Source: Heptranchias perlo
Taxonomy: Eukaryota
Assembly: GCF_035084215.1 (NCBI RefSeq)
Contig: NC_090370.1
Location: 6,014,001 to 6,078,000 of the forward strand
Length of the DNA: 64,000 nt
Reading direction: 5' to 3'
Of this stretch, positions 1 to 64,000 are shown piece by piece. The notes under the pieces were generated by a model that was not told where the DNA came from, searched no databases, and saw nothing but the letters and a program-made list of their open reading frames with translations. Each line of letters begins with the position of its first letter. Position 1 is the stretch's first letter. The translations under genes were made by a program, and so were the position numbers.

Positions 1-375
1 CTGTAGCTTCACATTTATGGTTCATGTTGTCCTCTGACCCAACCCCCCTCACTCACAACGCTTATCTAGTTCCCCTCCCCTTTTCTTAAAAAAAAAAATT
101 TAATCTACACGAAAAACAAATTTAAAAGTGTGTGCTTCCCACTTACTGAGAGCAGCAAATCTCATGGGAAATTGTTACCAGCCAATTGCAGGATGATACC
201 ATGTTTAGTGCTGACTGAAATTACAGTGAAATCTAATAGTTCTGTGCATGGTTTTTGTTCTCCAGAATGCATGATAATTGTTAACAAAAAACGTCTTTCT
301 CTTTAATCGTTAGTAATAACCTGTTTATATGATTTTTTTTAAAAATCTCTGACGGTGAGCAAACGGTATGACACC

Positions 376-1330
376 ATAGGAACAGGAGTAGGCCATTCAG
401 CCCCTCGTGCCTGCTCTGCCATTTGATAAGATCATGGCTGATCTGTGATCTAACTCCATATACCTGCCTTTGCCCCATATCCCTTAATACCTTTGGTTGC
501 CAAAAAGCTATCTATCTCAGATTTAAATTTAGCAATTGAGCTAGTATCAATTGCCGTTTGCGGAAGTGAGTTCCAAACTTCGACCACCCTTTGTGTGTAG
601 AAATGTTTTCTAATCTCGCTCCTGAAAGGTCTGGCTCTAATTTTTAGACTGTGCCCCCTACTCCTAAAATCCCCAACCAGTGGAAATAGTTTCTCTCTAT
701 CCTCCCTATCTGTTCCCCTTAATATCTTATAAACTTCGATCAGATCACCCCTTAACCTTTAAAACTCCAGAGAATACAGCCCCAATTTGTGTAATCTCTC
801 CTCGTAACTTAACCCTTGAAGTCCAGGTATCATTCTAGTAAACCCACGCTGCACTCCCTCCAAGGCCAATATGTCCTTCTGAAGGTGTGGTGCCCAGAAC
901 TGCTCACAGTACTCCAGGTGCGGCCTAACCAGGGTTTTGTACAGCTGCAGCATAACTTGTGCCCCCTTGTACTCTAGTCCTCTAGATATAAAGGCCAGCA
1001 TTCCATTAGCCTTCTTGATTATTTTCTGCACCTGTTCATGACACTTCAATGATCTATGTACCTGAACCCCTAAGTCCCTTTGGACATCCACTGTTTTTAA
1101 CTTTTTATCATTTAGAAAGTACCCTGTTCTATCCTTTTTTGATCCAAAGTGGATGACCTCACATTTGTCTGCATTTGCCACAGTTTTGCCCATTCACCTA
1201 AACTATCAATATCGCTTTGTAATTTTATGTTTTCATCTACACTGCTTACAATGCCACCAATCTTTGTGTCATCGGCAAACTTAGATATGAGACTTTCTAT
1301 GCCTTCATCTAAGTCGTTAATAAATATTGG
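376..1330 (-). mobile_element. CR1-type LINE, 5'-truncated (RT C-terminus + 3' tail)
   Basis: ORF 759..1193 KCEVIHFG...[20 protein letters not shown] is the typical CR1 ORF2 C-terminus; 3' tail ...gaatggcctactcctgttcctatg near 376-400. Confidence 0.9.
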
Positions 1331-2057
1331 TCATTAAAGGCTGCGAACAATCTCTCCAAAACAATTAATAGCTGTTCTCAGTAAATGGAAAATATTTACT
1401 TTGAAACTCATTTTCCCGTGTGATGAAATAAATCAGGAGCTAGGCATTGGATGCAGGTCTGGTGTAGTATTAATTGGAGACCTTGGTGTTTTCTGGCTTG
1501 TGCTAATTGAACTATAACTTATCTTTTCACATGAGTTATTAGACGTTATTCTTCAGTATATTGTCATAAATTCATACATTGTTTTCATGGGATACAGCAT
1601 GTATGATTGAATATACATAATAAAGAATGGTGGTCCATGAGCCTTTTGGAGTCGCTTACAGATGTCTCTAATGATTGATACTGCAGTGGCTGCCTGTTAA
1701 CAAAAATGGAAATATGAGGGGTGGGCACTATGAATATTTACACTGAATGTGTCCCATGTGCTCATTATTTTTAAGTTGATTAGTTTTTTAAAGAATATTC
1801 CTATTTACAGGGCTTGTCATCAATTGAAGCAGACATCAGTGAATGGGATCAGTAAGTGCCTTAACCCATTATGACACCTGTTGCCTCAGTCCAGTAATTT
1901 GTCAAGAAAATTGACTTCATAAAGTTATATTAACATAATAAATTATAAAGTATTTTACAATAGTGCATAAATAGAACAGCAGAGTTCAGTGAATGACAGT
2001 TTCCCAGGGATTTCAAGAATCGTAAAAATTTTTCATAATTTGGTTTTTTGCTGTCTC

Positions 2058-2821
2058 ACAGAAAATAGGAGCAGGAGTAGGCCATTCAGCCTTTCGAGCC
2101 TGCTCCACCATTCAATATGATCATGGCTGATCCTCTATCTCAATACCATATTCCCGCTCTCTCCCCATACCCCTTGATGCCTTTTGTGTCTAGAAATCTA
2201 TCTAGCTCCTTCTTAAATATATACAGTGACTTGGCCTCCACAGCCTTCCGTGGTAGAGAATTCCACAGGTTCACCACCCTCTGAGTGAAGAAATTTCTCC
2301 TCATCTCAGTCCTAAATGTCGTGCCCCATATCCTGAGACTGTGACCCCTAGTTCTGGACCCCCCAGACAGGGGAAACATCCTGCATCCAGTCTGTCTAGC
2401 CCTGTCAGAATTTTATACGTTTCAATGAGATCCTCTCTCATTCTTCTAAACGTGAGTGAATCCAGGCCGAGTTGACCCAATCTCTCCACATACGACAGTC
2501 CTGCCATCCCAGGGATCAGTCTGGTGAATCTTCGCTGCACTCCCTCTATGGCAAGTATATCCTTTCTTAGGTAAGGAGACCAAAACTGCACACAATACTC
2601 CAGGTGTGGTCTCACCAAGGCCCTGTATAACTGCAGTAAGACATCCTTGCTCCTGTACTCAAATCCTGTTGCAATGAAGGCCAACATACCATTCGCCTTC
2701 TTAACTGCTTGCTGCACCTGCATGTTTCCTTCAGTGACTCATGTACAAGGACACCCTTTGTACATCAACATTTCCCAATCTATCACCATTTAAATAATAC
2801 TCTGCCTTTCTGTTTTTCCTG
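2058..2821 (-). mobile_element. CR1-type LINE 3' fragment
   Basis: ORFs 2301..2723 and 2140..2379 (LVRPHLEYCVQFWSP; [17 protein letters not shown]) joined by a frameshift; CR1 3' tail. Confidence 0.9.
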
Positions 2822-4345
2822 TCTCAGCGGCAATAATCTTTTAGAATCATAAACATTTTTAGCACAGGAGGCGGCCATTTGGCCCATTGTGCCAGTGCTA
2901 GCTCCACATTGGTGTTAACCAAATACACTTCATATTTTTCTGCCCTAGGTTTGTACAAAGTTTGTGTAAAATGAGTTTGGAGCAAATTTGAAAAGCTCCA
3001 ATAAGCCAAAGTAACCACATTTACCTGCATTATCTTTGTAGGAGCATTACGAACCTCTTTGCTCCAAAGCCCTACTTCAATCCAATGCGCTACTAATTTA
3101 TCAGTCTCCCCCCACCCCATGAAGCCCTTTCCTTTGGTTTACTGAACCCTTTCCAATATAGGCTGTTGGGAATTATCAGTACAAGTTCAATAGTAAAAGT
3201 GAAGGCTGTCTACCTTTAGAATTGGCTTGGGGGCATCTTTGTAGGCCAGAATTGACTTCAGACAGTTTCCGAATACTGTTTTACATCTGAATCATGAGTT
3301 TTTAGCAAGATGTCTGTCAATACAGGTGGTCTTAAGAACCACTTTTACTGTGTATGCAATACTGAAATAGAGCCAGTGTTTTAGGTCATAAATTGTGCAA
3401 TTTGTGGTATTTTATTTCAAGATATGCAAAAATGCAAGTGGCAAATTTTTTTAACAATTAATTGAAAAAGTGACTTACAATTTCTGAAACATTTCCATGT
3501 AACACATTAACAGGCCATTCGGCCCAACTAGTCCATGTTGATGTTTATCCTACACATGAGCAGGAGTAGTAATTCCATGCACTCGCCAGGTTCCCATATT
3601 GCTTTATTCCCCGTTCCTTCAACCACCTATCTAACCTATTCTTAAATGTTGACATGGTCTCTGCTTCAATCTCCGGTAGTGCATTCTACAACCTCACCAT
3701 CCTCTGTCTAAATCTTTTAAATTTAATCTCATATCTATGTCCCCTTGTTCTGGACTCTCAACCACTGGAAGCATTCTGTTTCTATGTTCTCTGTCCTTAT
3801 CCCTTCATGATTTGAAGCACCTCTATCAAAGCACCCCTGTAATCCCTGTTCTAATGCAAACCCAAACAATCTCCAATCCAGTTAAGTAAAATTGCCTAAT
3901 GTGGTGTGCACCCTTTCTCTCCACAGAAACACACCCCACTTTCCTAAGCCCAGAGAGTTTAGGTGCACTCTTCTTTTTTCACTTTGGCTTGTTCCTCCTG
4001 TGGAATTAGATCAGTTAGCTCATTTAAAAGTATTAAATGGAATGTTCATTTGTGGAACCCTCCATTCAGCCCAGCTGTTTGTCAGCATGATATAGTGTGA
4101 AACTGTTTCCATGAGCCACCAAATGTATTTGTCTTAGAACTTGTTTCTAAGTAGTTTGTTATGGTTTGATGTTTGACAAGAATGTTATTTACAGTTGTTA
4201 TCAGGTGTTAGAAAGACTGGCTGATCTGCGTGATAGCCATGTTGGTTGATTCTGATTCCACAATAAAATGTATCCCCATTGCAAGGATAGATTATCGTTA
4301 TAGGATGTCTGGCTTTCTAATTCAATTAAATTGCTTCTTCAAAGT

Positions 4346-4366
4346 TCCATCACCGGCATCTCCACA
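4346..4366 (+). mobile_element. 21-bp micro-insertion (tail of the Penelope-like hairpin element) with 10-bp TSD
   Basis: tccatcaccggcatctccaca is identical to the tail of the elements at 6492 and 60678; flanked by tcttcaaagt at 4336-4345 and 4367-4376. Confidence 0.7.
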
Positions 4367-5221
4367 TCTTCAAAGTAATTAAGAGGGAATAAAAATCAGC
4401 ACTTTTTGCTGATTTCTTTGTTTTGACTGGATTTCTGAAGGGTGTTGAGATTCAAAGCTCCGTGAGGCTCATGTGTTTCATATGAAACTCTTAAACCGAT
4501 GCAAGATACTGGTTTATTCCAAGAGATAGTTTAATTTCAAGAGACTGTTCTAACTGCTGGAGAAGGGTTGGTGAGAGTTCTGAAAATAACTTTCTGTATA
4601 TTATTTAAATGTAAATACAAGACTTCCACTTTGCAATTTACCATAATCAGGGTTCATTTATTAAACGTGGACTTTGTTAATCTCGGCAAAGGGTAAAAAG
4701 TGAAAGGTACAGATTCAAGATCCTAAGGGACATGGCCCACTTACAAAACCTGCCATTTAAATGAGAAAATTGTGGTTTTAAAAGCTTGAACTGTGACACT
4801 TTGTAATGACTAGTATACAGGCCTGTGTCCGAATATAATGATGCATGAGCATCTTTTCTGACATGGCAAAGCATAAAGTCCCATTTTAAAAAGACAAGCG
4901 TCTGCAAGGATTGTTTTCAGAGTCAAGAATAAAATCCACAATACGTCCAAAGGAAAATAACATTGGTTCCTTAAATATTACCTTTATTTAATTATTAGTA
5001 AACACAATTGTTAGTATCACACATGAATGAATTCATTTCTAAGAACAGTGTGTTTGGATTTTTTAATTGACTAAAATATTTTGTTTTCTAATTAAATTTA
5101 GCCTTTGCAGGCCAATGTGACAAGAACTCTTGTTCTGTTGGCAGGTCTTAACAAAAAGTGGTCGCTGTGAGATGTGAATATTTTTGTAGGTAGCACTGCT
5201 GCTCGTCTCCTTCCAATTCAG

Positions 5222-8200
5222 TTATTTCTTCTTTCCGAAACGCTGTGGTACTGCCATGCTCCAGAACTGCGGTGGTATGACGTCCCAACCCCGGGAGTGT
5301 ATCCGACCCTCGGTGCTGTACTCTGAGGAAGCTCGAGCTTCACGCCCAAACCTGAAACGTTTAAAGGCAGAAACAAAAATGAATGTGGTTTGTTGAAGAG
5401 CAAGTCGTTAGAGGTGATCACTGCGAAGGATCATTTAAGCCTGGCTGTCACCATTGAACTGCATTAACCTTACCTTGACAACAGCAACTTGCCTTTATAT
5501 AGCACCTTTGACATAGTAAAACATCCCAAGGTGCTTCACAGACAAAACTTGATACTGAGCCACATAAGGAGATATTAGGACAGGTGACCAAAAGCTTGGT
5601 CAAAGAGGTAGGTTTTAAGGAGCGTCTTAAAGGAGGAGAGAGAGGTGGAGAGGTTTAGGGAGGGAATTCCAGAGCTTAGGGCCCAGGCAGCTGAAGGCAC
5701 AGCCGCCAATGGTGGAGTGATGAAAATCGGGGATGCGCATGAGGCCAGAATTGGAGGAGTGCAGAGATCTCGGAGGGTTGTAGGGCTGGAGGAGGTTACA
5801 GAGATAGGGAGGGACGAGGCCATGGAGGGATTGGAACACAAGGATGAGAATTTTAAAATCGAGGCTGGATTCAGGTGTTCCAGCTTCCTCCAAAAACTCA
5901 GAGAACCACTTTATACATGCTGCACTGCATATTTCATATGCACCTGTGCTTGAACAGTGAGGCAGAGATTTGGAGGAAGGTGCTGTGCCCAGTGTAACCT
6001 CTCCACCTCTCTCTCCTTTTAAGAGGCTCTGTTATACATACCTACACTATCCATTACCCAAAGGGATCAAACTCATGCTGGTGTGCGAGTGTAGAGTGAC
6101 TCCAATCTGCATCATGATGCTGTGAGCTATTAAACAGGAGCCAGCACAACCTTACCTGACCACCAGATCACCACTTTTGACGGGTCATAACAAAGGCAAC
6201 AGAACCAGAGTAGATTCAGCCGCTCTATCCGTTGATTTTTGCATTGCATTTATGCTGCAATTTGGCGCAAAAGTAATGATTCTGTCAGTTTCTCTCCATC
6301 TCTCCGATTCTCTGCTTTTCTCTCTTGCAGCCCCATCTTTGCCTCTTTCCATCTGTCTCTCTGATTTTACCCATGTTTCTCTCTCTCTATTCCTATTTCT
6401 GGTTGTCTATTTTCTCTCTGCCTCTATTTCAGATTCTCTCCTTCCTCTGTCTGCTGTCTCTTTGTTTGTCTTCTCTCTCTGATTGTCATTAGTAAACAAT
6501 TTTACAACACCAAGTTATAGTCCAGCAATTTTGGACTATAACTTGGTGTTGTAAAATTGTTTACAATTGTCAACCCCAGTCCATCACCGGCATCTCCACA
6601 TCATGATTGTCATTATACAGAGGTGTTCTGAACTTGTGACTGCAAGACATCATAGCCATGTCTGATCTTGTCCTTACCCGATTTCCACATTGGCACTTTC
6701 CAGTTATAGTCAATGGATAGCAGTCAGGAGTGGGAACATTAGTTGATTATTTCCCTTCCCTCCCTACCTAAGGGTGCAGAGGCTAATTTTGACACTCCAA
6801 CTGCCACACTTGTAGGCTATCAACTAACTGGCTAACTAACTTTTATGATTGGAAATAAAATTGAGGCAGTCCTTTTTTGCAGTGTGTTACTGAGATATTT
6901 GCTGTTTTGTATATAGCAACTTTCTACCAAATAGAACAACAATCTTTAGTCAAAAATCAGACCATCCAACACAGACCTGGAGCTGTTTATTGTGCTCCAG
7001 TGCACACCTCGTAGAAACCTACCTTTGTGGCTGGAATAAGAAGGAAGCACTTCTTCCAAATTTTTCCGGAACGTGCATAATGGAGTTCATCAGTGAGCTC
7101 AGTGTGCGATCATTTCCCAGTCTCCTTGCACTGCGCTCTTCCCCATCCTGTCAACAGTCAAATTCAACCAATTACTAAGCACACCAGCTGAAATTACAAT
7201 ATTCTCTTCACATTCATTTGCTTTAAAAATTGAGAAATTTCAGAACTGAAGATGAGGATTGTGATGCACAATCACATTTTTCTCGATCCTTTCAGCCCAT
7301 TTGATTTCATTCTTCCAAAATACCAACCCCACCATTTTTCCATTACAGCTTCAATGTCCAACTGAACAGGCAGAGAGGACCCCAGTTTAACAAATCTAAA
7401 GCACAGCAATAATAGTATTAATTAAATTGTAACATATCTAAATGAAGAGTACATTTTCTTGATCACTCCTTTCAGTGGCTAGTCATGTAGAAGCTCTCAC
7501 TAACTTCCAGCTGTTACGAAGTCTCTGAATGTTGCTCTGTTAATGACAGATAGTTAATATGCAGAAATTGGAAATGTGTCTCCAGCACTGTGTAGATACC
7601 ATGACATCACTGTATTTATAACCATATAGACAAATGTCTGCAACATGCCTCTGTACTTAGAACGTTATAGGCACTAGGAACATGTATCTAATACAGCATG
7701 GCTGTCTGGAATGTATCTCAAACACAATAGAGACACTAATAATAGTATAGACACATTAGAATTGTAACACCTCACTAACACAGTAAAGAAACTCAGACAT
7801 TCTCGTGCTTTTAGCAGTATGGACTCCTGGAATGTATCTGTGTATTTAAAACACTTGCGTAGATGTCCTGACCATTGTGTAGTGTAGACATCTGGAACAC
7901 AGTTTAGAAGTGTATTTTAAAGCTGGAATGTGTCTACTATAACAAACAAAAGGAAGTAGAAAATTCTGCTTTGGTATTATTTTGGACATGGTGGAGAAAT
8001 TATTTTTTAAAAAAGCTCTTCTACTGCCTTAGTGAATAAATATACTGTTCAATGCAGTACTGAGACACATGGACCAGAAGGTCCCAGTGTCAATTCTAGG
8101 TCTGTGCTGAGTTAGTTGACCTCATTGAGGGCAACAACTTGGACAATAGAATTTGTCGTTGTCCTCCTCCAAGCCAGGGGGGCTATCAGCCGGGGATCCT

Positions 8201-9069
8201 GCTGCTGAATACTATCCAGTGACCTCTGCTACAAAGTGTGTATACGTGGACATTCAGTCAGGGCAGGATTGGGCTCAGCTGTGTAGCACTTCCTACGGTC
8301 AAATCGCTTGCTAACACCCACTGTTTAGGTTCACAACTGGGAGTATGTTCACCGATCCCACACTCCTAGCAGAGAGCTGTGCTCGGGGAGATTGTCGGTC
8401 GGAGACAGAGCTACGACACTGCAGGGCCAATTCTACAACCTCCGCTCCCTTTGAGCAGAGCTCCCTGCTGGGAATTCGGGATTGGTGCATTTACCCTATG
8501 AAGAAAAGCGACTTGGGCTGAATACCAGAGGATAGCTGAGACCTGTGGAACGTATCCCGGCATAAGTCAGTGCCTTCAGGAGAGGAGAAGGGGAGAAAAA
8601 GGAATATAAACTGGGGGGGGGGATATTTTATACAAAAGATACACAGGATGACTGTGCATATTGACTGTTATGGAGCAGTGCACCACCATAGGTGACTTAT
8701 TCTATTTGTCCGCACTATATTACATTTTTCAAAGTCATGGTGCATAAAGCTGACAGGACAATAAATAACTATTAGTTCCCATGTCTGCCAATACTAAAAG
8801 AAGACATTTTTATCAAACGTGCAGCAAAGTGACTGTTATCACAACCCACAGAAGCATAACCAAAGTTAAAATGACAGACTAAAATCATCACTTGAATTCA
8901 GAAAAGACGGAAGAATTCTTACCACTGCAGCCAGAATTCTTCCAGGGAGACTCTCCTCATGATCTGCCTGGTAGATTGATTCTAACTCTCCCTCTTCAGT
9001 ACATGTTGCTGTCCCCATGTAGCCCACCACTAAGAAAAAGACTATCAGAAGTAGTTTACTGTCCATCAT
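5222..9069 (-). CDS. NPFF: Pro-FMRFamide-related neuropeptide FF precursor, 133 aa; exons 9069-8923, 7147-7023, 5351-5222
   Basis: Spliced translation [23 protein letters not shown]... / [42 protein letters not shown] / FGREAR...[22 protein letters not shown]. Signal peptide, FLFQPQRF-GR (mammalian NPFF octapeptide) and an NPAF-like [16 protein letters not shown] introns with matching phases (0, 2). TTTAAAAA upstream (9141-9148), AATAAA at 4983-4988 on the minus strand. Confidence 0.96.
5480..5862 (-). mobile_element. L2-type LINE 3' end in NPFF intron 2
   Basis: [19 protein letters not shown]...GPKLWNSLP...[14 protein letters not shown] is the L2 ORF2 C-terminus. Confidence 0.85.
6290..6480 (+). 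repeat. CT-rich low-complexity pyrimidine tract
   Basis: Degenerate (CT)n/(TCTC)n run seen directly. Confidence 0.75.
6492..6603 (+). mobile_element. Hairpin mini-element (Penelope-like terminal footprint) with 12-bp TSD
   Basis: 33-bp perfect inverted arms 6492-6524 / 6532-6564 plus tail; tgattgtcatta at 6480-6491 and 6604-6615. Penelope assignment is inference. Confidence 0.75.
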
Positions 9070-10679
9070 CACAGCCAATGCTGGGACGTGGAAAGAAGTG
9101 CAATACTGGTCTCTAAATCTGCAACCTACTTCGGCCTGCCTTTTTAAACAATTTCTGAACCCCACAGGGGAATGTTTGCAGATAAAGAGGAATGTTTAAC
9201 ACAGGAAAGCTTCTTTCAGTATTTAGGGGAATGATTTAAAAGCCAAAATGGGTTAAACCGCTGAAAACTCACTGCCATTAAGTGATTTAAAAAAGATAAT
9301 CGGTGTACTGGGAGTTGTCCGAGTTGAAGGACACCCATTGGATTTCTAAGTCACCTTTCCATATAGTACAGGACTCATTTGGTGTGTTATTAGCAGAATA
9401 AATCTCACAAAGTGGTCCCTGAGGCTCAAGGAATCAACTGAAGTTAATCTGCTGCCTCCGTTCAAAAAGTAAATAATAAAAAATGACAATGTTTTAATGT
9501 ACTTTTCTATCCATAACTGTGAATTATTGTAATTCACCCCAGAATAAAAATTGCTTTTCGAACGAATTATTAATATACATTATTCCTTTGAGTACTTAGT
9601 TTCCAAAATGTACACATTTCTCACTTATATTGTGCCTTGAATCTAACAGTGGTGCAAGAGAAATTCCACTGCATACTTCCTGACTAGAGCTCCCCTTGAT
9701 GAGATGTGACTTTGTGGGGACGGATTTTAACGCTGCAGAGAATAAAAGGAGGCAGCTAGCCACCCAAATTGATGACCCATATGAATCTGCTATTTTATCC
9801 TGGCCAGATCTCTCTCCAGCCAATGCTCTATCTACTAGAACTGTGCAGTGCAAAAAAAGGTGACTCCCAGACCCTGAATTACCAAGTAGCCCCAGACTTC
9901 TGACTATCCAGGACTATCCAGTTAGGCTCTTATCACCAGTCTCATTCTCTGAATTCCCAGTTGGATCCTGTATATTGGCCAGAAGTTGGAACCCTGAACT
10001 CCCAACTGTCTTTCTCAGACTCCTTCCTAAAGGTCTTCCCTGAACAATGCATAGCTTTTCCTATGATTTGTATATGTAAATCAAGGCTACCTCTTTGTGT
10101 CCACTTGCGTGTGCATATTGTCTGCTCCTCTAGACTTCGGCTCCCTACCTCTCTGTCTCCTAGTCCCTCTCTACCTTCCCTTCATCTCATGCCTCCTTCT
10201 CCTTTTCCGGTCCCAGCCTTACACATTGGACACTCTTCCACCCCCTCCCCCGCCCCCCACAACCTTACTGCAACGTGGTACCTTGTTCCATTCGTTGCTA
10301 CTTTACCAACCTCCTCTTCTGTCACTATCCCAAAGCAGCAATGGCAATTCCCACACGCCCCACCCCCACTCCGCTCTCCAGTCGGATGAGACCTCGGTGG
10401 GTCTGCTACTAGCAGCCCACTGCAGATTGCCTTGTCAACAAGGCTTTTCCCATCCACGATCTCAACCTGGACTTGATTGAAACCTGGCTCACGGATGGTG
10501 ACTCTTTCTACCTCATCGAGGCCACCTCACCTGGTAGAAGTTCCATTACGTTCCCCGCCCAGACTGTCATTTAGTGGTGAAATCAATGGAAAGGGAAATC
10601 GGGCGGGGTGTACAACAGGCGGCTGATCCGATACGGCCAGTTTTATGCCCCCGTCGAAGTTGAAAGTTCTGCCCAGTAT

Positions 10680-11370
10680 TTTAGATGAGGCCTAACCAGG
10701 GCCTTATCCAAGGAGAGTATAGTATTTTTTGTCTTCTATTTAATTGTCCTGGCAATATATCCTAGCTTTTTTGCAATAGATTTTCCTAGCAATATATCCT
10801 ATATCCATTTGCTTTTGCAACAGCCTCATGGCACTGGTTCTGAACCTTCAAAGATTCACGTGCTACAACACCCACGTCTTTCTCCTGCTCAATAGTCTTA
10901 AGCTCACAATCCTGGATGGTGTAGATATGCTTGGTGTTGGCCCTACCCACGTACATAACACTACATTTATCTATCTTAAATGACACCTGCCAGACATGGG
11001 TCCAGATCTGCCTGTAATCTATTTTCCTCATCCAAGATCCTAAGACTTGCACAAATCTTGGTATCATCGGCGAACTTGCGGACAGTTCCCCCAACACCTT
11101 CATCCAGCTCATTGATGAAGGTGGTGAAGAGCAACAGGCCTAACACCAATCCCTGTGGGACTCCACTAGTAACCAGTCCCCACACAGAAACACTGCCATT
11201 AATAACAACCTTCTGCCTTCTAGAATGCAACCAATTCCTTATCTAACCCAAACTCTGCTTGCTAGTTCCATATGACACTATCTTATTAAGTAGCCTATTT
11301 TGTGGTACCTTGTCAAAGGTTTTCTGAAAATCAAGGTATACAATGTCAACTGGGGCTACCTACTTCCACC
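10680..11370 (-). mobile_element. Degraded CR1-type LINE RT fragment
   Basis: SGVPQGLVLGLLLF...KFADDTK reverse transcriptase motifs in ORF 10976..11230. Confidence 0.88.
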
Positions 11371-14339
11371 AACCTACCAAACTGGACATATATCGCCGTT
11401 CCTTCATCATCGCTGGGTCAAAATCCTGGAACTCCTAATGGTCTTTGCTGGTTCCTAAAAATTCTTAAAACGCATGTTAGAGGAGATCAGCACACTGTGT
11501 ATAAAGTCTACTCTGAATTCAAAAATGCTTAATTCAAATTATCGGATAATTCAATTTGTTGGCGCAGCAATTGATTGTATTACCGGTGGACCCAATAGAC
11601 ATATATAATGTATATAACAGCACTGCGGGATTACCTTCACCACATGGACTACAGCGGTTCAAAAAGGCGGCTCACCACCACCTTCTCAAGGGCAATTAGG
11701 GATGGGCAATAAATGCTGGTTTTGATAGTGATACCCATATCCCCAGAATGATTTTTTTTAAATGTTGATAGTCAAAAGCCTAGAATCTATGTCATGCCTG
11801 CAGCAGATATCCAAGGGTGGGGCCTTGCCATTTTATTCAAATACAAGCATCTTGTGGGTTTTATTTGGCAACTCTTTTCGAGTCTGAAGCCCCGATTTTA
11901 ACTCTCGGCACGTTTGGGGCAGGCAGGGTGCAGGGCAGGAGGGAAACTCCTGCAGTGAGTTGAACGTGAGGCCTGAGCTATTTTAACTCCCAGGCCTCAT
12001 TTGAATTTGGCAGAACTGTCTCCCGCCCAAAACCAGCTGGAGTGATGCCAGGGCCGGTGGGCAGGAGTGGGAATTCAAAATGGGCACGTGTGAATCTAGA
12101 CAGTGAATGTTGGTGCACTATTCAACTGCAGGGATCATCACAGCCAAGCCAAATCTTGTCCTTGCCTGACACCCACACACATGGAATTCCAGTAACTAAT
12201 AGTGATCAGGACTGGAAACCATGGTTGGCTTAACCCTTCCCTAGCCCAGGGACACTGAGTTCAATTGTAGCAGCCCCGCCCCCTGCCTGGGCTAAATTCC
12301 ACACAGACTAGGGATCAAATTTAGCCTAATACCACATCAGGTGATGCACTTACCCACTGATCCATTGGGAGAACTGTAGGGCTTCATAATTTTGATGTAA
12401 CATTTTCCTGTGAATTACTCCAACTCAACTTGAACAAAAAACTCTGTAAACAGAAAAAATAAATGGGAATAGTTACCACACAAATCAATTCCACTGAGTA
12501 CTGCTGTCTAACAGTGCATCAAATCTCTATTAAAAAAGCAAACATGATTGAATAGATTGATAAGTAATTTAATCCCAGACATGTTACATTGTGCACTATG
12601 TTTATAAAGCAGTCAGAATGAAGACAGTTTTATAGCATTTATTTAGCTTCAACCACCTAATCAGAATCCTGTTGCTAAGAGGAGCCTCAGATGTTGCCCT
12701 CCAAGGACTAGTAGATGTATCTCAGAGCCTGTTCTGTTGGCAGCATCCAAAGCAAAATAGTTGACAAAGGCAAAAAACTGCTCTTAACTCAACTCAGAGT
12801 GGGACTGTTTGTATGGGGTGATTTGGTAGCAAATTGTGGTCAATGCTTAAGCAGTTTAGAGAGGCAAGTTTGTAAAGAAAGTCAAAAGAATCACACGGGG
12901 GGGGGGGGGGTGTATTTACTGACTGAACCATTGGGAGAACTGTGGGGCTCCAATTGACAGAAATTGATGCTTTTTTAATAACGTTATGCTTAGTATCTCT
13001 AATAGTGGTGGTTTGTATCCACAGGAAGGGGGAAGTCGAGTGACCCTGAAAACTACAGAGGAATCTCTCTTGTAGCAGTGGTTCTTTGGGTTGTCCTGGC
13101 ACACGTATCACATGCTTTGGAGGGCCGAGGGACGCTGCTAGCGATCAGGCCACTGCGATGCTAGCAGCGGCCCTCAGTTAAGTGAGGAAGGGGGGGCGAC
13201 CGATGGTCAAGGAGGGTGTTCGCTAGGTGGGGGGGGGGTTCGCTAGGTGGGGGAATGATCATTGGCTTGGGGGGGAGGGGGAAGAGATCAGGCCCTGGGC
13301 CTGGGGGGGGTTTGGGGGATGAATCGATGGCCGGTTGGGGGAGGGGGATGGGGGGGAGAGATCGGTAGCCGATCCTGCTCCTCCCGGCTCCACCGTATGT
13401 AAGTATGGGGGCCCTCCTGCCACGTTGTGCTGTGCGAGTTCAGCATGTGGTGAGTGAAGCACTGGGTTTGATCGAAAATTGAGAAGCGTAGGAGCCGAAA
13501 TTTAATACATTATTTCTACCTATAAATATTCCTGACATGCTCTCCTGACATCAGCGCAACCACCTTATCCAATATGGCGTGTGGCGCACTTCCAGTCGAA
13601 AATGTGCGCATGCTTCCTGCCTATCATATTGGGGGCTTAGGAGACCGTTTATCACCCAAATAACAGGCACTGGGTCTACCTGCAGGTTAAGTTATGACAA
13701 GCTCGTGTCCCACTGCCCTCTCGGTGTGACTATTTGTTTTGTAAAGCTATTGGGTTTTGGTTTTCACAGAAAAACAGACCAATAATGGCATGTGATCCCC
13801 AAACACTGGAATCATAGTTAATGAAAACAGAATTTAATTTATTCCATTACATAGGCTGCTTTTTGAATTGTCAGTTTTTTTTTCAGAGCTGTAATATTTT
13901 TTGAAGCTGTTTGACAGCTTTTGCTAGTTTTCTACGTTGTGATTTTATCTCAGTCTTATCATTTGCTCAATGTTGACAGCTCCTCAGTTTCTGGTGCTAT
14001 TATTTCACACGATTTTGCCAAATATTTTCCCGAGGAATATAATACAAAATTATTTGCTGCTTTTTTCTTACCCTAAATGTCACTTTTTAAAAAAATGTGA
14101 TTTGGGTTTAATTGAAGTTTTCTCACCATGGATTTCCTTTAATAATCCAAATTGTACAATTGGTTTTGCACAAAAAAAAGATTTAAATACATTCGCATAT
14201 TGGATTATCTATAACATCAATTTAGATTGTAATTTTTCATCTGGGCTGATTAAAGATGACCTCGAAAAATATATTTTTAAAACACACCGCTGCCCATTAC
14301 CTCCAGTCCGAAATGTGTCGTTGTTGAAGGGGGAATTGA

Positions 14340-14780
14340 GACACCATCTTGCCTCCAACTCGTTGGTGGCGGTTGCTATGGGCACTGAGCGACCGAGCGG
14401 TTGCTAGGTTACCGCAAGAAAGCAGGAGAGGGCCGTGCCCGCGGTGCTTCAGAAGGAGCGAAGAAAGAAGAGATCGAGGGGCGGTGAGAAACAGCGAGAT
14501 AATGCGCGGAGTCACTTGTCCACAGCGCACAGGCCGAGCTCCCGGGTGACGAAGGGAGATGTCCCCCGGAGCTAGGCCCGCAGAGTAGGGGACTGGCTGT
14601 GCAGGAAGCTGAGGCGTTGTTAGGAGGAGGATGAGGATGGTGATGATAGTGAGAGTCACACGGGGCGGACCAGAAAAATGTACACTTGAGACCAAAAGGC
14701 CAGTTTTTATATTGAAGATTCCCCCTTTCCCTCCCCATTTACTTTCGTGGAATCGCGTCGTGTCTTCTACGGACCAAACG
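14340..14780 (+). promoter_or_regulatory. CpG-rich putative CCDC65 promoter with two RFX X-box-like sites
   Basis: Local CpG/GC enrichment; GTTGCTATGGGCAC (14372-14385) and GTTGCTAGGTTAC (14400-14412). RFX control of motile-cilia genes is established; use of this site is inferred. Confidence 0.6.
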
Positions 14781-15080
14781 GAGATAGTGACGCTCTCTTG
14801 ACATTCCTGTGATCGCAGGTTTCTGGGATTTGCTGCACTTTACTGACACACTCTTTGATATATCATATTCTGGCTCCAGCCAGAATTCTACCATTATAAT
14901 ATCTGGTTGTCCATTTGGCAAAAGGTGGCCATCTGAGGCATTGTCTCCTTTGAACTTGCTATGGAAAAAAAGGAGGCTTGCATTTACGCGTAGCAAAATT
15001 AATTACTTTAAAACGACTTCTTATGTAGGGGAACATGTCTGTGGGCACAGTAGCCTAGTGTTTATGGTGCTGGACTAATA

Positions 15081-16526
15081 GAATCATAGAAGTTTACAAC
15101 ATGGAAACAGGCCCTTCGGCCCAACATGTCCATGTCGCCCAGTTTGTACCACTAAGCTAGTCCCAATTGCCTGCACTTGGCCCATATCCCTCTCTACCCA
15201 TCTTACCCATGTAACTGTCCAAATGCTTTTTAAAAGACAAAATTGTACCCGCCTCTACTACTGCCTCTGGCAGCTCGTTCCAGACACTCACCACCCTTTG
15301 AGTGAAAAAATTGGACCCTTTTGTATCTCTCCCCTCTCACCTTAAATCTATGCCCCCCCCGTTATAGACTCCCCTACCTTTGGGAAAAGATTTTGACTAT
15401 CTACCTTATCTAAGCCCCTCATTATTTTATAATTGTAAACAATTTTACAACACCAAGTTATAACTCTCCAAATGCCTGTAGATCCTGTCTCTCAGAATAC
15501 CCTCTAACAACTTACCCACGACAGATGTCAGGCTCACCGCGGTGTCTGTAGTTCCCAGGCTTTTCCCTGCCGCCCTTCTTAAACAAAGGCACAACATTTG
15601 CTACCCTCCAATCTTCAGGCACCTCACCTGTAGCTGTTGATGATTCAAATATCTCTGCTAGGGGACCCGCAATTTCCTCCCTAACCTCCCATAACGTCCT
15701 GGGATACATTTCATCAGGTCCCGGAGATTTATCTACCTTCCAGCACCTCCCTCTCTGTAATATGTACACTCCTCAAGACATCACTATTTATTTCCCCAAG
15801 TTCCCTAACATCCATGCCTTTCTCAACCGTAAATACCGATGCGAAATATTCATTTAGGATCTCACCCATTTCTTGTGGTTCCGCACATAGATGACCTTGT
15901 TGATCCTTAAGAGGCCCTACTCTCACCCTAGTTACTCTTTTGCCCTTTATGTATTTGTAGAAGCTCTTTGGATTCTCCTTTGCCTTATCTGTCAAAGCAA
16001 TCTCATGTCCCCTTTTTGCCCTCCTGATTTCTCTCTTAACTCTACTCCGGCAATCTCTATACTCTTCAAGGGATCCGCTTGATCCCAGCTGCCTATGCAT
16101 GTCATATGCCTCCTTCTTCTTTTTGACTAGGGCCACAATCTCCCGAGTCATCCAAGGTTCCCTGCTTCTACCAGCCTTGCCCTTCACTTTATAAGGAATG
16201 TGCTTACCCTGAACCCTGGTTAACACACTTTTGAAAGCCTCCCACTTACCAGACATCCCTTTGCCTGCCAACGGACTCTCCCAATCAACTTCTGAAAGTT
16301 CCTGTCTAATACCATCAAAATTGGCCTTTCCCCAATTTAGAATTTTAACTTTTGGGCCAGACCTATCATTCTCCATAGCTATCTTAAAACTAATGGAATT
16401 ATGATCACTGGTCCCAAAGTGATCCCTCACTAACACTTCTGTCACCTGCCCTTCCTTATTTCCCAAGAGGAGGTCAAGTTTTGCCCCCTCTCTAGTCGGG
16501 CCATCCACATACTGAATGAGAAATTC
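15081..16526 (-). mobile_element. CR1-type LINE with internal RT deletion, inserted into a tRNA-derived SINE
   Basis: ORF 15729..16508 (PTREGAKLDLLL...SDHN) and KSPGPD...PGNYRP; ctaata duplicated at 15075-15080 and 16527-16532; SINE head ~15045-15074 resumes at ~16533-16800. Confidence 0.88.
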
Positions 16527-17513
16527 CTAATAATATAGAGGTCCTGAGTTCATGGAAATTGAACTCAGCACATCTGTTAATTTGTGGGCTGGCACTAGGG
16601 AGATAACCATGAAAGTTGCTGGGTTGCTGTAAAAACCCAACTAGTTCACCAATGTCCTTCAGGGAAGGAACCTGCCACCCCTACCTTGTCTGGCCTACTT
16701 GTGACTCCAGTCCCACATGACGTGGTTGAATTTTAATGCCCTCAGGGCAACGAGGACTGGGCAATAAATACTGCCTTGCCATTGTTGCACACATTCCAAG
16801 AGCAAATTTTAAAAAAAATTATTTTGCCGCAGCACGGGCCCACAAACAGCAATGACCAGTTTATCTGTCTTTGGTAGAATGCTGTCAATCTTCCCTAGAG
16901 AGAGTGAGTCACTTATAGCTATAAACATACACATTTCTCTCTCAGACATGTATGCATACAATTTATTTATCTACTGATAGATTGCTCATGGAAAGTAAAA
17001 TGGTTTATAAGGACAAGAAAGCTGGGGAATCCTCAATTATTTCTTGAGATGGGGTTGAGTCAGGGTGCTGGCTGCAGGGGCTCAAGATGGTGGTGAAGGC
17101 TGTTGCTAAAAGAAACCAGGAGAAGCTTGAGATTGAGCAGGTGAGCTGGAGAGCAAGAAGCGCAGTGCTTTGGAGACCAGAGCTGGGAGGGCTCAATCAA
17201 AGGTAAGTATAAATATAGTTTAGATGTGACCAAAATAGCTATTACAAGTGCATGTTACAAGATATACAAAACATGTATTATAGGTTATAATAATAAAGAT
17301 CAGCCATGTTATAAAATGGTCCTTGGAAGCCATTTTTTGTTGTTGCATATTCTAAAGTGTTTTCGTGACAAAGTTGAAAAGGTCAGAAGCCAAGGTCCAA
17401 TACCCTTATTTATAATAGATTGCATTCTAATGGAGAGCCTTATATGGGTGGGCGCATGCTTTTTCACATTGGTGATATGCAAATTTCTTTAGGAGTCTAC
17501 AGATTGAATCACC

Positions 17514-20500
17514 ATGCCGAAGAAAGGGAGTAAAAAAATGGCCAAAATGACCGAGGAGGAGCGACTGCTATTCATGCAGCAGAAAATGCTGGAGGAAGAA
17601 GAGATGCAAAAAAAGAAAGAGGACATGCTGAGTCAATTCTTAAAGGTACTTCTCTGTTTCAAATCTAAATGTTTTTCTTAAGTGTGGTTGGGCAATCTTT
17701 GTGAGCTTTTGATTCTTTTGAGGAGGGATAGTTAAGTCTGTTTACACTGTGGATGTGCAGTATGTCACTGCTTCTGTTCATTTATCCATTTGTTGTTTAA
17801 GAAATCTATTTGGTAGATTATAGCCTAACCCAAGGTGTAGTGAAATGTAGATTCTACCATCTTTTTGAAGTCAAGGAAGATCACATGGAAGTACACGTTA
17901 TAACTAGCAGCTGAAACACAGTAACAAAGGTTTTCTGTTTGATCTCCTGGAAGCTTACTATGAATCACCTTGATATTGGGCAGGAAAAGGCACACTCTGG
18001 GTCGTAGGAAGTGAGGACTTACATATGGGAGTTGTCTGGGACACTGAACCCAAGAAAAATATCTAGAGTAAAACCCCAAAACATAACACCATCCTCGTTA
18101 GGAATTTGGTTGGAATCGCCCAATTCCTTTCATGTAATTACAACCAGTTCTTATCAACTAACCTGTTTATAAAAGAAGTTGTAGTAAAGGTATTCATATT
18201 TATTTTAAAGAAGTTGCATTATAATTATTTAGTTATTTTCTACTGCCTCTTTCATTCTCTCTGCATTGCACAGCACTCCCCAGTGGAGCTGTCAGGAGGC
18301 AACCTATTTCCAGGCATGTGCCAAGCTTTGTAACCTATTACCTTAGGTAGACACTTCTGGTACTTTAAATTGACCCAGGAAAACAATGTTTTCATTTCTT
18401 TTTGTGGAGAAGTGCTTGACCTCCACTAAATACCTCTGCTGAGTGACATGACTGAGTCTCAATTTGCCACGAGGGGAAATCATGAGGATGATGTTCACAT
18501 TCTGAAAATGTTAATATTTCTTTTTAGGGTATGGTAACGAGTCCTGTGTATTGAGGAGCTCAGAGTGATTTTCTGTAATGCCGTAGCAGTGATATGTTGT
18601 GTTTTCTTGTTGTATTGAGGGGTGGGTTCTCAGTGATTAAGTCCTATTTGCTTGTTATTCCAATAACTGTAATTCAATCTCCTATGGCATTACTCACAAC
18701 TAAAAATAAAAATGTATGTCTCCACCTTGTCTCTGCTTATCTCATATTATCTATTTTTTTACATTTCTCTTCCTCTCTTGCTGTTTATGTTCTCTTTCTC
18801 AGTGTGGTTCTTGCACACTTGAAGAAGGGCTGACTGTTGCTGTAGAGGGGTAGTTTTTTTATTCGTTCATGGGATGTGGGCATTGTTGGCGAGGCCAGCA
18901 TTTATTGCCCATCCCTAATTGCCCTTGAGAAGGTGGTGGTGAGCTGCCGCCTTAAACCGCTGCAGTCCATATGGTGAAGGTTCTCCCACAGTGCTGTTAG
19001 GAAGGGAGTTCCAGGATTTTGAACCAGCGACGATGAAGGAACGGTGATATATTTCCAAGTCGGGATGGTGTGTGACTTGGAGGTGAACATGCAGGTGGTG
19101 TTGTTCCCATGTACCTGCTGCTCTTGTCCTTCTAGGTGGTAGGGGTTGCGGGTTTGGGAGGTGCTGTCGAAGAAGCCTTGGCAAGTTGCTGCAGTGCATC
19201 CTGTGGATGGTATACACTGCAGCCACAGTGCGCCGGTGGTGAAGGGAATGAATGTTTAAGGTGGTGGATGGGCTGCTTTGTCCTGGATGGTGTCAAGCTT
19301 CTTGATTGTTGTTGGAGCTGCACTCATCCAGGCAAGTGGAGAGTATTCCATCACACTCCTGACTTGTGCCTTGTCGATGGTGGAAAAACTTTGGGGAGTC
19401 AGGAGCTGAGTCACTCGCCGCAGAATACCCAGCCTCTGACCTGCTCTTGTAGCCACAGTATTTATATGGCTGGTCCAGTTAAGTTTCTGGTCAATGGGGA
19501 TCCCCAGGATGTTGATGGTGGGGGATTCGGCGATGGTAATGCCGTTGAACGTCAAGGGGAGGTGGTTAGACTCTCTCTTGTTGGAGATGGTCATTGCCTG
19601 GCACTTGTCTGGCGCGAATGTTACTTGCCACTTATGAGCCCAAGCCTGGATGTTGTCCAGGTCTTGCTGCATGCGGGCACGGACTGCTTCATTATCTGAG
19701 GGGTTGCATGGTCAGAGGCCCTGCTGAGTCACTTTGTGTCTCCAACCTCACGGGGCCACCATTTATTATTTATGAGGTATAAACTGAAAATTGCAATCCA
19801 GAATAGAGATGGTTGCTAGTCTTTTCTTAGACTGCTGAAAAAATGTCATTGCCTTGTGAAAGATGCCGAAGAGAAATTCCTTTGTTTGAAGTTATTCGCT
19901 GGGGAGGGTAAGCCCGAGGTCATGGAGTGAGTGAAAATGCTCCTGAATATTCTCGCTGAGACCAAGAAGGATTACATTCATTGATGAAGGCAGGCCTGAG
20001 AAAAGAAAAGCATAACTTGTATATAGCACCTCCTATGCCCAAATCGCTTCGCAGCCAATGAATTAGTCTTGAAGTGCAGCCACCATTGTTGTGTAGATAG
20101 ATGCGGCAGCCAATCTGTGACGAGGAATGTTCCATAAACAGCAATGAGATGAATGACCTTTTGCTGGTGGTGTTGGTTGAGGGAGAACTGTTGGCCAAGA
20201 CACTGGGGAGAGCTCCCTGCTCTTCAAATAGTGCCATTGGCTATTTTATGTCCACCTAAAGAGGGCCTCAGTTGAATTGAATGTCTTATCTAAAAGAGGG
20301 CAGAAGATGCAAACTTCTGATTCAGAGGCAACAGTGCTATGAACTCAGCCAAGCTGATACAAACTGAGGTTGCGGAGTAAATGTAAGTGCTGCTTAGATT
20401 GCACTCGTCAGGCTAAAGAGTGTACGTGTGCAAGCCAGATCGAGAGGCCAGTGATGAGACCAAGAGGGAAAACTGATGAGAATAGTGCAAGTTGCAGCAA

Positions 20501-23500
20501 CAGAGCATCATGCAATTCTGAGCCACTATGAGAGTAGCAGGCCTGGGACAGTAAGTGGTGGAGCACCTGAAGCCTGGGAGATTCATGGAAGGAAAGGAGT
20601 GAGAGGGATGTCCAGGAATGACCTTCAGGATACTGCTCAGAATTAAAGAGTAACTGATGGGGAGGGGGAGAAGAACTGCTACAGTGGCCAAAAACTGGTT
20701 GAACGTTTTTTGCCCAACAGTTTTGTTTAGATTTTGTCAAAAATAGTATCTAAGAAATAAATTCTTATTTAATTGATTTTTTTTAAAAACAGTTTTGGTT
20801 TTCTGAAATGAATGAGAATGCATGAATGTGACACTTGAACATTGCTTTCAACGAATCAGAATGCACAAAAGTAATGCTTTGGAGATATATGGAGTTAAGT
20901 CACCAAATGCAAAGGTTTTTATTGGACAGATATTCCTGATACTTTTGCTGCTGAGGAAAGTGATAATTCACACTAGTGGTGTTAAAAACAATGCTACAGC
21001 AGCACTGAGTAGGGAGACATGACAACGGAGGATATATTTTCTTGATCAATGGACCTCCCTCTCCCCCCCTCAGGAATGTGATTTAAATATGTTTATCACC
21101 CTCTCCTGGACAACCTTTCAATTTAATAGGGACTCCAGACATGGCTATTCTTCGGCATCTTCTAAAGGTCAGCTGAAAAGTGGCACGAGTGGAGACCTGG
21201 TAACATATCCGCCTCTTAGCTGCAAGTGGCAGGTGGTAGGTGGGCTGTAGAGAAAATAGAGGGACTAAATTCTCTCAGGAAAAAACAAGAACCTAGAAAA
21301 GTGGCCTCCCCAATGGCTCGCAAACCAGCCAAACCAACCAGGAAGATTCCAAGTTCCATTGCTGGTCAGTGCAGAGTTATCCGATCTCAGCCAGCATAGC
21401 AATGGGAATGTTACAGTTTGTCTGCATGTTCCTGAGTTGGGGGAAACCAGCCTGGCGTCTCACTCCTGATCACCATCTAGTAACCCTTGCTGAAAAGTAT
21501 GCATCAGTAGATGGTCGGTGAGGACAGAATTGGGCTGGACTGTGATGTTCCCCACCCAAACCACCACCACTGTCAAATACCCTGCCAGCATTCACTCTGT
21601 GGAATCCGATATGAAGACTGGTTGTTTCAGCAAGCTGCAGGAAGGCTGCATGACTCCTTAACTTTAGGTAAGGAGGGGGTGGGGAATATAAAATGAAATC
21701 CTTAGTTGTAGGTCTGTTGGATTCATTATAAATCATTGCAACACATTATAACTACGGTATCCAACATAATATACCTTTGCATTTTTTGAAATTAATCAAT
21801 TTTTATCCATGTTGGATATAATTGTTATTTTCCTACATGTTTACAGATCTAGGTTAATACGATTAGCCATCCTGTTTGCTCCATCGGTGTCCTACAGTAC
21901 TTTGAAAACTATATGTTCATGTATGCATTTAATTTATTCTGAGCTCTTTGTTGTGGTTTGTAAATCAATCTAGGGATTAACTGGTGCTGAAGAAACATAG
22001 GGGCCACTTCCACCTTTTGTAATGTGCCATCTGTTATTGTGATCTGTTACTGGGAAAAATATATTGCTTTACAGGATTGACCACATGATGCCCTTTACCT
22101 CTGAATCCTACACAGTATTGCAAATGTCAGGTTACTGGAAACAGTTTGATTATTAATAAAGACAGTGACTTGGATTGCAAACCCATTGAATAGACTTGAG
22201 TTACTGTTTTTATAGTTAAACACATGGAAATAGGTCATATGTTTTGCATAAAACAGTGACTATCACTAGAAATAAATGAGACTTAACAGATCTGATTCTG
22301 TGTCACTGTCATCTTGATTCCCATTTATTGTAAGTCTTGGTGCTTATAATAACACATTCAGTGTGCTATTGTAACCGGGAAGGAAAGCAGCAAAATTATT
22401 TTTTAAAGTATCAACACATTTAAGCCAAGCTCATAGGGAGCGCAGGTCGGAGAATTGGGGATGCAATGTTGTAGCCCTGTATCCGACCAGCACTCCTTTA
22501 GAGTGTGACTTCCTTGTTGGGAGCACAGAATTATTGAATTAACCCCATAAAATAACAAATGGCAGACAACGAGTTTAAAGAATTCAAGCCAACTTTCTCT
22601 TATCGGAAGCGTTTAATTAATTTGCAGATGTATAACAGCCTGCAATTTACATCTCATTATCCTGTATTTATTTCATGGTTTGACTATTGCACTTGTGGTG
22701 TGATTTACCTTGCTCTTTCTGCATAAACACCGGGTGTTCTTCCCCTACAGGATAAACTGTCCAAAGAAGAGCACAACACCCGTCTCAATACGCTAAAGCT
22801 AAATGAGAAGTGGCGCACCGTGATGCGGGAAGCAAAAGCCTCAGAACTACGGAAGGACATTGAGATCTTGAGTCAAACCTTTGAAAGAATTGTAGATCGG
22901 AAAGACAGTGTCATCAGGGTGAGAGGAGAAATTACCATTGTCCCAGAATTGTGTCATGAGATACAAATAGAACTTGAATAAGGCGAGAAAGTAGGACTGG
23001 GCACAAACATTTTCATTCCTCTTTAAGGAGACAGGCCAACTGCGAGCTGGACACTGCACAGACACAAACGTTTTTGCACTTCCTGTGAGCGTGGCTTCCT
23101 GCATTGGGTCATAGGATCGATCCTAATGTCTTGACAGTGTAGGAACTGTGTGCTTTTATGACCGTGTTATTTAACAATTCCTGCTCGATATTCTCTCATC
23201 TGTTGTGATGTGACACATAGGATCGTCAAATAATATTCAGATGTGTGAGCGATTATTTGGTGGATGAAGATTTAAATTTCCCAATAATACAATGTCTCAA
23301 GTTCATATCAACAGAAACCATGCTCAAAAGCAAAGGAGCTAATTTGTTAGGAAAAATCGATTAGCAGTGAAGTGAAGAATCTGCAGGGAGACTGCCTGCC
23401 GGTTAAAGTGAGATATTTCCATGCTCTCTGAGGCAGTGACGATGGCTATCATTCTCCATCGTCAGCATTCAGATTGATGGTGGCCACTAAATCCTCCGTT

Positions 23501-26500
23501 CAACAACATGGCTGAAACAGCTAATATTTTCAATCTTTTTGTTTTGCCTGCAGTATATCCTATTTACTGGCTGACAGGACAAATGTAACATGCTCCAAAG
23601 CCTTGGCCACTGCTGCACCTGGTGAGAGATGCACCAGAGTGATTTATCATTCACTTCTTGCTTTTCCTGTTGAGAAGCACCATGTCCACTCAACACCTTG
23701 CACTAATACTGTCACTGGGATTGGGAATCAGAGATCCAAGACCTTACCAGTCTGTAGCTTTCATATTACAATCAAATGTTTCAGGTACTGTAGGGCAGTG
23801 GAACTCCAACCTGCTATACCACAGAGTATGGTGTTGAGTGGACTATTTAAACTCACAGCCATCAGAGGAACCAGTAATCTATTTCTAATGCCTCTTCCTC
23901 CAGGCTTTAACAAAGGATTTGGAAGAAGCAGAGGAGCAGTATGCAACAGCCCTGCGCAACCATGTTCAGAACGTAGATAAGCTGGTGGATCTGCAGCGAA
24001 GTAGACTGCTCTTGTTAGAGAATGAGTTTGAGGCAGAGTTGAAGTCACTAAAGGAAGAATTTGATACAGAGAGGTCAGTGTTCAACTCGCACATTTACTG
24101 ACAGTAGGTTTGGGTTACAAAGAGGTGTTGGCATATACTGATACAGCAGGCAATGCGGAGGGCCCTCTAACTCTCAAGTTGAAACTAAATCCTTCCAGAG
24201 TGCCAGTGGATGACTTCGAGAAAATAAATCATTTTTCGTTTGTGTGATGCTCTTCTAATTACATAAGGGTGCAAAGTGTAATTAAGTGATCTATTTTATG
24301 TGTTGTGGTTATTATAGTAATTGTTAAATTCAATGTACATCTGACAGACAGCAGATGATTGCGCAGCATGAGCAAGAGATGACTAACCTAGAGGATATCA
24401 TGTATGCAATGGACCAGATCTTCAGTGAGGTCGCAAACGATGCGCGTCAAGAATTCAACAGCACAAGGGATGACCTCAAGAACAAGGTAAGGAAGCTTGG
24501 ACACTACTGATTCAGCAAAATAAGGGGTTGGATGCCCTTATTCGATCAAGTGCTGTCAGAATACAGGAAATATTTGGATAAGAACAAAATATATAATTTT
24601 AAAATTAAATCCTGTGAATTAAATTTGTGTGTAGTTTTTCTGGGTCTAAATGTTATCACAGAACTTCTAAATGGTGAATGCACTTTTGTATTCATACTGA
24701 AACCACCACCCTCCTCCTCCTCTGAAGACACTACCATAATAAATTAGCTATTCTTCATGTGTGAGCTCCAACAAGCAAGTGTTGGTAAGCTACTGGACTG
24801 TGGGGCTATCACAGCTGAGCCCAATCCTGTCCTCCCCCAATGTCTGCACACACGCACTTTCCAGCAGAGGTCGCTGGATAACAATCAGAATCTGGAACAC
24901 AGACTGATTTTGCCTTTCTCAGCCCAGGGACTTTGAAATCACCAGGACTTGGACCTGGGACTTTTCTGGTCTGTATGGCTCAGCTACTTACTGGATAAAC
25001 TCATTGAGCCATCAGGGAAAACCGCAAGAAGACCTTTGAGGCTCAGATGTGATATCCCACATTCGAATAGCTTGCCAAATCTCACTGAATAATGGTCACT
25101 TGGGTGAGGTAGTGGCAGGTGCCCGAGAAACAGAATCCTAGTGAGAGTCAACAGCTTCCACAGGGGAGGGGAGAAAATTAGCAAGGAGGGAGGAACTTTT
25201 CTTTTTAAAAAAAAGTCTTGAACTGTCCAAAAGAAAATTGTAGACGAGTAGCCCTTATTGCTTCACATGTACATTAGAGGATATGAAATATCAGTGGCAA
25301 TATTCTGATTGTGAACAGCTTCATTGCTTAAATGGCGAAATCAAACCCTTGGACAGATACACGTATGACCAATATTAAACTCATTTTTTGTATCTTTTCA
25401 TCATTTCAAAATGTTCAATTAAACAGTGCAACAAGAAATGCACAATATACAGGGTTAACTGTGTTAATAAAACACCCAGCAACAATTTAATAGACCCAAT
25501 CAAATTAATAGACAAAGAGATCAGAAGATAGCAAACTATTCGTGCACTTTGTAGATCAGCAACAGTTCAACAGTACTGAAGCGACTTTCAGGCTGAGTTT
25601 TCAGTCTGTTCATCACAAGGGGTCATTTTATGAGTCTGCGTCTGTTGATCAGCAGCCTCGCCCACTGACAGCACATTTCAGAGATTTGGGTGCACACTGC
25701 CCATGATTCTCTGGCCAATTGATTCAAAATGGTCAGAAAATCATGGGCAGGCACGCCCAAATTTCCAGTATGCACTGCCAGGAGCGAGGCTCCTCACCAA
25801 CAGTCTGGACTTGTAAAATTACCCTATGATTTACCACTTTTTAAAAAGAACATGGTTAATAACTGATATTTTTGGATCCTAACGACCAGCATTCAAGATG
25901 ATAGATAACTGTGATTTTTCTGTGGCTTATTTCATGTACTAATGGGAATGACAGAAAACTGTGGCCAATCACAAAAAGCCTTTAATAAACACTCTTTTCA
26001 CGCGTTCAAGCAGTGAAGAAACCAATTAACTGGCATAAATGACAGGTTTTGTTCATCCAACTGTGGAATGTGCACATGTATCAGTAATGGCTCAATAGCA
26101 AAACGTGAAAAGACCTTTTCGCCGACTGGGCCGTGAAGAAACAGGATGAGCTTTTTGGTGAGGTGAGCAGCCCACAAACATACTCCATAGATAAACAGCG
26201 TGGCAGTATGTCACGGAGCATCTGAATTCTGGGTCAATCACTGTGAGTAGCAGGAAAGGAGGTCCAGTATTTTTGTCATGAAAATAGCAGCAAGTTAAGG
26301 AAGAATACGACTGTAAAGCCTAGGGTAGCTTGTTCTGTGATTTGAGCTCTTCCTATATTCTGCTTCTGCTGCATTGCACGATGCTGTCAATGGGCCAGTG
26401 CACCCAGGCTGTGGGACTGAAAACTCCTCCATTATTCATTTCTGTTAATGCTCTGGTGATATTACAAAATCTGGGCATTCATTCAACTAATGTGGTTCAG

Positions 26501-29500
26501 GACTCGCCTTTTTTTATTCTGTTTTCCCCACCCCAATCAAATTCTGTACGAGGTTCTCGTGAAGGGCCTTTAAAAAGTTCTTAGCTGTCCTTATTGAGCA
26601 AATATTTTTTTCTTTAGATTTTAAGATGGCAGCAACTCATAGCTGCAGTACAAACAGATGAAACCTATTAATACTTTTTACTGTTTATACACAGAGGCTT
26701 TTTCATGAAAGTTAACATAGAGCAAATACAGCCCAAGATCACTTTCCTATTAAGACCAATTCATCAGTACTAATGTTGCATTGTAGGAACCAAGACTGAT
26801 TATTGTATTTTCATGAATCTTATCCGAGTTGCTATCAAGCAGAAATTACTGCAAAACCCGAGATTGGCTTGCTGAAAAGAAAAATTATTTATGTAATTCC
26901 TATTGTTATTTCCAAATCACTTAATCTTAGTACTTAGTGAGACAAATGATGTTTTTGCTGCATTTAGAGCCTGGAGGAGAAGCATTCACTCAGAGTCCGT
27001 CTGGAGGGGTTAGTGGAAGACTTGTGGCTACAGTTCCAACATGCACTGAAGAACTACATCGACTCAACCGAGGATCGGAAAATTGCATTTGAAGCATTGA
27101 AGACACGCGATGAGAAGAGTGCAAAAGAGATTGAAATGCAGATGAAAAAGCTGCAGAGAATGCAAGTAGGTCTGACTAAGTACATTTCTACCTGTTTTAT
27201 TTACCACATCTATTGCAGAGTTTAATTTGACCATATTTGGGAAGAGATGCCCCAGTTATAAACCAAGAATTGTTACAGCTGCAACTTTACTGAGGTTGAA
27301 TTTGTGTGCCATTTGATAGTTATTGTTTAGAATATTAATAACCCTCTTTTTCTTTCTGTTGCAGTCTTTCTTGTCCCTCTCAGCTTTATGAATACTAGCT
27401 CCTCTGTATATTCCTCTGTTGTGCCTTGTAAGCTCCAAATATCCGACATATTGTTCCCCAATAAATCCTCACTGTTGAAATCTAGGGGTTGAGTTTATGA
27501 ATGCACACTGCCATTGTGAGGAGAACCCCTGTAATTTCACGCTATGCGCTCCTGGTGGGAAAAGTTGGGAGAATGATTGTATAAAATCGCTACACCAGAC
27601 TCAGCTACTCCATATCATTGTTTACCAGGACCTTAAAACTGTGTAGCTCCTTGCTTTCCTCCTTCCGTCTGTCTGTTTTCCTACTATCTACAGCCATTTA
27701 AAACTCAAGCTTGGTATCATCTAATCACTACTTTCTGACTTACTTGGTCTTCTGTCCTACCCTTTTCAACCTTGGTATTGCTTGCACTATAGCCCTTGGC
27801 TTTTCCCTTAGTTCTCAGTTTAAAAAATAAATCAGTATGAAATAAAGTTTAATCCTTATACAGGTAACTGGAAGTTTGACAACTCCATTTTTCTTTTACA
27901 AAAAGGATACAATAGCAGCACTTAAGATCAAGATAGCAGCCAATTCACAAAAGTGTGAGGCACAGAATAAAAAACTACGAGATGAAAAAGAAACAATTAA
28001 GCAACACTTCCTGATGCAGAAAAGCCAGATGAATTATCTCCGAGCACGTGAGCATGAGCGTCTCATCAAACTAACGCTCGAGAGTAATGCTGCAATCAAA
28101 GCACTGAAGAACATCTGTGATAAGGTAAAGTTTCAGGTACCAGAACTAAACCTGTTAGGAAAAGAGTTAGGGGAACCCACTTCTTATTCACTCCAACATT
28201 TTCATTAACACTAGTGAATGGAGGAAAGTACATTCAATTGATATGCATGGGTCACGCGAGTCAGATTGTAATTTATCTGTTATTAGAGAATCTCCCGTGA
28301 TGTTGCTTGCAGGGAGTGGCGATTAGTGGGATATTTCTGACATTTCCAAAGTGGGTCCGAATCTGTATGAACGGTGAGATTGAAAGAGAATAGAAGTAGG
28401 AGGAGGGGGGACGAGGGGAGTTTAGGAAGGTGTAGGTTGAAGTCACCAAGGATGCGGAGTTTCTCCGTGCAGAGGCTAAGGAGGACATCTAAGTGAAGAC
28501 GTTGGGGTGGGGCTTGGGTGGGGTAAATGAAAAAGATTTTGAATGAGGGGTAGGAGGGAAAGATGCTCAAAGGAGTAGGGGGGAGAGGCCAAAGGATGAC
28601 TTGGCCATTCTGAAAGATAATCAAGCAAAGCTCCAGAATATTTATCTGTCAGCACGTTGCCACAATTCAGTTTGTAAGATTACTTCTAATTACCTAATGT
28701 TTGTTCTGTACAAATGATTAAGAAGTACTTTGTCCCTTCTGCAAAATCTAGCCTTCCTTATGCACATTCCAGCAGGAACTACACTACACGGTGTGATAAT
28801 ACTGTGTGTTGTGATATGTACTGGACTATGCACAACTTGAGCATTCCACATATACTCGGATCTTGTGAAGAAGAACTCTGATAGTAATTTAATAAGTGTT
28901 ACTGGATTCTCTTTTATCAACATACCAGTCCTCCCCAAATAGAGTTCTTGTATAGAAGTGGATCATGGTCCAACGTCAGTACTGTTAAACTTGGATGACC
29001 ATTGTAGCCCATCTCAATGAATTCGAAAAATTGTTGTTCTTCATGTCGTGAATGCTAACTGCTTTGATGTGTCCAGGGTGAACACATTCTGAAAATGGCA
29101 GAGATGTGCAGGAAACTGGAAACGGAAGAAGAGAAAGTTCTTCCATTCTATGCCTCCTCTCTGACCCCAGAAGAGGAGAAAAAAGTTCAAAACCTGATGA
29201 TGGCGAGGCCATGTGAAGAGCTTGCGCAGGTGAGTGGTGGATACGCTCTATCTCAAGATCAGGGTTTGGTTAAGTTGGAATTTATTGGAAAGGTGAATTG
29301 ACTATGGTAAGATGTGGATGAAGTTTGAATCAGTGGTGTTTCAGGTAGGAATGGGTGGAGTACGGCTAAAGTTTGGGTGAAGATAGGTATTGTAGAGTTT
29401 GGATCTGGTAGATGTGAGAGGGGTTTGCCTCTGAAGGATATGAATTAGTCTTGTGGAACATAGACCAGATTTGGCTCACTTGAATGCATGCTGCATTCAA

Positions 29501-30124
29501 TTTATGAAACCTCCCTGTGTTTCAGGGATACAGGATACTATTACTGTCCAACTGGATAGCAGACTAAATTATGCATCTTCGTGACTATCATCATATTGTA
29601 AAATATTATAATGAAATGAAGGTTAAAATTGGGTTCTGGCTTATCTTAATAAGTGGTGTTTCTATTAGTACTGAAATAGATCCTAATTGGGATTTGGATA
29701 CAAAAGGCTGGGATTTTGCTTATATGGAGGTTGCTTTCCCAGATCTGCTGCAAGCGATTGATCTTCCTAGATTCTATACTATAGTAAATTTGCACTTTGT
29801 GCCTTTTTTTTCTTTAAGGTGATGATGGACTATGTGGCTCTGGAACAATTCTGGAAGCGTTATAATAAGGTCCTCTTGGACCAGAAGGTTTTGGAACAAG
29901 AGAAATATACCTTACTGCAGGAGAATAGGCATCTCCGGCAACTCCTGAAACAGTACTTAGATGGAATCTCTGTCAATGAGGAAATCCTGTCAAACCTGAA
30001 CCCTCTTATTGTCATCAACAACAAAACTAATGTGAAAATGAATGTACCTGCGGTAGAATCCGCAGCCCCAAAGCCAGTTTACAATGTGATTGAAGCTGCA
30101 CATATCATTGATCGTACAGTCTAA
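17514..30124 (+). CDS. CCDC65: Dynein regulatory complex subunit 2 (coiled-coil domain-containing 65), 494 aa; exons 17514-17645, 22751-22918, 23904-24073, 24348-24486, 26968-27165, 27906-28124, 29077-29229, 29819-30124
   Basis: Spliced protein [11 protein letters not shown]...[15 protein letters not shown]...[17 protein letters not shown]/...LTLESNA/...[14 protein letters not shown]/...FWKRYNKV...[10 protein letters not shown] matches recalled CCDC65 along its length. All introns GT-AG and phase-consistent. AATAAA at 30272-30277. A strong donor AAG|GTAAGT at 17202/17203 suggests a 5'UTR exon. Confidence 0.96.
18856..19708 (-). mobile_element. Non-LTR retrotransposon 3' fragment (CR1/L2-group RT C-terminus)
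   Basis: [24 protein letters not shown]...[13 protein letters not shown]; the same 3' tail (gggcaattagggatgggcaataaatg) occurs at ~11690 (+) and ~46720 (-). Confidence 0.88.
25619..25825. mobile_element. Palindromic MITE
   Basis: Ends ggggtcattttatgagtc / gacttgtaaaattaccct, with internal inverted symmetry around ~25720. Confidence 0.6.
28270..28630 (-). mobile_element. Degraded L2-type endonuclease remnant in CCDC65 intron 6
   Basis: [13 protein letters not shown]-endonuclease motif in ORF 28283..28624. Confidence 0.6.
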
Positions 30125-32883
30125 CGTTTTGCAGCTATCACTTCAACTCGTGTAAATGGCTGTCTGTCCGTCTTTTACTTTACTGACCAGTGGCTAAACT
30201 GTGACCATTTGACAATTTTATACCTAATTATCAAGTTAAATATCATCTACTCACCTAATCATTTAACATCCAATAAACAATATATGAATCCAAAACTTCA
30301 CCAACTAGTTGTCAAATTTTCTCTCTATATATTTTTTTAATGTGTATATATAGCTATTGAAACAGAGAAAATTAATTCAACAATATAATGTGTAAAAACA
30401 AATTGTCTACTGAATTATCCATCTTATCCTATCAGGTTAACAAAGCTATTCAACCTGTTGCTCATGGTGAATGTGAGGCTACGGTGTTTTTTAGCAATTG
30501 GGTGTTTATGCAACGTGGGGCATAATATCAGTGTCACTGATTTATGGTGACCGAATGGTGCAACAGAGGTGCCCCCCCCCCTTACTGAGGCAGCCGAAAG
30601 TCAGTGAGGCACCAATGAGGGAGACCAAGGCCCGGAGCTGGCCAAAGATAAAGGTGAGTAAACTTTTTTTTACTGGGGTGATGTATGGTCCCTATACATA
30701 GCAGTCAATCCATCTTCCCTGTGATGCCCACAAGCAATAGACCTGTCTGTCCTGAGCCCCTTGAGCTATTAAAGTTTACTAACTTTGTTGCCTGTTTCTG
30801 TATCTTGATGGTGATTGCTTGGAGCAACCTATTGTTCAGGTAGTTAACCTTCAGTCCAACTTTTCCATGTGGCAGCTGTCACAGTTGAAATAATGAAAAT
30901 ACTTGAGACAAATCTATCCTGCACTACAGGATCCTGCCACCCCCCCCCCACTCTCCATTGTGCTGTTCACACAGCTTGAGAGGCTAACACAGGCCTCACT
31001 GCAGATTGACACCAGACCAGCTTGCTCCTAGGTGTAGGCTTACTGCTTTTTAGTGCGTTTTGGTCAACGTGAAGAATGTTACTGCTGAGGAAATTAAATA
31101 GCTTTCTAGTTTTTATTTCAGCATCAAGCTCTCTCAGCCTCGAGTATAGCATGGGTGGATGCAAAATAAAGCTCCCTCTGCCCAGCCCCAGCAACGTTGC
31201 TTAACTGTAATCTCAAAGAACACAACTCTGCCAGTGTGAATTTCCCTTTCTCACACCAGCTGTCATGTGGTCTCTGCAAGTAGGACTACCAATTCAGTGC
31301 TAATTAGTGCTGAATTATGAGCTGTTTTATTCAGTATTCACACCCATTTGGAACTAGGCTACATCTTTAATGTCTTGCTTCAATTAAATGTTTGGCTGTT
31401 GAACACAGGACTGAGTGTACAGGCTTAGCTTTCTAAAAACAATTAACATGTTTGTATCAAATTCCTCTTTCCCACTATGTTACTCGAGGCCATTTTACCC
31501 ATGTAAAATAACTCAATTAAAATAATGGAGAGAAAAGTTGGTATGAGCATGTTAAGTACAATAACATCACACTCATTTTTAGGCTCCAGTGTTTTGGTCG
31601 TTCCTCTTTTATTGTGCACATGCTGCACGGCAAAGTGTGTTTGTAGCAAGTTTGAGAGTTGGCTTAAAGCAACAATACATCTCTGCATAATTATAGGAGA
31701 CATTATAACCAGTTCATAGAAAAAGTCATCATGCTTAGGAGTACCAAGAGTTCTTTTCATAAATATAATTCTTCCTTTGCACAATGCTGATTTTGCTTTG
31801 GTCCCCAAAAATGTCACACATTTATGCCCACGGCACAGTCACTACAAACTGCAGCATTGATTGGCTAAAAATAAATTGACCGTTAAACTATTTTCTTCAG
31901 CCAACCATGTGCAACAGCTTTTAAACAATTGCTCCAAACAACTGGTCCAGAATGGGTGGGGAGGTGAAGGCAGAACAAAGCAGGTAAATCTTCCCAAAGA
32001 TAACATGATAAAATAGAGAATATAAATAAGAAACAGAAGCGAGGGCAGGAAAAAGACAGAATAAATGTAATGGCTTTATAAATATATTTTCAGGTCAGGA
32101 TTTTTTATTATATAACAATTATAGTAATATTAAAGAACTAAACATTTTGCATCTTAGTAGCTTTATTACAACAATATTTCATTCTTGGGCCGCACAGAGT
32201 GAGGTGAGATTTTTAAAGAATTGTCAGCCGAGGAGTCCATAGAGAGATGTACCATTACAGAGACAAAAAAATGTTTTTAGGTGGTTTCGTGCTCATACTA
32301 CACCACATTTTCCTAGCAATTTTATTATCTTCAGCCCACAAGTTTGGTATCTTTAGATATATCTGAATGCTTTTGACAATATGTATCTTGATACTTGGCA
32401 ATTGCACCAACATAAATTAATTTTTTTAACAGTAGTATTCACATTCTCTCTTCTGCTTGTATCAAAAAAAATCAAATGGAGGAATGGCATGTTATTTTAA
32501 AATAACAGAATCTGATATGATTGAAATGTGCATACGACCAGCATTTGAGGCGTACACCCTTGATTATAGCAGGAGTGCAATGGGGTACATGTTTTGCTGA
32601 TACAAAATCACAGCTACCCAACTATAATATTGCACCTCTTTCACCTTTGCCCTGCCGTCTGAACGTGTAACAATCAGTTAAAGCAACACTGTGTCTGACC
32701 TAAAGCTGAACCTGTGAATAATTACTTGAAGGCAGCAATGATCAACTGTCTGAAACCAAGTGATTATTCACAGATGTCATTACTAGAATTGGAGGATAAT
32801 CCTGTGATGTGAAAGAAAGCAGAACAACTCTCCCCTAGTTACAAAATAAAACCAAACAAGAATTTAACAATTTTGTAGAAAAT

Positions 32884-35800
32884 TTATTTATTTTTTGCTT
32901 TGCCCTTTTTTTCGTCTTTGAGCTTCCGTTTGGAGATTTTTGGTGCATTTGCTTTTGAATAGAGATAATAGCCTATCAGACACAGAAGTCCAGGGACCAG
33001 CACCAAGCAGGCTATTGGGATCATATTGTCCATCATTTTCTTCCAATATGTTGATTTCACTAAAGTCACCAATTCGGTCTCAAACAACAATACAGAGTCT
33101 CCTGAAATACAGAAAGTGAAGTTCTAAACACAATGTCCATTCACATCTAGGTTATTGCAGCATTTAAACCTCCGATAATGATAGAAATACCAGTATAACG
33201 ATGTACAAAGGAGGAATCCAAAATGGTTTCAACAACATCATAAACCCAAAGATTGAAGCGTGTGCAGTTTGTTAGAACATTACAAAGAAATAGGAGCAGG
33301 AGTAGGCCATTCGGCCCCTCGAACCTGCTCCGCCATTCAATAAGATCATGGCTGATCGTCTACCTCAACGCCATTTTCCTGCACCATCCCCACATCCTTT
33401 GGTGCCTTTAATATCTAGAAATCTATCGATCTCTGTTTTGAATGTACTCAATGACTGAGCCTCCACAGCCCTCTGGGGTAGAGAATTCCAAAGATTCACC
33501 ACCCTCAGTGAAGAAATTTCTTCTCAGCTCAGTCCTAAATGGCCTGCCCCTTATTCTGAGACTGTGACCCCTGGTTCTAGACTCCCCAGCCAGGGGAAAC
33601 ATCCTCCCTGCAGCTACCCTGTCGAGCCCTGTAAGAATTTTGTCTGTTTCAATGAGATCACCTCTCATTCTTCTGAACTCTAGAGAATACAGGCCTAGTC
33701 TACTCAATCTCTCTTCATACGATAATCCCGCCATCCCAGGAATCAGTCTGGTGAACCTTCGTTGCACTCCCTCTATGGCAAGTATATTCTTTCTTAGGTA
33801 AGGAAACCAAAATTGTACACACTACTCCAGGCGTGTCTCACCAAGGCCCTATATAATTGCAGTCAGACATCTTTACTCCTGTACTCAAATCCTCTTGTAA
33901 TAAAGGCCCATGACTTATTTTGAACATGGATTGCTGTACTCATCTGGCCCTCACTATCTCCTTTGACCTAGAGTGGAATGCCTACATCTCCTTCATGGCT
34001 AAAGTGGTCTCCAAGAAACTCAGTTCTCTCTTTTGGGCCAAATATTACTTTTCCTTTCCACAATGTTTATCTGTGTAAAGCACAAGTCTATCCTATATCT
34101 GGAAGGCTTTTATAGCACCTGCCCCACATTCCTGAACAGGACACTAGAAAAAGCTTGCAGTTTCATAGGTGATCTCCCTCTGATCTCTAGCCTCCCAGCT
34201 CTCTCTCAATTGCAGCCTTCTGCACCATTATGCTGAGTACTCCTTGGAATGTTCCTCGCTTGCGCCTGATAAGTTCCAAATATGTATTCCTACACACTAT
34301 CCCTTCTCCCGATGTTCTCATTGTGTTGAAATCAAAATCCATCTCATAGCTACTCCAGCATGTATGAAGTGTAGCGCTACACTGACCTGCAGTTATATCT
34401 TTTTAAATAATGTCGTTTTTTTTTTAAGATTATGCATCTGTAGAGCCTTGGGGTATTTTTCCATATTAAAGGCACTATATAAATACAAAATTGCTGAAAA
34501 GAATGTAGTCTGTTGCTGCAGAATGCTTAGGGTAAGCATTCTTGTAGTACTGTTAATTTAAAAAATGTTATTTAGACCAAAACTAAAGTATAAAATTCCT
34601 TGAAAACTCCTATCACATTGATAATTTGTAAATTTAAAATGTTAGAGAAAGGCTGAGTCACCAAAATCCTGCTGTTGGACCCAGAGCTTTTTAATTATCA
34701 AAAATTAAATAAAATGTATAATTTCAAACAAAAATATTTACAGGGTGACAGATAACTGTCTCTATCTGATGTACAGTTCAGTTGGTGAACTAATAAAACT
34801 TGCTCATTGAGCAACAGTACATTGAGTTACAGCAAGGTTGGGATTCGAACACACCATGGGTTGGCCACCCAATACGATGTTGCAATGATTTACCACAATA
34901 TTCCCCAAAAAACTACTTTGAAGCCGAGATTGGAGTTAGAACCGGATACGTGCCTGGAATGGAGGGTGGAAAGCCTCGTTTCCCATACGCTAGGTTAGAT
35001 GGAATGGTTAACTTTCTCTTCTCTCTGGAAATAAAAACACTTGTCACTTGTAATACATAATGTTTTTTCCTCTGTATCATTATCTGCTAATCATCCTATA
35101 GTTAGTATATAGATCACTAATGGGTGAGAAATTGATGGGTTTCTTTCTTACGACCATTGGAATGCTAGCATGGCTCAGTTGGTAAAGTCGGCTTATTACT
35201 AAGCCCTTACAACATGCAAAGTTCCCCAGTTCAATCCCTGGTCTATGCTGAATGGGCCTCAGCTAGGCTGGTAGTTAGGGTAGTGGAGTTAGCCTCAGCA
35301 TGCTTGGGCTAGGAAGGGGAAAACAAGCCATGGTTCTTTTCCCTGGCTGGTGACTCTTCCTGGAAAGTGTGTGGGCCAGAATTCTGGATGAGGATGGGGC
35401 TCAGCTAGGATGCCAGCTGTTACTGTCTAGATTCACACATGAAGAATTGGCATTTGGGCGAGGCACTGGAGGGCAGCCAATGCCTGTGGAACTGAACTCC
35501 AAAGAGTCAACACACTTAGGATATTTTTACAAATATAAATTAAATAAAACAGAGTGACCATCACACAAGGATCCCATGCTTTGGACACTTACACACCAAG
35601 TGCAGGATACATCCTTATGTCAGCTGAAGTTGTCATCAACTGGCTGATACGCCTGATGTTTAGACCATATATACTGCATGATAATTCAACTCATTGCAGA
35701 TCATTTATGTATAATCACTACACCATGTCTGCTACAGCAGTATTGTAACTAAGTTCTGCATTTTCACACAATATACAACATGTATTACAGGATAAGAAGC

Positions 35801-38800
35801 GTTCTTGATGGTCTGAGCAGCGACACATTGAGGGCTGAGTTGCTATCAGGTATCAGTGTTACCTCAGTGCCATGATGTATCACATCCTTGAAAAATACTC
35901 CAGTTTCTGCTTTTTAAAAATCTAACTAGCAGATCTCCCATGATATTGCTCATGGTGAGTCAGAAAGTGCGCTGTTTTATAACAGGGGTGTTATCAATAA
36001 GGCATGATAGGGAAAGTATGACAGGAAGTGTGACAGAAATTGCGCACTATACGCAAGACTTTTAACATTAGAGGTATTCAATTCCATTTTTAGGAATTTA
36101 CTTTTCCCAGACAGCAGGCTCCCAAGGTCAAATCATGTGATTTGAAAAGTAGTGACATCACTATCATCTACATTAGCCATTTGCCGATGTTACAAGATCT
36201 CTACTGTATTCAGAGCATAAACTGCATTGAACAAAATAATAAAAGAAACCAAACTTGTATCCTTCAAAGAAAATAGATCTTTCCCGGTTCTGTGATTACT
36301 TAGCTGATCGCGGTCAGTACAGTAGTGGGGGGGGTCATTGTTCCTGGGTTTGAGAGGGAGGAAAATCAGCCAGCCAGGATTCCTTCTCTTGCTCGCCATT
36401 GTTTACCCTCTGCTGGAAAGTGAATAGGGAAGTTGGGTAAGGACAGAATTGAGCTTGACTGTGATGTCAGCCACAGTAAAGGCTGATGGTAAACCTACCC
36501 TCAGACACTGAGGGCATGATTTTAAAAGAGCGGTGGGAGGGCAGCAGGGCGGGGGAGGTCAATGGGCGTGCGGCAAATGCGAATAATTAAAACTTACCGT
36601 TCCCCACGCGATCGCGACTTAATTGTTGGCCATTAATCTTGTTTCCAGGTTTACTGCGCACTGGGCAGACTGTGCATCCGCATGACCTGCTGTCAGCTGG
36701 AACATCTGGATTTAAAGGGCCGTTGCTCCAATGGATTTTGCTGGAGCAAAGAGCCAGACGACCTAATGGAGCAACACAGGGGCAAGGCTGCTCCAAGATT
36801 CAGCAATGCCTCACTCAGATGCTACTGACCGCGGCGAGGAAGAGGAGGGAACTATTTTACCCGGCCGACAGGAGGTGCCTCTGTCACCAAGAAGGCCTGG
36901 CTCAAGGTGGCAGAGGAGGTCACGAGCAGGAGCAACATATCCCACACTTGGGTCCAGTGCAGGAAGCACTTCAATGACCTAACTAGGTCAGCAAAAGTGA
37001 GTACACTTATTGATTCTCCTGTGTTCCGTGTTCCACATCACCCACCACCCCCCCACATTCTGCACTGCCAAGACTACTCCATCACATCACTCCTCACACC
37101 CACTTAAGGCTCATCGTCAACTTACCTTCACTTCCTCACCTCCCCATTTACACTCACCCCAATCCTGATCCAATGTGATGTCTCTGTCTGATACCAATCC
37201 TCTGATGCACCTCTTTCACGGTCAGCCTCACCCAAAGCAATGCATTCATCGGCTGACCACTTCAGCATCACGCACTCACATCTGTACTTTCTCCCCTTGT
37301 AGAAGAGAGTGCAAAATGCATGGGAGAGGGCTAGGACTGGAGGGGGGGGCCGCAACAAATAGTGGCCCTCACAGAGGCGGAGGAGGAGGAGGCCCTGCAG
37401 ATCAGCACCGTTGAGTGCCTGTCCATCGGGGATGCCGAGACTGGCACCCCACAAACGTCTGTGACACAACTTTAACATTCATCACACAACATGAATTGAT
37501 GTTATTAACGATTGGCATGTTGAACACCTCAGTATGCTCATCACATTATACATCTGTGATGATTCTTAATATTGCCTTCTGTTCTCTTCCAGGCCCTTCA
37601 GTGATGGAAGTGACAGGAGAGGACGATTCCTCAGAGGAGCTCCCGGCCTCTGAGGGCGCACCGTCACATCTTAGTGAGCCATCCACCAGCGCAGATACGC
37701 ACACCTCGGTGGGTCCTAGTAGTCAGTTAGTTGGGTTGGCACCTGGTGAGCACTGTCCCCTCGAAGCTGCGCGCGTGCGAGGCTGTGCAGCAGTCTGTTA
37801 TGTGCCGTGCACTTAGACAGTCCGTCCGCACACCAAACCAGTGCTCTCGGCCCCCCTCTCACACTGACCAGTGCCCGGACCCCAGGCCCACCTCCAGCTC
37901 TGCTTCCCTGGTCCCCAGTGCTCCAGCCCCAGCCGGGCTGCTCTGCCTCTGGTGCTGGGGAGTGCCCGGAGGTCCGAGTCTCCAGCCCCAGCTGCCGCAT
38001 TGTTTACCCCGTTGCTAGGAAACCAGACCGGGAAGTAAAATCGAAACCGATGTGTTTGTCAGTGGCCAATCACAGACCGGAACTATCTGCCCAGAGAGCA
38101 GGCACCTCCGCCCAATCAAAGCGCAGGGGCCCATACATAGAGGCAGCCAAAACTAATGAGACTTGCAATATGTACAATTGGAATGCAATAATTTTTTAAA
38201 CGCTGCTGAGGATTCAATGGAGGGGGGGGGGGGGGGGGGAGGAGAGAGCTTCAATTAAACTGTTCCCTATCCCCAAATTCTCTGTGACTGGTTTGACAGC
38301 TGTTTTGTATTTCTGACTCAATCTAAAAATTCTGATTGCACACGATTTATTTCTCTTTGAATCAGAGTCATTAAGATGATTCAACAAAGAGCTGATTGGA
38401 ATCGTTCCCATCAGATCATTTTTAATAAAATGTAACGAAACTGGTCTGCTCAATCCTAATGCAACTTAAGAAACCCATTTCATAAACTGTATAAATTTAT
38501 CAGCCAATATAACATTAAATTGTTACAATTATCCATTATTTTGTACATTGTTCTGTTTGTTAATTACCCTGAATAATGTTTTCTAAAAAGATTGTAAACA
38601 ATTTTACAACACCAAGTTATAGTCCAGCAAAAAGATGTTCTATTTAAAGTTGTGATTTTTTTTACGGTGGCGCACACAGCCTTTATATCGGTGCACAAAC
38701 CCAAATTCATTCTGCACATGGCCAAAAAAAATTAGAGGGAACCTTGCTGGTGAGTCACCACACACAAGTGAGCACGAGCAGACACTGGTGGCAGGGGCAG

Positions 38801-41800
38801 CTGTGGTGAGTCTGTGTTGGTGGGCGCACTCCTCTCCAGGCTCTGCTCAGCTGGACACAGATGCTGAACCCTGGGGGCCATCCTTTAAAAGGAGAATGAT
38901 CGAGGGACAGCAGCACATTTGTGAGGTACTAGAACAGGTGCCATGCACACTCTCCACAATAGCGCAGAGGATGGAGGAGTCCAACTCTTGCATTAGTGGA
39001 ATGGTGGCACAGGTACTTGAGGGAATCGCTGAGATGGTGTTAAAGGGGCGTGAGGAACTGTCTGAGATAGTGTCGCAGGTAACTGCAGAAATGTCTGAGA
39101 TGGTGTCACGGGTAACTGCAGAAATGTCTGAGATAGTGTCGCAGGTAAGTACGGGAATGTCTGAGATAGTGTCGCAGGTAACTGCAGAAATGTCTGAGAT
39201 AGTGTCGCGGGTAAGTGCGGGAATGTCTGCGACGGAGGGAAGGCTAGCCTCCATGGAGCTTCAAGCACGGCTCACCAATGAGTCCACTGAGGCCCTGACA
39301 ATGGCCGTTCGGCTCAGGGTGAACAACATTCTTCTGCCTTAAACAGACAGGAACTTTACAACTGGGCTTCCAAGGCATCATACATGTCCTTTAAACTGTC
39401 GTCCAGCAGAGTGGTAGGAGTGGTGTGGATCTGGTCCAGGAGAGGGAAGATGGCGAAAGGGAACATGGAAGTGGGGACGACACTCAAAGCGCCCCCACGT
39501 CTCACCCGTTGCCCCCCCCCCCTCAACCAGCACCCGCAATCCTGCCTCCTCCCCAGGCGGCCGAGTCAGCCCCTGCACAGGTGCAGGTGGAGCAGTTTTT
39601 GGAGGGGCCCTCAAGGGCTCCAAAACCCAGAGGGCGTAGGCCCAAAGCATCTAATCGGTCAGGGCATGAACATGAGCAACCTGTCACTACCTCTGCTGCA
39701 GCCACAGGGGATGCACCACGTAGAAGTAGTAGGAAGAGAAAGACTAAGGTTTTGTGATCACAAAGAGGATGCACAAGAGTGTCTGACAGACTGTCATGTT
39801 TTTCATTTATATTTGGTTTTTGTTAAAGTCACATTAAATGTCTTCACTCTCACCACTACTGCCAAGCCTTGCCCATTCTTGACTGCCTTTTGTGATAGCG
39901 CCCTTACATGTACTTCATCGTGATCGAAAAGACTTGATGCCACCCAGTGGGTGACTTTACAGTGGGTGTATGTGTAGTTGCAGGACTGTTTTGTGCAGGG
40001 GGGTGGGGGGGTGTCTGGTGTTGGCGTTAGTTTTTCCGGGTGGTGTGAGGACTGGACTATTCTCACTTTGTGATCTTATGAGAACCGTTCACATATGAGT
40101 GACTCCCTGGCCTCACGAGCAGCCAGGTGAGCCGTTGCTCTGCCCAGGGGTTGTTGTTGTTCTTCTTTCTTCTTCCTCTTCCTCTTGCTGATGGCAGATG
40201 TGGACGCTGGATGAGGGCATGGGGCCTCATGAACCGGTACCCCTCTCTGTTGCGCTATGTTGTGCAGGACACAACACACTACTATAATGCGACCCATTCT
40301 GTCTGGTGCCTATTGAAGCGCTCCCCCAGAACGATCGAGGCACCAAAATCTCATCTTCAGCAGCCCTATCGCATGTTCAATTATAGACCTGGTGGCAATG
40401 TGGCTGTCGTTACATCGAAGCTGTTGCTCGCTGATGGGATTCCTCAGAGGTGTCGCGAGCCACATGTGCAGGGGGTATCCTTTGTCCCCGAGGAGCCAGC
40501 CTTTAAGGCTGTTCAGTGTGTGGAAGAGGTCTGGGATGTTGGATTCCCTCAGAATGAACGAATCATGGCAGCTGCCAGGGAATCTGGCGCACACATGAAG
40601 AAATCTCTTGCGGTGGTCACAAACGAGCTGTGCGTTGATGGAGTGATACCCCTTTCTGTTGATGAACAGTCTTGGCTCGTGTGGAGGTGCTCGGATTGCT
40701 ATATGGGTGCAATCGATTGCACCCTGTATGCGTCCTGTACACGTGGGAAGGCAGCCACAGAGTGGAATCCCACTGTCCTCTCCGTCTGGCTAAGGTCATC
40801 CATGGGGAAGTTGACGTAATGCGAGGCCCTGTGAAACAAGCCATCAGTGACCTGCCTTATGCACTTGTGTGCAGACGACTGAGAGACCCCGGTGGCACCC
40901 TGGAATGATCCAGAGGCGAAGAAGTTGAGGGCAGTGGTGACTTTAACAGCGACAGGTAAGAAGATGCTGCTCGGCCCAACCGAGAGCAGCTCGGCATGAA
41001 GGAGGCTGCAGATGTCTGCGACTACCTGGCGACTCACTCTCAGCCTCCATATGCACTGCTGCTCAGAGAGGTCCAGGAGGCTGAGCCTCGGTCTGTAGAC
41101 CCTCTGATGAGATTAGTGCCTCCTGTGACGTCAGTCCCTCTGTTGTTCCCCTCTGTGCTCATGTGCAGGTGCCTGTGACGCAGCACTGTATTGTGGAGCT
41201 ACAAGTGGCGGTGGTGCACACCGTGCCTGGCGAGGCTGGTGATGTTCCACGTCCTCGGATGTGGAGGTGAAAGCAGCCATCGCGCACCCACCACCCCCGC
41301 CCCCCGCATCCTGATGGTGTCAGTTTGAGGGGGTCCGAAAAGTTGGTAAATATTTGTAAACAGAACAATTCTGAGTGGCAACCAAGAATTTTCAGTCTAA
41401 ACACAAAGATCTCCCAGCCAAAAGTTTGTCTGAGAGAACTGAATGCCCTGCTGCAATAACTCACCTTTTATCCCCATCTATCAAACAGGCATTTAAATGG
41501 CCATATGGCTGCTGGCTGAAACCCGTTACGGCAGCCGTCACACAACACGGGAAACATGTTGAGGCAGCGTTGAAATCGCTTGCCTTCATTGTAAATTACA
41601 TTTACTCATTTTTAAACTACTTCAGCTAGTGATGTAGTGGTTTAAGTGCTGTCCCGCCGGCTTTAATTGCCAGTGGGACTTCCCGGTTCGGAAATGGCGC
41701 GCGAGCCCAGGTGGCTCTGGGCCGTGCATGTTCTTCGGCGTCTTGGAGCCGGGATTTCTGCCCACTCCTCGAAAAGCCGATTTTCATTGCCCCCCCCCCC

Positions 41801-44800
41801 CCCCCCCACCCCCAGACTTTTGTTTTAAAATCGAGCCCCAAGAGTCCAGGATCACGTGAAGAATGGGCACTCGAGCAAAATGCCTATGGAACCAACACCC
41901 CAGCAAAAGGACTTAAGAGGCGAGCAGGACAGAAAAAAATCTTAACCAGACGCAGAATATTAGTAACATCTTGGAACTTAAAACCAATTAATATCAACAG
42001 CATTTTACTTCAAATAGTACTTATAAAATAACATTACTGAAGCAGTCACATTGACTTACCCAACACACATGTCGAGGAGACCCTGTTCCAATCCTATAAA
42101 CGAAAATAAAATCAGATTCAAATTCTTTTTAAATACACTTGCACTAACAGTTTCAGAGTGGGAATTGTATTAAAATACCTGAATCAAAATGTGTCTCCTG
42201 ATCTCAATCGCATCTCAATGAAGATTTTTGTATATGGATTGAAGTCAACACTATTACTTTAGCGAGAGTCAAATTTATGGTATTGAAAGAGAGATGTAAT
42301 CACCTCATTCTTGGATCAATCTTTGTAATTATGCTTAGGAGGTCATTTTTCAGCACCATTTCATTCCAGCAGGAGAATATGTCACATTTTACCTGGAATA
42401 ACCTGTTTTTTGCCCAGTTCTACCACCAGAGGATCTCGGCTTAAGGAATTATCAAACAAGGTCCCATCTTCCAGTTTACCCTGAGAAACAGTCGGAAAAG
42501 AAAATGCATCAACTCTCTGGCGTTCACATCCATAGCACACGTTATACCCACCATTCAACAATACTCCAATCAGTAACCTCTAGTATCCAACATTCAGTTA
42601 TCTCTCACTATCCATTAATAGGTAGCCTCCCAATATCCAGCAATACCTCTAATAATTAAAGAGGCATAGAGTACAAAAGTAAGGAAGTCATGATGAACCT
42701 TTATAAAACACTGGTTCGGCCACAACTGGAGTAGTGTGTCCAGTTCTGGACACTGCACTTCAGGAAAGATGCAAAGGCCTTAGAGAGGGTGCAGAAGAGA
42801 TTTACTAAAATGATTCCAGGGATGAGGGACTTTAGTTACGTGGATAGACTGGAGAAGCTGGGGTTGTTCTCCTTGGAACAGAGACGGTTGTGAGGAGATT
42901 TGATAGAGGTATTCAAAATTAGACAGAGCAGATAGAGAGAAACTGTAAAAGGGTTAAGGACCAGAGGACATAGATTTAAGGTGATTAGCAAAAGAACCAA
43001 AGGCGACATTAGGAAAAACTTTTTTACACAGCGAGTGGTTAGGATCTGGAATGCACTGTCAGGGGGTGGTGGAGGCAGATTCAATCATAGCCTTCAAAAG
43101 GGAACTGGATAAGTACTTGAAAGGAAAAAAATTGCAAGGCTACGGGGAAAGGCCAGGGGAATGGGACTAGCTGGATTGCTCTTGCACAGACCCGGCGCGG
43201 ACTCGATGGGCCGAATGGCCTTCTTCTGTGCTGTAACCTTTCTATGATTCTAACCCAATACCCAATGACCTCCAGCATTATCAATCGCCCCAATCTAACC
43301 CACAGTCAATATTCTACAAGCATTCAAGTATCAGTATTCCCAATAACTCATACTCACCTTTTTTTAGAATATCAGCATTTACCACTGATTTTGTAACAGA
43401 GTCGATAATAATGTAACTGACAGATATTTAAATTGATGTTAAATATCCAAGTGTCAACTTGGCTCAGTGTTAACAGTCTTGCATCCAAGTCAGAAGATTG
43501 TGGGTATTAGCCTCACTCCACGACTTGAACACATAATCTAGGCACGATACTTCAGCACAGTATTGAGAGGGTGTATTGTTGGAGGTGATGTCTTTCTGAT
43601 GAGATATTAAACTGTGGCCCAGTCTACCTGCTCAGGCAGATGTAAAAGGTCGCATTGCATCATTTGAAGAACAGGGAGTCCTCCCAGTGTCCTGACTAAC
43701 ATTCCTCTTAACCAACATCACCTGGTCATTTACTGTTTGTTGGTCCTTGTTATATGCAAATTGGTATCTGCATTTGCCGACATAACAGTGACTACACTTC
43801 AAGAGTAATTCACTGGCTGTGAAATGCCTTGAACATCCTGAGGACTTGAAAGGTGCTAGAGAAATACAAATTCTTCTCTTCATCTTATCATAGTAACAAC
43901 CGAGAGAACTATATTTATACCACATGCAAACCCTGCCATGCTGGGAGTCAGTTGGACACTGTACATGTCCTTTAACAGGGAAAGTCAACACTCAATTGAA
44001 ATGCCACCCTCTTTAGAAAGTTGTGCAACAAAACAACGCATGGGGGTGAATTTCTGCAGAAATTGTTCCTACTTGTTCATAACATCGGCAGAAAAGCCAT
44101 GGAAACCCAGGAAAAATGGCATAAAGGCCGTTTATGCCCTTTTCCCGAGTTTCTGTGTCACTTCCACCGAAGTTACAGTCGATGAGCAGGAGAGCCCTTG
44201 TGGAAATCCCCCCCACCCCCCCCCATCAGCTCAGATACAATAGAAAGAAAGACTTTTGCATTTATAGAGCACCTTTCACGACCTCAGGGCATCTCAAAGC
44301 ACTTTACAGCCAATGAAATACAATGTTGTCGGTTGAATTTTGCCACAACAGAATACAATTAAATTTAGAGCAACTGACAGATGACTGTGTTTGAAAGTTA
44401 ACATTTTTTAAAAAGTACCATTTTTGGAAGAGTTGAGTTTTCCTTGAAACTGGAATAGCGTTTTGACTTGATGCTAAATCCCTATGAGGGGTGGATGGCC
44501 CGTTTTAAATCATTTAGCTGGGTAAGGCAGTCACCTTTCAAAGCTAAACTCAGCAGCCATTATGATCGACAATGTTTCCCAGTACACCCATTATCGGAAA
44601 AAGAGCCCAAAGGGGTTCAGAGAGTGCATCAGTTACTGTTTGCAAAGATGTGTAAGTCTACTTGGGAAGGTGTCTCCACAATAAAAAAGTGAAGCACATG
44701 ACTCTCCTGGGCTGCAAGGGGCACAGTGTGTTGCAAAAGCAGGGATTTAGCTACAAAGAGTTTCAGAATTAAAAGGTAAAAAAATAACTCAACATATTTC

Positions 44801-45591
44801 CTAAACGTAAATGCTGTTGGTTTGCTTCCACTAAATATGAATGGAATATTGCATTTCATGCCAGATTCAGATGAATTCATTTGTTTGAGGTGCAGGGCTG
44901 AGCTACAGTAGAAACTGATCAGATAATACGAGGACTTACGTATGAGTTTCACTTACTGACGTGGCCATTTGTCAGTTCCTCTAGTTTTCTGATCACTATT
45001 AAAAACTCTTCCTGCTCTGAAGTCCCCGGAGCCTAGTTGATTTACAGTTAGGTTCCAATTGGAAATGTACTTCCTCTTAATACTTTCCCTGGAGATTGAC
45101 GGGGGGGGGGGGGGGATATCGAAAAGCATTATTGCTGACGTGTTATTGCAGTCAGAACCCCATCCGCCTACCGCCTCTATACGTGCAACAATTTCCATTT
45201 TTCTTATTCCAAATAAAAAATATTAAAACACTTCAAATTTTCTGGTTACACGAGAATTTGTAAAAAGGCAACTTTGTGGAGAGTTGCGGTATTTCTCACA
45301 GTGTAGTGGATATGTAGAGTGTCTCCAACAGTCGACAGCTCGGGACATCCCTCTGGTTTCAGCTGTTAAAAAAAACAATTTGCAAATCAAGAGAAATGCA
45401 GACACAGGCGGTGTGTTTCTTTACAGTTGTCACCTCACAATGTTACAGTGAAAATAAAAGCTCCCAGAAAGACCTTTTATAAGAAATTTGCTCACCAGGA
45501 TTTCCACTTTAAGTTCTTGCACTTTTTCATCCTGGCTCGAGAATCCGCCCAATGAGACAAGAATCAGAATCAGGAGCCCGGCTCTGCTCAT
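32884..45591 (-). CDS. FKBP11: Peptidyl-prolyl cis-trans isomerase FKBP11, 189 aa; exons 45591-45496, 45362-45300, 42480-42393, 42093-42060, 35024-34954, 33101-32884
   Basis: [18 protein letters not shown] (signal) / ...GDTLHIHYT / [29 protein letters not shown] / [12 protein letters not shown] / [23 protein letters not shown] / [12 protein letters not shown]...TM helix...KGKAKNK (KxKxx ER retrieval). Exon phases consistent; convergent with CCDC65 as in human. Confidence 0.96.
33275..33910 (-). mobile_element. CR1-type LINE 3' fragment in FKBP11 intron 5
   Basis: ORF 33423..33767 [10 protein letters not shown]...[16 protein letters not shown]; closely resembles the copy at 2058-2821. Confidence 0.9.
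35165..35515 (+). mobile_element. tRNA-derived SINE (representative of an abundant diverged family)
   Basis: A-box tggctcagttgg and B-box gttcaatcc; shared body (...ctggaaagtg...tgaagaat.ggca..tggg) recurs near 6640, 8050, 12080, 21310, 24750, 36280, 45870 and 54450. Confidence 0.65.
37751..38746. mobile_element. Non-autonomous hAT-type element, 996 bp, 8-bp TSD
   Basis: ctggtgag at 37743-37750 and 38747-38754; imperfect TIRs cactgtcccctcgaa / ttagagggaaccttg; removal restores the reading frame ...[19 protein letters not shown]... Confidence 0.85.
38995..39225 (+). repeat. 33-bp coding tandem repeat ([11 protein letters not shown])n, 5 near-perfect + 2 degenerate units
   Basis: tctgagatagtgtcgcaggtaactgcagaaatg repeated from 39061 to 39225, in frame in ORF 38788..39342. 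Confidence 0.9.
40076..41280 (-). pseudogene. Harbinger transposase (HARBI1-like DDE nuclease), disrupted
   Basis: [68 protein letters not shown]; in-frame stops and frameshifts. Confidence 0.9.
42652..43251 (+). mobile_element. CR1-type LINE 3' fragment
   Basis: gaggcatagagtacaaaag...ctttctatgattcta; same subfamily as 47454-49905, in the opposite orientation. Confidence 0.88.
43455..43870 (+). mobile_element. Deu-domain SINE (SacSINE1/AmnSINE1-like)
   Basis: tRNA-like head ttggctcagtg, then ggaggtgatgtctttctgatgagatattaaac...gatgtaaaag...gaagaacagggagt, matching the recalled Deu central domain. Partial copies near 20010-20350 (-) and 57430-57660 (+). Confidence 0.65.
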
Positions 45592-47453
45592 TCTGGCCAG
45601 CAGACCGAATCAGGGATACTGAGTGAGTGAATGGTGAGAGCCAACCGGCACTCACCTGGATCATAACCTAATCCCCCCACGGCATCGGAGTGAAACTATA
45701 GTCCTCCTCTATCCCAGCACCCCCTCCAACCAGTAAGCACCGCCCAGCTCCACTGATGAATATTGAGGGTTCTGCTGCTCTGACTGTTGTTTCTTCCACC
45801 TCCTGCAACTTGTGACTAGGAAACTTATTCATTCCTCCATCGTCTTCCTACACCCAGTTATAGATTTTATTCCACAGTGAATTTCTTTTATCTTCTCCCA
45901 CCACTGGAACCTCACCAACCATGTCTTCATGTGTTGAAATGTGAGCGTCGATGGGCAGTGTCAGCAGGTTACTGGACCAGCTGAGCTGGAACCTGTCACC
46001 ACTTAACTCTCACAGAGGCCGTTTCTCAGCAGAAGTCACTGGGTAGCCATCAGGAGCAGGAACTTTGGCTGATTCCCCCCAACTGAGATCAATAAACTCA
46101 GCACAAACCAGGAATTGAACCCGGGATCCTCCCTGGTCTGTATACCTTTTACCACACAGGATTTGTTCATCCCATCATTCAAAAGTTCCATGGATAACAA
46201 TGGGAAAAAACTGGCCATACTTTAACTTCTGTATAATATTTCATCATTATTGACCTAAAGGTGCTATGAAACTATGAAAAAGACCTTTCAATTCAGCTAG
46301 AAGACCACATACAATCTGTCTATGATGGACTGTACCTAATGAATTTAACTGTCGAATGGGGATAACTGCAGAGGAAATTTCCAAGAAGATACACCTCTGA
46401 AATTTCTCTCTTGCCTCCGAATGACAATCTAGAAAAAGCAGGATATTAATCAAATGCCAGAACCTAGGTTATTTCATATTGATCCACAGACAACATTTCA
46501 GAGGCTTCAACATAGGAATCATAAGAGTATTTGATCATCTTTATCTTCAACTCTACTTCCCCCATAATCTTCAATCCTATTCTTAATCAAATATCTACCT
46601 TTTTAATTGGTATACCATTAAATGTTGATGATATTCTATTCCACACATTAATTATAGTGGAAAATTGGATTTTTTTTTTATTCGTTCACGGGATGTGGGC
46701 GTCACTGGCGAGACCGGCATTTATTGCCCATCCCTAATTGCCCTTGAGAAGGTGGTGGTGAGCCGCCTTCTTGAACCGCTGCAGTCCGTGTGGTGAAGGT
46801 TCTCCCACAGTGCTGTTAGGAAGGGAGTTTCAGGATTTTGACCCAGCGACGATCTGCCTACCTCCACTTTATGTCTCCCAGTAGTTTGAAGACTTGGATC
46901 TTTCAATCTTTTCTCTAATGGGAACAAATATAATTCTATTCGCTTGTTATCACAATTTACCATTTTGAGTCCAAGGATTATCCTTGTGGCTCTTAGAATC
47001 ATAGAATCTTACAGCACAGAAGTAGGCCATTCGGCCCATTGTGCCTGTGAAATTAGAGCGACCTAAATATATGCAGGAGAAAGGAATGGAAGGTTATGCT
47101 GATAGGGTGAGATGAAGTAGGGTGGGAGGAGGCTTGTGTGGAGCATAAACACTGGCATGGATCAGTTGGGCCGAATGGCCTGTTTATGTGTTGTAGACTC
47201 AACGTAATGCAATGTAATGTAATTAGTCCCACTCCCCTGCTCTTTCTCCATAACCCTGCAATTTTCTCCCCTTCAAGTATTTATCCAATTCCCTTTTGAA
47301 AGTTACTATTGAATCATGCTGTGCATTCCAGATCATAATAACTCGCTGCATAAAAAAAAATTCTCATCATCTCACCTCTGGCTCTTTTGCCAATTACCTT
47401 AAATCTGTGTCCTCCGGTTACTGACCCTTTTGCCAGGGGAAACAGTTTCTCCT

Positions 47454-49905
47454 TAGAATCATAGAATGGATACACAGCACAGGAGGCCATTCGGCCCATT
47501 GAGTCCGTGCCGGCTCTCTGCAAGAGCAACCAGCTAGGCCCATTCCCCTGCCCTTTCCCCATAGCCATGCAAATTTTTTCCCCTTCAAGTACTTGTCCAA
47601 TTCCCTTTTGAAAGCCATGATTGAATCTGCCTCCACCACCCCCTCAGGCGGTGCATTCCAGATCATAACCAACCGCTATGTAAAAAAGTATTTCCTCATG
47701 TCGCCCTTGGTTCTTTTGCCAATCACTTTAAATCTATGTCCTCTGGTTCTTGACCGTTCCGCCAATGGGAACAGTTTCTCTCTATCTACTCTGTGTAGAC
47801 CCTTCATGATTTTGAATACCTCTATCAAATCTCCTCTCAACCTTCTCTGCTCTAACGAGAACAACCCCAGCTTCTCCAGTCTATCCACGTAACTAAGTCC
47901 CTCATCCCTGGAACCATTCTAGTAAATCTTTTCTGCACCCGCTATAAGGCCTTCACATCCTTCCTAAAGTGCAGTGCCCAGAACTGGACACAATATTCCA
48001 GTTGTGGCCGAACCAGTGTTTTATAAAGATTCAACATAACTTCCTTGCTTTTGTACTCTATGCCTCTATTTAGAAAGCCTAGAATCCTGTATGTCTTTTT
48101 AACTGCTTTCTCAACCTGCCCTACCACCTTCAACGATTTGTGCACATATACCCCCCGATCTCTCTGTTCCTGCACCCCCTTTAGAATTGTATCATTTAGT
48201 TTATATTGCCTCTCCTCGTTCTTCCTACCAAAATGTATCACATCGCACTTCTCTGCATTAAATTTCATCTGCCATGTGTCTGCCCATGCCACCAGCCTGT
48301 CTATATCCTCTTGAAGTCTATCACTATCCTCCTCACTGTTCACTACACTTCCAAGTTTTGTGTCATCTGCACATTTTGAAATCATGCCCTGTACACCCAA
48401 GTTCAAGTCATTAATATATATCAAGAAAAGCAGTGGTCCTAGTACTGACCCCTGGGGAACACCACTGTACACCTCCCTCCAGTCTCTGTTTCACCACTAC
48501 TCTCTGTTTCCTGTCACTTATCCAATTTTGTGTCCATGCTGCCACTGCCCCTTTTATTCCATGGGCTTCAACTTTGATGACAAGCCTATTATGCGGCACT
48601 TTATCAAACGCTTTTTGAAGTCCATATACACCACATCAACTGCATTGCCCTCATCAACCCTCTCTGTTACCTCATCAAAAAACTCAATCAAGTTAGTTAA
48701 TCACGATTTGCCTTTAACAAATCTGTGCTGGCTTTCCTTAATTAATCCACACTTGTCCAAGTGATGGTTGATTTGTCCCAGATTATTGTTTCTAAAAGTT
48801 TCCCCACCACTGAGGTTAAACTGACTGGCCTATAGTTGCTGGGTTTATCCTTACACCCTTTTTTAAACAAGGGTGTCACATTTGCAATTCTCCAGTCCTC
48901 TGGCACCACCCCCGTATCTAAGGATGATTGGAAGATTATGGCCAGTACCTCCGCAATTTCCACCCTTACTTCCCTCAGCAACCTAGGATGTATCCCATCC
49001 GGACTGGGTGACTTATCTACTTTAAGTACAGCCAGCCTTTCTAGTACCTCCTCTTTATCAATTTTTAGCCCATCCAGTATCTCAACTACCTCTTCTTTTA
49101 CTGTGACTTTGGCAGCATCGTCTTCCTTGGTAAAGACAGATGCAAAGTACTCATTTAGTACTTTGCCCTCGGCCTCCATGCGTAGCTCCTTTTTGGTCCC
49201 TAATCGGCCCCATCCCCCCTCTTATTACCCTTTTACTATTTATATGCCTACAGATGACTTTTGGATTCCCTTTTATATTAGCCACCAGTCTCTCTTTGTC
49301 CCTCTGAACTTGTATTATCGTCATAGACCCCCCTTTTTCTGACTCATCTTACTCTCTATCTCTTTCAACATCCAGGGAGCTCTGGCTTTAGTTGCCCTGC
49401 CTTTCCTCCTTGTGGGAATGTACCTAGACTGTATCCGAACTATCTCCTCTTTAAAGGCCGCCCATTGCTCGATTACAGTTTTGCCTGCCAATCTTTGATT
49501 CCAATTAACCCGGGCCAGATCCGTTCTCAACGCACTGAAATTGGCCCTCCTCCAATTGAGTATTTTTACTCTAGATTGCTCCTTGTCCTTTTCCATAGCT
49601 AATCTAAACCTTATGATACTATGATCACTGTTCTCTAAATGTTCCCCCACTGAAACTTGCTCCACTTGGCCCACCTCTTTCCCCAGAACCAGATCCAGCA
49701 ATGCCTCCTTCCTCGTTGGGCCGGAAACGTACTGATCAAGAAAGTTCTCCTGAACTTCAAAAATTCTTCCCCCTCTTTGCCCTTTACACTATTACTATCA
49801 GAGTCTATATTAGGATAGTTGAAGTCCGCCATTATTACTACTCTATGGCTCTTGCACCTCTCTGTAATTTCCCTGCAAATTTGCTCCTCTATATCCTTCC
49901 CACTA
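47454..49905 (-). mobile_element. CR1-type LINE, ~2.4 kb of ORF2 (endonuclease end, RT, 3' tail), with flanking CR1 tails 46995-47453
   Basis: MADFNYPNID, LDLVLG...SDHS, NYRPVSLTSVVGK, SGVPQGSVLGPLLFLIYINDL, ADDTKL; several frameshifts. Confidence 0.93.
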
Positions 49906-52439
49906 GTATAAGTATCCTTATTTACTCTATCAAAACCCTTATATTCTCTGGACCCTTTGCAATGCATTGGTCCTTTTGAAGATAAGGAGCCCAAAACAGC
50001 ACATAATATTCTAAATGTGGCCTCACCATGAAGTGTTAAAGCGAGCTGCTTTGACATTTAATCAAATGTCCTTGAAATAGATTCCAGCACTTGACTAACT
50101 TTGTTGACAATAGCTTTATGCTGACTGGACTTTAGGAACCACTTAATAGTCAAAACTCAAATCATTTTCTTTTTTCATCTTTGTTGGTGGAATTGAACTA
50201 ATTTATGTTCCATTCTCCAGGATCAGTCAAAATAAAAATGATAATACATGTATTATTTCGTTATGAGGAGAGGGTTCAGGAGTTTGGGTTATTTAGAGAA
50301 GAACAGGACTTAGAGGGGTACAATTAAAGTTTTTTAAATGATGAAAGGATTGAGTACAGACTGGTTAGATTAATTGAAATGGATAAGGATGGTAGGACCA
50401 GGTGGCCTGCCTATAAAATCTATATGGGAATTATTTGTTTTCACAGAGATTCATCACCCTCTGGTGGGTAAGGCATTATTACAATCCTTTAAAAGATGAT
50501 TTGATAAGTTCCTGAGAGAAGAAGCCATTTCCAGTTATTGGGCTTAAGTTGCGAGTTAGCTGTGATTGTGATGAGTCAGGGGCCACTGTGATCTCCTGGA
50601 CCTTGTTGGACTGACTTAAGGACCCAGAGCCTTTCTTGAATTGGTCCCAGTTTTTTTGCCTCTCGCAGGAGATAGTGTGATAGCGTGGAGTGGGTGATAG
50701 GTGTGCAAGGTTGCACTATTGACTGGATGAAGCGAGCTTGATGGTCATTGCTTACAATCACTGCCATTCTGTTGGGAGAGAGGAGATTTTCATCCCATCA
50801 TTCTGGACTGGATCAGAACCTAGGTCCCCAGATTGAAAAGACAGTGTTGTAACCCATTGTGGCACTCAATCCCTGATCTCCCTTTGTAATCTAATCTGAT
50901 TTAGCTGTTTGATTTGAACAGTGAATTCCAGAATTAGTTCAAAACAATACAGCATTGACCGATACAATACATAGAATCTCAGACTGTATTCACAGTGCTG
51001 GAATGTGGAATTTTTAAAAAGTTATTGGTAAGTTATAAACTCACAAACAGACTTTCACTCAACCAAAGCTGGCCACTTAAACATTAGGACAGAAGAAACA
51101 ATCCTGAATAAGGAATAAAATACACCTCTGATATTGTCAGCAGAAAGCTGCATCAAGCTTGAAGAGACCAGGAGCTACAGGATAGTAGAGAAGTAAGCAA
51201 CAGGAGATAGTGGGGAAATGCACCACTGTAACTTTCAACTGGACAGGTTACTTTCACAGTCACCAAAGCTGGAAAGTTACTTACCTCGCGAGTTACTGAG
51301 TAGAATTTTTCACGTTGCTCAAAATTTCAAAGAGTTATTTCTTAAATGTACTCCATACGATGTGATAAAGTCATGGCTCATTATAACCTAGAAATTACTG
51401 GAGTCATATTAGCAGACGAATGCTCAACATGCTCACGTGACATTCATTAGCTATCGTAACTGAAGTGTTAACACATTTAAAACAGATTAGTGCCTCCATT
51501 AAAATAAGAGATCGAGGAATGTTAGAAAAACCTGTTAAACGTTCATCCATTAATATCATCACAGTATTTTCTAGGCTTGTAGCTTTTAAAACTAAATCTT
51601 TTTAAATTTACCATTGTCTTGAGAGTATGTTCCACTGTATGGAGTCACAACCAGCACATATACATTTTTTTCAAATTTATTTTTTGTCCCTCGGTAAAGT
51701 TTTTTTTCTTTTTTAGGCCCCTCCTTTCTGAGCCTCCTTCCCGTCACACTATAAACTGTTCCTTGATGGAGAGGGGTGTGCAGGCCTTAACCGATGATGT
51801 TCTAGAGCTGGCCATTAAAAATTTACACACAAGTGCAGTGTCATTTGCCTCTACTGAGTGCTTCCTCTTACTGTTGTGGTCGAGGCCTAGGCTTCTCGGG
51901 GAACTTCCTTGTGAAACCAGATGCAGTAAATGAAAGTACTTGCTGAAGGAAGTAACAACAGACTTCCACAGACCTGACGTGAAAGGCCCATTAATTTTTT
52001 ATGAAATGTTTTTTTAAAGAAAAATTCAATGTGATTTTTTACCCTCAGTTTTAACCTAATCTTGTTAAGTGTCCTAAACTACAATTCCACCTCCCGTTTA
52101 AAAAAAAGCACAAAGGAAAACATGATGATATTGGAGGCAGCTTCTTTCCCACTCGGTGTGAGAGCAGCAGTGCAAGACAGAGGAGGAGGTTTTAACATTT
52201 GGAGAGTGAAAAGCAGAAACTAATCCAGGATTAATGTCAGAGGTACAGAGAGAGGAAATGTCCCAGGAGGATTTGGGATGTTAAAAACGAATTTAAAATG
52301 GTCAAAAGAATTGGTTAAAAATTCAATTAAAATTGCACATTCTGGAAGAGGATGAACAGAGGAAAAAACATTCTCCTGTTTTAAAAAATCTTGCTCCAAT
52401 CCTTTTTAAACAATGAGTAATAGAACTTTTGCTGTTGGG

Positions 52440-53804
52440 ATGAGAAATTGTGGCCTCCCTCCCGATCTTGCCCTTTTGTCTTTACTACTGTGCTGCATCA
52501 TTACCCTGGGGGAATCAAGTCAGGCTGCAGATCAGAGTGAGGTAAAACCCATTCCTGACCATGACCCTGAATGTCAGGAAGTATTGCAGCGAGCAGGCTG
52601 ACTACAAGCAGGGCTTTCAGAGATCAATATCAGCCACTTCCTAGGTGTACCATTGCTGAGTTTAATGCTTTGTTCACAATTGGGTTTAAAGTTGATGCTG
52701 TTTTTATTTCCTGTTAGACACTTATCTTCATATATGATTTTGCCACAGTTTTAAATTTCAATAATAAAAGTTTACAATAAAAATAGCATTTCATTGTTTT
52801 CATATTTTTCTGTAAAGCAGTGTGAAAAATTGAAGATTTACATTTACCACCTGGATCTCCATCTGGAATCATATCACATCTCGTACTGGAATTTCTCAAT
52901 CAATCCAGAGGGTGACATCTTTTGAAATCACAAATGATCATCCACATTTAATTCATCTATGCACCTTCCGGCTGCCCTCAATTTTGGGGCACAGTGATAC
53001 AGCAAATCCACCACAAATATGACATGGTAGGAAATGTAATTGACTGGGATCGGCCTGAGCAATACTGGATTATTCAATCATTTGTTGAAGAGTTCTACTT
53101 TGGAGAGATTCCAATGAGGGAGGTAAATTACATAGGATTTCACATCACAGAAACAGGCCATTCGGCCCCAACAGGTCTATTTCGGTGTTTATGCTCCACA
53201 CAAGCCTCCTCCCACCTTACCTCATCTAACCCTATCAGCATATCCTTCTATTCCTTTCTCCCTCATGTACTCATCTAGCTTCCCCTTAAATAAAATTCCC
53301 ATTAAGTTATCAAATGAAAGATGTTTAGTACATGTACGAGTAGGACACTTACCAGTGTACAGCAACATTAGTGTTTCAATAGGACACTTGCTAGTTAAGT
53401 GAAAGAGACACTGTGATGCCCATCTCATGAACTATTTCCGAGTTAGCAAACTAAAGCTAGCCATGCAGTAACGTGCCAACAGGTGGCGACATTCCACCAC
53501 AAGGATGGCGACATTTCTTACCCTGTGATGTTCACTCTCTGTAAATTTACAAAGAAAACAAAACAGAAAATGAATGTGTTAAGAGTAGAATATTGGAGTC
53601 AACTCTTTTACTGTATGATTCATTTAAAGTAGATTTTAATGGTTAGAATTGTGAACATTTACTCGATTTCCTTTGTATTGACTCAACTGAGTTATCAACT
53701 CCAGATATTAACCTCCCATTCTATCTCATTACTCTATCTCTCGATGTTTGTGGCAGTGCCCCCCAAAACTGGTGCTTTTGGACTTTGGGATGTGTTATCC
53801 ATAA
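52440..53804 (+). CDS. Candidate unannotated small secreted protein, ~123 aa; exons 52440-52541, 52818-52911, 52995-53122, 53757-53804
   Basis: Signal-peptide-like exon 1; three GT-AG introns with mutually compatible phases (0, 1, 0) give one open frame; ATTAAA at 53926-53931. Intron 2 (83 nt) has weak sites. No homolog recognised with certainty. Confidence 0.5.
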
Positions 53805-56451
53805 ACCTCTCTTCTACCAATTCCAAATTCCAATCATTTTCATCTCATTTTAATTTTGGATTTTTTTTGTCTCACTTGGAACCAATCTCGTTGCTATTCA
53901 AAATCCTTGAAAAAGCATGAATTTTATTAAAAGTGATTTATTTTTAGTTTTTCTGTCCACCTTTCCCAGAAGCAGCAATCATCAGATCAATAATCACTTG
54001 TTGATAACTTGTTTATTTCCTTGTTCTGTTACTAACACAAACTTATAAAAGTTACCGTGATGCTCGCAGATACCCTCTATTTCTTATGGTCACCTCACTA
54101 CATTCCCCACTCAACCTCCCAGCCAAATGATCACAGTATTCTATGTTCACAGAGATTCTTAACATTTATTAACATATCTAAAACAAAATTAAAATTAAAT
54201 AAATTGATAATTGAAAATTCATTATCATCACTACGTATGTTTACGAATCAATAAAAATCAAAGACTTTCTCTGGTAGGTGACACTTACTGGTTTACTGAC
54301 TGGATAAGTCAAATTCATTTTTTACACTATGTGATTCCAGGATTTTTACCATGATTTAGTGATTGCATTCCGTGATTCCATCCATTTTTCTGTGAAAACC
54401 AAACACTTTACTAATCAACAATCTGAATTGGAATGGAGCGACACGTTAATAAATCTCAGTTTGCTAACCTGACCCAGGGGTGCTGAGGCCAGTTGGAACA
54501 TTTCCATTAGATGCTAGCTGTGATCAGAGTCCAGAGATTGAACCTAGGACCTTCCTGATCTGTATGGTACAGTAAGCTGAGTTCTTCAAAAAAAAAATTG
54601 ATGGCAACCTGCAGATTTCTCTGCTTTCTGAAGTACCTTCGTGACAATTTTTTTTTGGTCTAGTGTCGGAATTCACATGGACATTAGCAGCCAGCTAAAG
54701 CCGGAAATGTCATGCCAGGCATTATTTCTTGCATCCGCCCCCTTCCATATGAACGTCACAAGATGCATATGTGGCAGGACGTCCTCTGTCCAAATTCCTT
54801 CTAGCTCTGCCCCCCACCACAATGTACACCTACGTGATGCAGGGATACTTGCATGCTCGGACGTGATCCTGTTGGAAATGAGGCCACTTGCAATCTAAAA
54901 AGCCAGTTTCCCTACGACAATCAATCACATATTGAGCAATTACTGCAGGGAAAGTGGCAAGTTCCAAAACTGGCCATTTGAAATATTTTTAACAATCTTC
55001 CAGCCACTCATTGATGCCGCAGCAAAGTGCCACAGTGAACTCCCCTGCCCTCCGGGGTGGGCTCCCCAGTTATGGTGAAAGTGGCACCGGCATTTGCCTG
55101 TATTATGTCAACGCCCCTGATCCCGGCAATTAGGGCTGGGTCAGCAACACAATTTGGCAGCATCCAGAAGTCCCACTCTGCTATAGTCAAGGTGGAGGAT
55201 CGGGACCCGGGGAAACTCGGGGCCTTAATGCTTTCCTTACTGAATGCAGGTAGATAAATGAATTTGTTCCTGTCATATAAGTACGTCTCTATATGCCTTA
55301 CGGTGGGGAGGGAGGGAGCAGTGCTTTACCCAGTCTATCAAATGGGCACTCTCTCCCATCTAGGTGTGAGTTAGTATAATAATGGTCAAGAAATATAAGA
55401 ATAAATGTGAAATTTATTTCCATCTTTCCTTTTGTACCAAATATTTATGAGTAGTACTTAGTGTTACTGAAAGGTTTTATTTAAATTATCATGTTTAAAT
55501 GTAGGACTTTTATTCAGAACCTTTCTCCAAGCCTGAATAATGGTAACAGTCCTTCCAGAACTTACACAGAAACATAGGAATGGCTAGATGAAAAAAGACC
55601 ACGGTCCGTCTAGTTCGCTGTCTACCATCCTGCTGTCGTATGATATAAGAACAATGTAGTGTAACTTTGTTTTCTGATTGCTTTGAGTTCTCTCTCAAAC
55701 ACACATAAATACAAGAAATGCAGTTGCTATAACCATTACAAAGTACAATCAAAATTAAACAATACCAAATTTCAAAACAAAACCTTTTATTTGTCACACA
55801 GGTAAAACAACGCTAAAGAAATAACACTGAATATAGTGTCACTGGAATCAAAATGAAGAGAAGGGCCGTTTGACTTGAGCTGCACCCAATAAGGAGGAAC
55901 CAAATCATTTACAGAAAAATGGTCAGCAAAGCCCAACCCAATAATTCAAGCTCCCCAAGTACTCAGGCTCATGATACAGGAGTAGGCCTCTGCAAGAAAA
56001 CTCTTACCAAGATTTACAACACAGCACTGATTTATGTTAGAAATTGTACTTCTCCCTAAAAATGTTGAGCAGGAAGGAAAATCAAGATGGCAGCTCATAC
56101 GAACTGCACAAAATGTTTGGAGCAACTCGATTGGTTTCGCTTCTCCTTTCTTTTATTGGTAGCTGTTGCTGACTGCCCAATTTTGATTTGTAGTTTTGTG
56201 AACTTCATAATTGATGGTTTTCATTCTTGCTCACCACTTGTCGGTCGCCTAACCATTCGACTGTTTATTTGTTGCTATCTTATGAATATGAAATCTGAGT
56301 CAAACAGCTTCAAATAATTTGCATATAATGAGTGATGCCAAAGTGTAACACAGGAAGTGTGATCAAAACACATTAGACATACTAGCAGTTCTCCCCGGCA
56401 TTGCTCACAAAGTCAGATAATATGCTGTTTTATAAGGACAGGAGTGTCTTA

Positions 56452-57418
56452 CATAGAATTTACAGCACAGAAACAGGCCATTCATCCCAAGTGGTCTATG
56501 CCAGTGTTTATGCTCTACACGAGCTTCTCCCTCCCTACTTTATCTAACCCCATCAGCACAGCCTTCTATTCCTTTCTCCCTCATGTACTTATCTAGCTGC
56601 CCCTTAAATGTATCTATGCTATTCGCCTCAACTACTCCATGTGGTAGCAAGTTCCACATTCTAACCACTCTCTGGGTAAAGAAATTTCTCCTGAGTTCCT
56701 TATTGCATTTATAAGTGAGTATCTTCTATTTATGGTCCCTGGTTTTGGTCTCTCCCATGAGTGGAAACATCTTCTGTACATCTACCCTATCAAATCCCTT
56801 CATAATTTTAAAGAATCCCATTAGGTCACCCTTCAGCCTTCTCTTTTCTAGAGAAAAGAGCCCCAGCCTGTTCAGCCATTTTTGATTGTTATAACCTCTC
56901 AGTTCTGGTATCATCCTTGTAAATCATTTTTGCACCTTCTACAGTGCCTCGATATCCTTTTTGTAATATGGAGACCAGAACTGTGCACAGTACTCTGTAT
57001 GGTCTAATCAAGGTTCTATACAAGTTTAACATAAACTCTCTGCTTTTCAATTCTATTCCTTGAGAAATGCTTTGTTTGCATTTTTGATGGCCTTATTAAC
57101 TTGCATTGCTACTTTTAGTGATTTGTGAATCTGTACCCCCAGATCCCTCGGCTCCTCTCCCCCATATAAACTCAAGGAGTATGTGGCCTCTTTATTCCTC
57201 TTACCAAAATGCACCACCTCACAATTATCTATATTGAAATTAATTTGCCGTTTACACGCCCATTCTGCAAGTTTATTAATGTCTTCTTGTATTTTGTCGC
57301 AGTCTTCCTCAATATTAACTCTACCCCCAATTTGGTTTCATCCGCAAATTTTGAAACTGTACTTCCGATTCCCAAGTTCAAATGGTGAACAACAGTGGTC
57401 CCAGCACCGATGCTTGTG
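56452..57418 (-). mobile_element. Degraded CR1-type LINE 3' fragment
   Basis: IPELRGY...LGLFSLEKRRLKGDL in ORF 56726..56914; CR1 tail at ~56452. Confidence 0.87.
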
Positions 57419-58829
57419 GTACATTAAAATCTGATGGCATGATTTAAAGAAGAGCAGTCAGGGAGTAGTCTCTTGGCCAACATTTCTCCCTCAACCACAA
57501 GCGATTCATCCCAGTGTTGTCGATGGGATCTTGCCATTGGCAAAATGGCTGCTGTGCTTGCTTACCTAACAGTGATTGCACTACAAATTACTTCACTGTG
57601 TATGAAGGGCTTCGAGACATTTGGGAGAGGTGATAAAGTGTTATATAAATGCTTCCTTTTTCTTCCTCTATAAATAATGCCATGGTAGCTACTTTGCAAA
57701 ACAGATTTTAAGCTTCCTCCCCCTCCCCCAAAAAACCTTCTGTTACTAATGTCTCTAAATAAACATTTGGGATTTATGTGAACCTCCACTATTGGAATGA
57801 TAAAATTATATAAAGAAATGATTTGATGATTGAACCTCCTCTTGGAGCTCACTGGGATACACTGCTTCATTGGCGGTCAATCCAAATGCAGAATGAGAAG
57901 TGAGCTCTATTTTCATAAATAAATAAGACATTTCAGGAGCATCTGAATGTGTGAGATCTGCATCTCACTGGAAATGTTGTGGGGAAGTCAGAGGGATGTT
58001 GGTGAGCTGCGCTTCTATAGCAACGAGAGAGGAATCTGAACAATTCTTCACAGGGACTGCTGCTGTCTATTATGCCAGTCTTCAGTCTTTTGTGCACTTC
58101 TTCCTCGATTAGAAAATGCAGTGTTTCCCCACTCTCCCCGCTTACATACCACTGTCAGTTGCTGTGCATTTGAAAAGACAGAATGGCTGAATCCCCCATG
58201 ATTTAATGTGATTACTGCCTGGGTCAATACCATTTCGACATGTGATGTTGAGAGGTTGCATTGGGAACAATGTGGACAGGCTGAAAGTGAAAGAGACAGA
58301 TGAGTGATGACTGCCCCGAATAGGGCTGTGATGGGAGCGGCTCCCAAACCGCTGCTCAGTGTCTCTGCTCGTACTGGGGGAGAGACGGACACGGGCACCA
58401 GTGGGACCCAACAGCTGATCAAGGAGAACCTTGGTGTGGCCGTGATTCTGGCAGAGAGCTTTTCTAATGCTCCTGTCATTCATCTGCAAAATGAGCCGGA
58501 TTAGCAGAGAATGGGATTAGTGGTGACGAGAGCCCAAAAAAAGGTTTCCGGTTTACTCAGCCCCGCTCCTCAAGGCTAGCTTTATCCTATTCTCCCCCCC
58601 CAGTCATGCTGTGCTAAAGTGCACACAGCACAGTGAAAACCAGCCGAGCAAACTAAAGCAGTAATCCCCTCTCTTTGGAGAAATGGAATTAAACCGATTT
58701 AGATAAATTACCCACCCCCAGTGAAGCTCAGACCATTCCACCATTACCCACTGTTGGGTGCTGATGAGCTACTTAGGGAAACCCTGTGGTAGAATCAGTT
58801 CAGGACACATGGATAATGTAGAAAGAGAG

Positions 58830-59510
58830 AAGCGGATGACCACCTGCAGGGGCAGCAGAGGGAGACAGGAATCACAGGTGCAGAGAATCCCGGGTTGCTG
58901 GAAATGTCCCATTGATACATAGTGTTGGACAACTGTGAAGTGGGCGGTGACAGTAACTCAAAGGAGGGAGGTCCTGAACAACACTGGCACTGCGGAGCAA
59001 GGTGTTACCTGAGGGTGGAAGGCATGTGGGCCACGAGACTAGGAGAGCAATAGTACAGGGAAACTCTATAATCAGAAGAATAAACAGCCTTTTTTGCAGT
59101 AGTGACTGGGAGTCCTAAATGGTATGTTACGTCCCTGATGCCACATCATGGGCGGAAATATTTCTGCGAAGGCAGGGAGAGCAGCGAAATGTTGTGGTCC
59201 ATGTTAGAACCAATGACATAGCTAGAAGTACATGTACGGTCTTGCAGAGGAATTTAGGCACCAGATTGCAAAACAGGGCCTCAAGGGTAGTGATCGTCAG
59301 TTTGCTTCCCGTGGCACAGGTCAAAGAGTGGAGGATTAGAAAGGTCAATGGATGACCGGTGCAAGAGAAAAGGGTTCACATTTTTGGTCCATTGGAGCAA
59401 GTTCTGGAACGAGGGAAGACTTTACCAAAGGGACAGCCTTCATCTGAACCAAAATGGCACGAATGTCCTTGTGGAGAGGATAAAGTAAGCAGTGGGGGAT
59501 TTAAGCTAAC
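58830..59510 (+). mobile_element. CR1 ORF1 remnant (SGNH esterase-like)
   Basis: GNSIIR, VVVHVRTNDI and SRVVIVSLLPV resemble the CR1 ORF1 esterase blocks (GDSIVR, VVVHIGTND, VVISGLLPV). Confidence 0.75.
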
Positions 59511-59702
59511 TGGCAGGTCAGTTGGGAAAGTCTGGGCTTGAGACTAGAGAAGGAGAGGAGGATTAGTAAAGTGGAATACACATCAAGTTTGTGGCAGTTC
59601 AGGCGAGATCAGCGATTAAGTAATTCATGCAAAATGTAGGTTTTACATTGCGACTGTTTTACTACCACTGTCCCAGTGAGACGATGAACTACCTCCCACT
59701 CA

Positions 59703-59966
<264 letters not shown>

Positions 59967-60677
59967 TTAACCTGCTCTCAAGCATCTCCCATTGTACACT
60001 ATAAATCAGCCACTAGGAGGCCATTAGTTGAGACATTCAGATTTCCCCTCTGCTCCTTGCTTCCTCCTTGCATGCCCCTCCCCCTCCAAAAAAACAAAAG
60101 ATGAGGAACTTGCCATGTGGGGATTACATTTCCAAGCCCATCAATTACCATGCCAATTAGTGACATTAATACCAATGCACTCTGCCACCAAACACTTTAT
60201 TTTGTCCATGTAGAAGCATCGGCAAGCAGCTACCTTTATATTGAGATGAAATCACTTCTATACTAACATTACACAACTAGCACCTTATTAAACAAGGAGG
60301 AAAATGTGTGGCGGGGGGAGGGGAAGAAAGAGACGGGAGGAGAGAATATACAAAATACTCTTTGCTCCCATTTGTTACAAGCCTTGATTGTCTGTTTAGA
60401 ATTATTTTATTGCTACCATTAGTTTAAAATAAATGGATTAATGTTGGCATTGAAATAATGCTGATTGAAAAATCTAGTGTCTACCTCACAGCAATATTTA
60501 GTTCTATCATCATTTTCCATCTCAAATGGCATCGAGAACCAGAAAGAAATCCGGCAGATGGGCAGTTTTCTGGAGTCATTCATTAACAGACTCATTAAGT
60601 GACTCCCTGCTGACAATGCTTTCTTCTTTTTATCCCCCTCCAAAAGAGAGGGAAGCCACTAACACTATCAATAGGTT

Positions 60678-60812
60678 GTAAACAATTTTACAACACCAAG
60701 TTATAGTCCAGCAATTTTATTTTATTTAAAATAAAATTGCTGGACTATAACTTGGTGTTGTAAAATTGTTTACAATTGTCAACCCCAGTCCATCACCGGC
60801 ATCTCCACATCA
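60678..60812 (+). mobile_element. Hairpin mini-element (Penelope-like terminal footprint) with 12-bp TSD
   Basis: Perfect 49-bp inverted arms 60676-60724 / 60727-60775 plus 37-nt tail; tatcaataggtt at 60666-60677 and 60813-60824. Confidence 0.78.
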
Positions 60813-61218
60813 TATCAATAGGTTAAGATTTTCAGGGTCGGTGGTGGGGGGGGGCGGTGGTGATGGAAGTTGTGTTGTGAATTTTCTGCTCCTCAAGGTG
60901 AAGGATGTTAGTGCAGGATAATTGAACACTTTCCATACCAGTCATCGAAGGGGCGATGACTGGTATGGCCCAATTGGTTGCCACATTTCCTACATTACAA
61001 CAGTGGCTACACTTCAAAAATACTTCATTGGCTGAAAAGTGCTTTGGGACGGCCTGAAGTCGTGAAAGGCGCTATATAAATGCAAGTTCTTTCTTTATAT
61101 GCTTTCCATCACAAAGACCACTTACTTCCACCACTGCAACATTGCCCACCTCTGCCCCTATTTCAGCCCCTCTGCCGCTGAAACCCACATTCATGTTTTC
61201 ACCATCTCCAGACTCAAT

Positions 61219-61454
61219 GGGGATGATTTTAATCCCCAAGAATGGGTGGGTGGGAGTTGAAAATAATTGTTTTGTTGGGGTCGCAACCGCAAAATTTCCG
61301 GATTTTGCATTCCCTGTGGGAAGCCTGTACTTTTACACGCCGACGTTAAACCTCCGGAAATAAAGCCAGGTTGCGGTCGCGACCCAAAAAACAACTATTT
61401 TCAACTCCCGCCCGCCCCCAACCCACCCGTTCTTGGGGGTTTAAAATCACCCCC
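61219..61454. mobile_element. Palindromic Harbinger-type MITE with 3-bp TSD, inserted in an L2 fragment (~61100-61780)
   Basis: ggggatgattttaatccccaagaatgggtggg / cccacccgttcttgggggtttaaaatcaccccc; aat on both sides; TIR resembles that of the 36512 Harbinger. Confidence 0.85.
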
Positions 61455-64000
61455 AATTACTCCAATCTTCAGCTTGCTGGGCTCCCTCCCACCATAAACC
61501 CTGTTGAAAACTCTGCGGCACACATCCTGTCCCACACTAACATATATTGGCTCCTTGCCCTCATTAAGTTTCTTATTAAGTTTCTTTTCCCTCCCCAAGA
61601 AATAATGGACTTGTCCCACCTCCAGCTCTATCCTCCCGTCCTCTAATATTCCATTCCTCTGTTGCAGAGCCTTCAGCCACCTGGGTCCTATTCTCTGGAC
61701 TTCGCTCCATAAAAGTCTCCATCTCACTCTTTGCCTTCAAAAAACTTGTCAAAGCCCATCTCTTTGACCAGGCTGTTGATTAGTTCTTCTAATCTCTCCC
61801 TTACTGGCTCGCCATTTGTTTTCCTTATGTATATCTGTGAATTGCCGTGGGATTTTCTTAATGTCAAAGTTGTTGTTGTTCTGTGTTCTCTTCAACTACA
61901 TTATGTGATGAGCTGCAGCACCAAACTTAACTGTCAAATTACACTGACTGACAGCACATTGCAAACCACAACCATCTATTTTGTGAGCAACAAAGGACAC
62001 AAGCTTTTAACATTCTGAAAATACAAGTTGCAGAAAATAAATCATTTTAATGACTCAAGTGACAACTGAAGCAGCACAGGTGCACCTGAGCTACTACATG
62101 TGCTCATAAAACCTTCCCCACATCTCCATTAGATGGGAAGCCACTCTGATATGTTTATCACAAGTGCAGCTCCGCACAATCTGATCTAGCTATAAACACA
62201 TCAAAAAGGTAATGTGTCGTGCTTTGGAAACAGGAAAAGAGAAAGCAGTGGGTAAAGAATCTCAGCTTTTTACACATCAAAAGCAGTGCCATGCTACTTA
62301 AATAGCTGATGTGCACTTCTTTCCTGTGTATTAGAATGATTTCAACAGGCTTTCTAGTGCAATGGGGATTGTAAGCTGGTCAAAGCATCAGGAGCTCTGT
62401 TAATGTTCCTCTACAGGAAAACATCAAGTAAATTATAATAAAGACACATTTAAGAGAAGACACTCAGGATCCATTCAGAGTTCATTTCATTATATGCACA
62501 CAGCAAGGAAATGAGTATAACTGGAGATTGTGTTCCTTCTCCAGTTTCTTATTGCAGGTGTCTTCTCACTGAATGATCTCTCTCAATTATGCTGCAAAGA
62601 CAATTCTGAATAAACTCATTCTTAACAATTCAAACTGCTCTCAATGTAATAGTACATCACAGTCACTGTGCCTAGTGGTGACATTCAGCACCCACTCCAA
62701 GAAATAAACTCAAGACACTGCAGCACTTGTCAGAAGAGACAACTACCCCCAGTTTCCACAAATTCAGCTGAAATGCTGATATTCTAATTTAAGTGTAATA
62801 ATTCAGATATTAAAAGGGAATAGAAGCCAAATATTTATGGTCAATGATCATTCTCTAATTCTTTTACACACCTAATGCAGTCTGCAAAAGGCAGATGGGC
62901 ACCAGAGATAAATAAAACTAAAGTAAGTCAGCAATGTCAGCTTTAATAAATTTTCATTACAGCCTTGAAAACCTATATAATTCAACATGAAAGCAGTTAA
63001 AAAAAAAGCAACTCCAACTTGAAGAATGGCTTTCAAATTTTGGTGACCTTCCAAGCAGCAAATTCTCTACCATTAAAACAATAAGACGACAGCTGACTGC
63101 TCTCTCCATGTACAGACACATTAATACTTGTTACTAGTTAGAGATCAAATGTTTTTGGATTTTAGTTCTATTTGTTACCAACTTAATCCACAACAGGATG
63201 AGCCAGACAGCAGATGTGAGGTATACAATAGTGGCTCCAGTCTGAAAATGGATGTGTGAACTTTTAGATCTTCAAAATCACATTTTTAGGGGTCAACTCT
63301 ATTAATATTTTGGAGTTGAGCTATACAGAACATCACAATGTACTGTGACAAACAGTTTTAATCACAACAGTTATCACAATTAGAGGCATGCACTCCACAT
63401 TAATCTAGACCAGATATGCTTGCAGCAACATCTCTCTATAGATGCTTCAGCTTGGATCACTGGAATCAGTACTTATTTGAAACATCACTCAAGAAAAATA
63501 GCAAGAGACTAAAGAAGGGACAGTCGAGTTAAATGACAACCCACAATTATTAACACAGTTCGTGACCACTTTTTACAGTGATTCCAAATATTCCAGTTAC
63601 TAAAACATATAATGGATGTAAGGAATGCTTTCTTCTCTGACTCATCTGGGAAACTTACATTAACACAAGAAGAATTGATGCTGTCCAATAAACACATTTT
63701 ATTATAATTCCATTAACAATACTATTTTCATAAATAGTTTTTGCTCTAAGATTTGTCCACAATACTTTCTCTACATATTACATACAGAATCTTAAACTCC
63801 ACTGACAAACAACTAACTCCTCTATATTCAAGGAAGATAAACAATGCACTGCCTAATACTTCAGATACATTGCGGACTTCAAATTTTTGACTAGGTCCAG
63901 CCCAGATACAACACTGACCTGCTGCTGTCACTGGGAATGTCAGAAACTGCTTCTGTTTACTTGGGAGCCGAGTTGAGCTCTGTCAAATGTTTTTTGTAAC

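Follow-up and report, generated by a model that had tools for sequence, protein, structure and literature searches.

A candidate four-exon gene for a small secreted protein, with a probable remote link to saposins, beside an FKBP11-like gene of Heptranchias perlo

The locus and its neighbours

In the window analysed here (64,000 nucleotides of Heptranchias perlo NC_090370.1) the plus strand carries an intact four-exon reading frame adjoining the FKBP11 gene (Table 1). The four exons, their GT-AG dinucleotides and frames, the stop codon and the ATTAAA had been proposed in a first-pass annotation, and direct translation of the sequence confirmed all of them, together with product lengths of 132 aa from the ATG at 52413 and 123 aa from the second ATG at 52440. 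The first ATG has an A at -3 and an in-frame stop immediately 5' of it. In a crude test, the hydrophobicity of exon 1 is at the level of the FKBP11 signal peptide (3.2 vs. 3.1). The translated product has cysteines at residues 13, 27, 28, 45, 118, and 130 and a sequon at N68, and ends two residues past the last Cys; its pI is 4.7, with 15 D+E vs. 6 K+R and an aromatic content of 17%. In peptide-hormone precursors dibasic convertase sites flank the mature peptide; none of the pairs KR, RR, KK, or RK occurs in the candidate translation.

Table 1. Features of the candidate locus and its surroundings (window coordinates).
Feature	Position	Strand	Description
FKBP11-like gene	32884..45591	-	Six coding exons; neighbours the candidate on the left, in head-to-head orientation
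Exon 1	52413/52440-52541	+	Phase-0 donor GAG/GTAAAA; predicted signal peptide, short acidic linker
Exon 2	52818 or 52821 (tandem acceptor) to 52911	+	Phase-1 donor AGG/GTGACA, weak; C45, predicted helix 1, 7-residue insertion, N68 sequon
Intron 2	52912-52994	+	83 nt, phase 1
Exon 3	52995-53122	+	128 nt; phase-0 donor GAG/GTAAAT; predicted helices 2-4 region; acidic, aromatic; D+E 19%
High-copy short repeat	53127..53291	.	Inserted where intron 3 begins
Antisense read-through non-coding exon	53353..53538	-	Within candidate intron 3
Exon 4, coding part	53757..53804	+	TAA stop 53802-53804; C118, saposin-like C-terminal segment, C130
Candidate polyadenylation signal ATTAAA	53926..53931	+	T-rich sequence downstream
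Antisense read-through second non-coding exon	54289..54389	-	Joint 53538-54289 (shorter side, 101 letters)
Partial duplicate of ARF3-like gene	57722..63301	-	Three blocks, one coding exon

The left neighbour, in which one exon matches FKBP_C (E 6e-5), we take to be FKBP11 from synteny and domain layout. The right-hand neighbour had been called ARF3; what lies there is a partial ARF3 duplicate, whose exon at 59718-59842 (minus strand) is a lone copy identical to the exon of the intact gene, and the complete ARF gene is found 11-20 kb outside the window (G000:C49:6089421-6098156). In openly accessible papers we found no description of the gene or of the FKBP11-ARF3 interval in sharks.

Coding signal, splice strength and homologue searches

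The shape of the chain by itself is not more than chance. When the thresholds were set to the candidate's weakest sites, 43.5 Mb of simulated single strand gave 105 four-exon chains with a signal peptide, or ~0.3 per 64-kb window, and 95 of them had a splice total at least as high as the candidate's. Scored with matrices, the candidate splice sites are weak: the acceptors score 2.7, -1.0, and 1.0 (median of 13 true acceptors, 6.4) and donor 2 scores 0.9 (median of 11 true donors, 3.9). The donor and acceptor of intron 2 had already been called mediocre.

For the frame as a whole, GC3-GC2 is 0.195 (p 0.002) and D+E is 13.8% (p 0.004), both relative to 10,000 drawn frames that are open but non-coding, and neither value is reached by any of the 105 chance chains; the codon score is reached by two. 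Real strand sequence totalling 1.41 Mb yielded eight chains, of which the candidate ranks top on both measures. The coding signal is maximal in the frames used by exons 2 and 3, with a GC3-GC2 of 0.36 in exon 2. Other measures count against a gene: the codon score is intermediate between the null and true exons (p 0.03-0.11), synonymous usage has p 0.07-0.18 and amino-acid composition p 0.26, and the first-position T is unlike coding sequence. An alternative last exon at 54123 has a better splice score, yet it is non-coding-like and reaches -20.0 on a saposin profile vs. -8.3 with the 53757 exon; it was rejected. Because none of the chance chains matches the codon-position bias or acidic content, and because, besides the coding statistics, the start resembles a signal peptide and the terminal exon at 53757 has independent support, the predicted four-exon frame is likely a real gene, present in single copy and encoding a small secreted protein.

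The locus is single-copy. By tblastn of the spliced product, no paralogue was found in 314 kb around the locus or in 100 kb around each of two other ARF genes, nor was any found in 20 kb around a 76% intron-1 match on C15. Protein libraries searched with single exons returned no homologue. A wider search with exon 3 gave one candidate and one with the exon-2 frame gave two, none of which scored, and the near search of the exon-3 frame gave none. HMMER over 1.84 billion representatives, a library that is incomplete for this lineage because the query itself is absent from it, gave four matches (E 5e-6 to 6e-4), which we judged to be chance: three of the four are multi-stretch matches in long proteins, and the two inspected are bacterial-type repeat proteins. 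The ESM Atlas held no match at 0.9 or more; PDB sequences gave no match in one search and one chance match (E 0.52) in another; a metagenome scan gave three loci whose matches were confined to 15 residues at the query start, which is derived from the intron; and Pfam, searched exon by exon, had no match for any candidate exon. An origin from a high-copy repeat, presumably Penelope-like, was also rejected: the resemblance of exon 3 to it in tblastn is weak and, at the DNA level, chance (working positive control in nhmmer, E 2.3 or more; shuffle p 0.14-0.78).

Comparison with saposins and related families

Saposin-like proteins are recognised almost wholly by six cysteines, which in saposins pair 1-6, 2-5, and 3-4. 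The family was chosen for comparison by eye after many others had been considered. Resemblances to CYTL1, augurin, lipocalins, and short-chain cytokines were also entertained. The saposin profile was built from six saposin domains of the same genome (prosaposin and an SP-B-like gene), and the candidate aligns to it end to end, in the pattern of a domain of about 80 residues, with a z of about 4.3 (3.5-5.3 across three settings for gaps and three kinds of shuffle). Its score is reached by 0 of 5000 shuffles, by 0-2 of the 105 null chains (none at the default gap setting), and by two of 631 real-protein windows, both from Canopy proteins, which are saposin-like themselves and make up 16 of the windows; thus none of the 615 non-Canopy windows reaches it. 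Shuffling single exons regains the score in 11, 17, and 3 of 500 trials, so each exon contributes. A z of 4 or more was given by no unselected control profile (0/70), by 3 of 32 profiles whose proteins had been pre-selected for similarity to exon 3, and by 3 of 90 in a mixed control set. Against single sequences the z is 4.4 for SapD, 3.3 for SapC, 2.7-2.8 for the SP-B-like gene, and only 0.8 for saposin A. Replacing the inner Cys of true saposin domains leaves them at a z of 7-19.5, far above the candidate. A local HMM from the same domains gave -0.6 bits, which is not significant, and the best pairwise p was 0.015. Genome scans with PF05184, PF03489, and PF20825 did not have the candidate locus among their matches, and the PF20825 scan gave no additional saposin-like domains usable as held-out tests. 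Since the local HMM tests are not significant, the saposin link, as judged from sequence, is remote and probable, not proven. Identity among known SAPLIPs is itself only 14-29%, according to PMC11542183.

Six conserved cysteines in three disulfides (two in granulysin) are given as a SAPLIP feature in PMC7447066, which also describes the fold as tolerating disulfide loss. In the candidate only the first and last cysteines align (C45 and C130), and the inner four positions are occupied by L48, Y83, I101, and L124, that is, by hydrophobic pairs. The sequon lies no more than one residue away from that of saposins; to align, two insertions of 7 residues each are required, and helix 4 must be shortened and contains Pro. 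Intron 3 is in phase 0 and precedes the last Cys by 13 codons, an exact match to saposin A of the same genome (12 codons for the corresponding intron of the first SP-B-like domain), and exon 3 is close in length to that of saposin A (128 vs. 126 nt). Intron 1 has the saposin phase but lies 3 codons nearer the first Cys, and intron 2, which is in phase 1 where the saposin intron is in phase 0, is displaced from it by 7 nt in the downstream direction. The isolated exon 2 peptide was modelled as one helix over residues 2-28 with pLDDT 90, and a beta-hairpin reading of exon 2 is unsupported by the model; the exon 3 peptide gave a helix at residues 20-35 at low confidence (mean pLDDT 60). Short peptides often come out helical in single-sequence models.

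Compared with prosaposin A, C, and D (PF05184 SapB_1, PF03489 SapB_2; G000:C39:24.48-24.51 Mb), the candidate likewise has an outer Cys pair, 85 residues apart, around an acidic domain predicted to be helical (pI 4.7 vs. 4.2-4.4). It differs as a stand-alone single domain behind a signal peptide on another chromosome, with four inner Cys replaced, one extra Cys, the two insertions, and far more aromatic residues (17% vs. 2-6%). The three-domain gene at G000:C23:49.10-49.12 Mb, which we take to be surfactant-protein-B-like from its domain layout, shares a 5-residue helix 3 identity in domain 2 and divides domain 1 over three exons in the same way, but it is a multi-domain precursor with six-Cys domains. 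NK-lysin and granulysin are cationic antimicrobials. By description they resemble the predicted candidate product in having a signal peptide and one saposin-like domain, whereas the candidate domain is acidic (pI 4.7). Granulysin also lacks one disulfide in the account of PMC7447066, and NK-lysin is described as cationic in PMC6583974. An acidic product is more in keeping with a lipid carrier than with an antimicrobial of the NK-lysin type. Windows of Canopy CNPY1/3/4 (DUF3456, PF11938, a domain of about 150 residues) score similarly to the candidate on the saposin profile, and CNPY1 shows short-motif likenesses; unlike the candidate, Canopy proteins are twice as long, with six Cys and different introns. 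They also carry a C-terminal ER-retention signal: the CNPY1-like gene of the same genome ends in HSEL, and the candidate has no such tail. The candidate locus is absent from the 11 matches listed by the PF11938 genome scan.

Interpretation and alternatives

We put at about 0.5 the probability that this intact single-copy frame, likely a real gene, encodes a secreted or lysosomal saposin-like lipid carrier. The product would be made by splicing of the four exons and signal-peptide cleavage near residue 38, giving an acidic protein of about 11 kDa, likely N-glycosylated, with a saposin-like four-helix fold. C45 and C130 would form a disulfide, L48/L124 and Y83/I101 would take the place of the two inner ones, and C118 may be free to form a dimer. 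By analogy with saposins, the amphipathic helices would open around membrane lipids and extract or present them; given the net negative charge, NK-lysin-type cationic killing would not be expected. The fuller account is more tentative: an undescribed vertebrate saposin-fold gene, derived from a saposin-A-type exon module, that turned into a free-standing secreted carrier of lipids with hydrophobic pairs in place of two disulfides, and was lost from the mammalian FKBP11-ARF3 interval. The first-pass annotation had seen an undescribed gene for a small secreted Cys-protein and assigned the product to no family; the gene is likely, and in place of a wholly new class a remote saposin-like domain is favoured.

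It is unlikely that the locus is a real gene whose small, secreted, helical product has no relation to saposins, such as an orphan ligand or cytokine-like factor aligned through shared amphipathic helix spacing, although this would explain the non-significant local tests, the loss of four of the six family cysteines, the mismatched intron 2, and the equal z given by some pre-selected unrelated profiles. Against it, the kept Cys pair, the paired losses, the place of the sequon, and the exact intron 3 are all consistent with saposins, as is the failure of every non-Canopy protein window to reach the score. A Canopy (CNPY1/2-like) derivative, shrunken by loss of loops, most cysteines, and the ER-retention tail, and possibly a CNPY2 remnant, is the least probable alternative: the end-to-end Canopy profile gives no signal (z 0.1-1.0), the local p for CNPY1 is 0.29, and no candidate intron falls at any of the Canopy exon boundaries observed. 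Cheap long gaps do raise the z to 2.3-3.3 for CNPY1 and 2.4-3.4 for CNPY4, and only CNPY1-, CNPY3-, and CNPY4-like genes are among the matches listed, so that CNPY2 may be missed.

Two further readings deny a working gene. A unitary pseudogene, decaying or silent, of an old gene for a secreted protein, saposin-like or other, its frame still open and crossed by antisense read-through, would suit the weak acceptors, the intermediate codon score, the want of homologues, and the local rearrangement that left the partial ARF3 duplicate alongside; 132 codons with neither stop nor frameshift, GT-AG at all sites, and the polyadenylation-like signal make it rather improbable. We rate at nearly the same low level, and slightly lower, a chance assembly in intergenic DNA, in which frames happen to be open and splice sites are mediocre. 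The expected frequency of such chains, their equally good splice totals, and again the lack of homologues would allow it, but the simulated chains fall short in periodicity and acidic content (0/105 for each), in codon score (2/105), and in default-setting saposin score (0/105).

If the saposin-like lipid carrier is real, it would be a vertebrate member with the outer disulfide only, in which hydrophobic pairs can keep the fold, and the cartilaginous-fish set of prosaposin, the SP-B-like gene, and the Canopy proteins would gain an acidic member with a single domain. Further genes of this sort would then be missing from annotation, and every cysteine-based saposin search would be blind to the candidate. 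The protein would also offer a testable natural counterpart of experiments, reported in PMC7447066, in which removal of saposin disulfides increased membrane binding. Should the saposin link fail, the candidate stays a probable unannotated secreted gene.

In three runs from one sample (X1-X3, contigs, presumed to be RNA) the four exons are uncovered, which has no bearing on their expression either way. A putative spliced antisense read-through RNA traverses the locus: its exon within intron 3 is represented by contigs in two of the three runs (X1 and X2) with 0 mismatches and has minus-strand AG/GT flanks.

Exon structure and coding content of the candidate gene

The four-exon chain on the plus strand (52413-53804) that the first-pass annotation had observed is confirmed: re-translation returned exactly its exon translations and frame-keeping junctions (phases 0, 1, and 0) and its lengths (132 aa with the start codon at 52413, 123 aa with the one at 52440), and the ATTAAA at 53926 is present. 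The 3.25-Gb genome is probably that of a cartilaginous fish, judging by its size and by how its genes and repeats look. Searches of it indicate that exons 2 and 3 as well as the DNA at 52330-54300 are single-copy, with the exception of a repeat at 53127-53291 and 86 intron bases (52638-52723, intron 1) that match G000:C15:31674947-31675033 (contig 15 of the same assembly) at 76%. No exon similarity was found around the C15 match, which is possibly an old low-copy repeat.

We scanned 43.5 Mb of simulated single strand with a chain finder that required an ATG, a hydrophobic segment, four exons, and at least 110 codons, with matrix-scored splice sites and the candidate's weakest sites as thresholds. 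It returned 105 chains, or about 0.3 for every 64 kb. The splice total was equal to or better than the candidate's in 95 of these 105, so the chain shape alone is little proof of a gene; the candidate acceptors are also weak compared with 13 true local acceptors. Its codon content is harder to produce by chance than its chain shape. Among the coding statistics, which are mutually correlated, GC3-GC2 is 0.195 over the whole chain (p 0.002) and 0.27 over exons 2-4 (p 0.0009), D+E is 13.8% (p 0.004), and S+R is 8.9% (p 0.02), each near the values of local genes. None of the 105 chance chains matched the exon 2-4 values and two matched the codon score; real sequence (1.41 Mb of strand) yielded eight chains, with the candidate at the top on both measures. 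Periodicity is maximal in the reading frames that the candidate uses in exons 2 and 3. Counting against a gene, the candidate's codon score as a whole falls in an intermediate range (p 0.03-0.11), and first-position T, synonymous usage, and composition did not reach significance. The gene is likely real, though unproven, and we put the probability of a live gene at about 0.75.

Neighboring genes and an antisense read-through

From left to right, the NPFF-like precursor, CCDC65, and the FKBP11-like gene precede the candidate (table below). The right neighbor had been named ARF3; an ARF exon does lie at 59718-59842, but it is a lone copy within a partial duplicate, and the complete ARF gene is located 11-20 kb past the window end. 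The duplicate aligns in three blocks at 86-93%, its coding exon is 100% identical to that of the intact gene, and contigs cover 57382-59699 in this region. It could be used as an alternative last exon, yielding an ARF with a truncated C-terminus, or it could be maintained by gene conversion.

Low-depth contigs from two of three runs of one sample, presumably RNA, join the ARF exon (59718) on the minus strand to 54389-54289, 53538-53353, and 45362 (FKBP11 exon 2) as a spliced read-through. The shorter side of the middle joint has 101 letters, and those of the outer two have 30 and 27, under the 31-letter bar. The reading frame stops shortly past the ARF exon, so this RNA is likely non-coding or degraded; the candidate sits antisense inside its introns.

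Features in and around the window and in the reference genome (plain coordinates are window positions; G000:C49 is the contig of the window, which spans G000:C49:6014001-6078000)
Feature	Position	Strand	Remark
NPFF-like neuropeptide precursor (presumed name)	5248 and ~9069	minus	signal-peptide exon and terminal exon ending in RF-amide motif
CCDC65	between NPFF-like precursor and FKBP11-like gene		NYD-SP28 matches
FKBP11-like gene	starts near 45591	minus	between CCDC65 and candidate
FKBP11 exon 5	34900-35100	minus	GC donor
Transposon remnant, presumably Harbinger-like	36591-41467		within FKBP11 intron; transposase-like and Myb-like frames
Partial ARF3-like duplicate	57722-63301	minus	compared with G000:C49:6085190-6104445
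Inverted pair of young high-copy repeat	60676-60815		in many fetched loci; ends presumably Penelope-like
Two WNT genes	G000:C49:6191600-6219500	minus	right of complete ARF gene; by motifs, presumably WNT10B-like and WNT6-like
Three-domain gene, presumably surfactant-protein-B-like (SP-B-like)	G000:C23:49108900-49119500		in a likely lungless fish

A remote likeness to saposins

Library searches queried exon by exon found no credible homologue of the candidate, and no description of a gene at this place was found in the titles and abstract starts searched. By eye, the mature chain resembles a saposin domain minus most of its cysteines; we therefore took as reference the saposin-family genes of the same genome, namely prosaposin (C39), the SP-B-like gene (C23), whose third domain is missing its last exon, and three Canopy genes. 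The profile was built from six of seven saposin domains, with saposin B omitted (only its first exon is complete). End-to-end alignment of the candidate gave z 4.3 at gap 11/1 and z 3.5-5.3 across all settings and shuffle types, including those with both end cysteines fixed. The score was attained by 0 of 5000 shuffles; when single exons were shuffled, it was attained in 11/500 (exon 2), 17/500 (exon 3), and 3/500 (exon 4) cases, and it was better with the terminal exon of the first-pass annotation than with an alternative at 54123. Control profiles reached z 4 in 0 of 70 unselected cases and in 3 of 32 built from proteins retrieved with exon 3. True saposin domains with the inner cysteines replaced reach z 7-19.5, hence the link is remote.

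Two of 631 real-protein windows attained the candidate's score, both from Canopy proteins. A Canopy origin of the candidate would agree with z 2.3-3.3 for CNPY1 when long gaps are cheap and with genome searches (lower bounds) that found at least three Canopy genes (C2, C15, and C38) and no ordinary CNPY2, but an end-to-end Canopy profile gives z 0.1-1.0, and we consider this origin a minor possibility. For the saposin-like reading itself, a local saposin HMM gave an unimpressive -0.6 bits, and pairwise local p values were 0.015 (SapC), 0.039 (SapD), and 0.054 (SP-B-like domain 2). The six-cysteine and Pfam membership tests were negative, so the candidate is not assigned to the saposin family; identity among SAPLIPs is normally low, at 14-29% (excerpt of PMC11542183). 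The product is probably a remote, cysteine-poor saposin-like protein, and we give this reading about even odds overall.

In the alignment (residues counted from the ATG at 52413) the first and last saposin cysteines are retained as C45 and C130, cysteines 2 and 5 correspond to L48 and L124, and cysteines 3 and 4 to Y83 and I101; on the pairing that we assume (2-5 and 3-4), both partners of each inner pair are absent together. The N68 sequon is offset from the saposin sequon by no more than one residue. Intron 1 is in phase 0 just before the first cysteine, intron 3 is like that of saposin A in this genome (phase 0, 13 codons ahead of the last cysteine), and the middle exon is 128 nt versus 126 nt in saposin A, whereas intron 2 is mismatched, lying 7 nt further on and in phase 1. 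Structure models of single-exon peptides predict one helix for exon 2 (pLDDT 90) and, at low confidence, a helix at residues 20-35 for exon 3.

Possible mode of action

The predicted mature chain has 94 residues (11.5 kDa, pI 4.7, 17% aromatic), and the translation carries neither an ER-retention tail nor a dibasic site. On the best reading the protein would act in a saposin-type manner: splicing of the transcript would take place in a restricted tissue, the product would enter the secretory pathway by way of its signal peptide, N68 would be glycosylated, and a C45-C130 disulfide would close while C118 stays free. By analogy with saposins, the helical bundle might then open up around lipids, either to carry them or to present them. 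Membrane binding by saposins occurs mostly at acidic pH and is stronger once the disulfides are reduced (excerpt of PMC7447066). In its negative charge the candidate resembles saposins A, C, and D; this charge speaks against a role of the NK-lysin type. No clear NK-lysin was found in the whole-genome search (a lower bound); a weak SapB_1 match with a good acceptor at C44:11981947 might be one.
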